Below, one piece after another: positions 1 to 42,531 of a DNA stretch of 42,531 bases; position 1 is the stretch's first letter, and each line of letters starts with the position of its first letter. This stretch comes from an uncultured Desulfobacterales bacterium. Its GTDB lineage: Bacteria > Desulfobacterota > Desulfobacteria > Desulfobacterales > C00003060. The notes under the pieces are model-generated. The model did not search any database. It saw only the letters and a list, made by a program, of their open reading frames with translations, and was not told the DNA's origin. The stretch is from positions 1 through 42,531 of the forward strand of contig CAZHHS010000001.1 in assembly GCA_964532395.1 (NCBI GenBank), given 5' to 3'. A program made the translations under genes and the position numbers.

Positions 1-119
1 GCTCAATCGGATCGGCCAAATCCGAACCAAATCCGAGCGCCCATTCTGTGAAGTTGTTTTTGCACGAGCCCTAAGGGGTTACGCAGAGGGCACGTGGCGG
101 AAAGACCGGAGTGCTGTAC

Positions 120-605
120 CTATAAGGTGGTTTCCAGCAGGTGGGGCCAGTCCAGCCGGGAAAAGGAGTTGCTCAGACAGTGGTCATCGGCGAGGAGATG
201 AAAGGCCAGATTTTTCAAGACGTCATGGGCTCTGCGGTGAACGGGCATCCACGGGACCACTTCGTCGTTGTATCCGTGGTAGATGATAACGGGGAGGGAA
301 AGTTTTCCTGTGGGACGGAGTGAAAACTTATACCAGGAGAGCGCGGGGGCCAGAAGAATCAATTTCCGGACCCAATGCGGGTGTTTTTGGGCAAATAAAA
401 GGGCCATGACTCCACCGTAACTCGATCCCACGCAGATAATGGAACGGTGCCCAGTCAAAACGTTTTCCAGCCGAACCATTCGCTGGTCGAGATCTCCCCG
501 AAAGTCCGGGATCATCATTTCAGGGTATCTGGAACGAAAAAACCGGGCCTTGGTTCCCTGGGCGCTTCCTTGAAGACCGTGAATGAAGATGCGGGTCGGC
601 GTCAC
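120..605 (-). CDS. alpha/beta-fold hydrolase (small YqiA/esterase-like)
   Basis: 161-aa ORF. It has an IFIHGLQGS strand-loop near the N-terminus and a GSSYGG nucleophile elbow (GxSxG). The late D..H (ADDHCL) fits a Ser-Asp-His triad. Confidence 0.7.
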   Translation of the reverse strand: MTPTRIFIHGLQGSAQGTKARFFRSRYPEMMIPDFRGDLDQRMVRLENVLTGHRSIICVGSSYGGVMALLFAQKHPHWVRKLILLAPALSWYKFSLRPTGKLSLPVIIYHGYNDEVVPWMPVHRRAHDVLKNLAFHLLADDHCLSNSFSRLDWPHLLETTL

Positions 606-617
606 GGGCAGGGTGCC

Positions 618-1667
618 TTACGGTTGCGGTGAGTCATGGGAGAGCTCGGTATCGGCAGGAACGACTTGCGGACCCAGGATAACGGCGATCCACCGGGTTT
701 CTTCCCGGCTATCCAAGGCGATTTTGGCCGTCATGGTTAGTGGAACCGCCAGTAACATGCCCACCGGACCCAATACCCAGCCCCAAAAGAGCAAAGAGAG
801 AAAGACGACCAAGGGGGAGAGCCCCAAGCCCCGTCCCATAAAGCGGGGTTCGATGAGATTACCCATAAGTAGGTTGATGACCAAGTATCCGGCTGCCGCT
901 CCGATGGCCCTGACCAGTCCCAGTTGTACAATTGCCAGGAGTACCGGGGGAATGGCGGCGATGATGGAACCGATATTGGGGACATAATTCAGTGCGAAGG
1001 CCAGCAAACCCCAAAGGAGCGGATAGTCAACACCTAAAATAGTTAACCATGCGGCGGCGAGAAAACCTGTGACAAGACTGGTAACCGTCTTAATGGCCAT
1101 ATAGTGTTTTACATCTCCTATGAATTTATCCAGGTAGGCCTGAGATGTTTGGGGGTTGCGCCAAACGGAGTCGATCTTGGCGGGAAAACTTGATGCCTCC
1201 ATGAGCATGAAAATGACGGTCATGAGAATGAGGAAACCGTTGGTGAGGACATTGCCCAGGCTGTTCAAGACATTGCCCACCAACTTCATGGCCGCCGCCG
1301 GGTTGAATACATCCTTCAAGGCAAGTTTCGACGTCTTTATGCCGTGGTGGTCCAGCCAGGCAATAATGGCGGTTCGCTGGTTTTCCAGCTTGGACTCATA
1401 CAGGGGGATATCTTGGGAAAAGTCCTTTATGGAGGTTCCGATCAGACTTACAAACACCAAGCCCACCCCAAGCACGCCAAGTACCACGATGATTAATCCC
1501 AACCACCGGGGAAGACCTTTGCGTTGCATCCAAAGCATGGGCGGGGCAGTCACGATCGCGATGAATATCGCCAGGAGAAACGGAACCATAATGGCTTTGG
1601 AGGCCTGCACGCCTGCGACGATGACCACAAGCCCTGCCAGGGTGATGACGACGTGATTGGCTTTCAT
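618..1667 (-). CDS. AI-2E family (PerM/YhhT, UPF0118) membrane transporter
   Basis: 349-aa ORF with many hydrophobic helices. The C-terminal block IEPRFMGRGLGLSPLVVFLSLLFWGWVLGPVGMLLAVPLT is typical of this family. Confidence 0.7.
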   Translation of the reverse strand: MKANHVVITLAGLVVIVAGVQASKAIMVPFLLAIFIAIVTAPPMLWMQRKGLPRWLGLIIVVLGVLGVGLVFVSLIGTSIKDFSQDIPLYESKLENQRTAIIAWLDHHGIKTSKLALKDVFNPAAAMKLVGNVLNSLGNVLTNGFLILMTVIFMLMEASSFPAKIDSVWRNPQTSQAYLDKFIGDVKHYMAIKTVTSLVTGFLAAAWLTILGVDYPLLWGLLAFALNYVPNIGSIIAAIPPVLLAIVQLGLVRAIGAAAGYLVINLLMGNLIEPRFMGRGLGLSPLVVFLSLLFWGWVLGPVGMLLAVPLTMTAKIALDSREETRWIAVILGPQVVPADTELSHDSPQP

Positions 1668-1842
1668 ACCTCTCCGGCACGTATACAGAGGACGGAAACG
1701 ATGTCAAGCAGTTTCTTGTCCCGGGTATCTGTGAGTTACAAGTCGGAAAAGGGAGTTGCGGTAGACAAGTCGTTGCGTTTGTATTAAAGGATATATGTCA
1801 CTGGGGACATAATATATCAACACGTTGAAATCGGAGGTAGAC

Positions 1843-2667
1843 ATGAAAAAGCGTTTGGTTTGGATGGTTATTGTCGGGGTTGTCGTATGGGGCTTGTCGG
1901 TGTCCGGGGCGTTTTCCCAATCACTTATGATGGCGACGACCACGAGTACGGACAACACGGGACTTTTGGACCAGCTGGCGCCCTTGTTCCAAAAGGACAT
2001 GGGTATCGAATTGAAATGGACCGCTGTCGGTACGGGGAAGGCACTCAAAATGGGGGAAAACTGTGATGTGGATATACTCTTGGTCCACGCGCCGCCTGCC
2101 GAAAAGGCGTTCGTAGCCAAGGGCTTTGGTGTGGATCGAAAAGAGGTGATGTACAATGACTTCGTGATTATAGGCCCACCGGGTGATCCCGCCGAGGTCA
2201 AGGGGATGAAAGTGGCCAAAGCGATGACAACCATTGCGGATAAAGGGGCGGTTTTTGTAAGTCGAGGAGACAACTCCGGGACGAATAAAAAGGAACTCTC
2301 CTTGTGGCAGGCGGCCGGGCTGGCCGTCCCCGACAAGGCGGACTGGTATGTACAGACCGGTCAGGGGATGATCAAAACCATCCTGGTTGCTGAAGAACGT
2401 GACGGGTATACCATGACCGACCGAGGGACATACATCAAATATGAGGCGAACCAGAAGGGCACCCCCCCTTTGGTGATTCTCGTGGAAGGGGATGCTTGCC
2501 TCTTCAACCAATACAGTGTGATAGCCGTGAATCCAAAGCGTTGTGAATCGGTTGCATACGATTCGGCCACAACCTTCTCCAGCTGGATTACATCACCGGA
2601 GGTCCAAAAGATTATCGGTGACTTCAGATTGTTGGGAAAACAACTTTTTACTCCGAACGCTCAATAG
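1843..2667 (+). CDS. tupA: periplasmic tungstate(/molybdate)-binding protein, TupA-like
   Basis: 274 aa from ATG 1843, with GGAGG at 1833-1837. Signal peptide MKKRLVWMVIVGVVVWGLSVSGAFS. The mature N-terminus ATTTSTDNTGLLD carries the TTTS anion-binding motif I associate with TupA. Permease and ATPase genes follow. Confidence 0.65.
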   Translation: MKKRLVWMVIVGVVVWGLSVSGAFSQSLMMATTTSTDNTGLLDQLAPLFQKDMGIELKWTAVGTGKALKMGENCDVDILLVHAPPAEKAFVAKGFGVDRKEVMYNDFVIIGPPGDPAEVKGMKVAKAMTTIADKGAVFVSRGDNSGTNKKELSLWQAAGLAVPDKADWYVQTGQGMIKTILVAEERDGYTMTDRGTYIKYEANQKGTPPLVILVEGDACLFNQYSVIAVNPKRCESVAYDSATTFSSWITSPEVQKIIGDFRLLGKQLFTPNAQ

Positions 2668-2704
2668 GAACACACGGGCTGCTTGGCCGGGACGTCGTTA
2701 AGGC

Positions 2705-3400
2705 ATGGAATACATTTTAGAAGGGCTCCTTCAGGCCTTAACCCTTCTCGGTTCGGGACACGAAGAGACGTATTCGGCAATTCGGGTCACCGTCTCGGTA
2801 TCGATGTTGTCCATTACCGCCAGCCTTCTTATCGGCGCACCGTTGGGGTTCTTCTTGGGGTATGCCCGATTCAAAGGTCGACGGGTCATTCGGACCATTG
2901 TGGACACCCTCCTTTCTTTCCCCACCGTGGTCATCGGTCTGTTGGTTTACGCCCTGGTGTCCAGGCGGGGACCACTCGGAGACCTGGGGTTGCTCTTTAC
3001 CCTTCCCGGCATTGCGATAGGGCAGACCATATTGGGAGTTCCGATCATCGTGGCCATGACAGCCACGGCCGTTGAGAACCTGGATAGACGACTAAAGTTT
3101 ACCCTCATGACGCTCGGAGCCGGGCCCCGCCAGATTTTGCTAACCACCTTGTGGGAGGCACGCTTCAGCCTCATGCTGGCGGCGGTTGCGGCTTATGGTC
3201 GCATTGTTTCCGAAGTCGGCATTTCCATGATGGTGGGAGGCAATATCAAATGGCATACCCGAACCATTACTACGGCGGTGGCCCTGGAGACGGGGAAGGG
3301 AGAATTCGCCATGGGAATTGCTCTGGGAATGGTGCTCATGATCATCGCATTGGCGGTCAATCTGTTCCTTCTGGGGCTCAGAAAGCGGGTTAACCAATGA
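2705..3400 (+). CDS. tupB: ABC transporter permease, TupB-like
   Basis: 231-aa hydrophobic protein with about 5-6 helices, between the binding protein and the ATPase. ATGA start/stop overlap with the next gene. Confidence 0.65.
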   Translation: MEYILEGLLQALTLLGSGHEETYSAIRVTVSVSMLSITASLLIGAPLGFFLGYARFKGRRVIRTIVDTLLSFPTVVIGLLVYALVSRRGPLGDLGLLFTLPGIAIGQTILGVPIIVAMTATAVENLDRRLKFTLMTLGAGPRQILLTTLWEARFSLMLAAVAAYGRIVSEVGISMMVGGNIKWHTRTITTAVALETGKGEFAMGIALGMVLMIIALAVNLFLLGLRKRVNQ

Positions 3401-4068
3401 AGCGGCAAAGTCACGATGTCCCCTCGTATCGGCTGGAGGGCGTGTCCCAGGACTATGCCGGAAAGACCGTCCTGAAGATTGACTCGCTTTCAATCGAGCG
3501 ACGCAGCATCACCGGGATTGTCGGTCCCAACGGCAGCGGTAAGAGTACCCTGTTAAGAATTCTCGCCTTTCTGGAAGAACCGGTCCGGGGCCGGGTATTC
3601 TTTGATGGGTGTCCGCGCTCCGCCGCCCAGGGCAGGGCCGGGGGCAAGGTGACGATGATGCCCCAAGAGCCCTACCTGTTGAAACGGTCTGTGGAAAACA
3701 ACGTGGCATACGGGTTGAAAGTCCGAGGGGTGAAAGATTGGCGTAATCAAGTTAAGGAAGTATTGAACAGGGTCGGGTTGTCCCCTGAACACTTTTCCCG
3801 GCGTCCCTGGTACGAGCTTTCGGGGGGCGAAGCGCAACGAGTAGCTCTGGCTGCCAGACTGGTGTTGCGACCCCGAGTGCTTTTGTTGGATGAACCGACG
3901 ACCAGCCTGGATGCGGAAAGCGCTGAACGTATCAAAGCAGCCGTTCGGGCAGCAAGAAAAGAGTGGAAGACCACCCTTGTGGTAGTGAGTCATGACACGA
4001 AATGGCTCGATACCCTTTGTGATCAAATTCTCTTCATGGCCTACGGAGAGTTGGAAGCGGTTCGATAG
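3397..4068 (+). CDS. tupC: ABC transporter ATP-binding protein, TupC-like
   Basis: Walker A GPNGSGKST, ABC signature LSGGEAQR, Walker B LLLDEPT, H-loop VVVSHD. Confidence 0.75.
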   Translation: MKRQSHDVPSYRLEGVSQDYAGKTVLKIDSLSIERRSITGIVGPNGSGKSTLLRILAFLEEPVRGRVFFDGCPRSAAQGRAGGKVTMMPQEPYLLKRSVENNVAYGLKVRGVKDWRNQVKEVLNRVGLSPEHFSRRPWYELSGGEAQRVALAARLVLRPRVLLLDEPTTSLDAESAERIKAAVRAARKEWKTTLVVVSHDTKWLDTLCDQILFMAYGELEAVR

Positions 4069-4093
4069 GGTTTCCCGTCGAGGGCTATTAACC

Positions 4094-4849
4094 TTAGGCC
4101 GGCGGCACCCAACGCCCTTTGGCGGCATCGTAACACCAGCTGTTGTAGAGGGCTGCCTTGGAAGAGAATTTTGGGTTTTTGGCCCAGTTCAGGAGCTGGG
4201 CATGGGCCTCGTTGATACGGACGAAACGGCTGCGCATGCCGCCTTTGTCCGGATGGTGTTGTTTGGCTTTTTTTCGATAGGCCGATTTCAGTGATTCCAC
4301 CCCGTTACCGGACAAAATCTGCTCCTTGGTCAGTTTTAAAAGCTTCAGGGCCCGGGTCTGAGCCTCGTTCAGTTGGGGCCTCTTTTTGGACACAGGGACA
4401 ACCGTGTTCAGGGGGATGTCTTTGCGAAGGGTTTCATCCAGCAGATGTTGTGACGCCCACCAACTCGAACCGGTTTCGTTTTCCTTCCGGTACCATTGCC
4501 GACCGGCATGATCAACCATTTGCAGTAGTTCATCGGCCACTTTGCCGGCCCCATTTCGTTGCCACACAAACCGGGAGACGACCTCCGAACCGACGGGTAA
4601 CACATCCAGAATCAGGATGCTTGAGGTGTAGGAAAAAGCGGCGTATCGGCAACGCAAGGCCTGTAAGAGTCCTGTGCAGATGTAGAGTGCAAAATCGAGG
4701 CGTTGTTTGCATTTGTCACTACAATACCGCCGTCTTCGCTTGGGCAGGGGGGTACACCCACAGGCGAGGCAGATGCGTCCACCCATATGGTTTTGTACCG
4801 CCGGCAGGTCGTTTCGAGCAGCCTCTTTGATACCGTCTTCTTTCACCAT
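4094..4849 (-). CDS. J-domain protein with N-terminal Cys-cluster (zinc-ribbon-like)
   Basis: 251 aa from ATG at 4847-4849. C-terminal J-domain with the HPD tripeptide (AYRKKAKQHHPDKGG...INEAHAQL). N-terminal CLACGC-x13-CSDKC. The longer ORF reaching 5122 overlaps pyrE and was trimmed. Confidence 0.6.
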   Translation of the reverse strand: MVKEDGIKEAARNDLPAVQNHMGGRICLACGCTPLPKRRRRYCSDKCKQRLDFALYICTGLLQALRCRYAAFSYTSSILILDVLPVGSEVVSRFVWQRNGAGKVADELLQMVDHAGRQWYRKENETGSSWWASQHLLDETLRKDIPLNTVVPVSKKRPQLNEAQTRALKLLKLTKEQILSGNGVESLKSAYRKKAKQHHPDKGGMRSRFVRINEAHAQLLNWAKNPKFSSKAALYNSWCYDAAKGRWVPPA

Positions 4850-4863
4850 ATATTCGTCCACTT

Positions 4864-4882
4864 TTCTCCGACAGGCTCCTAG
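4864..4882. repeat. 19-nt exact repeat TTCTCCGACAGGCTCCTAG (copy 1)
   Basis: Identical to 17348-17366. It lies in the pyrE/J-domain intergenic spacer and includes the pyrE stop codon on the complementary strand. Confidence 0.8.
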
Positions 4883-5439
4883 GAAGTCCCCTGGGTAGCC
4901 GCCATCAGGTCTGAAACAGTAACGAGCGCCGTGGCGGTGGCTACGTTTTCCCGTAGCGCTTCCATACCTCCTTCCTGACGGTCCACCAGAGCCACTGCCT
5001 GTTCCACCAGGAGACCTTCCGCACGGGCTCGTTTTATGGCCTTTATGGCCGACCCGCCGGTGGTGATGACGTCTTCCACGATGACCACGTGTTGTCCCGG
5101 AGCCAAGTCGCCCTCGATCCAACGGATGATACCGTGGGACTTTTGTGTCTTGCGGATGGAAAAGGCCTTTAACGGCCTCTTTTCCAGGTACGAGGCAAAA
5201 GCGGTTGCCATGGCTACCGGATCGGCGCCGAAAGTAAGGCCGCCGACGCCCGCCACATGGGTGTCCTTAATGCACTCCAGTACCAGATGTCCTACCAGAA
5301 ACATCCCTTTGGGATGTAAGGTCGTGGGCTTACAGTTAACATAATACCGGCTCTGGCGGCCGGAGGCCAGCCTGTATATCGGTTTCTCGTCGTGCATAAA
5401 CGACTTTCGGCAAAGCATTTCAATCAGTTGAGTCTTCAT
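4879..5439 (-). CDS. pyrE: orotate phosphoribosyltransferase
   Basis: 186 aa from ATG 5437-5439, with a GAGG RBS 6 nt upstream. PRPP-binding loop [13 protein letters not shown]. The overall length and layout are OPRTase-like. Confidence 0.8.
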
Positions 5440-5635
5440 GGGTACCTCGTAAACAGTGGGAATATTCCACTCAATGACAGCGCCCACATGGTAACACGCC
5501 GGGGGGGTCCTGACAATACCCAGGCGGTGCCCTTTATTCGCTTATGACATTGTGCTATGAGGTTCTCGATCTATTGGCAGACCGGCCGTCCTGCGCAGGA
5601 GCAACCGACGGGTCCGGGCGGTAAATAGGGGGCGG

Positions 5636-7060
5636 GTGGCATTATTTATGGAGAACGACTTAAGACAACCGAGCAAATGGCTGGTCTTCTCCTTTGTGGG
5701 TATCGGCATCTTTATGTCCACTTTGGACAGCAGTATCGTCAACGTGGCCCTGCCGACGATCATGGAAGACTTCAATGTAACTTTGTCCACAATGGAATGG
5801 GTGGTGATGATCTACTTGCTGACCGTTTCCGCGCTTTTGCTCAATTTTGGAAGACTGAGTGATATTCGAGGCAGGCGATGGGTGTATAGCCGGGGTCTGA
5901 TCGTTTTTTCCATTGCTTCTCTGCTTTGCGGCCTTGCTCAAAGCGCGCCCTGGCTGATTGCTTTTCGACTTTTGCAGGGTGTGGGTGCTTCCATGATCAT
6001 GGCCTGCACGCCCGCCTTGATCGTAGATACCTTTCCGGCTTCCCAACGTGGCAAAGCGCTCGGTATGGTGGGGACCGTTGTCGCTGCCGGACTAACGACG
6101 GGTCCCGCCTTGGGTGGGGCGTTGTTGCATCTGTTTTCCTGGCCCTTTATTTTCTATGTCAATGTGCCCATCGGGCTGGTGTCCGCCTGGGTTATCTCCA
6201 GGCTTCTTCGCGGGAGCCACGCTGATAAAGGCGTTGAAGAACAGTTTGATTGGGTAGGGGCGTTGTTGCTGGTGTTGTCTCTTGCCGCTTTGTTGGTTTG
6301 CCTCAGTCATGGATATGCCTGGGGGTATGCATCCCCTCGGACCCTTACCCTGGCGGTTATAGGGCTTGTCTCGTTGGGGTTTTTCATCCGTGCGGAAAAG
6401 CGGGTTCCCTGTCCCGTCATGGATCTCTCTTTGTTTACCATTCGTTTGTTTACGATGCCCGTGGCGAGTGCCGTGACCCTGTTCATTACCCTTTTTGCCG
6501 TGGTATTCCTCATGCCTTTTTATCTGGTGCATCCGTGCGGATTCGGCGTAGACACGGTGGGAATGATCATGGTGACCCCATTTGTATTTCTTTTCTTTCT
6601 TTCCCCCCTGTCCGGGTGGATCTACGACTTCCTGGGATCCAGGTTTCTTTGCACGACGGGGATGATCTGTTTGGCTGCTGGGCTTTTTGCCCTGTCGGCA
6701 CTCGCGGCATCGACGTCGATCACGCAGATTCTTTGGCGTTTGGCCTTGATCGGAATCGGAACGGCGGTCTTTTTACCACCGAACAGTTCTGCGGCCATGA
6801 CGGCCGTACCGGTGGCCCGCCGCGGAACGGCCGCGGCCACGGTGGCCATGGCCCGTAACCTGGGTATGGTGGTCGGCGTCGCGCAAGCCGGGGCCATTTT
6901 CAATAGTACGTTTTACCGTCTCAGCGGTGGGGAGACCTTCCGGAGTTACACGGATTCTTTGGAGTCGGCCTTCATGTCGGCATTCAGGTTGTCCCTGCTA
7001 GCCGCCGCGGGTGTGGCGATCATCGGTGCCGTCTTGGCGCTGATGCGGGGTAAGGGATAG
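5636..7060 (+). CDS. MFS transporter, DHA2 (EmrB/QacA-like, 14-TM) family
   Basis: 474 aa with about 14 hydrophobic segments. LDSSIVNVALPTI and GRLSDIRGRR motifs are typical of drug:H+ antiporter-2 proteins. The start may instead be ATG 5648. Confidence 0.75.
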   Translation: MALFMENDLRQPSKWLVFSFVGIGIFMSTLDSSIVNVALPTIMEDFNVTLSTMEWVVMIYLLTVSALLLNFGRLSDIRGRRWVYSRGLIVFSIASLLCGLAQSAPWLIAFRLLQGVGASMIMACTPALIVDTFPASQRGKALGMVGTVVAAGLTTGPALGGALLHLFSWPFIFYVNVPIGLVSAWVISRLLRGSHADKGVEEQFDWVGALLLVLSLAALLVCLSHGYAWGYASPRTLTLAVIGLVSLGFFIRAEKRVPCPVMDLSLFTIRLFTMPVASAVTLFITLFAVVFLMPFYLVHPCGFGVDTVGMIMVTPFVFLFFLSPLSGWIYDFLGSRFLCTTGMICLAAGLFALSALAASTSITQILWRLALIGIGTAVFLPPNSSAAMTAVPVARRGTAAATVAMARNLGMVVGVAQAGAIFNSTFYRLSGGETFRSYTDSLESAFMSAFRLSLLAAAGVAIIGAVLALMRGKG

Positions 7061-7230
7061 ATGCGATACCCCGGCACCAGCGTTGATACGGTGAGCCAAG
7101 ACCGGAAAAAAGACGATTGCCGGTCGGGCAAGGCATCCAAATACCCAAGGCCTGGACCTAAAGGCAAGATAGTGATATGGGTTAAAGAAAATCCCCGTAT
7201 TTGGGAGCAACGTTTAGCAAGGAGCATCAC

Positions 7231-7701
7231 ATGGCGGACATCGATCTTTCTCAGCTTGGGCCGGTACTCGATTCTTATAGAAACAAGAAAGGGGTCCTAA
7301 TTCCCCTATTACAGGACATCCAGGAAACCTTCGGCTATGTTCCGCCCGAGGCAGTGGAGCTGATCTACGAAGAATTCGGAATTCCCGCTGTTGATACGTA
7401 CGGGGTCCTCACTTTCTACTCGCAGTTTTATCTCACACCACGGGGAAAACATACGATACGGGCTTGCCAAGGGACGGCGTGCTATATAATGGGAGGTCGG
7501 GAAATCCTGGAACAACTAAAGACCACCCTGGACGTTTCGGTCGGGGAAACAACGCAGGACGGGATGTTTACTCTGGAAACGGTGGCTTGTTTGGGATGTT
7601 GTGGCATGGCCCCGGTGATTAATATCGATGACAAGCTTTACGGAAAGTCTTCGATTGCCAAAAGTAAAGTGTTGGTAGAGGAATGCCGGTGCAAGGAATG
7701 A
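7231..7701 (+). CDS. NuoE/HydC/StnA-like thioredoxin-fold [2Fe-2S] subunit
   Basis: 156 aa from ATG 7231, with AGGAG at 7220-7224. Cys pattern RACQGTAC ... ACLGCCGMAP as in the 24-kDa subunit family. Confidence 0.8.
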   Translation: MADIDLSQLGPVLDSYRNKKGVLIPLLQDIQETFGYVPPEAVELIYEEFGIPAVDTYGVLTFYSQFYLTPRGKHTIRACQGTACYIMGGREILEQLKTTLDVSVGETTQDGMFTLETVACLGCCGMAPVINIDDKLYGKSSIAKSKVLVEECRCKE

Positions 7702-7738
7702 TTGCCGCGGAAATACGCAATTGAAAGAGGATACGTGA

Positions 7739-9493
7739 ATGGCGAACAGGATTTTGATCTGCACGGGTTCCAGCGGGATTTCCGCCGGCGCTCTGGATGT
7801 GGCGGAAGCATTTGAAAGGGAACTGGCCCGCCAGGGCCTCGCGAGCGATTATGAGGTGGTTAAGGTGGGGGACAGAGGCCTTTTCCGGGACGTCCTCGTC
7901 GATATCGTATTGGAAGATAACCAGCGGGTGACCTACGAATATGTGACCGCAGAGGATGTTCCCGCCATTGTGACACAACACCTTCGAGAAGGGGTGTATG
8001 TCGAAAATCGGCTGGCCGGCGAGGATTATGAACGGTTTTTTGAGGGGCAAATGCGGGTCGTCCTTGCCAACTGTGGAGAGATTGATCCGGAACGTATAGA
8101 CCAATACCGGGCCGGTGGTGGCTATGAGGCCCTGGTTCAGGCCCTACAGATGACGCCTGATGAAGTAATAGCTGAAGTGAAGGATTCCGGCCTCGGCGGT
8201 CGGGGTGGCGCCGGGTTTAGTACGGGGTTGAAGTGGCAGTTTGCCCGGGCGGCACCGGGGGACATTAAATATATGATTTGTAACGCCGACGAAGGCGATC
8301 CGGGCGCATTTATGGACAGGAGCGTCCTGGAAGGCGACCCCCATGCGGTATTGGAGGGGATGGCCATCGGTGCCTATGCCATGGGCTCTTCGGAGGGATA
8401 TATCTATTGTCGGGCGGAGTACCCCTTGGCGCTGAAGCGTCTTGACATTGCCATTGATCAAGCCAAACAGGAGGGCTTGCTCGGCCCGAATATTCTGGGA
8501 ACGGATTTTTCTTTTGAGGTGTCGATTGTTCAGGGTGCCGGTGCCTTTGTTTGCGGCGAGGAAACGGCTCTCATGGCCTCGATTGAGGGCCAGCGGGGCA
8601 TGCCCCGGGTACGGCCGCCCTTTCCGGCGCAAAAGGGCTTGTATGGCAAGCCGACAAACATCAACAATGTTGAGACCCTGGCCAATGTCAGGCATATCAT
8701 TACCCGAGGGGCCGGATGGTTCGCCGGTATCGGTACCGACAAATCAAAGGGGACCAAGGTGTTTGCCTTGGCGGGAAAGATCAAAAATACGGGCCTGGTG
8801 GAGGTTCCAATGGGAACCTCTATCCATGACCTTGTGTTCGGTCCCGGAGGTGGCCCGCTAAACAAGCGGGCGGGGGTAAAAGCGGTGCAAATGGGTGGGC
8901 CCTCCGGCGGATGTATTCCCGCCGACCTGCATGATCTGTCCATCGACTATCAATCGATTAATGAAACCGGGGCGATCATGGGTTCAGGCGGCATTATTGT
9001 GGTGGATGCCAAGACGTGTATGGTGGACGTGGCGCGATACTTCCTTAACTTCACGGTGGAGGAGTCGTGCGGCAAGTGTGTTCCGTGTCGTGTCGGCCTC
9101 AAGAGACTCCACGAAGTGTTGACGGAAATCACCGAAGGACGAGGTACCCCAGAGCAGATCGATTTTCTCCAAAGCATGTCCGAGACGATCAAAAATACCT
9201 CCCTTTGCGGTCTGGGAAACACGGCTCCCAATCCGGTGCTCACCACGCTGAGGTACTTTCGGGATGAATATGAAGCGCATGTCGAGCAACAGGAATGCCC
9301 GGCCCATGTTTGTACGGCCTTGTTACACTTTGAGGTGGATGAAACCAAGTGTACGAAGTGTGGGCGGTGTGCCCAGGTGTGCCCGGCGGAGGCCATCACC
9401 TGGAAGAAGAAGTCGTACGCCAAGATCGACAAAGAAAAATGTATCAAATGTAAATCCTGTATATTGGCCTGTGAGTTTATGGCGATCCGGTGA
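7739..9493 (+). CDS. NuoF/HydB/StnB-like FMN- and NAD(H)-binding FeS flavoprotein
   Basis: 584 aa. FMN/NADH loops GLGGRGGAGFSTGLKW and ICNADEGDPGAFMDR, N3-type cluster CGKCVPCRVG, and C-terminal 2x[4Fe-4S] (CTKCGRCAQVCP, CIKCKSCILAC). It also has a ~110-aa N-terminal thioredoxin-like extension. Confidence 0.85.
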   Translation: MANRILICTGSSGISAGALDVAEAFERELARQGLASDYEVVKVGDRGLFRDVLVDIVLEDNQRVTYEYVTAEDVPAIVTQHLREGVYVENRLAGEDYERFFEGQMRVVLANCGEIDPERIDQYRAGGGYEALVQALQMTPDEVIAEVKDSGLGGRGGAGFSTGLKWQFARAAPGDIKYMICNADEGDPGAFMDRSVLEGDPHAVLEGMAIGAYAMGSSEGYIYCRAEYPLALKRLDIAIDQAKQEGLLGPNILGTDFSFEVSIVQGAGAFVCGEETALMASIEGQRGMPRVRPPFPAQKGLYGKPTNINNVETLANVRHIITRGAGWFAGIGTDKSKGTKVFALAGKIKNTGLVEVPMGTSIHDLVFGPGGGPLNKRAGVKAVQMGGPSGGCIPADLHDLSIDYQSINETGAIMGSGGIIVVDAKTCMVDVARYFLNFTVEESCGKCVPCRVGLKRLHEVLTEITEGRGTPEQIDFLQSMSETIKNTSLCGLGNTAPNPVLTTLRYFRDEYEAHVEQQECPAHVCTALLHFEVDETKCTKCGRCAQVCPAEAITWKKKSYAKIDKEKCIKCKSCILACEFMAIR

Positions 9494-9505
9494 GGAAATG
9501 GAAAA

Positions 9506-11599
9506 ATGGTTACCATCAATGTAGACGGCAAAGATATTCAAGCGGAAGCCGGTGCCACCGTCCTGGAGGCATGTCTCGGTGCAGGCATTTATATTCCCAA
9601 TTTATGTTACCATCCGGACTTAGAGCCGTTGGGGGCGTGCCGGCTCTGCGTGGTGGAAATCGACGGCATGAGAGGTTTACCGCCGTCGTGCACTGTTCAG
9701 GCCACGGAGGGGATGCTCGTTCGAACGGATACGGAAAAACTGAGGCAACTGCGACAGGATCTGATATGGTTGCTCCTTACCGAATGTCCCGAAGACGGGT
9801 TGCGAGAAGGAACCCAGTTCAAGAAGGTCGTCGATTATATCGGTTTTAGAGATGTACTGCCCGGGTTCGTTCCTGAACGAAAGCAGGTTCCCGTACACGA
9901 AGATGACCCCCTGTTTATCCGGGATCTTAATTTGTGTATTCTCTGCGGGCGCTGTCATCGGGCCTGCAAAGAGATTAGAGGCATCAGCGCCATCGGCCTG
10001 GCCAATCGGGGTATTAAAAGTTATGTGGCTACCAGTTATGATAGGCCGTTGCGGGAAACGGTGTGCCGTTTTTGTGGGGCATGTGTGGAAGTGTGTCCGA
10101 CCGGGGCTTTGCGAGAAAAAGAGCCGGTGGATGCCCAAAATCGTGAAAAGACCCTGGTTCCTTGTCGGGTGGCCTGTCCCGCCGGTATCGATGTGCCCCG
10201 GTATGTCAACCTGATCGCCGAGCAACGGTATCAAGATGCGTTGAACGTCATTCGGGAAAAGGTGCCGTTTCCCTTGTCGTTGGGGTGCGTGTGCCCGCAT
10301 CCGTGTGAGGACGTCTGCCGCCGTCGTGAAGTCAATGAAGCTATCTGCATTAAGGATCTCAAGCGATATGTGGCCGAGATCGATTCCGGCGATTGGAAGG
10401 ACAAGATAACGGTGAACCCTGATACCGGTAAGCATGTGGCCATTGTCGGGAGTGGTCCGGCCGGGTTGACGGCTGCATGGTTTTTGAGAAAAAAGGGACA
10501 CGACGTTGTCGTCTATGAAATGGGCCCTAAAGCGGGCGGGATGATGCGAGCGGGTATTCCGCCCTACCGGTTGCCCGATGAGGCGTTGGATGGCGAGATT
10601 CAAGCCATCGTCGAATTGGGCGTCGCAATAAGAACGAATACCAAGATCGAATCGGTGGACCGTCTCTTTCAGGAAGGGGCGGATGCGGTTTTTTTGGCAC
10701 CCGGTGCCCCCAAGGGTATTCAGATGAACATTCCGGGCGGTGACTCTCCTCGTGTGCTTGACGGCATTGACGTCCTTTATCAGATCAATTTAGGGAGAAA
10801 CGTTGAATTGGGACAATCCGTTGCCGTGGTCGGCGGGGGTAATGTAGCGGTGGATGTGTCTCGCAGTCTGCTCAGAATCGGGGTGCCGAATGTGACCCTT
10901 TTGTATCGGCGTACCCGCGAGGAAATGCCCGCATTCACCCATGAGATCGACGCAGCCCAGGAAGAAGGGGTGACGTTCCGTTACCTTACGGCTCCGGTAG
11001 CGGTTGCGCAGTCAAACGGTCAAATCAACGTCGACTGCATACATATGGAATTGGGGACTCCGGATGCCAGTGGCCGACGAAAGCCGATTCCCGTGGAAGG
11101 GTCTCGGTTCGGGTTGGAACTCGACTATTTGATTATGGCGATCGGGCAGCGTTCGGAAATACCCGCAAGCCTGTGTGCGGACACGGATGATCGGGGACGA
11201 ATACGAACCGAAGGGAGTGAGGCATCGGCTTGTAAGCGGCCCGGTCTCTTTGCCGGTGGAGATGTCGTAACCGGTCCGGCCACGGTGGTGGGAGCGATAA
11301 AGCAGGGACAGGCAGCGGCTGTGGACATTGACAAATACTTGGGTGGAACCGGAGAGATATTTGAGCCCATTGCGCCCATCGAAACGCCGGACGGCTGCTT
11401 GGGGACCGTTGACGACTTTTCGGCTCTGGCCAGAGCGAAGGTGCATACCATCCCCGTCGATCAAAGATTAAGTCCATCATTTCCTGAAGTGGAAGCCGTT
11501 TTTGACGAAAAGACCGCTCGGTCGGAAGCGAATCGCTGCCTGCGTTGCGGGTTGCGGCTTCTGATAAATCAGCCCCCTGAACCGCCCAAACCGGCGTGA
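9506..11599 (+). CDS. fusion of NuoG/HydA-N-terminal FeS domains with GltD/NfnB-like FAD-NAD(P)H oxidoreductase (StnC-like)
   Basis: 697 aa. N-terminal [2Fe-2S] (CYHPDLEPLGACRLC), the CILCGRCHRAC region and CRFCGACVEVCP. The GltD module follows: CRVACPAGIDVPRY...CPHPCEDVC, FAD loop VAIVGSGPAGLTAA and NAD(P)H loop VAVVGGGNVAVD. Confidence 0.8.
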   Translation: MVTINVDGKDIQAEAGATVLEACLGAGIYIPNLCYHPDLEPLGACRLCVVEIDGMRGLPPSCTVQATEGMLVRTDTEKLRQLRQDLIWLLLTECPEDGLREGTQFKKVVDYIGFRDVLPGFVPERKQVPVHEDDPLFIRDLNLCILCGRCHRACKEIRGISAIGLANRGIKSYVATSYDRPLRETVCRFCGACVEVCPTGALREKEPVDAQNREKTLVPCRVACPAGIDVPRYVNLIAEQRYQDALNVIREKVPFPLSLGCVCPHPCEDVCRRREVNEAICIKDLKRYVAEIDSGDWKDKITVNPDTGKHVAIVGSGPAGLTAAWFLRKKGHDVVVYEMGPKAGGMMRAGIPPYRLPDEALDGEIQAIVELGVAIRTNTKIESVDRLFQEGADAVFLAPGAPKGIQMNIPGGDSPRVLDGIDVLYQINLGRNVELGQSVAVVGGGNVAVDVSRSLLRIGVPNVTLLYRRTREEMPAFTHEIDAAQEEGVTFRYLTAPVAVAQSNGQINVDCIHMELGTPDASGRRKPIPVEGSRFGLELDYLIMAIGQRSEIPASLCADTDDRGRIRTEGSEASACKRPGLFAGGDVVTGPATVVGAIKQGQAAAVDIDKYLGGTGEIFEPIAPIETPDGCLGTVDDFSALARAKVHTIPVDQRLSPSFPEVEAVFDEKTARSEANRCLRCGLRLLINQPPEPPKPA

Positions 11600-11901
11600 T
11601 GACCGAAATCGGATTCCCCGGTCATCTCTCGTGTCATACATATTGTTGAGTGCTTACCCGAACCTCACACCAAACTGGGAAACAGGCGTTTCCGCAAGCC
11701 TTCTTATACGAATGCGGTTATCTACAAAGTGCAAGTCCGGGATTGGGCCTTCTCGTGGCAAGTACTTGGGTATTGTGGATAACCGCATATACTCGAGTAG
11801 GTTCTCCGTGGGTGCGCCGAGGGCGTTTGATCAAACATTTTTACAATGAAGCTATCGGTTCGAAGCGACCGTTATAGGTGTTCGGGATAGGAGGCCCGGC
11901 C

Positions 11902-14259
11902 ATGGAAGAAAGCAAGATTATCAATGTGGCCATTGTCGGTGGCGGACCAGGCTGCAAAGCCATTATGGACATGATATTTGCCGCCAAACTCAGCCAGCTT
12001 CGTATGAACTTGATCGGTGTGGCCTGCACAAACCCGAAGGCCGTCGGCTACCTCTATGCGAAGGAAAAGGGCATATACACGACCACCGATTACAGGGACT
12101 TGTACGAGTTGTCCGAACTGAGCATGATCATTGAACTCACCGGCCGGGGGGAAGTTGCCAACGAGATCTATCGAACGAAGCCGGACCGGATACGGGTGAT
12201 GGGAAACGTGGCGGCTCGCCTCTTTTGGGATGTGTTTCAAATCGAAGAAGAGCGGATTGAAGAACGGCGGCGGGCGGAAAGAGAATCGCGGGAAAGGGAG
12301 GAGCACCTGCAGGCCATCCTGGACTCCATTCAGACGGGTGTTTTGCTCATTGATGCGGAGACCCACGAGATTGTTGAAACCAATCCCTTGGCATGTCGAT
12401 TGATCGGCCGGGACAAGGAAGAGATCATCGGGCACATATGTCACGAATTCGTATGTCCGGCGAAGCGGGGTAAATGTCCCATCACCGATATGGGACAACA
12501 AATGGACAACTCAGAAAATGTGCTGCTCACATCCGACAAGGGCCGGTTGTCCATTATCAAAACCGTTGTGCCCGTTTTCTTCGAGGGCAAACGGCATCTG
12601 TTGGAGAGTTTTCTGGATATCACGGAAAGAAAAAAGGTCGAGGATGAGTTGCGGGAAAGCCAAGAAAGGTATTACACGGTTCTGGAGGCTTGTCCCGACC
12701 CCGTCGTGGTTTACGACATGAAAGGACGGGGTACCTATATCAACCCGGCTTTTACGAGGGTGTTCGGATGGACCCCGGGAGAAATCCTGGGGATGAAATT
12801 GCAATATGTGCCGAAAGAGAACTGGCCGGAAACAAAAATGATGATCGACAAGGTGCTGGCGGGGGAGAGCTTTACCGGGGTGGAAAGCCGTCGGTATACC
12901 AAGGCGGGGAATATCCTGGACGTCAGTATCAGTGCCGCGATCTATATGGGGCGCGACGGGGGGCCTGCGGGCAGTGTTCATATCCTGCGGGACATCACTG
13001 ATCGAAAGCTGGTAGAAGAGGCCTTGAAAAAGGCGCATGACACCTTGGAAAGACGGGTGTCCGAGCGTACACGTGAACTGGCGGAGACAACGAACCAGTT
13101 GAGAGAAGAACTCCTGGAACGGCAACGCACGGAAGAGGCCTTGAGAGAGAGTGAAGAGCGGTTTCGTGTTCTGAGTGCCGAGTTGGATTCCGGCCTGTCG
13201 GAGGTATTTGAGGCGTTAGAAGAGATTTCATCAGGCAATCCCGAGGTTCGGATACCGGAAGAGTCATCCCTCCCATCGATTTCCGAATTAAAGCATACGG
13301 TAAACCTCACAGCAAAGAGCCTTACGGAAATCGTAGATTTGTCGCATGAATTCGCCATAGGATTAGCCGAACACTTTGAAAAACTGGACCGGGTTTGCAA
13401 AGGAGATCTTTCGGCACGAATATCCGGCGTCTCCAGGGTGGAGATATTGGAATCGCTACGAAAGGTAACCAACCTGATGATCGAAAGCGTTTCCAGGGAA
13501 CTGTCCGAGCGTAAACGAACGGAAAAAGCCCTGCGCCGGGCACAAGCCGATTATGAAGCCAAGGCTCAGGCGTTAAAGACGGCAAACGAAGAGCTGTCAC
13601 AATATGCCTATGTGGTGTCCCATGACCTGAAGGCCCCACTGCGTGCCATTCACAGCTATGGCGATTTTCTGCGAGAAGACCTTGAGGGCTCGCTGGGTCC
13701 CGACCAGGAAATGTATCTCAACGGCCTTAATCGGGCCATTCGGCAAGGCGAAGAGCTGGTAGACGATCTCTTGGAGTTTTCCAGGGTGGGTAAACGGCGC
13801 GGACCCATAGAGGCCGTCGACCTGGGTGAGTTTTTCAAGGATCTGGTTCTCACCCTTGACCTGCCTTCAGACGTTGATGTATATATAGCCGAGGATTTTC
13901 CTGAGATCGAGGCTGATGTGACGTTGCTTCGCCAGATCTTTCGAAATCTCATCATCAATGCCGTAAAGTTCAACCATTCGGAGAAAAAGCATGTTGAGTT
14001 GGGTTGGCGTGATCGCAAGGACACCTATGAGCTTACCGTGCGAGATAACGGCATCGGAATCGATCCCCAGTACGCAGAACAAATATTCCGCGTCTTTCAA
14101 AGACTCCATACCCGAAAGGAGTATGACGGAACGGGGCTTGGTTTGGCCATCGTTAAAAAGGCTGTGCTCAAGTTGAACGGTACGGTGGGGGTGGAATCGG
14201 CCCCGGGTAAAGGAAGCACGTTCTTCGTAACCCTACCGCAGACCCAGAGGAGAGAATAG
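11902..14259 (+). CDS. soluble multi-PAS sensor histidine kinase with Rossmann-like N-terminal domain
   Basis: 785 aa from ATG 11902, with AGGAGG at 11888-11893, and no TM segments. It has two PAS-like blocks and coiled-coil linkers. H-box YVVSHDLKAPLRAI, and HATPase N/G boxes (NLIINAVKF, DNGIGI, GTGLGLAIV). Confidence 0.85.
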   Translation: MEESKIINVAIVGGGPGCKAIMDMIFAAKLSQLRMNLIGVACTNPKAVGYLYAKEKGIYTTTDYRDLYELSELSMIIELTGRGEVANEIYRTKPDRIRVMGNVAARLFWDVFQIEEERIEERRRAERESREREEHLQAILDSIQTGVLLIDAETHEIVETNPLACRLIGRDKEEIIGHICHEFVCPAKRGKCPITDMGQQMDNSENVLLTSDKGRLSIIKTVVPVFFEGKRHLLESFLDITERKKVEDELRESQERYYTVLEACPDPVVVYDMKGRGTYINPAFTRVFGWTPGEILGMKLQYVPKENWPETKMMIDKVLAGESFTGVESRRYTKAGNILDVSISAAIYMGRDGGPAGSVHILRDITDRKLVEEALKKAHDTLERRVSERTRELAETTNQLREELLERQRTEEALRESEERFRVLSAELDSGLSEVFEALEEISSGNPEVRIPEESSLPSISELKHTVNLTAKSLTEIVDLSHEFAIGLAEHFEKLDRVCKGDLSARISGVSRVEILESLRKVTNLMIESVSRELSERKRTEKALRRAQADYEAKAQALKTANEELSQYAYVVSHDLKAPLRAIHSYGDFLREDLEGSLGPDQEMYLNGLNRAIRQGEELVDDLLEFSRVGKRRGPIEAVDLGEFFKDLVLTLDLPSDVDVYIAEDFPEIEADVTLLRQIFRNLIINAVKFNHSEKKHVELGWRDRKDTYELTVRDNGIGIDPQYAEQIFRVFQRLHTRKEYDGTGLGLAIVKKAVLKLNGTVGVESAPGKGSTFFVTLPQTQRRE

Positions 14260-14261
14260 CC

Positions 14262-14741
14262 ATGAACGATAAACGTTTTGTGGTGCTCTTGGCTGAGGAT
14301 GACGAGCATGATATTGCCGCCATTAAAAGGGCTTGGGCCAAACATCATGTGGCCAATCCCCTTTACATTGTCAATGACGGGGAGGCATGTCTCGATTTTC
14401 TCTATCGGCGGGGGCAATACAGTGACCCGAAAATTGCACCCCGGCCGGGTATTCTGCTGTTGGACATACAGATGCCGAAGCTCGACGGGCTTTCCGTCTT
14501 GAAACAAGTCCGTGACGATCCGCAACTGCGACTGCTTCCCGTGGTAATACTGACAACCTCTAAGGCGGAAGAGGACCGACTCAAGAGCTATGACCTGGGG
14601 GCCAATGCCTACATCGTAAAGCCGGTTGGATTTGAGAACTTTTCCCGTGCAGTAAGGACGATCAATCTTTTTTGGCAATTGGTCGAACTTCCGGATCCAG
14701 GCGATGAGTACGACCCACACAAAGACCGTGTCGCCCATTAG
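14262..14741 (+). CDS. single-domain response regulator (CheY/Rcp1-like receiver)
   Basis: 159 aa. Acidic pocket LLAEDDEHD, phospho-acceptor LLLDIQMPKLDG, TTS and KP (YIVKP) motifs. No output domain. Confidence 0.85.
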   Translation: MNDKRFVVLLAEDDEHDIAAIKRAWAKHHVANPLYIVNDGEACLDFLYRRGQYSDPKIAPRPGILLLDIQMPKLDGLSVLKQVRDDPQLRLLPVVILTTSKAEEDRLKSYDLGANAYIVKPVGFENFSRAVRTINLFWQLVELPDPGDEYDPHKDRVAH

Positions 14742-15951
14742 AATTGTATTGGTGGAAGACGACGAGCACGACCAGGTGGCGTTTTACCGTGCCTTTGAGC
14801 GGGGGCGGGTTGATTGCCGGGTAATTACCTATGAGCGGGCCAAAGAAGCCTTCGACAAGATTCATCGCCACCCATCTGCTTGTGATATCGCCGTGATCGA
14901 CCATGGGCTGCCGGGAATGTCGGGCTTGGCCCTGTGCGAAGCCCTCATTGCGGAGAAAAGCGCCGTGCCGCTGGTAATCTTGACGGGCCAAGGTTCGGAA
15001 CAACTGGCCGTCGAGGCCCTGAAAATGGGTGTGGACGACTACATCGTAAAAGATTCCCAGGGACACTACCTCGACTTACTGCCGATCGTCATTCCCTCCA
15101 TTTTGCAAAACCACCATGACCGACTGGCCCGAAAAGAAGCGGAACGGGCATTGCAGGTGGCTTACGATGAGCTTGAAGCCCGAGTGGAAGCACGCACCAT
15201 GGAGTTGGCGGAAAAGACCCGGCAACTTAGTGCGGAACTCGACAAGCGTATGCAGGCGGAGCGGGAGGTCAGACACCTTTCCAGGCAGCTGATCAAGGCC
15301 ACCGAGGAGGAAAGAAAACGGCTGGCCCGAGACCTTCACGATGAATTCGGTCAGGCCTTAACGGCATTGCACTTCAGCATGGAGTCGCTTCAGCGTTCCT
15401 TGCCCCGAGAACTCACGGTCCATCACGACAAGTGTCAAGAACTGGTCGGCCTCATAGAGGCTTTGGGGGACAGTGCCAGACGCATATCGGCGGAGCTTCG
15501 CCCCGATATGTTGGATCATCTGGGGCTGATTCCCACATTGGAATCTTATGTTCGCGATTTTGCAGAACGGTTCCCGGGGGTGCAGGTGGATTTTCAAGCC
15601 AGCGGTGTGCGGAAACGGCCTCCTCCCGAGGTCGGTATTGTCCTGTACCGGATTCTCCAAGAGGCCCTCAACAATATCGCTAAACATGCCCGGGCGGAAA
15701 AGGTGAAAGTGCTGGTGGCTTACAGCTATCCCAATTTTATCCTGACCGTGGAAGACGATGGCGTCGGGTTTGATCCCGCGGCCTATAATAGCGGCTATAG
15801 GGGTGAACATCGAGGGGCCGGATTGCTGGGTATGCGAGAGCGCGTCGGAATTGTGGGCGGGACCATCAACATTCAGTCGACGCAGAACAAGGGCACCTTC
15901 ATTCGCCTAGAGATTCCCGTACCCAACGACCGTACGGAGGATGAATCGTGA
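14704..15951 (+). CDS. hybrid receiver-histidine kinase (REC + HisKA_3/NarX-DegS-type + HATPase)
   Basis: 415 aa. REC motifs VLVEDDEHD, AVIDHGLPGMSG and YIVKD. HisKA_3 H-box LARDLHDEFGQAL, and ATPase boxes LNNIAKHA, DDGVGF and GAGLLGMRERV. It overlaps the previous gene by 38 nt. Confidence 0.85.
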   Translation: MSTTHTKTVSPIRIVLVEDDEHDQVAFYRAFERGRVDCRVITYERAKEAFDKIHRHPSACDIAVIDHGLPGMSGLALCEALIAEKSAVPLVILTGQGSEQLAVEALKMGVDDYIVKDSQGHYLDLLPIVIPSILQNHHDRLARKEAERALQVAYDELEARVEARTMELAEKTRQLSAELDKRMQAEREVRHLSRQLIKATEEERKRLARDLHDEFGQALTALHFSMESLQRSLPRELTVHHDKCQELVGLIEALGDSARRISAELRPDMLDHLGLIPTLESYVRDFAERFPGVQVDFQASGVRKRPPPEVGIVLYRILQEALNNIAKHARAEKVKVLVAYSYPNFILTVEDDGVGFDPAAYNSGYRGEHRGAGLLGMRERVGIVGGTINIQSTQNKGTFIRLEIPVPNDRTEDES

Positions 15952-16607
15952 GAGTTTTGCTTGCAGACGACCACGTGATCGTTCGGGAAGGACTCAAGAA
16001 ACTCCTGGACGGCGAGCCGGACATCACGGTCGTGGGTGAGGCGGCGGATGGCATCGAGGCCTTGGAAAAGGCCAAGGCCTCACGTCCCGATGTGGTTGTA
16101 ATCGATATTACCATGCCCCGGCTCAGTGGGTTAGAAGCGGTTCCCTTGATTAAAGAGGCCCTGTCCGATGTGAAGATCGTGGTTCTGTCCATGCATAAAC
16201 GTGAGGCTTATGTCCATCAAGTATTTAGTTCGGGAGCCCTGGCCTACGTCCTCAAGGCGTCGTCCAGCGACGAAATCTTGGAGGCGGTTCGGACGGCATA
16301 TCGAGGAGAGTATTTCCTGTCTTCAAAAATCAGGTCGGACGTGATCAATGTTTACTTGAAATCGGATCGGGAAAAGCCTGTCGTCCGCGGCTATGACCTG
16401 CTTTCCGAACGAGAGCAGCAGGTGTTTCGCTTGGTCGTGGAGGGAAATTCCACGGATACAATCGCCGATATCCTATGCATAAGCCCCAAAACCGTTGAGA
16501 AGCACCGGTCCAGTGTGATGAAGAAGCTTGACATTCATGACGTCCTAGGGCTGATCAAGTATGCCGTAAAGGTGGGCATCGTGGATCCGGAGCTTTGGCA
16601 GGATTGA
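15948..16607 (+). CDS. NarL/FixJ-family response regulator (REC + LuxR-type HTH)
   Basis: 219 aa. GTG start overlaps the upstream TGA stop. REC motifs VLLADDH, VVIDITMPRLSG and VLSMH. C-terminal LSEREQQVFRLVVEGNSTDTIADILCISPKTVEKHRSSVMKKL. Confidence 0.9.
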   Translation: MRVLLADDHVIVREGLKKLLDGEPDITVVGEAADGIEALEKAKASRPDVVVIDITMPRLSGLEAVPLIKEALSDVKIVVLSMHKREAYVHQVFSSGALAYVLKASSSDEILEAVRTAYRGEYFLSSKIRSDVINVYLKSDREKPVVRGYDLLSEREQQVFRLVVEGNSTDTIADILCISPKTVEKHRSSVMKKLDIHDVLGLIKYAVKVGIVDPELWQD

Positions 16608-16837
16608 TCCCCTTCGAAGGCAAAAATTCCTACCTCCAAATGGGGGGAGCGCCCCATTGCATCTTTGAAAAACCTCAAAGTATAGTCAAAAGTAAGATGG
16701 TTTATTCCCCACACACCGGACAATGCCAGCGCTGTCCACCGGGGATATGAGGTGTTTCCCAGCCTTTCCAGCCACCGGGGCCACAAAAAGCGACAGTTTG
16801 GGAAGCGTCCAGCCCAATTGCCAGGGAGGGGGCATTG

Positions 16838-17263
16838 ATGAGAAGACAAGCCGAAAAAGAGGGAAAAAATCTTCGGACCGAACGACGTCACTACGAACGA
16901 CTGGCGGTACAAGACGGCGCATTCGCGTCACTGAGACCACACTTTGCCATTATCGGACAGATCGTCAACATCAGTCAAGGAGGAGTGGCCTTCCGCTATG
17001 TCGCCAGCGTGCCCCGAACCCCGGAAACCAATCGGCTTGACATCGTGCTCACCGACGGCAGTTTTTGTATAGAAAAGCTCAATTTCAGAAGCGTTTGGGA
17101 CGTTCCCACACCCCAGGAGTTTGCTTGCGGTCTCATAACCTATCGCCATTGCGGTGTGGAATGGGGAAAGCTTGATCCGTCGCAAAAAGCCGATCTGGGC
17201 TATTTTATGAAATGCTATACCACCGATGGCTCCCATGATGCGTTTTTGGCGTCCATACATTAA
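16838..17263 (+). CDS. PilZ-domain protein (putative c-di-GMP receptor)
   Basis: 141 aa. RRHYER (RxxxR) and NISQGG ((D/N)xSxxG) lie at the expected spacing. Confidence 0.65.
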   Translation: MRRQAEKEGKNLRTERRHYERLAVQDGAFASLRPHFAIIGQIVNISQGGVAFRYVASVPRTPETNRLDIVLTDGSFCIEKLNFRSVWDVPTPQEFACGLITYRHCGVEWGKLDPSQKADLGYFMKCYTTDGSHDAFLASIH

Positions 17264-17347
17264 GCACCTACCCCACATCGGCGTCCACGTCGTCGTTCGG
17301 GCCTGATCGTCCGTCATAGATCGTAGATCGCCTTGCGAAGCCGGGAG

Positions 17348-17366
17348 TTCTCCGACAGGCTCCTAG
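17348..17366. repeat. 19-nt exact repeat TTCTCCGACAGGCTCCTAG (copy 2)
   Basis: Identical to 4864-4882. It directly abuts the candidate UAS at 17367-17382. Confidence 0.8.
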
Positions 17367-17382
17367 CGGCAGATTTTTGCCC
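17367..17382. promoter_or_regulatory. candidate enhancer (UAS) palindrome CGGCAGATTTTTGCCC, GGCA-N6-TGCC core
   Basis: Its reverse complement GGGCAAAAATCTGCCG matches 21748-21763 (GGGCAAAAAACTGCCG) at 15 of 16 positions. Its centre lies about 96 bp upstream of the GG of the sigma-54 promoter at 17469. Confidence 0.55.
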
Positions 17383-17468
17383 ATTCTATACATCCTCCCT
17401 TTGGCGGCCGTTTTTTAAAAGTTCCCGTGAAGTCATATGTTTAAGCTCTTTTTTTATCGTGAGCTTGG

Positions 17469-17484
17469 TGGCACGTGGCTTGCT
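17469..17484 (+). promoter_or_regulatory. sigma-54 (-24/-12) promoter
   Basis: TGGCACgtggcTTGCT is a perfect match to TGGCAC-N5-TTGCW. It lies 57 nt upstream of the CBS gene ATG at 17541. Confidence 0.75.
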
Positions 17485-17540
17485 TTGTCCTCCCTACAGC
17501 GAGGGAGTATTCATTCGGGCTTGGTAACGGGAGACGCCAT

Positions 17541-18026
17541 ATGGCGGAAAAGCGTATAAAAGATTTAATGCTTTCTCTGGAAGCCTTTTCGCATATATCC
17601 CCCCAAGAAAAGGTCGGTCATGCCGTCAAGGTTTTAGAAACCAGAAAGCAACAGGGGTTGCCCGCTTTTTTGTTGGTGGTGGAAGTGATCGATCAGAAAG
17701 AAGAAATTCTCGGAATGTTGTCACCCGAAACGCTCCTCAGTCACATGGAGTCTTCCCGAGAGCCGACGGAGGAACTCCCCATATTCTGGCAGGGTCAGTT
17801 TCAGGAGGAATGTGAGGCTGTTTTCGGTAACGCCATCGCGGATGTGATGTCTCCGGTTACGCGGGTCATCCACGGGACCGGTACCTTAACGGAGGCGGTT
17901 CATCTGATGCACTTACAGGGCACGGATTGGCTTCCCGTGGTTGCCGAACAATCGGTGGTGGGCATAATCTTGAAAGACGCCCTGATTGAAGAGGTGTTCC
18001 AGGCCGCAAAGGCTGTGGCGGCCTGA
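17541..18026 (+). CDS. CBS-pair domain protein
   Basis: 161 aa from ATG 17541. Two CBS-like repeats (IKDLM...ILGMLSPETLL and IADVMSP...VVGIILKDALIE). Confidence 0.65.
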   Translation: MAEKRIKDLMLSLEAFSHISPQEKVGHAVKVLETRKQQGLPAFLLVVEVIDQKEEILGMLSPETLLSHMESSREPTEELPIFWQGQFQEECEAVFGNAIADVMSPVTRVIHGTGTLTEAVHLMHLQGTDWLPVVAEQSVVGIILKDALIEEVFQAAKAVAA

Positions 18027-18119
18027 TCGGGCCAAAAATTGATGGTTTTTTTAACGAGCCTGTCCTTTGTGGCTGGGATAACCATTTGATTTTGTGCAAA
18101 TCAAGGCGGAAACCAATGG

Positions 18120-18138
18120 GAATTGTCCTTGACAATTC
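18120..18138. promoter_or_regulatory. perfect 8-3-8 palindrome GAATTGTC-CTT-GACAATTC (candidate operator)
   Basis: Read directly from the sequence. It overlaps a TTGACA hexamer (18129-18134) about 90 nt upstream of the REC gene ATG at 18225. Confidence 0.4.
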
Positions 18139-18224
18139 GATATCGGACTGATAACGGGTATGCTGATCAAATGGCATCAAAGGCCGATAACGGACCTAAT
18201 TCCAACCTGAAGGAGACAGGATCT

Positions 18225-18719
18225 ATGAGCGAGAAATCAACCATTCGAGTTCTTTTGGTGGATGACGAAGAAACCTTGATTGAGTACCTTTCCAAGCGGC
18301 TTTTGAGGCAAGGGTTGACAGTCAAGGCAGCCTTTTCGGGAGAAGAGGCCATTGAGGCGGCAAAGGAAACGAACTTCGACGTGGCGGTGGTGGATCTCAA
18401 AATGCCGGGGATGGATGGCGTGGAAACGCAGCGAAAACTCAAAGAAATTCAACCCTTTATTCAGTGTATTGTGCTGACCGGACACGGGTCGATTGACTCG
18501 GCTCTGGAGAGTGGCCAAGAAGACGCCTTTAATTATCTCCTCAAGCCGGTCGATCATGACAAACTGGTTGCCGCCATTAAGGATGCCTACAATAAGAAAG
18601 TAGAAATACAGGACAAGAAGTTTAGAGAACAAGTAGAAGAGCTTTACGCTTCGGGGCTAGGCGCCCATGGCATTCGAAAGGCGATTGCTGAGCTACGCAA
18701 AATCTATGGAATCGACTAG
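18225..18719 (+). CDS. single-domain response regulator (receiver)
   Basis: 164 aa from ATG 18225, with GAAGGAGA RBS. Motifs VLLVDDEE, AVVDLKMPGMDG, VLTGHG and LLKP. Confidence 0.85.
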   Translation: MSEKSTIRVLLVDDEETLIEYLSKRLLRQGLTVKAAFSGEEAIEAAKETNFDVAVVDLKMPGMDGVETQRKLKEIQPFIQCIVLTGHGSIDSALESGQEDAFNYLLKPVDHDKLVAAIKDAYNKKVEIQDKKFREQVEELYASGLGAHGIRKAIAELRKIYGID

Positions 18720-19860
18720 TTCGGTATCAGATGAATTAAGAAAGCTTGCCAGAGAGGTTGCCAGCTATAAGGTAGAGCTGGACCAGACCCGGAAATATCT
18801 CCATTCTGTTTTACAAAATTCCACCGACATGATTTTCATGACGGAAGTGACCGGTTTGGTCGTATCCTTCAGCAAAGGGGCGGAAAACTCCCTGGGGTAC
18901 ACCATGGAAGAGGTAATCGGCCGACCGGTCCGAGATTTGGCTCACGATCCGGATGCCTTTGAAGCCTTGATGGAGCAGTGTCAGAAGGATGGCAATGCCA
19001 GTTGTGCCGGCGTGATCTTTCGCCACAAAGACGGACGGCCGGTGGATTGCCATGTCTGTTTGATGGAACTGATCAACCGGAAAAACAATAGAGTCGGCAC
19101 GATCGGTGTGTGTCAGGACGTAACGCATTGGAAGAAGCTTCAGGAAGACCTGGTACAAATTGACCGCTTGGCGGAAATGGGTCGGATGGCTTCCGGTGTG
19201 GCCCATGAAATCAACAATCCACTGGCGATAATTAATGAGGCTTCCGGGTGGGCTGAAGAAATAATCGGTGATACCGAAGGGCTAAAACCGGAGGATCGTC
19301 AAGAGCTGCTGGATACCGTCCACAAAATCAACGCTCAGACCAAGCGCTGCCGAAACATTACTCACAAGCTACTTGATTTCGTACGAGATTCGGCGCCGTC
19401 CAAGATCGAACTGGATGTCCATGCCCTACTTCGGGAGACCGTGGAGCTGCTGCGATCGGAGCTTAAACATACCGGTGTCGAGGTCAAATTTGATTTCCCC
19501 GAAACGCCGCTTTCCGTCGTTTCCGATCCGAGGTTGTTGGAACAGGTGTTTGTCAATCTGATTACCAACGCGATTCACGCGGTTTCGGAAAATCGGGAAG
19601 CCGGCGGCTATGTCAGGTTAACCACGGCACGTGTCGACTCCAAGATTGAAATACGTATCGAAGATAACGGCGGGGGAATACCCAAAGCCATACAGTCTGA
19701 TGTGTTTAGCCTCTTTTATACGACGAAACCTCCCGGAAAAGGAACCGGCCTGGGATTATCCATTTGCCAAAACATTATCAATAACCTGGGGGGAACCATC
19801 GGGTTCGAGAGCCGGGAAGGGCAGGGGACGACCTTTTTCGTAACCCTCCCCGGCGTCTGA
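18706..19860 (+). CDS. PAS sensor histidine kinase (NtrB-like HisKA)
   Basis: 384 aa from ATG 18706 (alternative in-frame ATG at 18667). A PAS block, H-box ASGVAHEINNPLAII, and N/G boxes NLITNAIHA, DNGGGI and GTGLGLSIC. No TM segment. Confidence 0.85.
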   Translation: MESTSSVSDELRKLAREVASYKVELDQTRKYLHSVLQNSTDMIFMTEVTGLVVSFSKGAENSLGYTMEEVIGRPVRDLAHDPDAFEALMEQCQKDGNASCAGVIFRHKDGRPVDCHVCLMELINRKNNRVGTIGVCQDVTHWKKLQEDLVQIDRLAEMGRMASGVAHEINNPLAIINEASGWAEEIIGDTEGLKPEDRQELLDTVHKINAQTKRCRNITHKLLDFVRDSAPSKIELDVHALLRETVELLRSELKHTGVEVKFDFPETPLSVVSDPRLLEQVFVNLITNAIHAVSENREAGGYVRLTTARVDSKIEIRIEDNGGGIPKAIQSDVFSLFYTTKPPGKGTGLGLSICQNIINNLGGTIGFESREGQGTTFFVTLPGV

Positions 19861-19893
19861 TGCGAACAAACGCTGACGAGGGTGCCTTTTCGT

Positions 19894-20361
19894 TCAAGCC
19901 TGTGAACCGCCGTTTTCCTGCACGTTATACCGTTCCAGGGTTTCTTGGATGCGCTGTTCTTGTGCCCTTTTTTTCTCGTATGCGGCATTGATTGCAGCTA
20001 CCAGATCGGCCGTATCGCAGGGTTTTCGCAGATAGTCATACGCCCCGAGTTTCATCCCCTCAATGCCCGACTCCAGGGAGGCATGCCCGGTGAGCATGAT
20101 TACCTCGGCCAGTGGGGTTATTCGTTTAATCTCCCGCAAGGTTTCTATGCCGTCGATCCCGGGAAGCAGCACATCGAGAACGATGACATCAAAGGTGTGG
20201 CGTCCCGCCTTTTCCAGAGCCTCCTCGCCGGAAAGGCATGTGGTTACCTCATAACCGCGATTGATCAGCCGTCGGGAGAGATATTCCAGGTACATTTCCT
20301 CGTCGTCGACGAGCAACAGTCTGGGGCTGGCATTTGGTTTTGCTGAGGCCATCAGTTCCAA
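19894..20361 (-). CDS. single-domain response regulator (receiver)
   Basis: 155 aa. The TTG start at 20359-20361 has a GGGGAG RBS 6 nt upstream; an alternative ATG lies at 20350-20352. Motifs LLLVDDEE, IVLDVLLPGIDG, MLTGHA and YLRKP. Confidence 0.8.
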   Translation of the reverse strand: MELMASAKPNASPRLLLVDDEEMYLEYLSRRLINRGYEVTTCLSGEEALEKAGRHTFDVIVLDVLLPGIDGIETLREIKRITPLAEVIMLTGHASLESGIEGMKLGAYDYLRKPCDTADLVAAINAAYEKKRAQEQRIQETLERYNVQENGGSQA

Positions 20362-20494
20362 TAGTGACTCCCCGCCTGTCCGGCCGCCTGTCGGATAAGT
20401 CCCTTTTTCCCGCCGGGTGAGCGGTTTTGAGGCGTCTCGGGTCTGAGTGTGGACTGTTCTTTCTTAAGACGGATGTGTACAGGGTGTCTTGTTG

Positions 20495-21577
20495 TCATCT
20501 ATCACTCACTGCGGCGTCCCTGGCCCTTTTCCGTTGAAACTTGATATTATAATCACTCATTTTCTGCCTCAATGTGCGCGGCTTGATTTCTAAAAGTTGC
20601 GCTGCGGCAGCCCGCCGTCCTTTGGTGATTTCCAAGGCGCGAATAATCATGGTTTTTTCGATTCGCTGCCGGGCCGTGCGCAGCGGTTCCACACCGCCGG
20701 GAATGGGATGATCGGTGGCGCCTTCACCCGGATGGTCCGGCGAGGAGGTCTCCGACGCCTCCTGTTGGGAGACGGCGGATGTAAGTTCTTCCGGAAAATC
20801 GTCCGGTGTGACCCATGTCTTTGGGGCCATCAAAGACAAGCGTTCCATCAGGTTCTTGAGTTGACGGATGTTGCCGGGCCACTCGTAATTCACCAGGTAT
20901 TTAACGGCGTCATCGCTGAGCGTGATCTTCTCTTTCTGGTATATTTTAGCAAAGCGTTCCGTAAAATATGCCACCAAATGGGGGATGGCCTCTTTCCGCT
21001 TTCTCAACGGCAACAGGTTGATAGGAATGACCTGTAGCCGATAGTAGAGGTCTTTCCTGAAGTGTCCGGTCTCTACCGATTCGGCCAGATTTTTGTTTGT
21101 TGCGGCGATGATCCGTACATCCACCTGTGTGGGAGCTTCGCCGCCGATTCTGCGAAAGCACCCGTCTTCCAACACACGAAGAAAGTTTGCCTGGTTGGGT
21201 GGGGAGATTTCCGAAACCTCATCGAGAAAAAGCGTCCCTCGGTGGGCCTGTTCAAATCTGCCTTTTGTGCGTTTGGTGGCCCCCGTAAAGGCACCCACTT
21301 CGTGGCCGAAGAGTTTGCTCTCAAACAATTCCCCGGAAAGTGTACCACAGTTTACGGGTACAAAGGGTTTGTCTTTACGCCCACTCTTTTGGTGCACAAT
21401 ACGTGCCAGCAGTTCTTTTCCTGTTCCCGACTCCCCGTATATCAACACGTTGGCATCAAAACGGGCAATCTGTTGAACCGCTTTCATGACGGCGCGCATG
21501 TGCGCGCTGACCACGACGAACTCAGGAAAAAGGTCCGGTTCTATCTGGCCGTGCAGGGCGACCTGCTGAGGGCTCAT
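20495..21577 (-). CDS. sigma-54-dependent transcriptional activator (bEBP) without N-terminal regulatory domain
   Basis: 360 aa. Walker A GESGTGKE, GAFTGA loop (GHEVGAFTGA), Walker B LFLDEV and a C-terminal Fis-type HTH (AAAQLLEIKPRTLRQKMSDYNI). Only about 25 aa precede the AAA+ core. Confidence 0.85.
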   Translation of the reverse strand: MSPQQVALHGQIEPDLFPEFVVVSAHMRAVMKAVQQIARFDANVLIYGESGTGKELLARIVHQKSGRKDKPFVPVNCGTLSGELFESKLFGHEVGAFTGATKRTKGRFEQAHRGTLFLDEVSEISPPNQANFLRVLEDGCFRRIGGEAPTQVDVRIIAATNKNLAESVETGHFRKDLYYRLQVIPINLLPLRKRKEAIPHLVAYFTERFAKIYQKEKITLSDDAVKYLVNYEWPGNIRQLKNLMERLSLMAPKTWVTPDDFPEELTSAVSQQEASETSSPDHPGEGATDHPIPGGVEPLRTARQRIEKTMIIRALEITKGRRAAAAQLLEIKPRTLRQKMSDYNIKFQRKRARDAAVSDR

Positions 21578-21683
21578 TGTCTACCTCCGCCAATTTGGGA
21601 GCCTTGAATTCGATCTTGGTGAGCAGCCTATGGGCCGCGTTTCCTGGTCGAGTAAAATCTCCACGTTTTCGATCCACCCAATC

Positions 21684-21712
21684 TGCCGGTTCAGGCTTGT
21701 ATCAAACCGGCA
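21684..21712. promoter_or_regulatory. inverted repeat TGCCGGTT-N13-AACCGGCA (second candidate bEBP site)
   Basis: 8-bp perfect arms. Their outer ends contain the half-site CTGCCG/CGGCA also present in the 16-nt motif. It lies about 150 bp upstream of the -24 element at 21853. Confidence 0.35.
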
Positions 21713-21747
21713 TAAAAATGTCAATTTATCACTGTCGCAATTGCTAT

Positions 21748-21763
21748 GGGCAAAAAACTGCCG
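21748..21763. promoter_or_regulatory. candidate enhancer (UAS) palindrome GGGCAAAAAACTGCCG
   Basis: 15 of 16 identical to the reverse complement of 17367-17382. Its centre lies about 99 bp upstream of the GG of the sigma-54 promoter at 21853. Confidence 0.55.
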
Positions 21764-21852
21764 ACGCAGATAATCGGCTTTCGCCGCTCCGGACGATAAT
21801 TAAAAGCGCGATATTAGGGTGTTGTAGCCCCCAGGAAGCGGACGGGTACCAT

Positions 21853-21868
21853 TGGCACATGACTTGCT
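21853..21868 (+). promoter_or_regulatory. sigma-54 (-24/-12) promoter of the Mrp-type operon
   Basis: TGGCACatgacTTGCT is a perfect TGGCAC-N5-TTGCW. It lies about 90 nt upstream of the mrpE-like GTG at 21960 and is divergent from the bEBP gene. Confidence 0.75.
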
Positions 21869-21959
21869 CAAAGGGATCATCGACGGTGTTCCTGAAAGCC
21901 GTAGATGGTCAATGTCCAGATCCGATACCTTTTGAAGATCCTAGGCAGGAGAAGGGAAG

Positions 21960-22544
21960 GTGCACGTGGACAAGTCAGATCCGAAAAACAGGATCGGGCC
22001 CGAACCTCCCGGGGAAAAAACAGGCACAAGCGAAACGCAACCGTCCAGCAGACTCCATGTTGACTCCTTCATCCTTACCTTTGTTATCATGTTCGCCATC
22101 TGGATACTTCTGTCCGGGAAATTCGACGGCTTTCATTTGAGTTTGGGCCTTATCTCCTGTGCCATCGTGGCTTACCTCTCATCGGATCTACTCTTTTCCC
22201 CCCATGCCCGACAAAACCGCTTTTCGCAGTGGGTGCGTTTCATTCGGTACATCCCGTGGCTGTTGATACAGGTCTTTAAGGCGAGCTTCCATGTTACGTA
22301 CCTGGTATTTCACCCCCGGATGATGGAACTCATCGACCCAAAGATTATTAAGTTTCGCAGTCACCTCAAAAGGGATTTGGCGCTGGTTGCATTTGCCAAT
22401 TCGATTACGCTCACCCCGGGTACAATTACCGTTTATGTGTCAATCGACGGCGATTTTAAGGTGCACGCCATCGACCCGGCTTCCGGGGATCCTCTGCCGG
22501 GAGAAATGGAAACCCGGGTGGCTCGGGCGTTCAACGAGGTCTGA
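21960..22544 (+). CDS. mrpE: Mrp/Mnh antiporter-type subunit E
   Basis: 194 aa, GTG start after GGAGAAGGGAAGG. The FAIWILLSGKFD...LGLISC core and length fit MnhE. It is first in an E-F-G-B-C-D ordered cluster. Confidence 0.6.
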   Translation: MHVDKSDPKNRIGPEPPGEKTGTSETQPSSRLHVDSFILTFVIMFAIWILLSGKFDGFHLSLGLISCAIVAYLSSDLLFSPHARQNRFSQWVRFIRYIPWLLIQVFKASFHVTYLVFHPRMMELIDPKIIKFRSHLKRDLALVAFANSITLTPGTITVYVSIDGDFKVHAIDPASGDPLPGEMETRVARAFNEV

Positions 22545-22545
22545 T

Positions 22546-22824
22546 ATGGACACGTTCTTTTTGTTTTCCGGCTTATACATGGCCTTTCTCATGATCCTCT
22601 CTCTTTACAGGGGTGTCTTCGGTCCCACGGTGGCGGATCGGATGATCGGTGTCAACGCCATAGGAAGCAAGACGACGGTTTTGCTGATTTTGATCGGGTT
22701 CATGTATCATCGCGTAGAGATGTTTGTCGATATTGCTCTTGCCTACGCCATGTTAAACTTTATCGCCGTATTGGCGGCTTCAAGGTATTTTCAGAAACGC
22801 AAAGGATTATACGATGAGGCCTAG
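22546..22824 (+). CDS. mrpF: Mrp/Mnh subunit F
   Basis: 92 aa from ATG 22546, 1 nt after the upstream stop. Three TM helices. The RGVFGPTVADRMIGVNAIGSKT motif region is typical of MnhF/PhaF. Confidence 0.7.
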   Translation: MDTFFLFSGLYMAFLMILSLYRGVFGPTVADRMIGVNAIGSKTTVLLILIGFMYHRVEMFVDIALAYAMLNFIAVLAASRYFQKRKGLYDEA

Positions 22825-22854
22825 GATCTCAAATTCCGTCATGGGGAGGGGGCA

Positions 22855-23181
22855 ATGATGGATGTAATTGTGGTTGTGCTTCTGCTTGCCGGGCTTTTCT
22901 TTTTTACCGGCGGCGCCATCGGCATACTCCGGTTTCCCGATTTTTACTCCAGACTTCATCCCGCCGGTAAGCTGGACACGCTGGGCCTTTTTTTGTCAAT
23001 GACCGGTCTTGCTTTGTTCGGCCTTCATCACTTTTCGCTGGGTGCCTTACTGACCAGTATAAAGATTATGCTGATCGTCGTTTTTGTCTTTCTGGCCAGC
23101 CCGACAGCCACTCACGCCATTGTGGACGCCGGTGTCAGGGCGGGTCTTGAACCGTGGGTCAAAGGAGAAGAGAGGAGGTAG
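22855..23181 (+). CDS. mrpG: Mrp/Mnh subunit G
   Basis: 108 aa. GAIGILRFPDFYSRLHPAGKLDTLG is the characteristic MnhG/PhaG N-terminal motif. Confidence 0.75.
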   Translation: MMDVIVVVLLLAGLFFFTGGAIGILRFPDFYSRLHPAGKLDTLGLFLSMTGLALFGLHHFSLGALLTSIKIMLIVVFVFLASPTATHAIVDAGVRAGLEPWVKGEERR

Positions 23182-23185
23182 CCCT

Positions 23186-23431
23186 GTGCTGTGGCAACTT
23201 GACTTGGCGATTCTCACCCTGGTGGTCATTGCCGCCGTCGGGTCTTTGATGGTCAAGGATCTCCTGGGAGCCGCCATACTCTTCGGGGCCTATAGTTTCA
23301 TGATGTGTCTGCTTTGGACCATTATGGGAGCGGTGGATGTTGCCTTTACCGAGGCTTCGGTAGGGGCCGGCGTGAGTACGGTTTTTTTCGTTGCGGCCGT
23401 ATTCCGAACCACAAGGAGGACGAAAGATTGA
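23186..23431 (+). CDS. MbhD/DUF4040-like small membrane subunit (MrpB-N/MrpA-C related)
   Basis: 81 aa from GTG 23186, with GGAGG at 23174-23178. Three hydrophobic helices. Its position between G and B matches Mbh/Mbx-type clusters. Confidence 0.5.
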   Translation: MLWQLDLAILTLVVIAAVGSLMVKDLLGAAILFGAYSFMMCLLWTIMGAVDVAFTEASVGAGVSTVFFVAAVFRTTRRTKD

Positions 23432-24258
23432 AATTTCTAGGACTGGTCATTGCCCTTATAACAGGCGTCTTTTTGGTCTATGCGGCGGTGGACTTTCCCG
23501 ACTGGGCGGATCCCGAGTCGCCGGCCAGTACCCATGTTTCACCCCATTTCATCGAAAAGACCATGGAGGAAACCTCTGTTCCCAATATCGTTACCGCCGT
23601 CCTGGCCGACTACCGTACCTTTGACACCATGTTTGAGGCCACGGTCATTTTTTCGGCCGCCGTGGTCTGCTTCTTCGTATTGCGCACCTTCCTCAAAAAA
23701 GAGGAGCGCGAGGAAAGGCTATACCGGCACGTCCTGACAGGGGTGACGATTCGGGTGAAAGAAGGGGGGAGAATACCGCCGTCAGACGATTTTGAACGAA
23801 TCGACGATTCCTGGATTCCTCACGACCTGATTATCAAGACCATATGCCGTTTGATGGTACCCTTTATTCAGATCTTTGCTCTCTATGTCGTCGCCCACGG
23901 TCATCACAGTCCCGGCGGTGGTTTCCAGGGCGGCGTTATTTTGGGGGCCAGCGTGATCGTACTGGCCATGTCCCATGATTTGCGCACGACGCTCCAGCGA
24001 ATGCGGGAAAAGGTCGTCGGCATTTTGTGTGCCGTAGGGGTCTTGCTTTATGCAGGTACGGGAGCCTTGTGTTTGTTGCTGGGCATGAACTTCCTTGATT
24101 ACAGCGCCCTGGCTCCTATCCTCGGGGTGGGTCCCGTAACCGCGCGATCCCATGGCATTCTGATCGTTGAGATAGGTGTGGCCATTGCGGTGATGACGGC
24201 CATGGTATGGATATACAATAATGTGTCGTCGAGGGGTAATTATAATGAGGGGCTCTAA
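23428..24258 (+). CDS. mrpB: Mrp/Mnh subunit B-like (MbhE+MbhF-like)
   Basis: 276 aa from TTG 23428, with AAGGAGGA RBS, overlapping the upstream stop. PNIVTAVLADYRTFDTMFE and VVAHGHHSPGGGFQGGVILGA are MnhB-domain hallmarks. Confidence 0.7.
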   Translation: MKFLGLVIALITGVFLVYAAVDFPDWADPESPASTHVSPHFIEKTMEETSVPNIVTAVLADYRTFDTMFEATVIFSAAVVCFFVLRTFLKKEEREERLYRHVLTGVTIRVKEGGRIPPSDDFERIDDSWIPHDLIIKTICRLMVPFIQIFALYVVAHGHHSPGGGFQGGVILGASVIVLAMSHDLRTTLQRMREKVVGILCAVGVLLYAGTGALCLLLGMNFLDYSALAPILGVGPVTARSHGILIVEIGVAIAVMTAMVWIYNNVSSRGNYNEGL

Positions 24259-24261
24259 GTC

Positions 24262-24669
24262 ATGACTGATTTCGCCCAACTGGTAGTGGCAAAATACAAT
24301 TATTGGATCTACATTACGCTCATGATGATCGGCCTGTACGCAATCATCTCCAAGAATAATCTGGTCAAAAAGATCCTGGGCATGAACATCTTTCAAACAG
24401 CGATTATTCTTTTCTATGTCTCGATCGGGGCGAAAAAAGGGGCGACGATCCCTATTTTGGAACACGGCCACGGTCCGGCTCATGGGGCCGGTTCTCATGT
24501 GGTCCACGCGGCGGACTACATGAATCCCTTGCCTCATGTGCTCATGCTCACCGCCATCGTGGTCGGTGTGGCAACGTTGGGTGTGGCATTGGCCCTGGCC
24601 CTTAAGGTGTACAGGCATTACCATACCTTGGAAGAAGATGAAATCCTGGCCCAGATAAGGAAGAAATGA
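24262..24669 (+). CDS. mrpC: Mrp/Mnh subunit C (NuoK-like)
   Basis: 135 aa. IIS..NLVKKILGMNIFQTA and NPLPHVLMLTAIVVG are typical MnhC blocks. It carries an unusual His/Gly-rich loop. Confidence 0.75.
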   Translation: MTDFAQLVVAKYNYWIYITLMMIGLYAIISKNNLVKKILGMNIFQTAIILFYVSIGAKKGATIPILEHGHGPAHGAGSHVVHAADYMNPLPHVLMLTAIVVGVATLGVALALALKVYRHYHTLEEDEILAQIRKK

Positions 24670-26168
24670 GCACACAATATCCCGCACTCGTGGTTGTCGT
24701 TCCGCTCCTGTCGGCGTTTCTGATCAGCGCCGCCGGATGGGCCAACAAAAGGCTTTGCTTTCCCATCGCCGTGGTGGCTTTGGCTATATCCACCTATTCT
24801 TGCTTTGGACTGCTCGTCAGGGTGTTGAATGAGGGCGTCATCGTCTATCGATGGGCGGGATGGGATCCTCCCTGGGGAATCGCCTACTATGTGGATCACC
24901 TCAACGCGCTTGTCTTGACCGTTGTCGCCGTCGTTTCCCTCATCAACCTGGTAGCCACCAAAAAGAGCATAGACGAAGAGTTTCCGGACAAGTTGGGACC
25001 CTTTTATTCTCTGTATGTGCTTATGGTGACCGGCTGCTTAGGCATCGTTGCGACGGGCGATGCCTTTAACCTGTATGTGCTTTTGGAAATATCGGCTTTA
25101 ACGGGATATGGTCTTCTGGCCATGGGGAGCAAGGGCCGGGCGCCGCTGTCCACCCTTAACTATCTTTTTATGGGTACCATCGGGGCCTGCTTCTATCTTC
25201 TGGGCATCGGATATCTTTACATCGTAACAGGCTCTCTCAATATGGTCGACATAGCGGGAATATTGCCTTCTCTCTATCAGTCAAAGGCGGTAATGGCGGC
25301 TTTTATTATCTGTATGGTGGGCGTATGGCTGAAGATGGCCCTTTTCCCGCTTCATGCCTGGTTGCCCAATGCTTATACCTATGCCCCATCTGCGGCCAGC
25401 AGTCTGATTGCCCCGCTGGCAACCAAGGTAATGATCTACGTCATGATTCGTCTGATGCTCACGGTATTTACGCCGGAGTTTGCATTCACTGCTTTGTCGG
25501 TAAGCAACGCCGTGGTGTGGCTTGCGGTTATCGCTATCGTTGTGGGGGCGGTGTTGGCCCTACAGGAACGCAGCCTTAAAAAGATGTTGACCTATGTTAT
25601 CGTGGCTGAAGTCGGCTATATGGTGGGAGGCGCCTGGCTTGGAAACAGTGCGGGGATGACCGGAGCGATACTCCATATCGTAAATGACGCCCTAATGACA
25701 CTTTGCGTTTTCCTTGCTGTGGGAAATATTGTCTATAAGGCAAAAGGGCATTATTTTGAGGACCTTCAGGGCCTGTTCCGAAAGATGCCCTTTACTATGG
25801 GGGGCTTTGTGATCGGGGCCCTTTCCATTATTGGGGTGCCTCCGACATGCGGTTTTTTTAGCAAGTGGTATCTTATTTCAGGCGCCATTAAGGCCGGCCA
25901 GTATCATTTCATGGCAGCGCTTCTATTCAGCAGTTTGGTCTGCGTGGTTTTGTTCTTCCGGATTATAGAAATCGGCTACTATGAACCCTTCAGTGAAGAA
26001 CACGGACATGGTCACGATCACCATCAGGAAACTTCCATGGAGGAGGCGCCACTCGGCATGGTGGTTCCACTTTTAATTGTGGCCGCCGGATTGGTGGTGG
26101 TCGGACTATACACCGGTGACATCGTGGAGCATATCATCCGATTTGCCATACCGAAAGGTCTCGCTTAG
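24666..26168 (+). CDS. mrpD: antiporter-like subunit 1 (MrpD/NuoN-M family)
   Basis: 500 aa with about 14 TM helices. Proton_antipo_M-type core (LALQERSLKKMLTYVIVAEVGYM, HIVNDALMTLCVFL). ATGA overlap with mrpC. Confidence 0.8.
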   Translation: MSTQYPALVVVVPLLSAFLISAAGWANKRLCFPIAVVALAISTYSCFGLLVRVLNEGVIVYRWAGWDPPWGIAYYVDHLNALVLTVVAVVSLINLVATKKSIDEEFPDKLGPFYSLYVLMVTGCLGIVATGDAFNLYVLLEISALTGYGLLAMGSKGRAPLSTLNYLFMGTIGACFYLLGIGYLYIVTGSLNMVDIAGILPSLYQSKAVMAAFIICMVGVWLKMALFPLHAWLPNAYTYAPSAASSLIAPLATKVMIYVMIRLMLTVFTPEFAFTALSVSNAVVWLAVIAIVVGAVLALQERSLKKMLTYVIVAEVGYMVGGAWLGNSAGMTGAILHIVNDALMTLCVFLAVGNIVYKAKGHYFEDLQGLFRKMPFTMGGFVIGALSIIGVPPTCGFFSKWYLISGAIKAGQYHFMAALLFSSLVCVVLFFRIIEIGYYEPFSEEHGHGHDHHQETSMEEAPLGMVVPLLIVAAGLVVVGLYTGDIVEHIIRFAIPKGLA

Positions 26169-26170
26169 TA

Positions 26171-27646
26171 ATGGAAACGGTCGTATCCATCAAGCCGTTG
26201 CTGGCTGTTCTTGTTTCTCTTCTAGTCACCCCCATACTGGCTTCAAGTCGAGCGCCGAATGTCCGGGAGATGTGGACATTTGTCGCGGCAGGGGTAAAAT
26301 TCCTGCTGGTTTTGTCCATGCTGCCGGTCATCCTTAATGGTACCCAAATCGTATATACGGTCGCTGAAGTGATACCGGGAGCCGCCATTAAATTCAAGGT
26401 CGATTCCTTTGGTATGCTCTTCGCTCTGGTCTCTTCGTCCTTGTGGATTGTAACCTCGGTCTACTCCATAGGTTATATGCGTGGGCTGAAGGAACACAGC
26501 CAGACCCGCTATTTTTGTTTCTTCGCCTTTGCACTGTCCGCCACTATCGGGGTTGCCTTTGCCGGAAACTTGTTAACGATGTACCTCTTTTATGAGATGC
26601 TTTCCTTGGCTACCTATCCCTTGGTCACGCATCATCAAGACCATGAGGCGCGAAGCTCGGGGCGCAAATATCTCTTATACATTGTGGGAACCTCGATCGG
26701 ACTGGTCTTGCCGGCTATGCTAATTTGTTACGATCTGGCAGGGACCCTGGAATTTGGGACGCAGGGTTTTTTAGCCGGAACGGGGGCGTCCAAGTCTTTG
26801 ATGGCGGTGCTGCTGGTTCTTCTCATCTTCGGGTTTGCAAAAGCGGCCATTATGCCCTTTCATTCATGGCTTCCTGCAGCGATGGTCGCACCTACGCCGG
26901 TTAGTGCTTTGCTGCATGCAGTGGCTGTTGTGAAAGTCGGTGTTTTCAGTGTTGTTCGAGTCATAACAGAAGTGTTTGGGACTGATTTGCTGTTTTCTTT
27001 AAATTTCAGCCCCATTATCCTCTTTTTCGCCTCTGCTACCATTCTTGTGGGCTCACTCATCGCCCTGTCTCAAGACAATCTTAAACGCCTTTTGGCTTTT
27101 TCCACCATCGCACAGCTTTCATACATTGTACTCGGCGTGGGGTTGCTCTCCCCTCTGGGAATGACCGGTGGAATGCTCCATATCGCCATGCACGCATTTG
27201 GCAAGATCACTCTCTTTTTTTGTGCCGGAGCGATCTTCGTGGCTACCGGCAAAAAGAACATCAGCGAGATGATCGGTATCGGCAGGAGAATGCCGGTGAC
27301 CATGGGCGCCTTTTTTATCGCTTCTCTAAGCATTACCGGTGTCCCACCCGGCGGCGGCTTCATTAGTAAATGGTATTTGGTCCTGGGGGCACTGCAAGCG
27401 CAACAAGTAGCGGTTCTTGTGGTGCTCCTGGTGAGCTCATTTCTGAATGCCTGTTACTTTCTGCCGATCGTCTACAAAGCATTTTTTTGTCCTCCGAAAG
27501 AGGTTATGTTTAAAGGCGGATTTCAAGAGGCCCCTGTTTTCTGTGTGGTTCCTCTGGTAATAACGGCCGTGATTTCCATCATTCTGCTCCTTTTTCCGCA
27601 ACCGTTTTTGCAGTTGGCCACAATGACCGTGCAAGGCTTGATGTAA
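26171..27646 (+). CDS. mrpD: antiporter-like subunit 2 (MrpD/NuoM family)
   Basis: 491 aa. FYEMLSLATYPLV, PFHSWLPAAMVAPTPVSALLHAVAVVKVG and AFSTIAQLSYIVLG are classical NuoL/M/N-MrpA/D motifs. Confidence 0.85.
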   Translation: METVVSIKPLLAVLVSLLVTPILASSRAPNVREMWTFVAAGVKFLLVLSMLPVILNGTQIVYTVAEVIPGAAIKFKVDSFGMLFALVSSSLWIVTSVYSIGYMRGLKEHSQTRYFCFFAFALSATIGVAFAGNLLTMYLFYEMLSLATYPLVTHHQDHEARSSGRKYLLYIVGTSIGLVLPAMLICYDLAGTLEFGTQGFLAGTGASKSLMAVLLVLLIFGFAKAAIMPFHSWLPAAMVAPTPVSALLHAVAVVKVGVFSVVRVITEVFGTDLLFSLNFSPIILFFASATILVGSLIALSQDNLKRLLAFSTIAQLSYIVLGVGLLSPLGMTGGMLHIAMHAFGKITLFFCAGAIFVATGKKNISEMIGIGRRMPVTMGAFFIASLSITGVPPGGGFISKWYLVLGALQAQQVAVLVVLLVSSFLNACYFLPIVYKAFFCPPKEVMFKGGFQEAPVFCVVPLVITAVISIILLLFPQPFLQLATMTVQGLM

Positions 27647-27657
27647 GGATATTTACC

Positions 27658-27798
27658 ATGACCGAAGAAAGAAGCGACGAAATAGAAGGCAAGATGGCGC
27701 TGTCCCATGCACCCGTGCCACCCTACAGGAAGGTCTTTTTTATAGCCATTACGGTGGGGGTGCTCTATCTCGGGCTGATTCTTTTTATGACCATTTGA
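27658..27798 (+). CDS. small single-TM protein (46 aa, not in supplied ORF track)
   Basis: ATG 27658 to TGA 27796-27798. The product is MTEERSDEIEGKMALSHAPVPPYRKVFFIAITVGVLYLGLILFMTI. It is tightly packed between two operon genes on the same strand. Confidence 0.45.
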   Translation: MTEERSDEIEGKMALSHAPVPPYRKVFFIAITVGVLYLGLILFMTI

Positions 27799-27841
27799 AA
27801 TAAATAGAGTCCGCCTCGTTTTGAAAGACAGGAAAACGAAA

Positions 27842-28102
27842 ATGAAAGAAGAAAAACAAGAGGGGAAAAGATATCTATTTGATGACCCCAAAAACGTGAA
27901 TAGACTTTTGGGGACTTTTTACGCCTCATTGATGGTGCTTCTCCTGGTGGAGTTCGTGGTTCATAAGCACCCGCATTTTCCTTGGGAAAAGTGGCCGGAA
28001 TTCTATTGTGTGTATGGTTTTGTTGCCTGTGTGGTATTGGTTATCGTGGCAAAATATATCTTGCGCCCTCTGGTTATGAGACGAGAGGACTATTATGATT
28101 AG
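27842..28102 (+). CDS. small two-TM membrane protein of unknown function
   Basis: 86 aa from ATG 27842 (the ORF track starts at TTG 27821). Two hydrophobic helices flank HKHPHFPWEKWPEFY. It overlaps the next gene by 8 nt. Confidence 0.5.
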   Translation: MKEEKQEGKRYLFDDPKNVNRLLGTFYASLMVLLLVEFVVHKHPHFPWEKWPEFYCVYGFVACVVLVIVAKYILRPLVMRREDYYD

Positions 28103-29864
28103 TACCGTTCCCCCCGCTGCCATATTTATCGTCGGAGGGTTGTTGGTTCCTTTCTTTAAGGGTAAGTGGAAAAGTGCGTTCCTGTTGCTCATTCCAGTTG
28201 TCGGATTTCTTAACCTGATTCACATACCGGAGGGAACCCATTGGGCCGTTGATTTCATGGGCTATAACCTGGTCTTTGGAGAAGTGGACAGGCTGAGCCT
28301 CGTATTCGGCTACATTTTTCACCTCATTACCTTTATAGCCCTTCTTTACGCCCTTCACGTGACAGACGACCTGCAACATGTGGGGGGACTGATCTATGCG
28401 GGGAGTTCCTTGGGGGTCGTCTTTTCGGGAGACCTTTTCTCTTTCTTCATCTTCTGGGAAACGCTTACCTTCAGCTCCGTATTATTGATTTGGACGCGAA
28501 GAACAAAGGCGTCTACAGCTGCCGGCTACAGATATGCCTTGGTCCATGTCGTGGGAGGGCTGTTCCTGCTGGCGGGGATCGTATTTTACGTCATTGAAAA
28601 GGGCTCCATCGAATTCGGATATATTGGATTGGACGGCCTGGCCAGTTATTTGATTTTTATCGGTTTCGGCATCAACTGTGCCTGGCCCATTCTCCACCCG
28701 TGGCTAACCGATGCCTATCCTGAAGCAACCATTACGGGAGCCATATTCTTGAGCGCTTTTACCACCAAGACAGCAGTCTATGCGCTGGCCAGGGCATTTC
28801 CCGGCACGGAGGCACTGATATGGATAGGAGCTCTCATGACGGGCTTTCCTATCTTTTACGCGGTCATCGAAAACGATCTCCGACGGGTTCTTGCCTACAG
28901 CCTGATCAACCAGGTGGGATTTATGGTCTGTGGTATCGGTATCGGCACGGCTCTTGCCATCAATGGCGCCGTGGCCCATGCCTTCAATGATATCTTGTTT
29001 AAAGCCCTGCTGTTTATGTCCATGGGGGCTGTTATGTACCGAACGGGTAAGATCAACGGAACCGCCTTGGGCGGACTGTACAGGACCATGCCCTTGACCT
29101 GTATTTTCTGTATGGTCGGGGCGGCATCCATATCCGCTTTTCCCCTGTTTAGCGGTTTTGTGAGTAAGTCCATGGTCATGGATGCGGCCGGGAAAGGTCA
29201 TATGCCGATTATATGGTTTGTCCTGCTTTTTGCTTCGGCCGGTGTATTCCATCACGCAGGCATCAAGATACCGTTTTTCGCATTTTTCGGCCATGATTCC
29301 GGTATGCGGCCCAAGGAAGCACCACTACATATGTTGCTGGCCATGGGTATTACCGCATTTTTGTGTATCTTTATCGGCTCTTTCCCCGGTCCTTTATACA
29401 GCTTGCTTCCCTATCCGGTCGATTATGAACCCTACACGATGGCTCATGTCGTCGGACAGACCCAGATACTATTTTTCTCGGCCCTGGCCTTTACCCTGCT
29501 GTTGCTTTCCGGAATATATCCGGCGGAAATGCGGTGTGTCAATCTGGACGCCGACTGGTTCTATCGTAAAGGGGGACGGCTTTTGTTCGGGGTGTTGGAT
29601 AATGTGTTCAACGGCATTAACAAGGCCGGAGAAGTGTTTGCTCGAGGGGTGGCCGGGGCTTTGGGCAGGCTATCCAGAAACGTTCCCGAGATAATTCTAC
29701 TCATAGTCATGGTTCCGTTATGGACTGCCGGTGGGGCAAAGGGAGAAAAACTCCAGGGGAAAATTGTGCGTGCGCGTGCCGCTCTGGAAACCGGAACGGC
29801 ACCCGTAGGCATCAGTGCGGCGGTGGCTACTATTTTTTTGGTTTTTCTTTTCGTTTTGATCTGA
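28095..29864 (+). CDS. antiporter-like subunit 3 (MrpA/MrpD/NuoL family) with C-terminal extension
   Basis: 589 aa. Proton_antipo_M-type core (FIFWETLTFSSVLLIW, LAYSLINQVGFMV, HAFNDILFKALLFM). A ~110-aa C-terminal tail ends in a final hydrophobic helix. Confidence 0.75.
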   Translation: MISTVPPAAIFIVGGLLVPFFKGKWKSAFLLLIPVVGFLNLIHIPEGTHWAVDFMGYNLVFGEVDRLSLVFGYIFHLITFIALLYALHVTDDLQHVGGLIYAGSSLGVVFSGDLFSFFIFWETLTFSSVLLIWTRRTKASTAAGYRYALVHVVGGLFLLAGIVFYVIEKGSIEFGYIGLDGLASYLIFIGFGINCAWPILHPWLTDAYPEATITGAIFLSAFTTKTAVYALARAFPGTEALIWIGALMTGFPIFYAVIENDLRRVLAYSLINQVGFMVCGIGIGTALAINGAVAHAFNDILFKALLFMSMGAVMYRTGKINGTALGGLYRTMPLTCIFCMVGAASISAFPLFSGFVSKSMVMDAAGKGHMPIIWFVLLFASAGVFHHAGIKIPFFAFFGHDSGMRPKEAPLHMLLAMGITAFLCIFIGSFPGPLYSLLPYPVDYEPYTMAHVVGQTQILFFSALAFTLLLLSGIYPAEMRCVNLDADWFYRKGGRLLFGVLDNVFNGINKAGEVFARGVAGALGRLSRNVPEIILLIVMVPLWTAGGAKGEKLQGKIVRARAALETGTAPVGISAAVATIFLVFLFVLI

Positions 29865-29982
29865 TATAGGGTGGCGAAGGACATGCAACAGAAACGTTTG
29901 CGTATCCTCTCGTGTAGGCGGGTTGTTTCGTTGAGTCGGCGTTTGCTCGTCCCGTAAAGGAATGGGTCCGAAGGAGAGAGGT

Positions 29983-30468
29983 ATGGCTTCTGTACGAGAC
30001 TTAAAAGAGCTGGTTTTGTTTGAAGGTTTGCCGGACGATTTCCTGGAACGGCTTGTTCCGATGGTGCAAGAAAAGTCCTTGGGGGAACGGGAGATCATTT
30101 ATGAGCCGGGCGCCGAGGCCAGCGAATTTTACTCGTTGAGCAAGGGAAAAGTGTTGCTGGAAGCAGAACTTGCCCCCAACTTCATTATTTCCGTGGGCGC
30201 AATAAAACCGGGATATTCCTTTGGCTGGTCCGCTCTTTTTCCACCGAAGGCTACACATACATCCTACGCAGTATGTTCTGAGCCGAGTGATGTGTTCGTT
30301 TTTCCCGCTCAGGAGCTGACGGCCTTTCTCGGCCGGGAGCGAGAGAACGGATATCTAGTGATGAAGAAAGCCGGGAAGATTCTGGAAAACCGACTTGAGC
30401 GCAGAACCGCTCAGTTCTTGAAGGTGATCGGTAAGCATCCGGAAATCGGGACGCTTTTGGGAGTGTAG
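29983..30468 (+). CDS. stand-alone cyclic-nucleotide-binding (cNMP/Crp-type effector) domain protein
   Basis: 161 aa from ATG 29983, with GGAGAGAGG RBS. LFEGLPDDFLERL...GEREIIYEPGAEASEFYSLSKGKV...FGWSAL is a beta-barrel cNMP-like pattern. No HTH. Confidence 0.6.
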   Translation: MASVRDLKELVLFEGLPDDFLERLVPMVQEKSLGEREIIYEPGAEASEFYSLSKGKVLLEAELAPNFIISVGAIKPGYSFGWSALFPPKATHTSYAVCSEPSDVFVFPAQELTAFLGRERENGYLVMKKAGKILENRLERRTAQFLKVIGKHPEIGTLLGV

Positions 30469-30497
30469 GCGAATGCGGCCAATACGACCGGACCGGC

Positions 30498-31652
30498 TTA
30501 AAGAACCCCTTTGAGGTAGACGAAGAAGGTAGTTCCTTTCCCGCTGGTGGAAGACACTTTGACTTCGCCACCATGTTCTTCCACGATTTTTTGGGTGATG
30601 AGTAGCCCGAGTCCCGTCCCTCGCCCCTCCTTGGTACTGAAAAAGCGGGAGAAGAGTTTTTCTTGAACCTCTTGCGTCATTCCCATGCCGTTGTCGGATA
30701 CTTCAAAGACCAGTATCTTTTCTTCGTTTTTCTCCACCCGTGTTCGCACCGTAACCTGCCAGTTTTTTGAAGTGTCGGGATCGAAAATGCAGGCATCAAT
30801 GGCATTAGAAACCAAATTGAGGAGGACCCGATGTATACCCGATTTGTCCAGTTGGGCCCGTTCGACCGTCGGGTCCAAGTCGGTGTTCAATGTGACTTGA
30901 TGTTCTGCGGCGTAGTCTTTGACCAGGTCTAATACATCCGATACGATTTCCTTGGGATTACACTCCGTGGGTTCCGGCTTTCTGTCTTTGGAATATGTCA
31001 GCAAGTCCATGACCAGCTCGGATACTCGTTCAACATTTCGGCTGACTACACGCCAGCCCTCGCGCAGCATCTTCGGCTTATCCTTCTCCAGCCCCACATT
31101 CACCATGTACATCCCCCCCCGCAAACCGGTGAGGATATTCTTAATGTAGTGGGCCAAGCCCGCCACCGTCTCGCCGATGGTGGCCAGCCGTTCATTGCGA
31201 ATGACGTCCTCCTGGGCTTTTTCGAGATCGATCTTGCAGGCTTCGACCTTGTCCTCGAGGTTCTCCGTATAATCCCTCAGCTGTCGGGCCATGGTAAGTT
31301 TTTTTTCGGCCCTTTCCAGTGACAGCATCAGGACTTCATCACGTATCGGTTTGGTGATAAAATCCGAGGCCCCGTTTTGAAGCGCCTGTACGGCCGAATC
31401 CATGTCCCCGTGGCCGGTAATGACGATGACTTCGGTTTCGCTACCGGACTCATTGATTCGCTTGAGCACCTCAATGCCGTCTATTCCGGACATTTTGATA
31501 TCCGTGATGACGATTTCGGGTGACTCCTGCGCGAAGATCTCAAGTCCCTCCCGACCGCTTTGTGCCGTAAGGACTTCATATCCTTCGCTGGTCAGGCTAA
31601 GTTCCAACATTTCCAGGACCGGTTTTTCATCGTCAATGATGAGCAGTTTCAT
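30498..31652 (-). CDS. hybrid receiver-histidine kinase (REC + HisKA + HATPase)
   Basis: 384 aa from ATG 31650-31652. REC motifs LIIDDEK, VITDIKMSGIDG, VITGHG and FITKP. H-box VAGLAHYIKNIL, and ATPase boxes NLVSNAIDA, DNGMGM and GTGLGLLIT. It overlaps the upstream kinase gene by 20 nt. Confidence 0.85.
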   Translation of the reverse strand: MKLLIIDDEKPVLEMLELSLTSEGYEVLTAQSGREGLEIFAQESPEIVITDIKMSGIDGIEVLKRINESGSETEVIVITGHGDMDSAVQALQNGASDFITKPIRDEVLMLSLERAEKKLTMARQLRDYTENLEDKVEACKIDLEKAQEDVIRNERLATIGETVAGLAHYIKNILTGLRGGMYMVNVGLEKDKPKMLREGWRVVSRNVERVSELVMDLLTYSKDRKPEPTECNPKEIVSDVLDLVKDYAAEHQVTLNTDLDPTVERAQLDKSGIHRVLLNLVSNAIDACIFDPDTSKNWQVTVRTRVEKNEEKILVFEVSDNGMGMTQEVQEKLFSRFFSTKEGRGTGLGLLITQKIVEEHGGEVKVSSTSGKGTTFFVYLKGVL

Positions 31653-33909
31653 CCTTGGACTCCCCTTGTCGTCGAACAATTGGAAATATAACCCTAAAGG
31701 TGGTCCCCTCATCCAGGGTGGAGTCAACTTCTATGTCTCCATTAAAATCTTTCACCAGATTGAAGCTGATAGACAGTCCCAAGCCGGTCCCCCGTCCGAC
31801 CTGCTTGGTCGTAAAGAAGGGTTCGAATATCTTTTGCTCGGTTTGTTCGGACATTCCCTCTCCCGTGTCGGAAACCAGGGCCACCACGTATTCTCCCTCT
31901 TGCCGGGTTGATATGGTCAGTTTCTTTTCCCGGTCCGAACCGACCGCCTCCATGGCATCACGCGCGTTGGTTACCAGGTTTAAAAAGACCTGTTCCAGCC
32001 GGTTTTTGTCCCCTTGGATGTCAGGCAAGTCCTCCGCCAGGTCAAGATCCACCTTGATATTGCGCAAGTTCAACTGTTGGCCAAGCATCGTGAATACATC
32101 ACGGATCGGTTCATTCAGATTCATCGGGTAAACATGAAAATCACTTTTTCGCCCGAATTCTCTCAAATGATTGATGATGTTACTCGACCGGGCGACCTGT
32201 TCACTGATGTTGCGGCTTACCGTCAATAGCTGTTCCGGGGAAATCTCTTGGCCTTTCTTGATCATTTTGGCCAAGAAATCGGCTCCCACTTGTATGGCGT
32301 TCAGGGGTTGGTTGATCTCATGGGCGATCCCTGTGGCCATTTCGCCCAAGGTGGCCATCTTGCTTGCCTGGGTGAGTTTGGCATCCTGTTCCAGACGCCG
32401 CGTTACGTCCACGGTGCGCACAATCAATGTGCCGCCGGAGGTGCCGTTCTCCGCATCCCGGAGTTTTCCGGAACGGGCGTGAAGGTTTATCACGAAATTG
32501 TCTCCGTTACGCTTTTTCGCCCAGACTTTGGGTACAAAGACATAGACGTCCTGTGGGGCTTGCTCCAGTTCCCCCCATACCCGTTTGGCCTCTTCTTCAT
32601 CGAGTAAATCGAGAAACGACCTTCCCAGGAGATCCTCATGTTCATACTGATAGGTTGCGCCTGCAGAATTGTTCACGTCCAGGATCTTTCCGGAATCCCA
32701 ATCTACGGTGAACAAGGGATTGGGATCGTTGTTGAACAGGAGGCGATATTTCTCCTCGCTGGCTTTGACCTCTTCTTCTATCTTTAACCGGTCTTGGACT
32801 TCCTGCTTGAGTTTTCGGTTGGCCACGATAAGTTCCGCGGTCCGTTCCTTCACCCGTTGCTCGAGTTCGTCGCGCGCCTTTTGGAGCTCTTCTTCCGCAA
32901 TATGCCGGGCGGAAATGTCCACGACATTGCCTAAGATGGCCGGTTTGCCGTGGTATTCGATGCGGGAGTTACGACGCTTAATCCAAATGGTTTCCCCGTT
33001 CTTTTTGAGACCCCTGGCCTCGTATTCAGACGGGACGGTATGACCTTTCAGGCGTCGTTGTCGGGTTTCTTTGACGAGTTTCCGGTCGTCGGGATGAACG
33101 AAATCGAGCACGTCCATGCCTTCCAACTCATCGCGGGCATAGCCGAAAATGTCGGCGAACCGTTTGTTGGCGAACTGGATTTTTTCATGCTGGTCGATGT
33201 AAATGCCGATGAGCGAATTCTCCACCAAGGTGCTGTATTTTTCTTCCGACTCCCGAAGGGCTTTTTCCGCCTGCCGTCGTTCCGCGATCTCGTTGGATAC
33301 ACTTTGAATCGTTTCATTGGTTACTTTGGCCAACGATTGGAGTAGTTCCAACTGAGAGAACCCGGATACCCTGGCGTCCAGATTCCCTTTGGAGACACGG
33401 TGCAGCACATCGAAGTGCTCAGCCAACCCGATAGCAAAATCATGGGAAAGATTAACAATTTCTCCCAAGTTTTCTGCCGTTGTATTGACCAGGTGTTTCA
33501 GTTTAGAGAGGAGTTCCAGCCTGGATTCTTCCGATACCCGGGCTTCGGGATTTCCCGAGGAGATCTGCTTCAGCGCCTCGAAGACCTCGGAAAGACCCAG
33601 GGCCAATTCCATGCTGAGGTCTTCCAGCTCTTGGTCCCGTTCTTCGACCATTTCCCGAAAGGCGGTGAATTGCTTATGTACCACTTTCAGCGTTTCTTCC
33701 ATGGAATCGAGGTCGATGTTTCTTTTGAACGGTTCGCAGTCCAGGCAAAGCTCGATTTTTTCCAAAAACCTTCCCTGAATTTCGTTTCTGCAAAAGGTTC
33801 CCGGAACCAGCCAACATTTGTATGTTTGGGTTTTATATGCCGGGCATTCCGTTTCCCCGCAATTAAGAACCTCCCAGCATTTTACTTTCTCCGACTTGGA
33901 CTCGTTCAT
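31633..33909 (-). CDS. multi-PAS sensor histidine kinase with N-terminal Cys-rich two-CW-type domain
   Basis: 758 aa with no TM helix. N-terminus KCWEVLNCGETECPAYKTQTYKCWLVPGTFC...CLDC. Two to three PAS blocks, H-box ATGIAHEINQPLNAI, and ATPase boxes NLVTNARDA, DTGEGM and GTGLGLSIS. Confidence 0.85.
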   Translation of the reverse strand: MNESKSEKVKCWEVLNCGETECPAYKTQTYKCWLVPGTFCRNEIQGRFLEKIELCLDCEPFKRNIDLDSMEETLKVVHKQFTAFREMVEERDQELEDLSMELALGLSEVFEALKQISSGNPEARVSEESRLELLSKLKHLVNTTAENLGEIVNLSHDFAIGLAEHFDVLHRVSKGNLDARVSGFSQLELLQSLAKVTNETIQSVSNEIAERRQAEKALRESEEKYSTLVENSLIGIYIDQHEKIQFANKRFADIFGYARDELEGMDVLDFVHPDDRKLVKETRQRRLKGHTVPSEYEARGLKKNGETIWIKRRNSRIEYHGKPAILGNVVDISARHIAEEELQKARDELEQRVKERTAELIVANRKLKQEVQDRLKIEEEVKASEEKYRLLFNNDPNPLFTVDWDSGKILDVNNSAGATYQYEHEDLLGRSFLDLLDEEEAKRVWGELEQAPQDVYVFVPKVWAKKRNGDNFVINLHARSGKLRDAENGTSGGTLIVRTVDVTRRLEQDAKLTQASKMATLGEMATGIAHEINQPLNAIQVGADFLAKMIKKGQEISPEQLLTVSRNISEQVARSSNIINHLREFGRKSDFHVYPMNLNEPIRDVFTMLGQQLNLRNIKVDLDLAEDLPDIQGDKNRLEQVFLNLVTNARDAMEAVGSDREKKLTISTRQEGEYVVALVSDTGEGMSEQTEQKIFEPFFTTKQVGRGTGLGLSISFNLVKDFNGDIEVDSTLDEGTTFRVIFPIVRRQGESKDETAHH

Positions 33910-33940
33910 GGAACAATTTCCTTTGTGGCACTCATAGTCC

Positions 33941-33970
33941 TTGACACAGTCACTCTCTCAATGGTATAGG
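33941..33970 (+). promoter_or_regulatory. possible sigma-70 promoter for the REC gene
   Basis: TTGACA (33941-33946), an 18-nt spacer, then TATAGG (33965-33970). It lies about 165 nt upstream of ATG 34135. Confidence 0.35.
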
Positions 33971-34134
33971 ATTGCTGGAAAAAACTACCGGATGATGCGC
34001 TTACATAACATACCGGAACGAAGCGATCAAAGGTTTTCCCGCAGACGCAAAAGCAGCCTGTGAAACACTTTCCGGCGCGAGAGCGAACGCATCATAGTTC
34101 ATGCCCGATAGTTGGTACCGAAAGGAGGAAAAGG

Positions 34135-34569
34135 ATGTCCAAGAAAATTCTGATTGTGGATGACGAGCCAGACATCATTACTTTTCTCAGTGCGCTTCTT
34201 GAGGAGAACGGTTATGAAAGCGTGAGTGCCAAGGACGGGACGGAGGGGTTGGAACTGTTGCGGAAAGAGAAACCGGACTTGGTGTTGCTCGATCTCATGA
34301 TGCCGAAGAAAAGCGGGATTACGATGTTTCAGGAGCTGAGAAAAGATCCTGAACTGAGTGATATCCCGGTTATCGTCGTAACCGGTGTGTCCGAAGTTAC
34401 AGGCGTTGATTTTCGAAACTTTATGTTCAAACAGCCGATGCGGGATGAAAAGAAGTTTGTGGAGACGACCGGGCTTTCAAAATACACGGTTCCGGACGGC
34501 TACATCGAAAAGCCGATTGACCCGGATGAATTGATCAAGGTGGTTAACGAGACCTTGAACGCGCGTTAA
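34135..34569 (+). CDS. single-domain response regulator (receiver)
   Basis: 144 aa from ATG 34135, with AGGAGG at 34123-34128. Motifs ILIVDDEPD, VLLDLMMPKKSG, VVTGVS and YIEKP. Confidence 0.85.
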   Translation: MSKKILIVDDEPDIITFLSALLEENGYESVSAKDGTEGLELLRKEKPDLVLLDLMMPKKSGITMFQELRKDPELSDIPVIVVTGVSEVTGVDFRNFMFKQPMRDEKKFVETTGLSKYTVPDGYIEKPIDPDELIKVVNETLNAR

Positions 34570-34616
34570 CCAAGCCGGAAAATCGGGGTGTGCCCCCGTA
34601 TGGGCGCTTTCCACGA

Positions 34617-34639
34617 GGTCCGGACCTGGGGTCCGGACT
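34617..34639 (+). terminator. possible intrinsic terminator hairpin
   Basis: GGTCCGGACC-tgg-GGTCCGGAC can form an 8-9 bp GC-rich stem. The trailing ttcattgtttc is only a weak U-tract. It lies 48 nt after the REC stop. Confidence 0.3.
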
Positions 34640-34753
34640 TCATTGTTTCAAACGGGCAAGGCGTTCCCCAAAAACCGGGCCCCCCTATCTGCGGGTGTAA
34701 TTGTCGCCTTTCCGCTGAACCGCCTAAGTGCCGCCTCCCGGGAAAATCTCTTC

Positions 34754-34782
34754 TTGACATTGGCGCCTACTTGTCATATAAG
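34754..34782 (+). promoter_or_regulatory. sigma-70-type promoter of the cytochrome-rnf operon
   Basis: TTGACA (34754-34759), a 17-nt spacer, then TATAAG (34777-34782). It would give a ~190-nt leader before ATG 34982. Confidence 0.55.
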
Positions 34783-34981
34783 GCCGACGAACTCTACGAG
34801 GCTCGTGTCATCACCATTTCCTGACGATGTATCCTACGCAACCGAGGGTGATAATGTTGTCAAAGAGCGGAATTGCCCGGTTTTCTATCACGCACATCCC
34901 TCCCCGGCGGATAAACGGACCTGAACTTTCCCTGGTTTCTGAACAATCGGGATTCAAACGGCGAAAGGAACGTTTGATACA

Positions 34982-35353
34982 ATGACATCAAAGATGGAAC
35001 TGTTGTTTATTTACGGCCTAGCGGCCATCTTGCTCATTATCGGCGTTGTGTGTTACGCATCGTTTTCCCAGGAAGTTCCCGATGAACCGGTAAGGCTGGT
35101 ATTTGACACAAGTGCCGGTAAGGTTCTGTTTGATCATCAAACCCATTCGTCCGCGGACGGTTACGGCTTTTACTGCGAAGATTGTCATCACTACGAGCAA
35201 GATGACGGCGGGATGGGGTGTGACGGACCTTACTGCCACGGTGCGGACACGGAGCCCACCCGATCGGACGCCTTCCATGCCAATTGCCAGGGCTGTCATG
35301 AAGAAAGCGGGGCCGGTCCGGTTGAATGCGGTACGTGCCACTTGCAGTATTAA
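34982..35353 (+). CDS. membrane-anchored tetrahaem cytochrome c (c3/class III-like)
   Basis: 123 aa with an N-terminal hydrophobic anchor LLFIYGLAAILLIIGVVCYA. Four haem motifs: CEDCH, CDGPYCH (Cx4CH), CQGCH and CGTCH. The soluble part has exactly 8 His, enough for four bis-His haems. Confidence 0.8.
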   Translation: MTSKMELLFIYGLAAILLIIGVVCYASFSQEVPDEPVRLVFDTSAGKVLFDHQTHSSADGYGFYCEDCHHYEQDDGGMGCDGPYCHGADTEPTRSDAFHANCQGCHEESGAGPVECGTCHLQY

Positions 35354-35387
35354 GGCCAACAGGGATACCAACACAGGGGATCGTATT

Positions 35388-36680
35388 ATGATAAAAAGAC
35401 CGTTTCTGGGAATTGTGAAGCCGAAACTGAATTACAACGTGGTTCCGGATGAAGTTCAAGAGCTTAAAGTGCCAAAGGATGTGACCCTGCTGTTAAGAGA
35501 CGACAATCCCGGAGCGGGCGGGGATCTCGAGGTCGGGGCCAAGGTGAAAACCGGCCAGCGATTGAGTAAGTCCGCCGAAAGCTCAACCTATGTCATTTCT
35601 TCCGTAACCGGGACCATCTCCAATCTATTTCCCTATGTTGGCTCTTTCGGGGAAGTTTATCCTTACGGAGGCATATTTGAACAATCGTATACCGCCATAA
35701 CCATCGCTGCCGACGAAAAAGACGTATGGGACGATGAATATACGGGGGACGCCTCCCTGGACACCGCGCTTCGCTTCTTTGAATATCTACCGGGCAATCC
35801 TTCTTTCCGCGCCTTTGCCGATCCGAACACCGCCATACGGATGATCATCATATGCGGCCAGGACCAAGATTTGCTTTTGACCGCCAATCAGGCCGTCATT
35901 CAAAACGAGCTTGACGCCATCAAGACAGGTGTTAAAGCGCTCAAGGACATGACGGGCGTGGATCGAATTTTACTCACTGTTCCCGAGGGCATGGTGCAAC
36001 AAGCGATTTCGACCGGTGCGGAGGCGAAGGCCTTGAGCGCCGAATATCCGTCCGGCCTGCCACACATGATTATGAAAGACGTTGTGGGAACCGTAATACC
36101 GGAAGGTCACACACCGGCGGAGGCCGGGGCGTTCTTTATCAGTGCGGAAGCAGTTGCGGCCTTGGGGGCCTCTGTGGACACGGGCCGACTCTGCGTTACT
36201 AAGATGGTCAGCGTAGTTAGAAAAGGGGGAAAGGCCACCAACCTGAAAGTCAGAATCGGCACTCCGTTACGAGTGCTGCTTGGGGCCTGTGGTATTACCG
36301 TCAAAGATCGCGACCGGATGATCTTGGGTGGTCCGATGAGAGGGGTAGCTACCTACTCGGACGAACTGCCCATAGAACCCCAAACAGACGGCCTTGTGGT
36401 GCAAGATCAGCAGGAAAGCCCCTTGTTGGCGGATCATCCCTGCATCAACTGTGGTGAGTGCATTAAGATCTGTCCGGTTAAGATACCGGTAAACATGCTC
36501 ATTCGCTTTTTGGAAGCAAGCCTTTATGAAGATGCCAGAGATATGTATGAATTGGCATGTTGTATCGAGTGTGGCTTGTGTGCATATGTGTGTCCGTCCA
36601 GGATTCCAATTTTTCAGTATATTCAGCTGGCAAAGCGCGAACTGGACCTACGGGAAGCCGCGGAGGCAGAAAATGAATAG
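35388..36680 (+). CDS. rnfC: RnfC-like subunit with degenerate nucleotide/FMN-binding motifs
   Basis: 430 aa from ATG 35388. RnfC-type C-terminus with two [4Fe-4S] motifs (CINCGECIKICP, CIECGLCAYVCP) and ILGGPMRG. No GGAGFP-type loop is present. The upstream part of the long ORF overlaps the cytochrome gene and was trimmed. Confidence 0.7.
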   Translation: MIKRPFLGIVKPKLNYNVVPDEVQELKVPKDVTLLLRDDNPGAGGDLEVGAKVKTGQRLSKSAESSTYVISSVTGTISNLFPYVGSFGEVYPYGGIFEQSYTAITIAADEKDVWDDEYTGDASLDTALRFFEYLPGNPSFRAFADPNTAIRMIIICGQDQDLLLTANQAVIQNELDAIKTGVKALKDMTGVDRILLTVPEGMVQQAISTGAEAKALSAEYPSGLPHMIMKDVVGTVIPEGHTPAEAGAFFISAEAVAALGASVDTGRLCVTKMVSVVRKGGKATNLKVRIGTPLRVLLGACGITVKDRDRMILGGPMRGVATYSDELPIEPQTDGLVVQDQQESPLLADHPCINCGECIKICPVKIPVNMLIRFLEASLYEDARDMYELACCIECGLCAYVCPSRIPIFQYIQLAKRELDLREAAEAENE

Positions 36681-37650
36681 GGACTTGAGTGGTGAAAAGC
36701 TGGTTGTTTCTTATGCCCCCTACTGGCATGACGGCAGAACGGTTTCATCCAGGCACCGGCAGATGATGCTTGCTGCCCTTCCTGCAGTAATCATGGGAAT
36801 CAGCCAATATGGCAGTCCGGCGCTGGGTATGATCTCCCTGGCGACGGCGTCGGCCGTCATTTGGGAATTTATCATGAATTTGATGCTCGGCAAGCGTGTT
36901 TCCATCGGTGACGGAAGCGCGGCGGTAACCGGCCTCTTGTTGGGCATGCTGTTGCCTGCGACCGCGCCTTGGTGGATTGTCATTTTGGGCACATTCTTGG
37001 CGATCATCGTAGGCAAACAAATATTCGGCGGCCTCGGCCTCAACCCCTTAAATCCCCCCTTGCTTGCCTTGGCCATGCTGGTCATTTCGTTCGGAAGTAT
37101 CTTTGACTTCAATATGGCCCTACGTAATTACGAATTGGGGTTTGCCATGACCTATCCCCTTGCCGACTTGAAGGCCCTGGGAACGGCGGGCATAGCTCAT
37201 TTTAGTGTGGGTGACTTGTTTATGGGCAAGCAGATCGGCGGGGTCGGGTCCACTTTCGGGCTGGGACTGGTGATCGGAGGCATATACCTGATCCTGAGAG
37301 GGTACGTACGGTGGGAACTCTCCCTCTCTTTCTTGGCGGGTGTCTTCATCACGGCTTGGCTGTTTAATCTGTCCGATTCCACTGCGTACGCCGGTCCCCT
37401 GTTCCACTTATTTACCGGTTATACGTTGATCGCCGCATTTTTCCTGGTTCCGGAGGATTCCTCATCTCCGGTCAACTTTATTCCCATGCTGATATTCGGT
37501 GCCTTGGCCGGCGTCATGACCGTGTTGATTCGGAATGTGGGGGCCTACGTGGACGGCGTTCCCTTTTCGATCCTATTGCTGAATCTTGCCAACCCCCTAC
37601 TCGACAAAATTAGACCGAAAGCGGTTGGAAAGGTGGTTGAAAATGCGTGA
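36673..37650 (+). CDS. rnfD: RnfD (NqrB-like) membrane subunit
   Basis: 325 aa from ATG 36673, overlapping the rnfC stop. Polytopic. Blocks GDGSAAVTGLLLGMLLP, KQIFGGLGLNPLNPPL and TGYTLIAAFFLVPEDSSSP are typical of RnfD/NqrB. Confidence 0.8.
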   Translation: MNRDLSGEKLVVSYAPYWHDGRTVSSRHRQMMLAALPAVIMGISQYGSPALGMISLATASAVIWEFIMNLMLGKRVSIGDGSAAVTGLLLGMLLPATAPWWIVILGTFLAIIVGKQIFGGLGLNPLNPPLLALAMLVISFGSIFDFNMALRNYELGFAMTYPLADLKALGTAGIAHFSVGDLFMGKQIGGVGSTFGLGLVIGGIYLILRGYVRWELSLSFLAGVFITAWLFNLSDSTAYAGPLFHLFTGYTLIAAFFLVPEDSSSPVNFIPMLIFGALAGVMTVLIRNVGAYVDGVPFSILLLNLANPLLDKIRPKAVGKVVENA

Positions 37651-38224
37651 TATCATCCGGATGATCGTGGTTCTCGGCCTCCTGGCCGCATGTTCCGGCG
37701 CGTTGCTGGCGGCCGTTAAGTCCGGGACGGCGAAACAGATTGAGGTCCAGCAGCTTAAATTTGTAAAGGGGCCGGCCATAAAAGCGATTTTGGAAGGTGC
37801 AGCCAACGATCCCATTCAGGATCGATTCAAGCTCATGGACGGGGATACGGAACGGACGTTTTTTGTGGGCAAGTTTGAAAACAAACCGACGGCTATTGCT
37901 TACGAGACCTTTGGAAAGGGGTATGGTGGTGATATCGGCATCATGGTCGGGGTGGATCTCAAAACCGACCAACTCGTAGGGATAGGCATTACCACTCACT
38001 CTGAAACGCCCGGCTTGGGCGCCAGAGCCAAAACCGACCAGGAGTTCAAAAACAGTTTCCAGGGGCTTTCCTTAAAAGACCCTATCAAGGTTGATGATGT
38101 GGACGCCGTTTCCGGAGCAACCATTACGTCTAAAGGTGTGTGTACGGGGATTAACAACAGCGCCGATTTCTACGAACGATTGAAACCGAAAATTGTTGAA
38201 AAGGCGAAGTCCGTTACCGACTAG
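37643..38224 (+). CDS. rnfG: RnfG (NqrC-like) FMN-binding subunit
   Basis: 193 aa from ATG 37643, overlapping the rnfD stop. It has an N-terminal anchor. ETPGLGAR and the flavinylation motif DAVSGATITS (Dxx(S/T)GAT) are present. Confidence 0.85.
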   Translation: MRDIIRMIVVLGLLAACSGALLAAVKSGTAKQIEVQQLKFVKGPAIKAILEGAANDPIQDRFKLMDGDTERTFFVGKFENKPTAIAYETFGKGYGGDIGIMVGVDLKTDQLVGIGITTHSETPGLGARAKTDQEFKNSFQGLSLKDPIKVDDVDAVSGATITSKGVCTGINNSADFYERLKPKIVEKAKSVTD

Positions 38225-38235
38225 GGGGAGAAATA

Positions 38236-38850
38236 ATGGCCAAGACGATTGTTCAAGAATTCACCAAGGGGTTGTGGGAAGAGATCCCACCCTTCCGGCT
38301 GGTGTTGGGCCTGTGTCCGATTTTGGCGGTAACCAAATCCGTGGCAAATGGATTCGGCATGGGGGTGGCCGCCACCTTCGTACTGTTGTGTTCCAACGTT
38401 CTAGTCTCCGTGCTGCGATCCATAATCCCGGTTAAGGTTCGGGTGCCCTGTTTCATCATTATTATCGCTACCTTTGTTGTTGTGGTGGAGCTGGTGATGC
38501 AGGCGGTCGCTTATCCTTTGTTTCTGCAGCTGGGCATTTTCATACCGCTCATTGTGGTAAACTGTGTCATTTTGGGGCGCGCTGAAGCCTTTGCCTTCAA
38601 GAACCGTGTGACCTATGCGGCCGCAGACGGGCTGGGCATCGGTCTCGGGTTTACCCTTTCGCTGACCGCGGTTGGTGCCGTTCGCGAAATCCTGGGCAAT
38701 GGAACGGTTTCCATTCCTTTTACAGACCAAGTGATTCCGCTTTTCGGGCCCGCTTTTCAGCCCTTTACATTTATGGTGGAGGCGCCCGGGGCTTTTGTCT
38801 GTTTGGGCCTGATGCTGGGGTTGATGGACCTGGTGGGGAGTAAGGGATAG
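38236..38850 (+). CDS. rnfE: RnfE (NqrD-like) membrane subunit
   Basis: 204 aa. LVLGLCPILAVT and GIFIPLIVVNCVILGRAEAFA are hallmark RnfE/NqrD blocks. Confidence 0.85.
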   Translation: MAKTIVQEFTKGLWEEIPPFRLVLGLCPILAVTKSVANGFGMGVAATFVLLCSNVLVSVLRSIIPVKVRVPCFIIIIATFVVVVELVMQAVAYPLFLQLGIFIPLIVVNCVILGRAEAFAFKNRVTYAAADGLGIGLGFTLSLTAVGAVREILGNGTVSIPFTDQVIPLFGPAFQPFTFMVEAPGAFVCLGLMLGLMDLVGSKG

Positions 38851-38932
38851 ACACGAGTGAGCCAATTTGGTGATAAAAGGGTTTCTGGTTAGCCGTCCTT
38901 CTGAAAAACGGAGGCGATGAAGGAGTCATCTG

Positions 38933-39580
38933 ATGGGAGATTACATATTGCTGGCCATAAGCGCCATCCTGGTGAACAACATCTTGTTGATTCAGTATTT
39001 GGGCAATTGCCCCTTTCTGGGAACCTCCAAAAAGATGGAAACGGCCACAGGTATGGCTATGGCGGTGGTCTTCGTGCTGGCCATGGCCGGCATCGTTACA
39101 TGGATTTTGGAGATGGTGTTCCTTAAGCCGCTGGGTCTGGAATATATTCGAACGATCGTGTTTATCCTGGTTATCGCTTCGTTGGTCCAATTCGTGGAGT
39201 TGTTCCTCAAAAAGACCATACCGGCGTTGTATGCCGGTCTCGGGATTTTCCTGCCTCTTATTACGACCAACTGTGCGGTCATGGGGGTATGTTTGATCAA
39301 TGTCAAGGAGGAGTATAATTTTCTCGAGATGCTGGTTTCTTCTTTGTCCTATCCTGCCGGTTTTGGTTTGGCCCTTATTCTTTTCGCCGGCCTCCGGGAG
39401 CGCATCAATGTGGGACGGGTGACGGCCCGAAAAAGGACCGGCGTTGCCTTGATCGACAAAAGGATGCGTGACCGGGTGACCATCGGGCGGGTGCCGGGGC
39501 CCTTACAAGATGTGGCCATTGCATTGGTGACGGCGGGATTCATGTCGCTGGCCTTTCTGGGATTCAAGGGAATGATTTAG
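38933..39580 (+). CDS. rnfA: RnfA (NqrE-like) membrane subunit with basic loop insertion
   Basis: 215 aa. YLGNCPFLGTSKK and GIFLPLITTNCAVMG are hallmark RnfA blocks. About 22 extra residues sit between RER and the VPGP...ALVTAGFMSLAF end. Confidence 0.85.
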   Translation: MGDYILLAISAILVNNILLIQYLGNCPFLGTSKKMETATGMAMAVVFVLAMAGIVTWILEMVFLKPLGLEYIRTIVFILVIASLVQFVELFLKKTIPALYAGLGIFLPLITTNCAVMGVCLINVKEEYNFLEMLVSSLSYPAGFGLALILFAGLRERINVGRVTARKRTGVALIDKRMRDRVTIGRVPGPLQDVAIALVTAGFMSLAFLGFKGMI

Positions 39581-39587
39581 GAGATAG

Positions 39588-41681
39588 ATGATGATAGAAG
39601 CCTTGCTTGTCATGTTGGGATTGGGGGCTGTTTCGGGAACCCTTCTGGGGATTGCCTCAAAGGTGTTTTACGTTTGGGAAGATCCGCGGATTGCCGAAGT
39701 CGAGGACTGTCTGGCCGGTGCCAATTGCGGGGGGTGTGGATATACCGGGTGCAGCGCTTGTGCCGCCGCTATTGTGTCCGGGGAAGCCCCGGTGAGCGCT
39801 TGCATCGTCGGCGGAACCGGTTCCGCAACCCGCGTGGCCGCGGTCATGGGCATGGAAGTGGGGGCTGCCGAACCGTTGACGTCTGAAAATACCTGCACGG
39901 GCGGGTTCCGGGCACCGGAAAAGTACTATTATATGGGCATCAGTGATTGTCGCGCCGCCGCCCAACTCTACGGGGGCGCCAAGGCGTGTACCGTCGGGTG
40001 TCTGGGATACGGTACGTGTGTCAAGGCATGTCTGTTCGACGCTTTGGAGATGGGCCCGGACAACGTCCCGGTGGTGAAGGTTGAAAATTGTGTCGGTTGC
40101 GGCGCTTGCCAGTCCGTATGTCCCAAAGGGATCATGAAAGTAAGGACGCCCTCTCAGCGGGTCTTGCGATTTCACGAGCGAACGGATCGGTTGGCGCCCT
40201 GTCGGCAGACCTGTCCTGCCGAAATCAATATTCCGCAGTATATCGACCATATTAAACATGAAGAATATGATCAGGCCTATCTGACGATTATGGAACGAAA
40301 TCCCATGCCCCTTTCCATCGGTCGGGTTTGCCCGCATCCCTGTGAGGATGCATGCCGCCGGGCGGTGGGTGGCGACGATCCCGTTTCCATTAACCAGCTG
40401 AAACGGTTTTGTTCCGACTGGGTCTTTGATAACAATGCGCCCGTTAATATTCCGGTGGCACCGGATACGGGATTCAAGGTGGCCATTGTCGGGGGCGGCC
40501 CCAGTGGTTTGAGTGCGGCATTTTTCTTAAGGCGGTTGGGTCACCAAGTGAAGATCTATGAGTGGATGCCGGAGCTCGGGGGCATGATTTACTATGGGAT
40601 TCCGGAATATCGCCTGCCCAAAAAGATCCTGGGTCAGGATGTGCAACGGATCCTCGACCTGGGGGTTCAAGTCAAAACGGGGGTAAAGTTCGGCGTGGAC
40701 TTCGATTTGGAATCCTTGGTGGGCGGCGGGTATGATGCCGTGCTTACATCTATCGGTGCATGGAATCACGCTTCGGCACGCATTCCCGACGAAGACAAAG
40801 TCAAAGGGGTTATTCCGGCGACGATCTTTTTGCGACGCCAAGGGCTGGGGGAGGCCAATCCGATCGGCAAGCGGGTCGGTGTCATCGGGGGCGGCAATGT
40901 GGCCATGGACGCCCTGCGGACCAGCGTGCGCTTGGGGGCCGAAAAAGTCTACTGCCTCTACCGAAGAGAGATCAAGGACATGCCGGCGAACCAGGTGGAA
41001 ATCGAGGCGTGTAAACATGAAGGCATCGAATTCATTACGCTGTGTACACCGACCAAGTTCGTCACGGACGACGACGGGAACCTGACCGGTATCGAGTATC
41101 TGAAAAACGAACTCGGGGAACCCGACGCCAGCGGGCGGCAAAAACCGGTGCCTGTCGAAGGGTCGGAAACGGTGCTTCCTCTGGACAACTTTATCTTGGC
41201 GATCGGTCAGGTAACGGATTCATCGTTTGTCAATGAGGAAGGCGCCGCTGTGGCCAGACTTTCAACAAAGAAAGGGGCCATTGTCTGTGACTCGGATACG
41301 CAGCAAACCGATATTCCGTATGTCTTTTCAAGCGGGGACTCCGCCGGACCGCCGGGACTTCTGGTCGCGGCCATCGGGGCGGGGAGGCGGGCCGCCCGGG
41401 GAATCCACAAGTATCTCATGGGCGAGGAAATGGCCTTCCCCGAGACCAGGCTTCGAGTCGATCCGGGGCGGATGACCGGGCATATCCCCGGGACCATATT
41501 CGAACATGTGGAAGGTGTTCAGAAGAAGGGCCGTATCGGCCAACCGGAACTGGAACCGGGTTCATATGAACGACAGCATACGTTTGCCGAGGTGGATTTA
41601 ACCATCAGTGAAGCAGATGCCTTAAAAGAGGCAAATCGGTGTATGCGGTGCTGTTTGACCTGTTACGACCGTGACATATAA
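39588..41681 (+). CDS. rnfB: RnfB fused to GltD/NfnB-like FAD-NAD(P)H oxidoreductase
   Basis: 697 aa with AGGAG RBS. The N-terminal part has a TM anchor, the RnfB Fe-S motif CGGCGYTGC, and ferredoxin motifs CTVGCLGYGTCVKACLFDAL and CVGCGACQSVCP. From about aa 200 it reads CRQTCPAEINIPQY...CPHPCEDAC, VAIVGGGPSGLSAA and VGVIGGGNVAMD. Confidence 0.8.
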   Translation: MMIEALLVMLGLGAVSGTLLGIASKVFYVWEDPRIAEVEDCLAGANCGGCGYTGCSACAAAIVSGEAPVSACIVGGTGSATRVAAVMGMEVGAAEPLTSENTCTGGFRAPEKYYYMGISDCRAAAQLYGGAKACTVGCLGYGTCVKACLFDALEMGPDNVPVVKVENCVGCGACQSVCPKGIMKVRTPSQRVLRFHERTDRLAPCRQTCPAEINIPQYIDHIKHEEYDQAYLTIMERNPMPLSIGRVCPHPCEDACRRAVGGDDPVSINQLKRFCSDWVFDNNAPVNIPVAPDTGFKVAIVGGGPSGLSAAFFLRRLGHQVKIYEWMPELGGMIYYGIPEYRLPKKILGQDVQRILDLGVQVKTGVKFGVDFDLESLVGGGYDAVLTSIGAWNHASARIPDEDKVKGVIPATIFLRRQGLGEANPIGKRVGVIGGGNVAMDALRTSVRLGAEKVYCLYRREIKDMPANQVEIEACKHEGIEFITLCTPTKFVTDDDGNLTGIEYLKNELGEPDASGRQKPVPVEGSETVLPLDNFILAIGQVTDSSFVNEEGAAVARLSTKKGAIVCDSDTQQTDIPYVFSSGDSAGPPGLLVAAIGAGRRAARGIHKYLMGEEMAFPETRLRVDPGRMTGHIPGTIFEHVEGVQKKGRIGQPELEPGSYERQHTFAEVDLTISEADALKEANRCMRCCLTCYDRDI

Positions 41682-41796
41682 ATAGGTGGATTATTACATT
41701 GGGGGATTGGCTTCACGGTGTTGAGACCGGGGTTAATCCCCCGAATTGTGTGGGGACGTTGAACCGAAACTCAGAGCGAAGGCGGGTATATATCCA

Positions 41797-42339
41797 ATGA
41801 ATGAGGCAAATGGAACGATCCCGGATAACCCCCCGAGCGATACTCAGGAAACCGACGCAGGCGGCGTGGTCATCCTGGGTATCGGGAACCTACTCTTGTC
41901 GGATGAGGGTATCGGGGTTCACGTGGCCAACCGATTGCTGGAGATGGATCTTCCTCCGGGCGTGCGGGTCATCGAAGGCGGAACCGACGGCTTTCGATTA
42001 ATGAATGTCGTGACAGGGGCTGACCGGGTGGTGGTGGTCGATGCTGTCAAAGGGGGGGGAGAGCCGGGGTCCATATATCGGTTTAACATTGAGGACGCCC
42101 CGTCATCACCGGACACCTTCAAGACCTCGGTTCACCAGATCGGTATACTTGAAGTGATTCACTTTTCGGAATTTCTGGGCAAAACGCCTGAGGCCACCGT
42201 CATCGGTGTGGAACCCAAGTCGATCGAGATGTCCATGGAGCTTTCGCCGGAGATTCAGGAGAAGGTGCCACGGGTCATCGAGTTGGTCCTTGAAGAAGTC
42301 AACAAGTATCTGTCCGAAACAGGCAAGTCCGCGTCTTAG
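41797..42339 (+). CDS. hydrogenase maturation endopeptidase family protein (HyaD/HybD/HoxM-like)
   Basis: 180 aa from ATG 41797. VVILGIGNLLLSDEGIGVHV, VVVVDAV and SVHQIG match the Glu/Asp-Asp-His metal-ligand blocks of this family. Confidence 0.7.
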   Translation: MNEANGTIPDNPPSDTQETDAGGVVILGIGNLLLSDEGIGVHVANRLLEMDLPPGVRVIEGGTDGFRLMNVVTGADRVVVVDAVKGGGEPGSIYRFNIEDAPSSPDTFKTSVHQIGILEVIHFSEFLGKTPEATVIGVEPKSIEMSMELSPEIQEKVPRVIELVLEEVNKYLSETGKSAS

Positions 42340-42487
42340 GGCTCCCGCAAAAATAATTTCACAGAATCGGCGCTCAGATTTGGTTCCGAAGAACTGCTGT
42401 CAAAAACGCTTCCAACGAACTTGACTTGTCTTTTTTGAGAAGGTCGTGCGCTGGGGCCGCTTCAAATTTCAAGGCGCCTAAAACTCG

Positions 42488-42525
42488 GCCCCAAGAGACC
42501 CTAAATTCCGTTGGGGCTGTCTTTT
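42488..42525 (+). terminator. possible intrinsic terminator
   Basis: GCCCCAA-N16-TTGGGGC followed by tgtctttt. The loop is long, so this is weak. Confidence 0.25.
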
Positions 42526-42531
42526 CAGAAT

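Follow-up and report, generated by a model that had tools for sequence, protein, structure and literature searches.

The window, by which we mean the whole 42,531-nucleotide stretch of DNA analysed, carries eleven tightly packed open reading frames on its forward strand between positions 21960 and 29864 (Table 1). A sequence-only reading had described eleven genes with this content and location, and Pfam and NCBIfam profiles were used to assign their families: mrpE, mrpF, mrpG, an MbhD/DUF4040 gene, an MbhE+MnhB fusion (gene 5), mrpC, three antiporter-like genes of the PF00361 family (D1, D2 and D3) and, between D2 and D3, two genes for small membrane proteins (s46 and s93). With the likeliest starts, the intergenic spacing in gene order is +1, +30, +4, -4, +3, -4, +2, +11, +43 and -8 nt, in agreement with the gaps and overlaps claimed before. 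The MbhD-like gene starts with GTG, preceded by a GAGGAGG ribosome-binding site, and the mrpE orthologue of a relative (locus L001) was also called with 194 aa. A homologue for every Mrp subunit function sits in this one tightly coupled operon, and Na+/H+ antiporter subunit names are already attached to these proteins by public annotation and NCBIfam equivalog models.

Table 1. Features of the operon and its surroundings in the window.
Feature	Positions	Strand	Length and start	Matches and remarks
Sigma-54 enhancer-binding activator, divergent from the operon	20495..21577	-		PF00158 6.5e-68, PF25601, PF02954
Sigma-54 (-24/-12) promoter consensus, TGGCACATGACTTGCT	21853..21868	+		0 mismatches; about 92 nt upstream of mrpE start
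mrpE/mbhA-like	21960..22544	+	194 aa, GTG	PF01899 MNHE 1.1e-33
mrpF/mbhB-like	22546..22824	+	92 aa	PF04066
mrpG/mbhC-like	22855..23181	+	108 aa	PF03334 3.1e-23; TIGR01300 71.4 bits (cutoff 63.1)
MbhD/MbsD-like DUF4040 gene	23186..23431	+	81 aa	PF13244 9.6e-19
MbhE-like + MnhB/MbhF fusion (gene 5)	23428..24258	+	276 aa, TTG	PF20501+PF04039; NF009161 229.5 bits
mrpC/mbhG/NuoK-like	24262..24669	+	135 aa	PF00420 5.6e-21; NF005624 109.5 bits (cutoff 95)
D1, MrpD/MbsH-type antiporter-like subunit	24666..26168	+	500 aa	PF00361
D2, antiporter-like subunit, 14-TM core alone	26171..27646	+	491 aa	PF00361, PF00662 (weak); NF006236 665 bits (cutoff 663)
s46, single-TM protein	27658..27798	+	46 aa	Outside any Pfam or NCBIfam family
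s93, two-TM protein	27842..28102	+	86 aa	Unnamed family
D3, MrpA-N/NuoL/MbsH'-type antiporter-like subunit	28095..29864	+	589 aa	NF009310 748 bits (cutoff 564)
Stand-alone cyclic-nucleotide-binding-domain protein	29962..30468	+	168 aa	PF00027

The consensus sigma-54 promoter claimed upstream of mrpE is present as an exact match. Taken by itself this motif is weak evidence, as the consensus with one mismatch allowed is matched 3 times in the window against 1.35 expected by chance; the promoter call is nonetheless supported by the divergent gene of a sigma-54 activator, which encodes an AAA+ domain and a Fis-type HTH without a receiver domain. Considering its position and the sigma-54 promoter, this activator is probably the operon's regulator, and in the source genome expression would be controlled by sigma-54 and the adjoining activator. 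The scope of the promoter is limited, a site with even one mismatch being found in just 2 of 60 relatives; it is lineage-specific. Downstream, a weak terminator-like hairpin (29895-29920) separates D3 from the cyclic-nucleotide-binding-domain gene, which also trails D3 in at least 12 Desulfobacterota loci. This gene is possibly a twelfth operon gene or a regulator, its membership in the operon being uncertain.

We compared 60 related loci, from at least 10 phyla, whose upstream sequence was long enough. The order E-F-G-B-C-D1-D2-small-D3, whose E-F-G-B-C-D part the sequence-only reading had already recognised as Mbh/Mbx-like, is kept in 56 of them, in Desulfobacterota, Nitrospirota, Brocadiaceae, Proteobacteria, Verrucomicrobiota, Gemmatimonadota, Latescibacterota, Acidobacteriota, Planctomycetota and Myxococcota, and such a recurrence puts the eleven-gene arrangement far beyond chance. 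A profile search of the window's 40 largest ORFs found no NuoB/C/D/H/I-like or hydrogenase subunits, as claimed, the sole hydrogenase-related gene being that of the HycI maturation protease (41746-42339). That reading had also asked whether a redox module is ever attached in relatives: no NuoB/C/D/H/I or hydrogenase genes recurred in a census of 246 flanking ORFs from about 60 relatives, and a redox enzyme beside the cluster is absent in most genomes examined. In 2 genomes, both from Latescibacterota, a nuo operon (nuoJKLM...N) encloses the cluster, with nuoM on one side and nuoN on the other. The two objections that it had raised against itself did not hold. A truncated remnant of a hydrogenase operon was ruled out by the conserved order and by the flanks, and our searches returned neither a characterised close homologue of the whole cluster nor biochemical or structural data for any member.

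Homology assigns MrpE, MrpF and MrpG, together with the MnhB half of gene 5, to the cation (Na+) module. It likewise places MrpC, MbhD and the other (MbhE) half of gene 5 in the connecting module, in which MbhD and the MbhE half correspond to TM17-21 of MrpA, that is, its C-terminal domain (PMC8415708). The MbhD-like protein matches 6u8y_D and 6cfw_D and conserves the equivalent of MbsD Glu58 in an FTEAS motif, and the fusion matches 6u8y_E, 6cfw_F/E and 6z16_B and retains the motifs D-Y-R-x-x-D-T-x-x-E and GHxxPGGGF. Equivalents of MrpA E687 and D771/D776/E780 and of MrpB H34 and F41 are present in the window proteins (residue list from PMC9568556), and an acidic residue probably stands at the equivalent of MrpB D121. 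In MrpF, alignments to 6u8y_B, 6cfw_B, 6z16_F and 7qru_F place Asn37 at the conserved Asp position of the solved Mrp, Mbh and Mbs structures (Asp38 in B. pseudofirmus). Asn occupies this position in 53/55 loci, and the canonical MrpF of relative locus L020 retains Asp.

Among the antiporter-like subunits, homology identifies D1 as MrpD/MbsH-like (best PDB matches MbsH 6u8y_H, 214 bits, and MrpD 6z16_D, 164 bits) and D2 as an MrpA/NuoL-like core (MbhH 160, NuoL 148, NdhF 142 and MrpA 138 bits). As read from the sequence, D1 has the canonical TM5 Glu, TM7 Lys, TM8 Lys and TM12 Lys; D2 has TM5 Glu, TM7 Lys, TM12 Lys and, in the TM8 motif LLHAVAVVKVG, the Lys and His of MrpA/NuoL type. D3 models as MrpA/NuoL/MbsH'-like with TM15, a lateral helix and a TM16/C-terminal anchor. 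Its high-confidence AF2 model (pLDDT 88.4) shows a 14-TM core that is followed by TM15, a long helix and one last TM, and the top Foldseek matches were MrpA (7qru_A, 6z16_A), NdhF and NuoL, with MrpA first and more than 600 aligned columns each. The lateral helix is amphipathic, about 45 residues long and followed by the C-terminal TM anchor; hydrophobic moment analysis gave a high helical moment for residues 485-530. Residue alignment revealed that D3 retains the channel residues E122, K225 and K358, while its TM7 Lys is replaced by Asn194, as it is by Asn in the source's subclade. The claim that there is no classical MrpA is therefore right in that the gene is split but misleading as to function, since D3 is of MrpA/NuoL type with a lateral helix, and MbhD with MbhE supplies the MrpA C-terminal domain. 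The suggested phylogeny gave a partial answer: orthologue clades with bootstrap values of 84% (D1), 100% (D2) and 100% (D3) indicate three old orthologue groups rather than recent duplicates, but support of 28-63% at the deep branches makes N-, M- or L-type labels approximate. A natural D2::D3 fusion protein (P0203) supports physical adjacency of these two subunits.

The 86-aa protein s93 is a conserved two-TM partner of D3, previously unnamed. It directly precedes D3 in 64 loci. In the window, 8 nt are shared between its stop and the start of D3, and the two would be translationally coupled. Its family, with motifs FDxPxNV, WE, GF and R-x-EDYYD, counts 4516 database clusters, nearly all unnamed or hypothetical, and profile and structure-sequence searches gave no Pfam, NCBIfam or PDB match. 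For s46, which has no Pfam or NCBIfam match, the N-terminus is of ELxHEPVPGYR type (ALSHAPVPPYRK in the source), and about 24 loci have a homologue at the same place, all of them loci in which the D3 TM7 Lys is Asn. By analogy with solved Mrp, MBH, MBS and complex I structures, both small proteins may bind D3. What is newly described here is s93 as D3 partner, the co-occurrence of s46 with the D3 TM7 Lys-to-Asn change and the family-wide MrpF Asn.

Over its first seven genes, the operon is collinear with the stand-alone mrpEFGBB'CD of Pyrococcus furiosus and with mbsABCDEGH (PMC8415708, PMC7684303). The P. furiosus Group 3 Mrp (PF1147-53; Haja et al. 2021, PMC8415708) has the content of these seven genes in the same order E-F-G-B-B'-C-D, the MrpA C-terminal domain as separate small genes and no redox module, whereas it has one antiporter-like subunit without an MrpA-type input module, and the window cluster adds D2, s46, s93 and D3 with its lateral helix. 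MBS shares the gene order, an MbhE+MbhF-type fusion (MbsE, as gene 5), an antiporter-like subunit with helix HL and TM16 (MbsH', as D3) and the best match of D1 (MbsH), but possesses MbsM, the MbsJKLN redox module and two antiporter-like subunits, where the window cluster has no anchor or redox module, three such subunits and two extra small proteins. All seven subunit functions of Group 1/2 Mrp (B. pseudofirmus 7QRU, A. flavithermus 6Z16, Dietzia 7D3U) are found in the window cluster, with the Glu/Lys channel residues and most proposed Na+-site residues in common. The differences are the order (ABCDEFG against EFG-B-C-D), the splitting of MrpA into D3 (and D2), MbhD and MbhE, one extra antiporter-like subunit, and Asn in place of MrpF Asp38 and of the D3 TM7 Lys. 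Cyanobacterial Group 3 Mrp (Aphanothece halophytica mrpCD1D2EFGAB; Synechocystis mnh operon slr2006-2013 with NdhD5 and NdhD6) resembles the window cluster in having no long mrpA, several mrpD-like genes and short A and B genes, but its order is permuted (CDD/EFGAB against EFGB/CDD...D) and it has two large subunits instead of three. The A. halophytica cluster is reported (cited in PMC5703873) to work as a Na+/H+ antiporter in E. coli, and cyanobacterial Group 3 Mrp has been linked to Na+-coupled bicarbonate uptake (PMC4390856), to be compared with bicA, which together with nhaB adjoins the cluster in Ca. Nitrospira alkalitolerans (PMC7784846). Finally, the proton-pumping module of complex I (NuoN-NuoM-NuoL with NuoK) also has three antiporter-like subunits, the last with TM15, lateral helix and TM16; MrpC is the NuoK homologue and D3 superposes on NuoL and NdhF. 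The window cluster has the MrpEFGB cation module and no NuoH, NuoA, NuoJ or Q/N modules, and the tree does not resolve one-to-one orthology of D1, D2 and D3 with NuoL, NuoM and NuoN.

The operon belongs to the known Mrp type, in an unstudied version of wide occurrence that has three subunits with proton channels and two small proteins bearing no name. Quite probably it encodes a "Group 3" Mrp (CPA3) that stands alone as a cation/proton antiporter and whose proton arm is enlarged. The comparative evidence favours the stand-alone multi-channel translocator proposed by the sequence-only reading and not its other suggestion, a partnership with Rnf or NuoEF-GltD, neither of which is among the nearest genes in any relative examined. 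A role as membrane arm in a redox-driven ion pump, with the partner (Rnf, NuoEF-GltD, hydrogenase or complex I) encoded elsewhere, is very improbable for the cluster. Its order does match the MBH/MBS membrane arms (PMC8415708, PMC7684303), and Rnf, a NuoE/NuoF/GltD enzyme and the HycI protease share the window with it, but no MbhM/NuoH-like anchor and no NuoB/C/D/I-like gene was found among the window's major ORFs, no gene of these kinds recurs in the flanks of about 60 relatives, and D2 and D3 would already give the MrpA-type proton-driven input that is canonical Mrp's stand-in for a redox module. The Latescibacterota arrangement (n=2) makes a tie to complex I possible in some lineages.

The same complex could also run in reverse or in both directions, exchanging a Na+ gradient, made for example by Rnf, for proton-motive force, a reading that is possible though on the unlikely side. 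Mrp in Methanosarcina acetivorans has reportedly been suggested to play such a gradient-converter role together with Rnf. It would suit the complete rnfCDGEAB cluster 5 kb downstream of the operon, the anaerobic, Desulfobacterales-like host and the Na+-coupled transporters adjoining the cluster in relatives (CitMHS/Na_sulph_symp at L001; Ca. Nitrospira alkalitolerans, PMC7784846), but the Rnf linkage is not kept in relatives, and direction, which the sequence does not fix, is a question of physiology and not of the identity of the complex. Doubtful, in turn, is that the transported ion is K+, Ca2+ or protons only instead of Na+. Nearly all loci lack the conserved MrpF aspartate that lies on the proposed route of Na+ entry, a canonical mrpABCDEFG in a Brocadiaceae genome that also carries the cluster keeps it, and K+- or Ca2+-specific Mrp systems are known (Ito et al. 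2017, PMC5703873), but the other proposed Na+-binding residues (MrpA E687, D771/D776/E780 and MrpB H34 equivalents) are kept and Na+ entry via MrpF is itself debated (PMC9568556). Considering the Asn in MrpF, family-wide, and in D3 TM7, in a subclade, at two positions regarded as functionally important in canonical Mrp, ion specificity and pathway may differ.

For the stand-alone antiporter that we favour, we infer assembly order, lateral-helix role, stoichiometry and transport direction as follows. The seven classical Mrp functions would be distributed across more genes and the proton arm would be larger. Solved Mrp, MBH, MBS and complex I structures suggest a line-up [E G F B]-[MbhD MbhE C]-D1-D2-D3, in which the amphipathic helix of D3 would reach back across D2 and D1, and protons would enter through the antiporter-like subunits, down the proton-motive force. 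Charge changes would then travel along the central Glu/Lys axis, and Na+ (or K+) would be expelled via the MrpA-C/B/F/G region, a third channel giving a higher H+ per cation ratio. With such a ratio, cations could be extruded or the cytoplasm acidified when the membrane potential is low or when external Na+ or pH is high.

An operon of eleven ORFs on the + strand at 21960-29864, proposed in a sequence-only reading, was borne out when the ORFs were read and assigned with Pfam and NCBIfam models. The genes are as tightly coupled as that reading had it, successive spacings being +1, +30, +4, -4, +3, -4, +2, +11, +43 and -8 nt with the best-supported start codons, and the consensus sigma-54 promoter that it placed ahead of the operon is an exact match, TGGCACATGACTTGCT, at 21853-21868. 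A site with even one mismatch was found in just 2 of 60 related loci (among the loci listed), which rules out the promoter as a feature of the family. A second exact sigma-54 consensus, TGGCACGTGGCTTGCT, lies at 17469-17484 (+) and overlaps the GTG that is listed as start codon (17475) of an ORF with a CBS domain (17475-18026), whose true start is probably further downstream. As NCBIfam equivalog models exist that two of the products pass (D2, NF006236, 665 bits vs a cutoff of 663; D3, NF009310, 748 bits vs 564), the genes of the cluster are already known and named in databases.

Genes of the Mrp-type operon and the neighbouring activator gene. D1, D2 and D3 are the three antiporter-like subunits; s46 and s93 are small membrane proteins.
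Feature	Position	Strand	Product
sigma-54 activator gene	20495-21577	divergent from operon	
mrpE	21960-22544	+	194 aa, PF01899
mrpF	22546-22824	+	92 aa, PF04066
mrpG	22855-23181	+	108 aa, PF03334
MbhD/DUF4040	23186-23431	+	81 aa, PF13244
MbhE+MnhB fusion	23428-24258	+	276 aa, PF20501 + PF04039
mrpC (NuoK-like)	24262-24669	+	135 aa, PF00420
D1	24666-26168	+	500 aa, PF00361
D2	26171-27646	+	491 aa, PF00361
s46	27658-27798	+	46 aa, no family
s93	27842-28102	+	86 aa, no family
D3	28095-29864	+	589 aa, PF00361

Thousands of close relatives of D3 are present in the database, with 911 clusters at E <= 1e-30 (50% clustering). The best 120 are at least 77% identical, come mostly from Desulfobacterales and Thermodesulfobacteriota MAGs and, where named, are called "Na(+)/H(+) antiporter subunit D". 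When one genome of each species was scanned with an alignment of 8 sequences as query, at least 80 loci came back, among them Desulfobacterota, Nitrospirota, Brocadiaceae, Leptospirales, Alpha-, Beta- and Gammaproteobacteria (with cultured Shewanella, Alteromonas and Microbulbifer), Verrucomicrobiota, Latescibacterota, Gemmatimonadota, Acidobacteriota, Planctomycetota and Myxococcota. We mapped the window proteins onto these loci and scored gene order where at least 6.5 kb lies upstream of D3 (n=60). The order E-F-G-B-C-D1-D2-s93-D3 was found in 56 of these 60 (among the loci listed); the four exceptions are two loci with a B-like gene between E and F, one partial locus and one with s93-D3 alone.

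Several loci deserve mention in their own right. Variant clusters with the B-like gene between mrpE and mrpF occur in L007, L011 and as a second cluster in L004 (9165-18003); in their MrpF the Asp of the DR motif is replaced (LNR or FNR) and the Asp38 equivalent is Ser. In Candidatus Brocadiaceae bacterium S225 (L020, 12291-17923) about 0.5 kb separates the eleven-gene cluster from a canonical Group 1 mrpABCDEFG downstream of it, so that both Mrp types adjoin in one genome. Directly after D3 in the window, at 29962-30468, lies a gene for a small protein consisting of a cyclic-nucleotide-binding domain alone, which may have a regulatory role or count as the twelfth gene of the operon. A stand-alone protein of this kind lay downstream of the cluster in 12 loci, all Desulfobacterota, in our census of flanking genes (among the loci listed), and in L001, a 78%-identical relative, the one after D3 spans 11823-12305.

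We then asked what the three large subunits are. The best scores were to MbsH (214 bits) and MrpD (164 bits) for D1, to MbhH (160), NuoL (148), NdhF (142) and MrpA (138) for D2, and to MbhH (118), MbsH' (115) and MrpA (99) for D3. The AlphaFold2 model of D3 (pLDDT 88.4, pTM 0.83) has a 14-TM core followed by TM15 (449-471), then by a long helix (487-545) and lastly by a TM at the C-terminus (571-588); residues 485-530 show a high helical hydrophobic moment, as expected of an amphipathic helix lying on the surface. Foldseek ranked MrpA (7QRU_A, 6Z16_A), NdhF and NuoL at the top with more than 600 aligned columns each, compared with about 510 for MrpD- and MbhH-type matches, which suggests that the C-terminal extension contributes. 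The scores, the model, the hydrophobic moment and the Foldseek ranking together make D3 the predicted counterpart of MrpA TM1-16, NuoL or MbsH', that is, a third large subunit whose modelled fold carries an L-type lateral helix. MbhD and the MbhE half of the fusion gene correspond to MrpA TM17-21 according to a published mapping table (PMC8415708), the assignment here being by homology. The claim that there is no classical MrpA thus holds insofar as a single long mrpA is absent, but MrpA is split among D3, MbhD and the MbhE half and is not missing.

The phylogenetic placement called for in the sequence-only reading was carried out as a neighbour-joining tree with bootstrap, using as references NuoL, NuoM and NuoN of two Latescibacterota loci (L051, L055) and MrpA and MrpD of the canonical cluster of L020. 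D1, D2 and D3 formed three separate clades, each crossing phyla (84, 100 and 100% bootstrap), but the deeper affinities were weak: D3 grouped with MrpA and NuoL at 55%, and D1 with MrpD, NuoM and NuoN at 63%. A recent duplication as the source of the three subunits is ruled out by their mutual identity of just 23-28% and by these cross-phylum clades. In one related protein (P0203, 1090 aa) D2 and D3 are naturally fused, which argues that the two may be neighbours within the complex. Two other D3-like proteins, P0196 and P0236, have a C-terminal extension about 150 aa longer, with ATEFD(R/K)xIDxGY repeats in P0196.

Most residues of the expected ion paths are retained. All four of TM5 Glu, TM7 Lys, TM8 Lys and TM12 Lys are present in D1 and D2, and TM8 of D2 has in addition the MrpA/NuoL-type LLHA...VK motif. 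D3 keeps E122, K225 and K358, and has Asn194 (window 28674-28676) at the position of the TM7 Lys of MbhH, MbsH' and MrpA. Among the loci listed, D3 proteins with this Asn are about 590 aa long and come from Desulfobacterota, Nitrospirota, Brocadiaceae and others (25 scored loci), and those with Lys are about 562 aa and come from Proteobacteria, Gemmatimonadota and others (40 scored loci). On the cation side, the FTEAS Glu is kept in MbhD (MbsD E58-type, taken as the equivalent of MrpA E687), the MrpA D771/D776/E780 motif is kept in the MbhE half of the fusion as D-Y-R-x-x-D-T-x-x-E, and MrpB H34 and F41 are kept in its MnhB half (GHHSPGGGF). The MrpB D121 position is probably occupied by Glu, the alignments to 7qru_B and 6z16_B disagreeing on it. 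The position of MrpF Asp38 (B. pseudofirmus), a residue described as conserved and functionally important (PMC9568556), is Asn37 in the window (22654-22656) and Asn in 53 of 55 related loci (among the loci listed); the Asp persists in MbsB and MbhB, in three MrpF chains of solved structure and in the canonical MrpF that L020 encodes (17220-17504). For each of the seven Mrp subunit functions (A N-domain and C-domain, B, C, D, E, F, G) a homologue is encoded within the cluster, and judged by homology the cluster thus has the complete Mrp function set with mostly conserved channel residues. The Asp-to-Asn change in MrpF, together with the Lys-to-Asn change in D3 and the s46 that goes with it, is the main ground for caution on mechanism.

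The two small proteins between D2 and D3 matched no Pfam family, even at E = 1. The larger, s93, is a conserved two-TM protein with FDxPxNV, TM1, HxHxxxWE, FYxxYGFVACV within TM2 and then R-x-EDYYD. It lies directly ahead of D3 in 64 loci (among the loci listed), its stop usually overlapping the D3 start, and its 4516 database clusters are nearly all unnamed or "hypothetical". Homology of s93 to MbhI, NuoL TM15-16 or any solved chain was rejected, no PDB match being better than E = 0.97. The smaller, s46, has a single TM and an ELxHEPVPGYR-type N-terminus. It accompanies Asn-type D3 in 22 of 25 loci by regular expression and in two more by eye (L004, L023), and Lys-type D3 in 0 of 40 (among the loci listed). 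In L028, L026 and L004 the s46-s93-D3 unit occurs apart from the other cluster genes or in duplicate. In a Gammaproteobacteria MAG (L059, OZ244833.1, 9522-11695) s93 and D3 form an orphan pair, further mrp genes being absent within 10 kb; the ORFs around the pair are, by eye, peptidase-, aminotransferase- and dehydrogenase-like. Since the unit is separable and the orphan pair exists, we assign both small proteins to D3 as its likely companions.

We also considered whether the cluster serves, or once served, a redox enzyme. Pfam scans of the 40 largest window ORFs agreed with the sequence-only reading that NuoB/C/D/H/I and hydrogenase subunits are absent. We ran the suggested synteny check as a Pfam census of the nearest two ORFs upstream (112 in all) and downstream (134) of the cluster in about 60 loci (among the loci listed). 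Among these 246 ORFs, families of NuoB/C/D/H/I, hydrogenase, Rnf or NuoEF did not recur. An MbhM/NuoH-like anchor and a NiFe-hydrogenase-like module (MbhJKLN) were likewise absent from the window ORFs and did not recur in the flanks. Because redox and anchor genes do not recur there, a truncated remnant of an Mbh/Mbx or hydrogenase operon is ruled out. Rnf and the NuoEF-GltD enzyme, put forward speculatively as possible partners, are not conserved as such, since relatives do not have these genes beside the cluster. Apart from the cyclic-nucleotide-binding protein, the only repeated neighbours were universal stress proteins, two-component genes and CitMHS/Na-sulfate-type transporters. A DAB-type inorganic-carbon (CO2) pump, in which a PF00361 protein (DabB) works with DabA, was set aside, as DabA (PF10070) was found neither in the window scans nor among the 25 most frequent families of each flank census. 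Directly upstream of mrpE, L001 (1134-3663) and L002 (1741-3632) encode a transporter of the CitMHS/Na-sulfate-symporter type together with a protein that has an LCIB-type beta-carbonic-anhydrase domain, a family distinct from DabA and in L001 fused to a response-regulator receiver; the pair recalls the reported bicA/mrp (Nitrospira) and SbtA/mnh (cyanobacteria) links.

The exceptions are two Latescibacterota. Complex I genes (NuoA/H/J and NuoB/C/D/I) are absent with the cluster in the window and in 58 of 60 loci (among the loci listed), and only L051 and L055 have the whole cluster inserted in a nuoJ-nuoK-nuoL-nuoM ... nuoN operon, flanked there by nuoM and nuoN. These loci (L051, OZ242180.1, ~400-13327; L055, CAXXXF010000004.1, 1-13323) run on one strand with short gaps, the order in L055 being nuoJ-nuoK-nuoL-nuoM-[E..D3]-nuoN; in L051, nuoL, nuoM and the nuoN-like gene were assigned by Pfam and nuoK was judged by eye. 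A third Latescibacterota locus, L061, is without this arrangement. In most genomes the cluster stands alone.

Other genes of the window were noted in passing. The products of a gene trio at 7201-11599 are NuoE-like, NuoF-like and a fusion of a NuoG N-terminal (2Fe-2S/4Fe-4S) domain to GltD; the trio resembles Stn/Nfn-type soluble transhydrogenases or bifurcating enzymes. The last gene of an rnfCDGEA-B cluster (39588-41681) encodes a 697-aa RnfB::GltD fusion, with an RnfB-type N-terminus (PF04060 and ferredoxin domains) and a GltD-like NAD(P)H oxidoreductase (Fer4_20 and Pyr_redox_2). Many two-component genes are also present, and a gene for a HycI-type hydrogenase maturation protease at the window edge (41746-42339) suggests a hydrogenase locus just beyond it.

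Among known systems the cluster falls in Group 3 Mrp, defined as clusters without mrpA, with at least one mrpD and in irregular order (PMC5703873, PMC8415708): its largest subunit has 589 aa and no fused MrpB-like domain, it has three mrpD-like genes, and its order is EFG-B-C-D-D-x-x-D. The studied stand-alone example, mrpEFGBB'CD of P. furiosus, has the content of the first seven genes of the cluster, but one large subunit only (PMC8415708). MBS has the same gene order and an HL-bearing MbsH' and, unlike the window cluster, carries a redox module (PMC7684303). In a paper on Ca. Nitrospira alkalitolerans, a Group 3 mrp beside bicA and nhaB was noted to include two additional NuoM/NuoL-like genes (PMC7784846); it is probably a cluster of the present type, mentioned there in passing. 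A search of the literature for a characterised close homologue of the whole cluster found none, nor any biochemical or structural study of the three-subunit form, which is mentioned in passing only. The earlier observation is real and was described correctly. From its genes the cluster belongs to the known Mrp superfamily, and its architecture is widespread, conserved and uncharacterised.

By analogy with solved relatives, D1, D2 and D3 would form a linear arm in gene order, clamped by the D3 helix. Protons entering via the large subunits would drive cations out via the MrpA-C/B/F/G region, and the extra subunit would raise the H+ per cation ratio. Putting all this together, the cluster might represent a distinct uncharacterised class of Mrp, free-standing and PMF-driven, which combines the three-pump-plus-lateral-helix layout of the complex I membrane arm with a Na+ module, has two new integral subunits (s93 as obligate D3 partner, s46 making up for the missing TM7 lysine) and, through the Asp-to-Asn change in MrpF, an altered path for cations. 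We regard this joint reading as rather unlikely.

For complex I and its relatives, the central open questions are how charge changes travel along successive antiporter-like subunits and why complex I requires three of them as well as a lateral helix. A stand-alone three-subunit Mrp without redox module would allow stoichiometry and coupling to be measured with ion gradients as sole input, and it is carried by many anaerobes and also by cultured strains of Shewanella, Alteromonas and Microbulbifer. The natural variants are ready targets for mutagenesis: Lys vs Asn in TM7 of D3 (with or without s46), Asn vs the canonical Asp in MrpF, the orphan s93-D3 pair and the D2::D3 fusion. There is also an annotation gap, with two small conserved subunits unnamed and the third large subunit labelled just "subunit D". 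Should the complex prove to be an ordinary Na+/H+ antiporter, the finding would add modestly to the known diversity of Group 3 Mrp. If the joint reading were true, the cluster would be related to the complex I P-module as an evolutionary cousin or intermediate, and would also offer a redox-free system in which to study the coupling of several antiporter-like subunits.

Follow-up and report, generated by a model that had tools for sequence, protein, structure and literature searches.

An Rnf2-type operon with a fused RnfB–GltD subunit and a co-encoded cytochrome c3 in an uncultured Desulfobacterales bacterium

What kind of Rnf complex is encoded by an operon in which RnfC lacks its NADH site, RnfD its covalent flavin site, and RnfB carries a second, pyridine-nucleotide-binding half, and by which route would electrons pass through it? 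This question is raised by a gene cluster in a 42,531-nucleotide stretch of DNA from an uncultured member of the Desulfobacterales (the window), in which the original prediction saw an Rnf system departing from the canonical complex in these three respects at once. To address it, we used profile searches with Pfam and NCBIfam, HMMER alignments for structure comparisons and a MAFFT alignment for RnfD, with gene starts refined from ORF calls and by reading the sequence; all three structural claims stand. Judged by its sequence, the operon is almost certainly an Rnf of the Desulfobacula toluolica Tol2 type, or Rnf2, and our confidence in the whole reading, a blend of this identity and the specific electron route set out below, is roughly 0.55.

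All genes of the cluster lie on the + strand, in the order tetrahaem cytochrome, RnfC, D, G, E, A, RnfB::GltD and hydrogenase maturation protease, with Pfam and NCBIfam E-values far beyond chance. All six Rnf subunits, from C to B, are co-encoded (Pfam), and the NCBIfam rnfD, rnfG, rnfE, rnfA and rnfB models all score above cutoff; domain scans of the single subunits, proposed earlier as a check, assigned every one of them, with Complex1_51K and RnfC_N of RnfC sub-cutoff and SLBB missing. A single-domain response regulator gene (34135..34569, +) lies directly 5' of the locus, a neighbourhood kept in the closest relatives only (L001, L002, L011), and a terminator-like 12-bp hairpin 3' of it (34615..34641, +) marks the 5' boundary of the rnf transcription unit. 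The promoter with which the operon had been said to begin is a weak sigma-70-like candidate (34754..34782, +): its TTGACA and TATAAG elements, 17 nt apart, are present in the sequence, but a promoter scan of the region did not list them, and the promoter-like matches there are at background level.

The fusion is carried by a 697-aa RnfB (39588..41681, +; PF04060, Fer4 dicluster, Fer4_20, Pyr_redox_2), which runs from a TM helix through the RnfB [4Fe-4S] domain, the Fer4 dicluster, Fer4_20 (2x[4Fe-4S]), an FAD loop and an NAD(P)H loop (GGGNVAMD...YRR...MPAN) to a C-terminal tail (RCxxCCxxC). PF04060 and Fer4 span residues 42-182 and Fer4_20 and Pyr_redox_2 residues 203-599, while in the PDB, RnfB structures match residues 2-195 and GltD-like structures residues 186-690. 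Since homology to RnfB of A. woodii (333 aa) and C. tetanomorphum (274 aa) ends at about residue 195, the distal ferredoxin-docking part has been replaced by an FAD/NAD(P)H module. Residues 186-690 match NfnA/StnC of the NfnABC/Stn enzymes (9bov, 9n5u, 8oh5; E=1e-108 to 1e-92) with 40-50% identity over ~500 residues; a Fer4 motif ahead of the module and an EAxRCxxC tail at its C-terminus are common to both, and there is further homology to 4ylf_B (6e-84) and 6s6s_G (8e-60). The NfnA/StnC module, however, is fused to HydA-like or formate-dehydrogenase-like domains in a soluble complex, whereas that of the window is fused to a membrane-anchored RnfB. An NfnAB or glutamate synthase small subunit was rejected as an identity, the module being fused to RnfB and the cluster holding no NfnA or GltB gene. 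In the NfnABC/Stn enzymes, NADPH binds beside the FAD of the module and electrons are passed singly down an FeS chain (PMC11829005); that the RnfB module is closest to this NADPH-entry module is possibly a new observation. From these homologues and the YRR motif we infer a probable preference for NADPH rather than NADH, and the YRR...MPAN motif is conserved in Desulfobacterota clades. The literature speaks simply of NAD binding.

Is the fusion real? A database search yielded more than 100 90%-identity clusters of RnfB::GltD homologues of 681-751 aa; in 67 full-length homologues (35-97% identity), taken from independent assemblies, the fusion junction is the same and 24 Cys, those of the C-terminal tail included, are invariant; and proteomics on cultured strains has shown an RnfB of ~700 aa (PMC5109826, PMC11887813). 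Against this, the notion that an assembly or frameshift error joined rnfB to a separate gltD-like gene, in favour of which we found nothing, is virtually certain to be wrong and was rejected, and the ~500-aa GltD/NfnB-type C-terminal module first read from the sequence can be taken as genuine.

RnfC (35388..36680, +) is a variant that keeps two [4Fe-4S] clusters with a degenerate NADH/FMN site. Complex1_51K reaches 28.4 bits against a Pfam cutoff of 31.2, RnfC_N is likewise under its cutoff, TIGR01945 scores 188 against 246 (NCBIfam), and a Pfam profile search gave no match for an SLBB domain. Neither GxGGxxFP nor ECEPY was present when we looked for them in RnfC, while both CxxCxxCxxxCP motifs were found. 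The same holds across the family: the NADH loop is missing from all 54 Rnf2-type RnfC sequences of our set, and both cluster motifs are present in every one (54/54). Their eight cluster Cys are invariant in sequences from several phyla and over a 28-94% identity range, and the remainder of the protein, including its N-terminal and Nuo51-like parts, is the least conserved portion of the complex. NqrA models hit the core of RnfC as well (Pfam NQRA_2nd; NCBIfam nqrA models).

RnfD (36673..37650, +; PF03116 E=5e-87) is a variant without the Thr that bears covalent FMN. In HMMER alignments to the C. tetanomorphum and A. woodii structures (7zc6_D, 9eri_D), its 'AMTY' aligns with 'TTAT', and there, as in a 66-sequence MAFFT alignment, a Tyr occupies the position of the flavinylated T156 of A. 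woodii. The equivalent residue is Y, F, H, D, N or S in every Rnf2-type RnfD aligned, and four canonical rnf clusters adjoining Rnf2 loci retain S(T/M)ATPL in RnfD. The riboflavin-ligand positions, essential in A. woodii, are N and E in RnfD of the window and mostly retained across Rnf2 (N/S/H and D/E). On these alignments, a family-wide loss of the covalent-FMN site of RnfD is possibly new; in the Rnf2 papers the other subunits are described as 'very similar', with no mention of the loss. Alignment to characterised RnfC and RnfD, named earlier as the check on the proposal, thus found the FMN, NADH and RnfD flavinylation residues not to be conserved.

The membrane core is intact as far as sequence can tell. 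RnfG (37643..38224, +), the periplasmic FMN_bind subunit, has the intact DAVSGAT flavinylation motif that had been noted in it and matches NF045876 (RnfG_DVU2794; 230 bits, over cutoff); the flavinylated Thr of the SGAT-type motif is kept in 63 of 63 aligned sequences, with Gly rather than Ser/Thr as first motif residue in 4. The [2Fe-2S] ligands have their equivalents in RnfE (38236..38850, +), where Cys27 and Cys110 correspond to A. woodii C25 and C108, and in RnfA (38933..39580, +), where Cys26 and Cys114 correspond to C25 and C113. RnfA also carries a lineage-specific 24-aa basic loop insertion.

At the 5' end of the cluster lies the gene for a 123-aa, cytochrome c3-like tetrahaem protein (34982..35353, +) with three CxxCH motifs and one CxxxxCH, eight His in total and a hydrophobic N-terminus that may be an anchor or a signal sequence; Pfam Cytochrom_CIII matches at E=3.3e-10, and the nearest NCBIfam model, TmcA c3, is under cutoff. 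Because such a gene stands 5' of rnfC in essentially every related locus with enough flank, across phyla, a more than accessory role is suggested. The haem number differs between clades, from 4 to 8. At the 3' end, a HyaD/HybD-type [NiFe] hydrogenase maturation endopeptidase (Pfam, NCBIfam) is encoded at 41794..42339 (+), its ORF opening with TTG at 41746 and its likely start being the ATG at 41794. The protease had been taken as the last gene of the operon; it is indeed present, but is better assigned to an adjoining [NiFe] hydrogenase module, as in 14 loci belonging to the closest clade HynS/HynL and the protease follow rnfB at a distance of 0.3-5 kb, with HynL fragmentary in a fifteenth (L002). 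This neighbourhood was found in one clade only; a periplasmic [NiFe] hydrogenase just 3' of rnf2 is possibly new.

The combination of features had been thought novel, a claim that fails on the literature. An Rnf with an RnfB of ~700 aa and NAD-binding sites was described in D. toluolica Tol2 in 2016 (Doerries et al. 2016, PMC5109826, whose account cites Woehlbrand et al. 2016), and a 2025 Sci Adv paper with its supplement names the complex 'Rnf2', reports it as core, present in all Desulfobacteraceae genomes and abundantly and constitutively formed, points out a c3 gene in the cluster, and proposes electron exit via cytochrome c3 and Qrc to menaquinone (PMC11887813). The locus is a further example of this known type. 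Matched point by point against the published description of D. toluolica Tol2, D. multivorans and D. autotrophicum, it shares the ~700-aa RnfB, composed of the RnfB N-terminus and a ~500-aa pyridine-nucleotide-disulfide-oxidoreductase module, the RnfC without Complex1_51K/FMN and SLBB domains, the small cytochrome c3 gene, possible coexistence with a canonical Rnf next door, and the gene order, as in Desulfosarcina and Desulfatitalea loci. About 60 loci, among them those of Desulfosarcina and Desulfatitalea (cultured D. alkaliphila), show the cyt-C-D-G-E-A-B::GltD order, and the 68 full-length RnfB homologues (35-97% identity) found in this order come from Desulfobacterales, Desulfosarcinaceae, Aminicenantes, Spirochaetes and others. 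As nearest proxies for the named proteins of D. toluolica Tol2, D. multivorans and D. autotrophicum we took Desulfosarcina sp. (L050) and Desulfatitalea alkaliphila (L065), which have this architecture and gene order and an RnfB identity of 51-54%. RnfB is only 51-55% identical to the Desulfosarcinaceae versions; these differ from the window's clade in having five cytochrome haem motifs rather than four, and the window's locus is set apart from them by the RnfA insertion and its clade by the downstream hydrogenase and protease. The type is widespread and described, and a search of the literature turned up no biochemical characterisation of any Rnf2-type complex. A pyridine-nucleotide site moved from RnfC to RnfB with cytochrome c3 as partner, as originally proposed, is consistent with all our findings but is already the published hypothesis, with NAD(P)H at RnfB and the cytochrome as an extra electron port (PMC5109826, PMC11887813).

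With canonical Rnf (A. woodii 9eri, C. tetanomorphum 7zc6, A. vinelandii 8ahx) the window shares six homologous subunits, the RnfA/E [2Fe-2S] ligands, the covalent FMN motif of RnfG, two RnfC [4Fe-4S] clusters and the N-terminal 195 residues of RnfB, but it lacks the RnfC NADH/FMN site and the covalent-FMN Thr of RnfD, has an FAD/NAD(P)H module in place of the distal RnfB ferredoxin domains, and adds a cytochrome; a canonical ferredoxin:NAD+ Rnf was rejected as its identity, as the RnfC NADH/FMN site, SLBB and the Thr at T156 were not found. In Methanosarcina, too, a gene for a c-type cytochrome, the multihaem MmcA, accompanies the Rnf core, and MmcA is thought to draw electrons from Rnf on the outer face, but that complex is archaeal, its RnfB is a polyferredoxin without an FAD/NAD(P)H module, and Methanosarcina-type NCBIfam models are far under cutoff on the window's proteins. 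Na+-NQR has a homologous membrane core, an NAD(P)H-oxidising flavoprotein at the RnfB/NqrF position and an RnfC/NqrA subunit without a nucleotide site; it differs in its NqrF, an FAD/[2Fe-2S] protein of unrelated origin, in the absence of clusters from NqrA, in the covalent FMN still present on NqrB and in using quinone as acceptor. As a candidate identity it was rejected, there being no NqrF-type protein, two cluster motifs in RnfC and nqr models far under cutoff. For two-subunit Nqr/Rnf-like complexes (Meheust 2021; PMC10979944), unidirectional electron transfer from NAD(P)H to acceptors outside the cytosol has been proposed (PMC10979944). These complexes likewise pair an RnfD-like protein without the flavinylated Thr with an RnfG-like protein that has it, but they fuse a PF00175 NAD-binding domain to the RnfD-like protein and lack RnfA/E/B/C; the window, with all six subunits and no such domain on RnfD, is not one of them.

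How, then, would electrons flow? We tentatively favour, at somewhat less than even odds, the specific route NADPH to RnfB to RnfA/E to RnfG to cytochrome c3. The FAD in the C-terminal module of RnfB would be where NADPH gives up its electrons, or NADP+ receives them, and single electrons would pass along five [4Fe-4S] clusters (two in the GltD-like domain, two in the RnfB dicluster and one membrane-proximal) to the membrane [2Fe-2S] of RnfA/E, the presumed ion-coupling site, and on to the periplasmic FMN of RnfG. From there they would go to the tetrahaem cytochrome c3, not to a flavin on RnfD; the cytochrome would in turn connect with Qrc/menaquinone and with sulfate reduction or, for flow the other way, with the periplasmic [NiFe] hydrogenase. 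The two RnfC clusters and the RnfD riboflavin site would together make up another port on the cytoplasmic side, serving a partner that is not NAD(H), with ferredoxin as the most plausible candidate. Several observations sit uneasily with this route. Transfer from NADPH to low-potential c3 haems could drive the pumping of ions only weakly unless the c3 pool were maintained in the oxidised state; the variable haem number and the confinement of the hydrogenase to one clade also count against it; and the strict conservation of its eight Cys suggests that RnfC still receives electrons, which would have to travel from the RnfG FMN beyond the site of the lost RnfD FMN in a way that the model leaves unexplained.

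Alternatively, Rnf2 could be a ferredoxin:NADP+ oxidoreductase that keeps the U-shaped Rnf path with its ends exchanged, ferredoxin at RnfC, in a pocket opened by FMN loss, and NADP(H) at RnfB; the RnfG FMN would then reach the RnfD riboflavin directly through the vacated pocket, and the cytochrome would be a mere side branch. The invariant RnfC clusters, the retained riboflavin ligands and the replacement of the ferredoxin-docking domains of RnfB all favour this, and the two-subunit Nqr/Rnf-like complexes offer a precedent: they too have lost the RnfD-like flavinylation site, and their RnfG-like flavin has been proposed to visit the non-covalent site (PMC10979944). We consider it unlikely all the same: the ubiquity of the cytochrome gene suggests more than a side branch, ferredoxin binding to RnfC is purely hypothetical, and the poorly conserved remainder of RnfC looks like relaxed constraint, not a new docking surface. 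The poor conservation of the N-terminal and Nuo51-like parts of RnfC, the match of its core to NqrA models and the loss of the RnfD FMN site would also fit a pure NAD(P)H:cytochrome c3 oxidoreductase analogous to Nqr, with RnfC and the cytoplasmic half of RnfD as leftovers, like NqrA; NqrA is cofactor-free, however, and eight Cys invariant in 54 of 54 sequences from several phyla are hard to reconcile with a vestige, which makes this improbable. NfnB-like bifurcation or confurcation at the GltD-like FAD, with electrons split between the RnfB chain and RnfC, could appeal to homology with NfnB of T. maritima and P. furiosus (4ylf_B, 5jca_L; E=1e-84 to 1e-82) and to two separate cytoplasmic cluster chains, but is very improbable given that in the closer kin NfnA/StnC the FAD is a plain NADPH entry and bifurcation occurs elsewhere (PMC11829005), that the RnfB and RnfC clusters of A. 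woodii lie >30 Å apart, and that the cluster lacks a gene for an NfnA-type [2Fe-2S]/FAD partner.

To return to the route by way of cytochrome c3, four features, namely the family-wide loss of the covalent FMN on RnfD, the loss of the NADH site in RnfC, an NADPH module carried by RnfB and an obligatory gene for a cytochrome, together lead us to propose, as a possibility with perhaps one chance in three, that Rnf2 is an ion-pumping NADPH (and/or ferredoxin):cytochrome c3 oxidoreductase rather than a ferredoxin:NAD+ one, with the RnfG flavin swinging to haem and not to RnfD. If so, Rnf2 would supply completely oxidising sulfate reducers with the missing exporter of electrons from cytoplasm to periplasm, and such an exporter would also be present in Aminicenantes, Spirochaetes and other phyla.

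The eight genes at 34982-42339, all reading in the same direction, form a cluster that adds a member, in an uncultured lineage of Desulfobacterales, to the known and mechanistically uncharacterised Rnf2 kind, the Rnf type of D. toluolica Tol2. Pfam and NCBIfam assign the first gene to the class III (c3-type) cytochromes; its 123-aa product contains eight His, and the motif CxxCH occurs in it three times and CxxxxCH once. It is followed by RnfC, RnfD, RnfG, RnfE and RnfA, by a 697-aa protein (RnfB::GltD; 39588-41681, +) in which an RnfB N-terminus (PF04060 and a Fer4 dicluster) precedes Fer4_20 and Pyr_redox_2, and lastly by a HyaD/HybD-type hydrogenase maturation protease. From the sequence itself we refined the starts of RnfC (35388), RnfD (36673) and RnfG (37643), of which the last two each show an 8-nt overlap with the preceding stop codon. 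Upstream, a terminator-like hairpin of 12 bp (34615-34641) closes the response-regulator gene. The hexamers of the promoter proposed for the operon, TTGACA and TATAAG spaced by 17 nt, do exist at 34754-34782, but they failed the scanner rule and are not statistically meaningful, because the regional count of promoter-like sites equals background; we therefore keep the promoter as a weak feature. An Rfam scan of the whole window gave no match. Genes for PAS histidine kinases and for hybrid response regulators are dense at 11878-19860 (+) and 31633-33909 (-); the kinase at the latter position, which is divergent from the response regulator and the rnf2 cluster and lies just upstream of them, begins with a Cys-rich stretch, CWEVLNCGETECPAYKTQTYKCWLVPGTFC, a possible binding site for a metal or an FeS cluster. 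Elsewhere in the window, three consecutive Proton_antipo_M genes (24666-29864, +; 500, 491 and 589 aa) suggest an Mrp/Mnh-type antiporter or the membrane arm of an Mbx/Nuo-like complex.

The original prediction, that this Rnf deviates from the canonical form in RnfC, RnfD and RnfB, is confirmed as an observation, and its interpretation, in which NAD(P)H enters or leaves through RnfB, is plausible and agrees with published proposals. What does not stand is the novelty claimed for the RnfB-GltD fusion, since this architecture has already been published (PMC5109826, PMC11887813). Doerries et al. 2016 (PMC5109826) cite Woehlbrand et al. 2016 (Proteomics 16:973) for the Tol2-type Rnf and describe its RnfB as ~700 aa long with NAD+-binding sites. 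[quoted passage not shown] A 2025 Science Advances paper from this group includes Rnf2 in the Desulfobacteraceae core genome and places it also in Desulfarculus baarsii and Desulfovibrio salexigens (PMC11887813); the cluster had already appeared in an earlier genome paper as 'type four' cyt-rnfCDGEA, with rnfB unrecognised (PMC4046663). In the searchable literature we found no enzymatic, structural or biochemical characterisation of the large-RnfB type.

In a search of 5.8 billion proteins, RnfB::GltD was matched over its full length at 53-97% identity by over 100 clusters (681-751 aa), with source names from Desulfobacterales, Syntrophales, Desulfatibacillaceae, Ca. Desulfarcum and Thermodesulfobacteriota. 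At 50% clustering, the top matches comprised about seven full-length fused clusters, the remainder being NfnA/StnC-like proteins of 1000-1250 aa that have only the module in common. A scan of GTDB genomes yielded 72 loci, and the order cytochrome-RnfC-D-G-E-A-RnfB::GltD was found in every one with sufficient flank. A close band of uncultured Desulfobacterales (76-97% identity) includes the nearest relative, L002, at 93% DNA identity to the window; a Desulfosarcinaceae-like middle band (51-55%) has Desulfosarcina, Desulfatitalea and the cultured D. alkaliphila M08but; and a distant band (35-39%) is made up of Aminicenantes, Spirochaetes, Leptospirales and Neomarinimicrobiota. Among these distant loci (L054-L064, L069), several carry a tandem pair of cytochrome genes or as many as eight haem motifs, and many have a stand-alone GltD-like gene ~4 kb downstream. 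Four loci carry a canonical rnf cluster on the minus strand, divergent beside the Rnf2 cluster (L007 1-3568; L009 310-3849; L012 5-4437; L072 5-4326), with GGAGFP and ECEPY in RnfC and S(T/M)ATPL in RnfD, an arrangement like the published colocalisation of Rnf1 and Rnf2 in D. multivorans. A basic 24-aa insertion in RnfA, VGRVTARKRTGVALIDKRMRDRVT, located in the loop ahead of the last helix (39446-39520, residues ~172-196), is common only to the window, L002, L006 and L014 and is absent in all other family members.

RnfC of the window scores 28.4 bits against Complex1_51K (Pfam cutoff 31.2) and 188 against TIGR01945 (NCBIfam cutoff 246); in Pfam, RnfC_N falls under its cutoff and no SLBB domain was detected. 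When aligned with C. tetanomorphum RnfC and four canonical RnfC from related loci, it lacks the GxGGxxFP glycine-rich loop, carries QDQDLLLT as a degenerate ECEPYLT and YPSGLPHM at the position of YPQGAEKQ, and has both CxxCxxCxxxCP motifs intact, just as proposed for an RnfC with two [4Fe-4S] motifs and without FMN/NADH loops. Across our own alignment of Rnf2-type RnfC, GxGGxxFP and ECEPY are missing in 54/54 sequences and the two CxxCxxCxxxC motifs are retained in all 54; conservation is concentrated in the FeS domain, the rest of RnfC being the least conserved part of the complex.

In RnfD, HMMER aligns 'AMTY' of the window on 'TTAT' of the solved chains 7zc6_D and 9eri_D, the last Thr of which, T156 in A. 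woodii, is the covalent FMN attachment site (PMC11889175). This position is Tyr in the window, in line with the predicted loss of the flavinylation motif from RnfD while RnfG retains DAVSGAT, and it is Thr in none of ~59 Rnf2-type RnfD (mostly Tyr, else F, H, D, N or S); the A. woodii riboflavin-ligand positions N123 and D249 are N and E. The Thr of AMTY, one residue ahead of the Tyr, was considered as an alternative site and rejected: other members have AAAY, TPFY or SFRY, among others, so it is unconserved across the family and not a shifted flavinylation site. The flavinylated Thr of RnfG is present in all family sequences of our alignment. About nine residues beyond it, a Cys within SGATITS(R/K)GVC (38125-38139, residues ~162-166) is conserved in most members. 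In the literature searched we found no mention of RnfD flavinylation-site loss in the six-subunit Rnf2 type; a similar loss has been described in unrelated two-subunit Nqr/Rnf-like complexes (PMC10979944), and a published supplement states that Rnf2 subunits other than the distinctive ones 'are very similar' (PMC11887813).

The two-part structure of RnfB::GltD is borne out by residues 2-195, which align with RnfB chains of known structure (E=1e-48 and 1e-45), and residues 186-690, which match GltD-family modules. The closest solved relatives of this module are NfnA/StnC of the Bfu-type NfnABC/Stn transhydrogenases (9bov_A 1e-108, 9n5u_A 1e-105, 8oh5_C 1e-91), with GltD/NfnB proper matching less well (E=1e-60 to 1e-84). 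In the Desulfobacterota clades, the second Rossmann motif reads GGGNVAMD...LYRR...MPAN and is conserved. Preference for NADPH is usually marked by basic residues following the second beta-strand, and the module resembles a port through which NADPH would enter. The distant members have YP(Y/F)S where YRR...MPAN would stand, and their specificity may differ. In NfnABC/Stn, NADPH binds adjacent to the corresponding FAD and single electrons pass down an FeS chain (PMC11829005). Twenty-four Cys of RnfB::GltD are invariant in 68/68 aligned sequences, among them C685, C688 and C692 of a C-terminal RCxxC(C/G)xxC tail (41640-41681), and three more are found in 67. Since the Fer4_20 region has only five invariant Cys, the tail probably supplies the missing ligands of its two clusters. 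In NfnA/StnC, too, the module is followed by this tail, which looks like the RCxxC cluster motif that ordinary GltD/NfnB has at the N-terminus, here shifted to the C-terminus in an apparent circular permutation. The tail is shared as well by a second 697-aa protein of the window (9506-11599, +; Fer2_4, Fer4_Nqo3, Fer4_20 and Pyr_redox_2), whose GltD module is 38% identical to that of RnfB. Together with NuoE/HydC-like (7201-7701) and NuoF/HydB-like (7739-9493; Complex1_51K, NADH_4Fe-4S, Fer4) genes, this paralogue makes up a cluster (7201-11599, +) resembling an NfnABC/Stn-like transhydrogenase of the Bfu type that lacks the formate-dehydrogenase-like domain.

The window ends 192 nt past the protease gene, and we turned to relatives for its context. 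In 14 loci of the close clade, rnfB is followed within 0.3-5 kb by the protease and a periplasmic, Tat-dependent [NiFe] hydrogenase (small and large subunit), so that the protease belongs to a hydrogenase module and its reading as an Rnf component was abandoned. Examples in which this hydrogenase and its HyaD-type protease lie directly downstream of rnfB::gltD are L004 (11518-14613), L015 (12512-15845) and L001 (10360-16383), the last with the window order, protease first and hydrogenase ~3 kb further on; L002 has HynL fragments and, of the protease gene, no more than the first 39 codons. This clade-specific neighbourhood fits a c3-mediated link of periplasmic H2 metabolism to Rnf2.

From the inventory of cofactor sites we infer an electron route in which NADPH would exchange electrons with the FAD of the RnfB module, the FAD with the five [4Fe-4S] clusters of RnfB, these with the [2Fe-2S] cluster of RnfA/E (the ion-coupling site in A. 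woodii), that cluster with the FMN of RnfG, and the FMN with cytochrome c3. A partner other than NAD, plausibly ferredoxin, would then have a second cytoplasmic port in the RnfC clusters and RnfD riboflavin. This favoured route is essentially the published hypothesis, to which we add NADPH and the RnfD observation. A ferredoxin:NADP+ enzyme with its ends swapped, in which ferredoxin would dock at RnfC, NADP(H) would react at RnfB and the cytochrome would be a side branch, is less probable. We consider it unlikely that Rnf2 is purely an NAD(P)H:c3 enzyme and RnfC a vestige; this subunit is poorly conserved outside its FeS domain and retains its cluster motifs throughout the family. Bifurcation at the FAD appears very improbable; in the related NfnABC/Stn enzymes, bifurcation is assigned to a site other than the corresponding FAD (PMC11829005). 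That the fusion is an assembly artefact can be dismissed, given 68 full-length homologues with conserved Cys over the junction and tail.

Desulfobacteraceae are credited with much of the carbon oxidation that takes place in marine sediments. Rnf2 is reported among the most abundant membrane complexes of this family (PMC11887813). Although the locus is not a new kind of system, comparing it with its relatives sharpens the question of the reaction that Rnf2 catalyses on four counts: no member retains the RnfD flavin site, all keep the RnfC clusters, the RnfB module resembles an NADPH port, and the gene cluster is also found well beyond the sulfate reducers. These four points provide concrete, testable constraints on Rnf2 enzymology or cryo-EM.

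Follow-up and report, generated by a model that had tools for sequence, protein, structure and literature searches.

[quoted passage not shown] Such a complex was reportedly first described in the genome paper of D. toluolica Tol2. The fusion of a flavoprotein to RnfB, singled out in the first-pass annotation, was observed correctly and belongs to a known variant that has received little study, already published as the Tol2-type or Rnf2 large RnfB. The explanation that we favour, and hold to be moderately probable as a whole, joins this identity to a mechanism in which electrons would pass from NAD(P)H to a cytochrome c3. The gene is organized as follows.

39588-41681, forward strand: large rnfB open reading frame, 697 amino acids, ATG start, no interruption
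39588-40184, forward strand: RnfB core, residues 1-199, with transmembrane anchor, FeS domain, cysteine-rich segment and dicluster
40185-41681, forward strand: flavoprotein module of permuted GltD/StnC type, residues 200-697, identified by its PDB matches and invariant cofactor residues
40194-40433, forward strand: Fer4_20 part of the flavoprotein module, residues 203-282
40473-41384, forward strand: FAD/NAD(P)H Rossmann pair of the flavoprotein module, residues 296-599
41550-41663, forward strand: C-terminal tail, residues 655-692, carrying C685, C688 and C692

A GGAG-like ribosome-binding site of the large rnfB is found 7 nt past the rnfA stop codon. Position 40185, taken earlier as the start of the flavoprotein, corresponds to codon 200 and to the domain boundary. 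The amino-terminal part is an ordinary RnfB, as had been proposed. Its hydrophobic residues 1-27 form the transmembrane anchor (helix 2-26 in the AlphaFold2 model), followed by the FeS domain (PF04060, residues 42-73, 1.3e-10; C47, C50, C55, C72) and by a cysteine-rich segment and Fer4 dicluster (Pfam, residues 137-182) with C103, C121, C134, C138, C144, C148, C168, C171, C174 and C178. All 14 cysteines are invariant in an alignment of 126 sequences. The motifs quoted from the DNA are all present in the translation, namely CGGCGYTGC (C47-C55), CTVGCLGYGTCVKAC (C134-C148) and CVGCGACQSVCP (C168-C178) in the core and CRQTCPAEINIPQYIDHI, CPHPCEDAC, VAIVGGGPSGLSAAFFL, GGMIYYGIPEYRLPK, VGVIGGGNVAMDA and GDSAGP in the flavoprotein module. 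NCBIfam RnfB models cover residues 2-194, the best match being the Methanosarcina RnfB model, and residues 2-193 are collinear with RnfB of Acetobacterium woodii (9eri_B 1-197, 1e-51) and of Clostridium tetanomorphum (7zc6_B 8-195, 7e-48). These alignments identify residues 1-193 as a clostridial-type RnfB core. The additional ferredoxin domains of the two solved proteins, FdIII and beyond, have no counterpart in the large RnfB, and the flavoprotein module takes the place of this polyferredoxin tail. Pfam assigns Fer4_20 (residues 203-282, 1.6e-22) and Pyr_redox_2 (296-599, 4.3e-24) to the module, and the NCBIfam model PRK12771, "NAD(P)-binding protein", spans residues 197-692 (1.6e-142).

The danger foreseen in the first-pass annotation, that the read-through is an error of sequencing or assembly which fused rnfB with an adjacent gltD-like gene, has a practically nil probability. 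The survey of domain architectures suggested there, carried out on NCBI, JGI, ENA and Logan assemblies, yielded more than 120 homologous protein clusters combining PF04060, PF14691 and PF07992 (687-712 amino acids, 53-97% identity). The full-length architecture is found as well in 72 independent genome loci with identities down to 35%, among them that of MAG binchicken_co17_432, whose large RnfB is 97% identical. Conservation of the read-through on this scale excludes a sequencing error. The alignment of homologues is unbroken across the junction, the junction DNA is unremarkable and free of homopolymer runs, and the module, like the paralogue at 9506-11599, depends on its own C-terminal tail and on the dicluster ahead of it. 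No support for an artefact was found. The kinship with that StnC-like paralogue, noticed from shared motifs, holds over 524 residues with 38% identity (E = 7e-97).

Searches of the PDB with the module sequence give strong matches to 9bov_A (1e-108), 9n5u_A (1e-105), StnC (8oh5_C, 9e-92) and NfnB (4ylf_B, 2e-84). The match to StnC and to the large subunits of NfnABC spans residues ~186-690 of the large RnfB in both sequence and fold. The AlphaFold2 model is of moderate quality (pLDDT 72, pTM 0.61), with poorly defined Fe-S parts and tail; a Foldseek search with it retrieves the same relatives on top, and the fold of the module matches NfnB, GltD and dihydropyrimidine dehydrogenase (DPD). HMMER aligns the tail of the module with the amino terminus of NfnB (residues 9-42 in Thermotoga maritima, 6-46 in Pyrococcus furiosus). 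This alignment shows that the module is circularly permuted, the NfnB amino-terminal segment having moved to the carboxyl terminus. The permutation accounts for the absence of the first two Fer4_20 cysteines from their usual amino-terminal place; a genuine loss of this pair is ruled out by the tail alignment.

The possibility raised earlier that the module lacks cofactor-binding residues did not survive proper alignment. The FAD loop G302-x-G304-P-x-G307 (VGGGPSG, 302-307), the NAD(P)H loop G434-G435-G436-N-x-A439 (GGGNVAMD, 434-441), Y458-R459-R460 and G583-D584 are intact and invariant among 30 diverse homologues. Equally invariant is the ligand set for two [4Fe-4S] clusters, assigned by alignment and not by model geometry: C205, C209, C248, C252, C256, K272 and, in the tail, C685 and C688 (and C692). 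K272 aligns with K170 of StnC, the lysine ligand of the FAD-proximal cluster, where NfnB has a glutamate. N468, invariant in the large-RnfB family, aligns with Arg333 of bifurcating NfnB.

The first-pass annotation described a GltD/NfnB-like FAD-NAD(P)H oxidoreductase. The domains and cofactor loops uphold this description, but the assignment to NfnB proper gives way to a permuted StnC/NfnABC lineage. NfnB is recognized by an nfnA gene immediately upstream, by Arg333 (P. furiosus numbering) near the FAD and by an extended amino terminus (PMC12221290). Here the upstream gene is rnfA and an NfnA-like [2Fe-2S]/FAD protein was not found in the operon, Arg333 is replaced by N468 and the amino-terminal segment is relocated. 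The large-RnfB module has the fold of NfnB, GltD and the amino-terminal module of DPD (Fer4_20 with Pyr_redox_2), together with their two [4Fe-4S] clusters and their loops for FAD and NADPH, but differs by its permutation, by the lack of NfnA and Arg333 and by a lysine where they have Glu/Gln as cluster ligand. Its likeness to StnC of Sporomusa ovata StnABC and to the NfnABC large subunits (9bov, 9n5u) goes further, with 32-45% identity over ~500 residues: they have in common the permuted GltD-like NADPH/FAD module, the two [4Fe-4S] clusters with the lysine ligand, the YRR motif and an RCxxC tail after the Rossmann domains. StnC has in addition an amino-terminal [2Fe-2S] domain, a NuoG/FdhF-like carboxyl-terminal half and soluble HydBC-like partners, all absent from the large RnfB, whose module is joined to an RnfB with a membrane anchor and stops just past the tail. 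The kinship is read as homology at the level of the module only. The module is best classified as StnC/NfnABC type, predicted to be non-bifurcating and bearing NADPH-type residues; the StnC flavin was shown to be non-bifurcating, and the StnC structure has NADPH bound with the same YRR residues. In its own clade it is probably specific for NADPH, the YRR motif, which the Aminicenantes/Spirochaetota clade lacks, being the one feature that decides between NADPH and NADH. A compact, true Stn/NfnABC-like cluster is found elsewhere in the window, at 7201-11599.

The large rnfB closes an operon in the order cytochrome c3-rnfC-rnfD-rnfG-rnfE-rnfA-rnfB, kept in essentially all 72 related loci.

34982-35353, forward strand: tetrahaem cytochrome c3-like protein, membrane-anchored, 123 amino acids, first operon gene (Pfam Cytochrom_CIII, 3.3e-10)
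35388-36680, forward strand: RnfC variant, 430 amino acids, both [4Fe-4S] motifs present, NADH/FMN loops lost
36673-37650, forward strand: RnfD variant, 325 amino acids, without the flavinylation threonine
37643-38224, forward strand: RnfG, 193 amino acids, SGAT flavinylation motif intact
38236-38850, forward strand: RnfE, 204 amino acids, cysteine motifs LGLCP and VVNCV
38933-39580, forward strand: RnfA, 215 amino acids, LGNCP and TTNCA motifs (aligned with Escherichia coli RsxA and related loci)

A strong terminator-like hairpin (34615-34641) precedes the cytochrome gene; elsewhere, scanning for promoters and terminators turned up no more than background counts. The cytochrome c3-like protein has an amino-terminal hydrophobic helix and four haem motifs (CEDCH, CDGPYCH, CQGCH, CGTCH), and its gene lies upstream of rnfC, co-linear with the operon, across phyla in nearly all related loci whose upstream DNA extends far enough. 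RnfC matches the solved chains 8ahx_C, 9eri_C and 7zc6_C (E = 4e-36 to 2e-31), and its Complex1_51K score of 28.4 bits is under the 31.2-bit cutoff. Its canonical GMGGATFPTHVK loop is either missing or substituted (LPGNPSF) and ICGQDQDLLLTAN stands where NAAECEPYLTCD would be, while CINCGECIKICP and CIECGLCAYVCP are retained. The NuoF-type GGAxFP and AECEPY loops, present in canonical RnfCs, are lost in every large-RnfB operon, and both [4Fe-4S] motifs are strictly conserved there.

RnfD is nearest to 7zc6_D, 8ahx_D and 9eri_D (E ~1e-47 to 1e-43) and much further from NqrB (~1e-17). It reads AMTYPL where canonical proteins read TTATPL or SQATPL, the tyrosine aligning with Thr153 of C. tetanomorphum, the site of FMN attachment. 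In about 50 related operons this position is Tyr, Phe, His, Asn, Asp or Ser and never Thr. A drift of RnfD towards NqrB with quinone reduction is unsupported, the RnfD match being better by ~30 orders of magnitude in E-value. The best NqrB match, 9ud3_B, has a tyrosine at the flavinylation site like the query, apparently as a T236Y variant. RnfG carries the motif DAVSGATITS, which the related loci preserve almost throughout as S/T/G-GAT, locus L058 alone reading TGAS. RnfE is 60-98% identical to its counterparts. The changes in RnfC and RnfD bear out the earlier expectation that the electron path departs from that of the textbook Rnf.

Rnf2 or Tol2-type complexes are defined by an RnfB of ~700 amino acids with an NAD-binding part, an RnfC lacking the NADH/FMN domain and a cytochrome c3 gene in the cluster (PMC5109826, Dörries et al. 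2016; PMC11887813, Science Advances 2025). The studied operon displays each of these features, with rnfCDGEA directly upstream of an rnfB whose first ~200 residues are ordinary and whose other ~500 form a pyridine-nucleotide oxidoreductase; it differs in nothing essential and is the orthologous version of an uncultured lineage within Desulfobacterales. The complex was reported from all Desulfobacteraceae genomes, and its subunits are abundant and constitutive in proteomes, with the cytochrome mostly undetected (PMC5109826; PMC11887813). Neither of these papers was found to describe a permuted, non-bifurcating StnC-type module with NADPH-type residues, the replacement of the polyferredoxin tail by a flavoprotein, the Thr-to-Tyr loss in RnfD beside an intact RnfG motif, or an occurrence outside Desulfobacterota. 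The same operon is found in MAGs of Aminicenantes, Spirochaetota and Marinimicrobia. A 2025 review on RNF and NQR makes no mention of the Rnf2-type complex.

Combining these features, we infer that NAD(P)H, and perhaps ferredoxin too, enters at the RnfB site. The carboxyl-terminal ~500 residues would act as an NAD(P)H dehydrogenase module whose FAD takes the hydride. Single electrons would leave the FAD through the two [4Fe-4S] clusters of the module, one held by three cysteines and Lys272 and the other completed by the cysteine pair of the tail, then pass to the RnfB dicluster and to the mobile amino-terminal RnfB cluster. From there they would follow the usual Rnf/NQR route over the iron centre of RnfA/E to the FMN bound covalently to periplasmic RnfG, with coupled translocation of Na+ (or H+). 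RnfG would hand them to the membrane-anchored tetrahaem cytochrome c3, which may feed the periplasmic and menaquinone network (Qrc, then Qmo/Dsr) for sulfate reduction. In the reverse direction, the path would spend the ion gradient to produce NADPH with electrons drawn from the periplasm. A second donor, ferredoxin, may still dock on the RnfB clusters. That electrons enter on the side of RnfB is suggested by the location of the module where clostridial RnfB has FdIII, the distal ferredoxin-docking domain; RnfB and NqrF hold the same site on the core complex (PMC9588780). The absence of the flavinylation threonine in RnfD and of the NADH/FMN site in RnfC makes the cytochrome the most likely exit, to which the co-linearity of its gene across phyla also points. 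The threonine loss is no proof of flavin loss, as a flavin could still bind RnfD non-covalently. As a precedent, the Rnf of Methanosarcina acetivorans works without NAD(P) and delivers electrons via RnfG to a cytochrome c that is co-transcribed with it, and the Rabus group proposed the same route from Rnf2 through cytochrome c3 to Qrc. The haems of cytochromes c3 typically have low potentials. Electron transfer from NADPH to cytochrome c3 alone would offer little drive for ion pumping unless downstream acceptors pull. The stricter formulation, in which the Rnf2-type complex is a Na+/H+-coupled NADPH:cytochrome c3 oxidoreductase, an NQR-like rewiring with a captured StnC-type flavoprotein as input, with the exit flavins of RnfD and RnfC discarded and with a dedicated cytochrome taking the electrons from the FMN of periplasmic RnfG, is put forward tentatively, as possible but short of probable.

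The retained RnfC clusters invite an arrangement with swapped ends, where reduced ferredoxin or another cytoplasmic Fe-S protein docks on exposed [4Fe-4S] clusters of the FMN-less RnfC, the FAD of RnfB reduces NADP+ (or NAD+) and the cytochrome is accessory. The strict conservation of both cluster motifs despite the loss of the NADH/FMN site implies that redox activity probably persists in RnfC; it argues for a continuing redox role with a cytoplasmic partner and against a vestigial subunit. The ferredoxin-docking polyferredoxin tail of clostridial RnfB is absent, and the separate Stn/NfnABC-like transhydrogenase encoded in the window indicates that the ferredoxin/NADPH balance matters to the host. 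We nevertheless consider this arrangement unlikely: exergonic flow from RnfC to RnfB opposes the pumping direction of the canonical Rnf (PMC9588780), so that ions would be imported and energy not conserved, the RnfG-RnfD-RnfC leg needs the flavinylated threonine that RnfD lacks, and the cross-phylum conservation of the c3 gene is left unexplained.

An exit to menaquinone from RnfG via RnfD, with the cytochrome as a side branch, would turn the complex into an NQR-like NAD(P)H:menaquinone oxidoreductase. The convergent layout speaks for it, with the RnfB/NqrF site taken by a dehydrogenase and an NADH site missing from RnfC/NqrA, and menaquinone would supply the driving force missing with cytochrome c3. 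We find it quite unlikely, as RnfD is far closer to other RnfDs than to NqrB and lacks the threonine flavinylated in both, RnfC retains two clusters where NqrA has none, and evidence for a quinone site was not found. Bifurcation, in which NADPH at an NfnB-like FAD would send one electron to the Rnf chain and the other uphill to ferredoxin, could draw on the 37-38% identity and TM-score of 0.8 of NfnB chains relative to the target and on the conserved FAD-contacting arginine of GIPEYRLP (R342). It is very unlikely given that the closest relatives are StnC, with its non-bifurcating flavin, and the NfnABC large subunits, that Asn468 stands in place of the Arg333 marker, that the FAD-adjacent cluster has the StnC-type lysine and not the glutamate of NfnB, and that no NfnA-like [2Fe-2S]/FAD partner or domain was found as a second flavin exit. 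As a class for the module itself, the NfnB type of bifurcation is ruled out by the Arg333, Glu/Lys and NfnA markers.

The route from NAD(P)H to cytochrome c3 that we favour combines traits of two known systems. In Na+-NQR the RnfB/NqrF position is likewise occupied by a pyridine-nucleotide dehydrogenase that feeds the RnfAE/NqrDE centre, and the subunit at the RnfC/NqrA position is without an NADH site, the RnfC homologue NqrA being cofactor-less. This resemblance is an analogy and not a homology: NqrF has an unrelated fold (plant-type [2Fe-2S] plus FNR-like FAD domain), NqrA is devoid of Fe-S clusters, and NqrB keeps its covalent FMN and reduces quinone. The M. acetivorans Rnf also has a multihaem cytochrome c (MmcA) in its operon and no NAD(P) at RnfC, and its RnfG is proposed to reduce the cytochrome, in which the studied complex is likened to it; it differs by accepting electrons from ferredoxin only, by a polyferredoxin RnfB without flavoprotein fusion and by methanophenazine as downstream acceptor.

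Desulfobacteraceae account for a large share of carbon oxidation in marine sediments. Establishing the donor of Rnf2 (NAD(P)H, ferredoxin or both) and the direction of its coupling to the periplasmic cytochrome would fill a gap in the energy balance of sulfate reducers that oxidise their substrates completely, and would illustrate in what way the Rnf/NQR scaffold lends itself to re-plumbing. The NADPH-type non-bifurcating module, the loss of the RnfD flavinylation site and the operon in other phyla provide testable predictions. If true, the NADPH:cytochrome c3 reading would add a third functional class to the family of Rnf/NQR pumps, and in complete-oxidising sulfate reducers Rnf2 would be the principal connection of cytoplasmic NADPH with the electron carriers of the periplasm.

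RnfA has a clade-specific insertion of 24 amino acids ahead of its last helix, common to locus L002 and, judging from rnfA matches of equal length, probably present in L006 and L014. A hydrogenase maturation protease gene is located downstream of rnfB at 41746-42339; since only close relatives have it next to rnfB, it was left out of the system.

The large rnfB gene, last of its operon, is an unbroken ORF with an ATG start (39588..41681, +) that codes for a 697-aa protein; the ATG lies eight bases past the stop codon of rnfA, with GGAGATAG ahead of it. The first-pass annotation had described the product as an RnfB fused in-frame to a GltD/NfnB-like FAD-NAD(P)H oxidoreductase. Domain searches and conserved full-length homologues bear out this observation, every motif that it quoted is present in the translation, and position 40185, from which it counted the feature, is codon 200, exactly at a domain boundary. 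The domain matches are as follows.

Residues 2-194, RnfB models (NCBIfam)
Residues 42-73, RnfB Fe-S domain PF04060 (Pfam)
Residues 137-182, 4Fe-4S dicluster (Pfam)
Residues 197-692, GltD-like 'NAD(P)-binding protein' PRK12771 (NCBIfam, E = 1.6e-142)
Residues 203-282, Fer4_20 (Pfam)
Residues 296-599, Pyr_redox_2 (Pfam)

No homopolymer run is present in the DNA of the junction. Among 5.8 billion proteins searched, >120 clusters of 687-712 aa matched, with 53-97% identity over 97-100% of the query and PF04060, PF14691 and PF07992 in all of them, and a genome scan with one representative for each species gave 72 loci encoding a large RnfB. This conservation of the full-length fusion excludes a sequencing or assembly artefact, whose probability we put at practically nil. 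The closest locus (97% identity) belongs to a MAG of an uncultured Desulfobacterales bacterium; Desulfatitalea, Desulfosarcinaceae and Desulfobacteraceae contribute a large group with ~53% identity, and a full-length group with 35-39% identity (L054-L064 and L069 of the 72 loci) is found in MAGs whose records carry the taxon labels Aminicenantes, Spirochaetota/Leptospirales and Neomarinimicrobiota. Among the best 150 matches in a 50%-identity representative library, ~8 clusters are full-length fusions; the rest are mostly 1000-1270-aa StnC/NfnABC-type proteins matching residues ~185-693 only.

The gene closes an operon of seven genes.

34982-35353, +, membrane-anchored tetrahaem cytochrome c3-like protein
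35388-36680, +, RnfC
36673-37650, +, RnfD
37643-38224, +, RnfG
38236-38850, +, RnfE
38933-39580, +, RnfA
39588-41681, +, large RnfB

Between a response-regulator gene (34060-34569) and that of the cytochrome sits a strong terminator-like hairpin (34615-34641; 12 pairs including 8 G-C, then a T-rich tail), which probably bounds the rnf transcription unit on its 5' side. In tblastn with the seven window proteins as queries, the order cytochrome-C-D-G-E-A-B is found in nearly all of the 72 loci having sufficient upstream DNA, distant phyla included, with no cytochrome match at L028 and L034. The cytochrome-rnfCDGEA-large rnfB operon is present outside Desulfobacterota. RnfA has a 24-aa insertion at residues ~158-181 (...RERI-NVGRVTARKRTGVALIDKRMRDRVT-IGRV...), in the loop ahead of the last helix; it looks as if the flanking motif had been partly duplicated. 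The insertion is confirmed in L002, probable in two loci with rnfA matches of equal length (L006 and L014), and absent from every other relative and from E. coli RsxA.

Residues 2-193 of the large RnfB, extra cysteines 103 and 121 included, are collinear with RnfB of A. woodii (1-197) and C. tetanomorphum (8-195). The latter proteins continue with one or two more ferredoxin domains, whereas the window protein has the flavoprotein at the position of clostridial FdIII. [quoted passage not shown] The module takes the place of the tail on which ferredoxin docks in clostridial RnfB.

The solved proteins closest in sequence are the NfnABC large subunits of Caldicellulosiruptor (9bov_A, 1e-108) and Thermococcus sibiricus (9n5u_A, 1e-105) and Sporomusa ovata StnC (8oh5_C, 9e-92), followed by NfnB, GltD and dihydropyrimidine dehydrogenase. 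Foldseek ranks the relatives alike from an AlphaFold2 model (pLDDT 72, pTM 0.61; Rossmann core >85). The N-terminal Cys pair of Fer4_20 is not at its normal place, and HMMER aligns the tail ~655-688 (...F-x-EV...A-x-x-EA-x-RC-x-x-C) to residues 9-42 of T. maritima NfnB and 6-46 of P. furiosus NfnB. Since the C-terminal tail aligns with the NfnB N-terminus, the module is circularly permuted, an arrangement that it shares with StnC and the NfnABC large subunits. Cysteines 205, 209, 248, 252, 256, 685, 688 and 692 are invariant in 126 large RnfBs. The cofactor residues are intact and invariant in 30 diverse homologues: the FAD loop (G302, G304, G307), the nucleotide loop (G434-G436, A439), Y458-R459-R460 and G583-D584. 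The YRR motif is shared with StnC, NfnB and NfnABC proteins, all of which bind NADP(H), suggesting that the module prefers NADPH rather than NADH as assumed in the literature. In the clade of the Aminicenantes, Spirochaetota/Leptospirales and Neomarinimicrobiota loci the nucleotide-specificity motif YRR...MPAN becomes YPFSxEE and GIPEYRLP becomes VIxxxRLP, so these proteins may have a different pyridine-nucleotide preference.

The partners of the large RnfB are remodelled. The window RnfC is a true RnfC homologue (4e-36 versus solved RnfCs), but of its canonical NuoF-type loops GMGGATFPTHVK is deleted (LPGNPSF) and NAAECEPYLTCD is replaced by ICGQDQDLLLTAN. Both loops are altered likewise beside every large RnfB in all phyla, and both CxxCxxCxxxC motifs are kept. 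The threonine of RnfD that binds FMN covalently (Thr153, TTATPL, in C. tetanomorphum; SQATPL in E. coli RsxD) is Tyr in the window protein (AMTYPL), which is much nearer RnfD than NqrB. In ~50 large-RnfB operons this position is Tyr, Phe, His, Asn, Asp or Ser and never Thr. RnfG has kept S/T-GAT in nearly all related operons (SGAT in the window, TGAS in L058).

The window feature is the large RnfB of the published Rnf2, the D. toluolica Tol2-type complex, an identity that we regard as almost certain. The first interpretation was essentially right, for a feature already known. The Rnf2 gene cluster includes the cytochrome gene, and D. multivorans and D. autotrophicum HRM2 have Rnf2 together with an A. 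woodii-type Rnf1, both complexes being formed (Dörries et al., PMC5109826). A later study by that group (Science Advances 2025) places Rnf2 in the Desulfobacteraceae core genome and describes residues 1-200 as resembling small RnfB and the remaining ~500 as a pyridine-nucleotide-disulfide oxidoreductase (PMC11887813). Both papers call the other subunits 'very similar', do not mention the RnfD threonine loss, and state that the mode of action awaits experiment (PMC5109826, PMC11887813). We found no biochemical or structural work on the Rnf2 complex in the literature, and a 2025 RNF/NQR review mentions neither sulfate reducers, fusions nor NADPH. The details added here are the permuted StnC-type module, the replacement of the docking tail, the loss of the RnfD flavinylation site and the operon in other phyla. 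They sharpen the hypothesis on the Rnf2 mechanism. The biochemistry of the complex is a tractable problem, and a truly important one for marine sulfate reducers.

Electrons at the RnfB/NqrF site of Rnf and NQR reach the periplasmic flavin of RnfG/NqrC by way of the iron centre of RnfAE/NqrDE and then return via RnfD/NqrB. NqrF, the NADH dehydrogenase of NQR, sits at the RnfB site, and NqrA is an RnfC homologue without cofactors. The Rnf of M. acetivorans works without NAD(P), and its RnfG passes electrons to a co-transcribed cytochrome c. As read from the sequence, the window operon joins a complete NAD(P)H/FAD/2x[4Fe-4S] input module covalently to the RnfB cluster chain, has lost the canonical NAD+ site of RnfC and the canonical covalent FMN site of RnfD, and retains an intact RnfG site; the gene of a periplasm-facing c3-type cytochrome is co-inherited with it. 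We favor ion-coupled electron transfer between NAD(P)H at RnfB and cytochrome c3 at RnfG, with ferredoxin perhaps as second donor at RnfB. The forward direction would supply the periplasmic/menaquinone network for sulfate reduction and the reverse one would make NADPH from periplasmic electrons. The path from NAD(P)H through RnfB and RnfG to cytochrome c3 has about an even chance of being correct, and identity and mechanism judged together stand somewhat higher. Its weak points are the small redox span of NADPH versus c3 haem and the strict conservation of both RnfC clusters, which hints at a further cytoplasmic partner. RnfD with a non-covalent flavin is possible.

Ferredoxin could instead dock at RnfC of a ferredoxin:NADP+ enzyme with swapped ends. 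We consider this unlikely, as exergonic flow would oppose the pumping direction and the cytochrome would have no explanation. An NQR-like menaquinone reductase is less probable again and is without sequence support. Electron bifurcation as in NfnB appears the most doubtful of these readings and is contradicted by three features. Arg333 of P. furiosus NfnB, a marker of bifurcating NfnBs (PMC12221290), corresponds to an invariant Asn468; at the position of K170, the lysine through which StnC ligates its FAD-proximal cluster, the large RnfB has K272 and NfnB has Glu; and no nfnA-like gene is present. The homologous FAD of StnC was shown not to bifurcate and relays NADPH electrons along the cluster chain. 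The module of the large RnfB is permuted and StnC-type, and probably non-bifurcating and NADPH-specific.

The same module occurs elsewhere in the window, as the first-pass annotation had noticed, in a protein with 38% identity to the large RnfB over 524 residues (E = 7e-97). The alignment starts already in the last ferredoxin motif ahead of the module. Its gene adjoins two others.

7201-7701, NuoE/HydC-like [2Fe-2S] protein
7739-9493, NuoF/HydB-like FMN/NADH protein
9506-11599, 697-aa protein with [2Fe-2S], Nqo3-type Fer4 and the permuted GltD module

These look like a compact Stn/NfnABC (Bfu-type) transhydrogenase lacking the FdhF-like half of StnC.

A gene for a HycI-type hydrogenase maturation protease (41746-42339; Pfam 9e-31) sits directly 3' of rnfB; elsewhere it follows rnfB only in close relatives of the window, with variable spacing, and hydrogenase genes proper would fall past the window end. 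Some 5 kb before the rnf operon is a Mrp/Mnh-type cation/proton antiporter cluster (23305-29864), with an MnhB domain and three Proton_antipo_M proteins, which fits Na+-based energetics. The window is also unusually rich in PAS histidine kinases and response regulators, plus a sigma-54 activator, in the following segments.

11878-16607
18667-19860
20495-21577, -
30498-31727, -
31633-33909, -

The 758-aa kinase encoded immediately before the rnf operon is Cys-rich at its N-terminus (CWEVLNCGETECP...CWLVPGTFC...CLDCEPF), where a metal or an Fe-S cluster could be bound.
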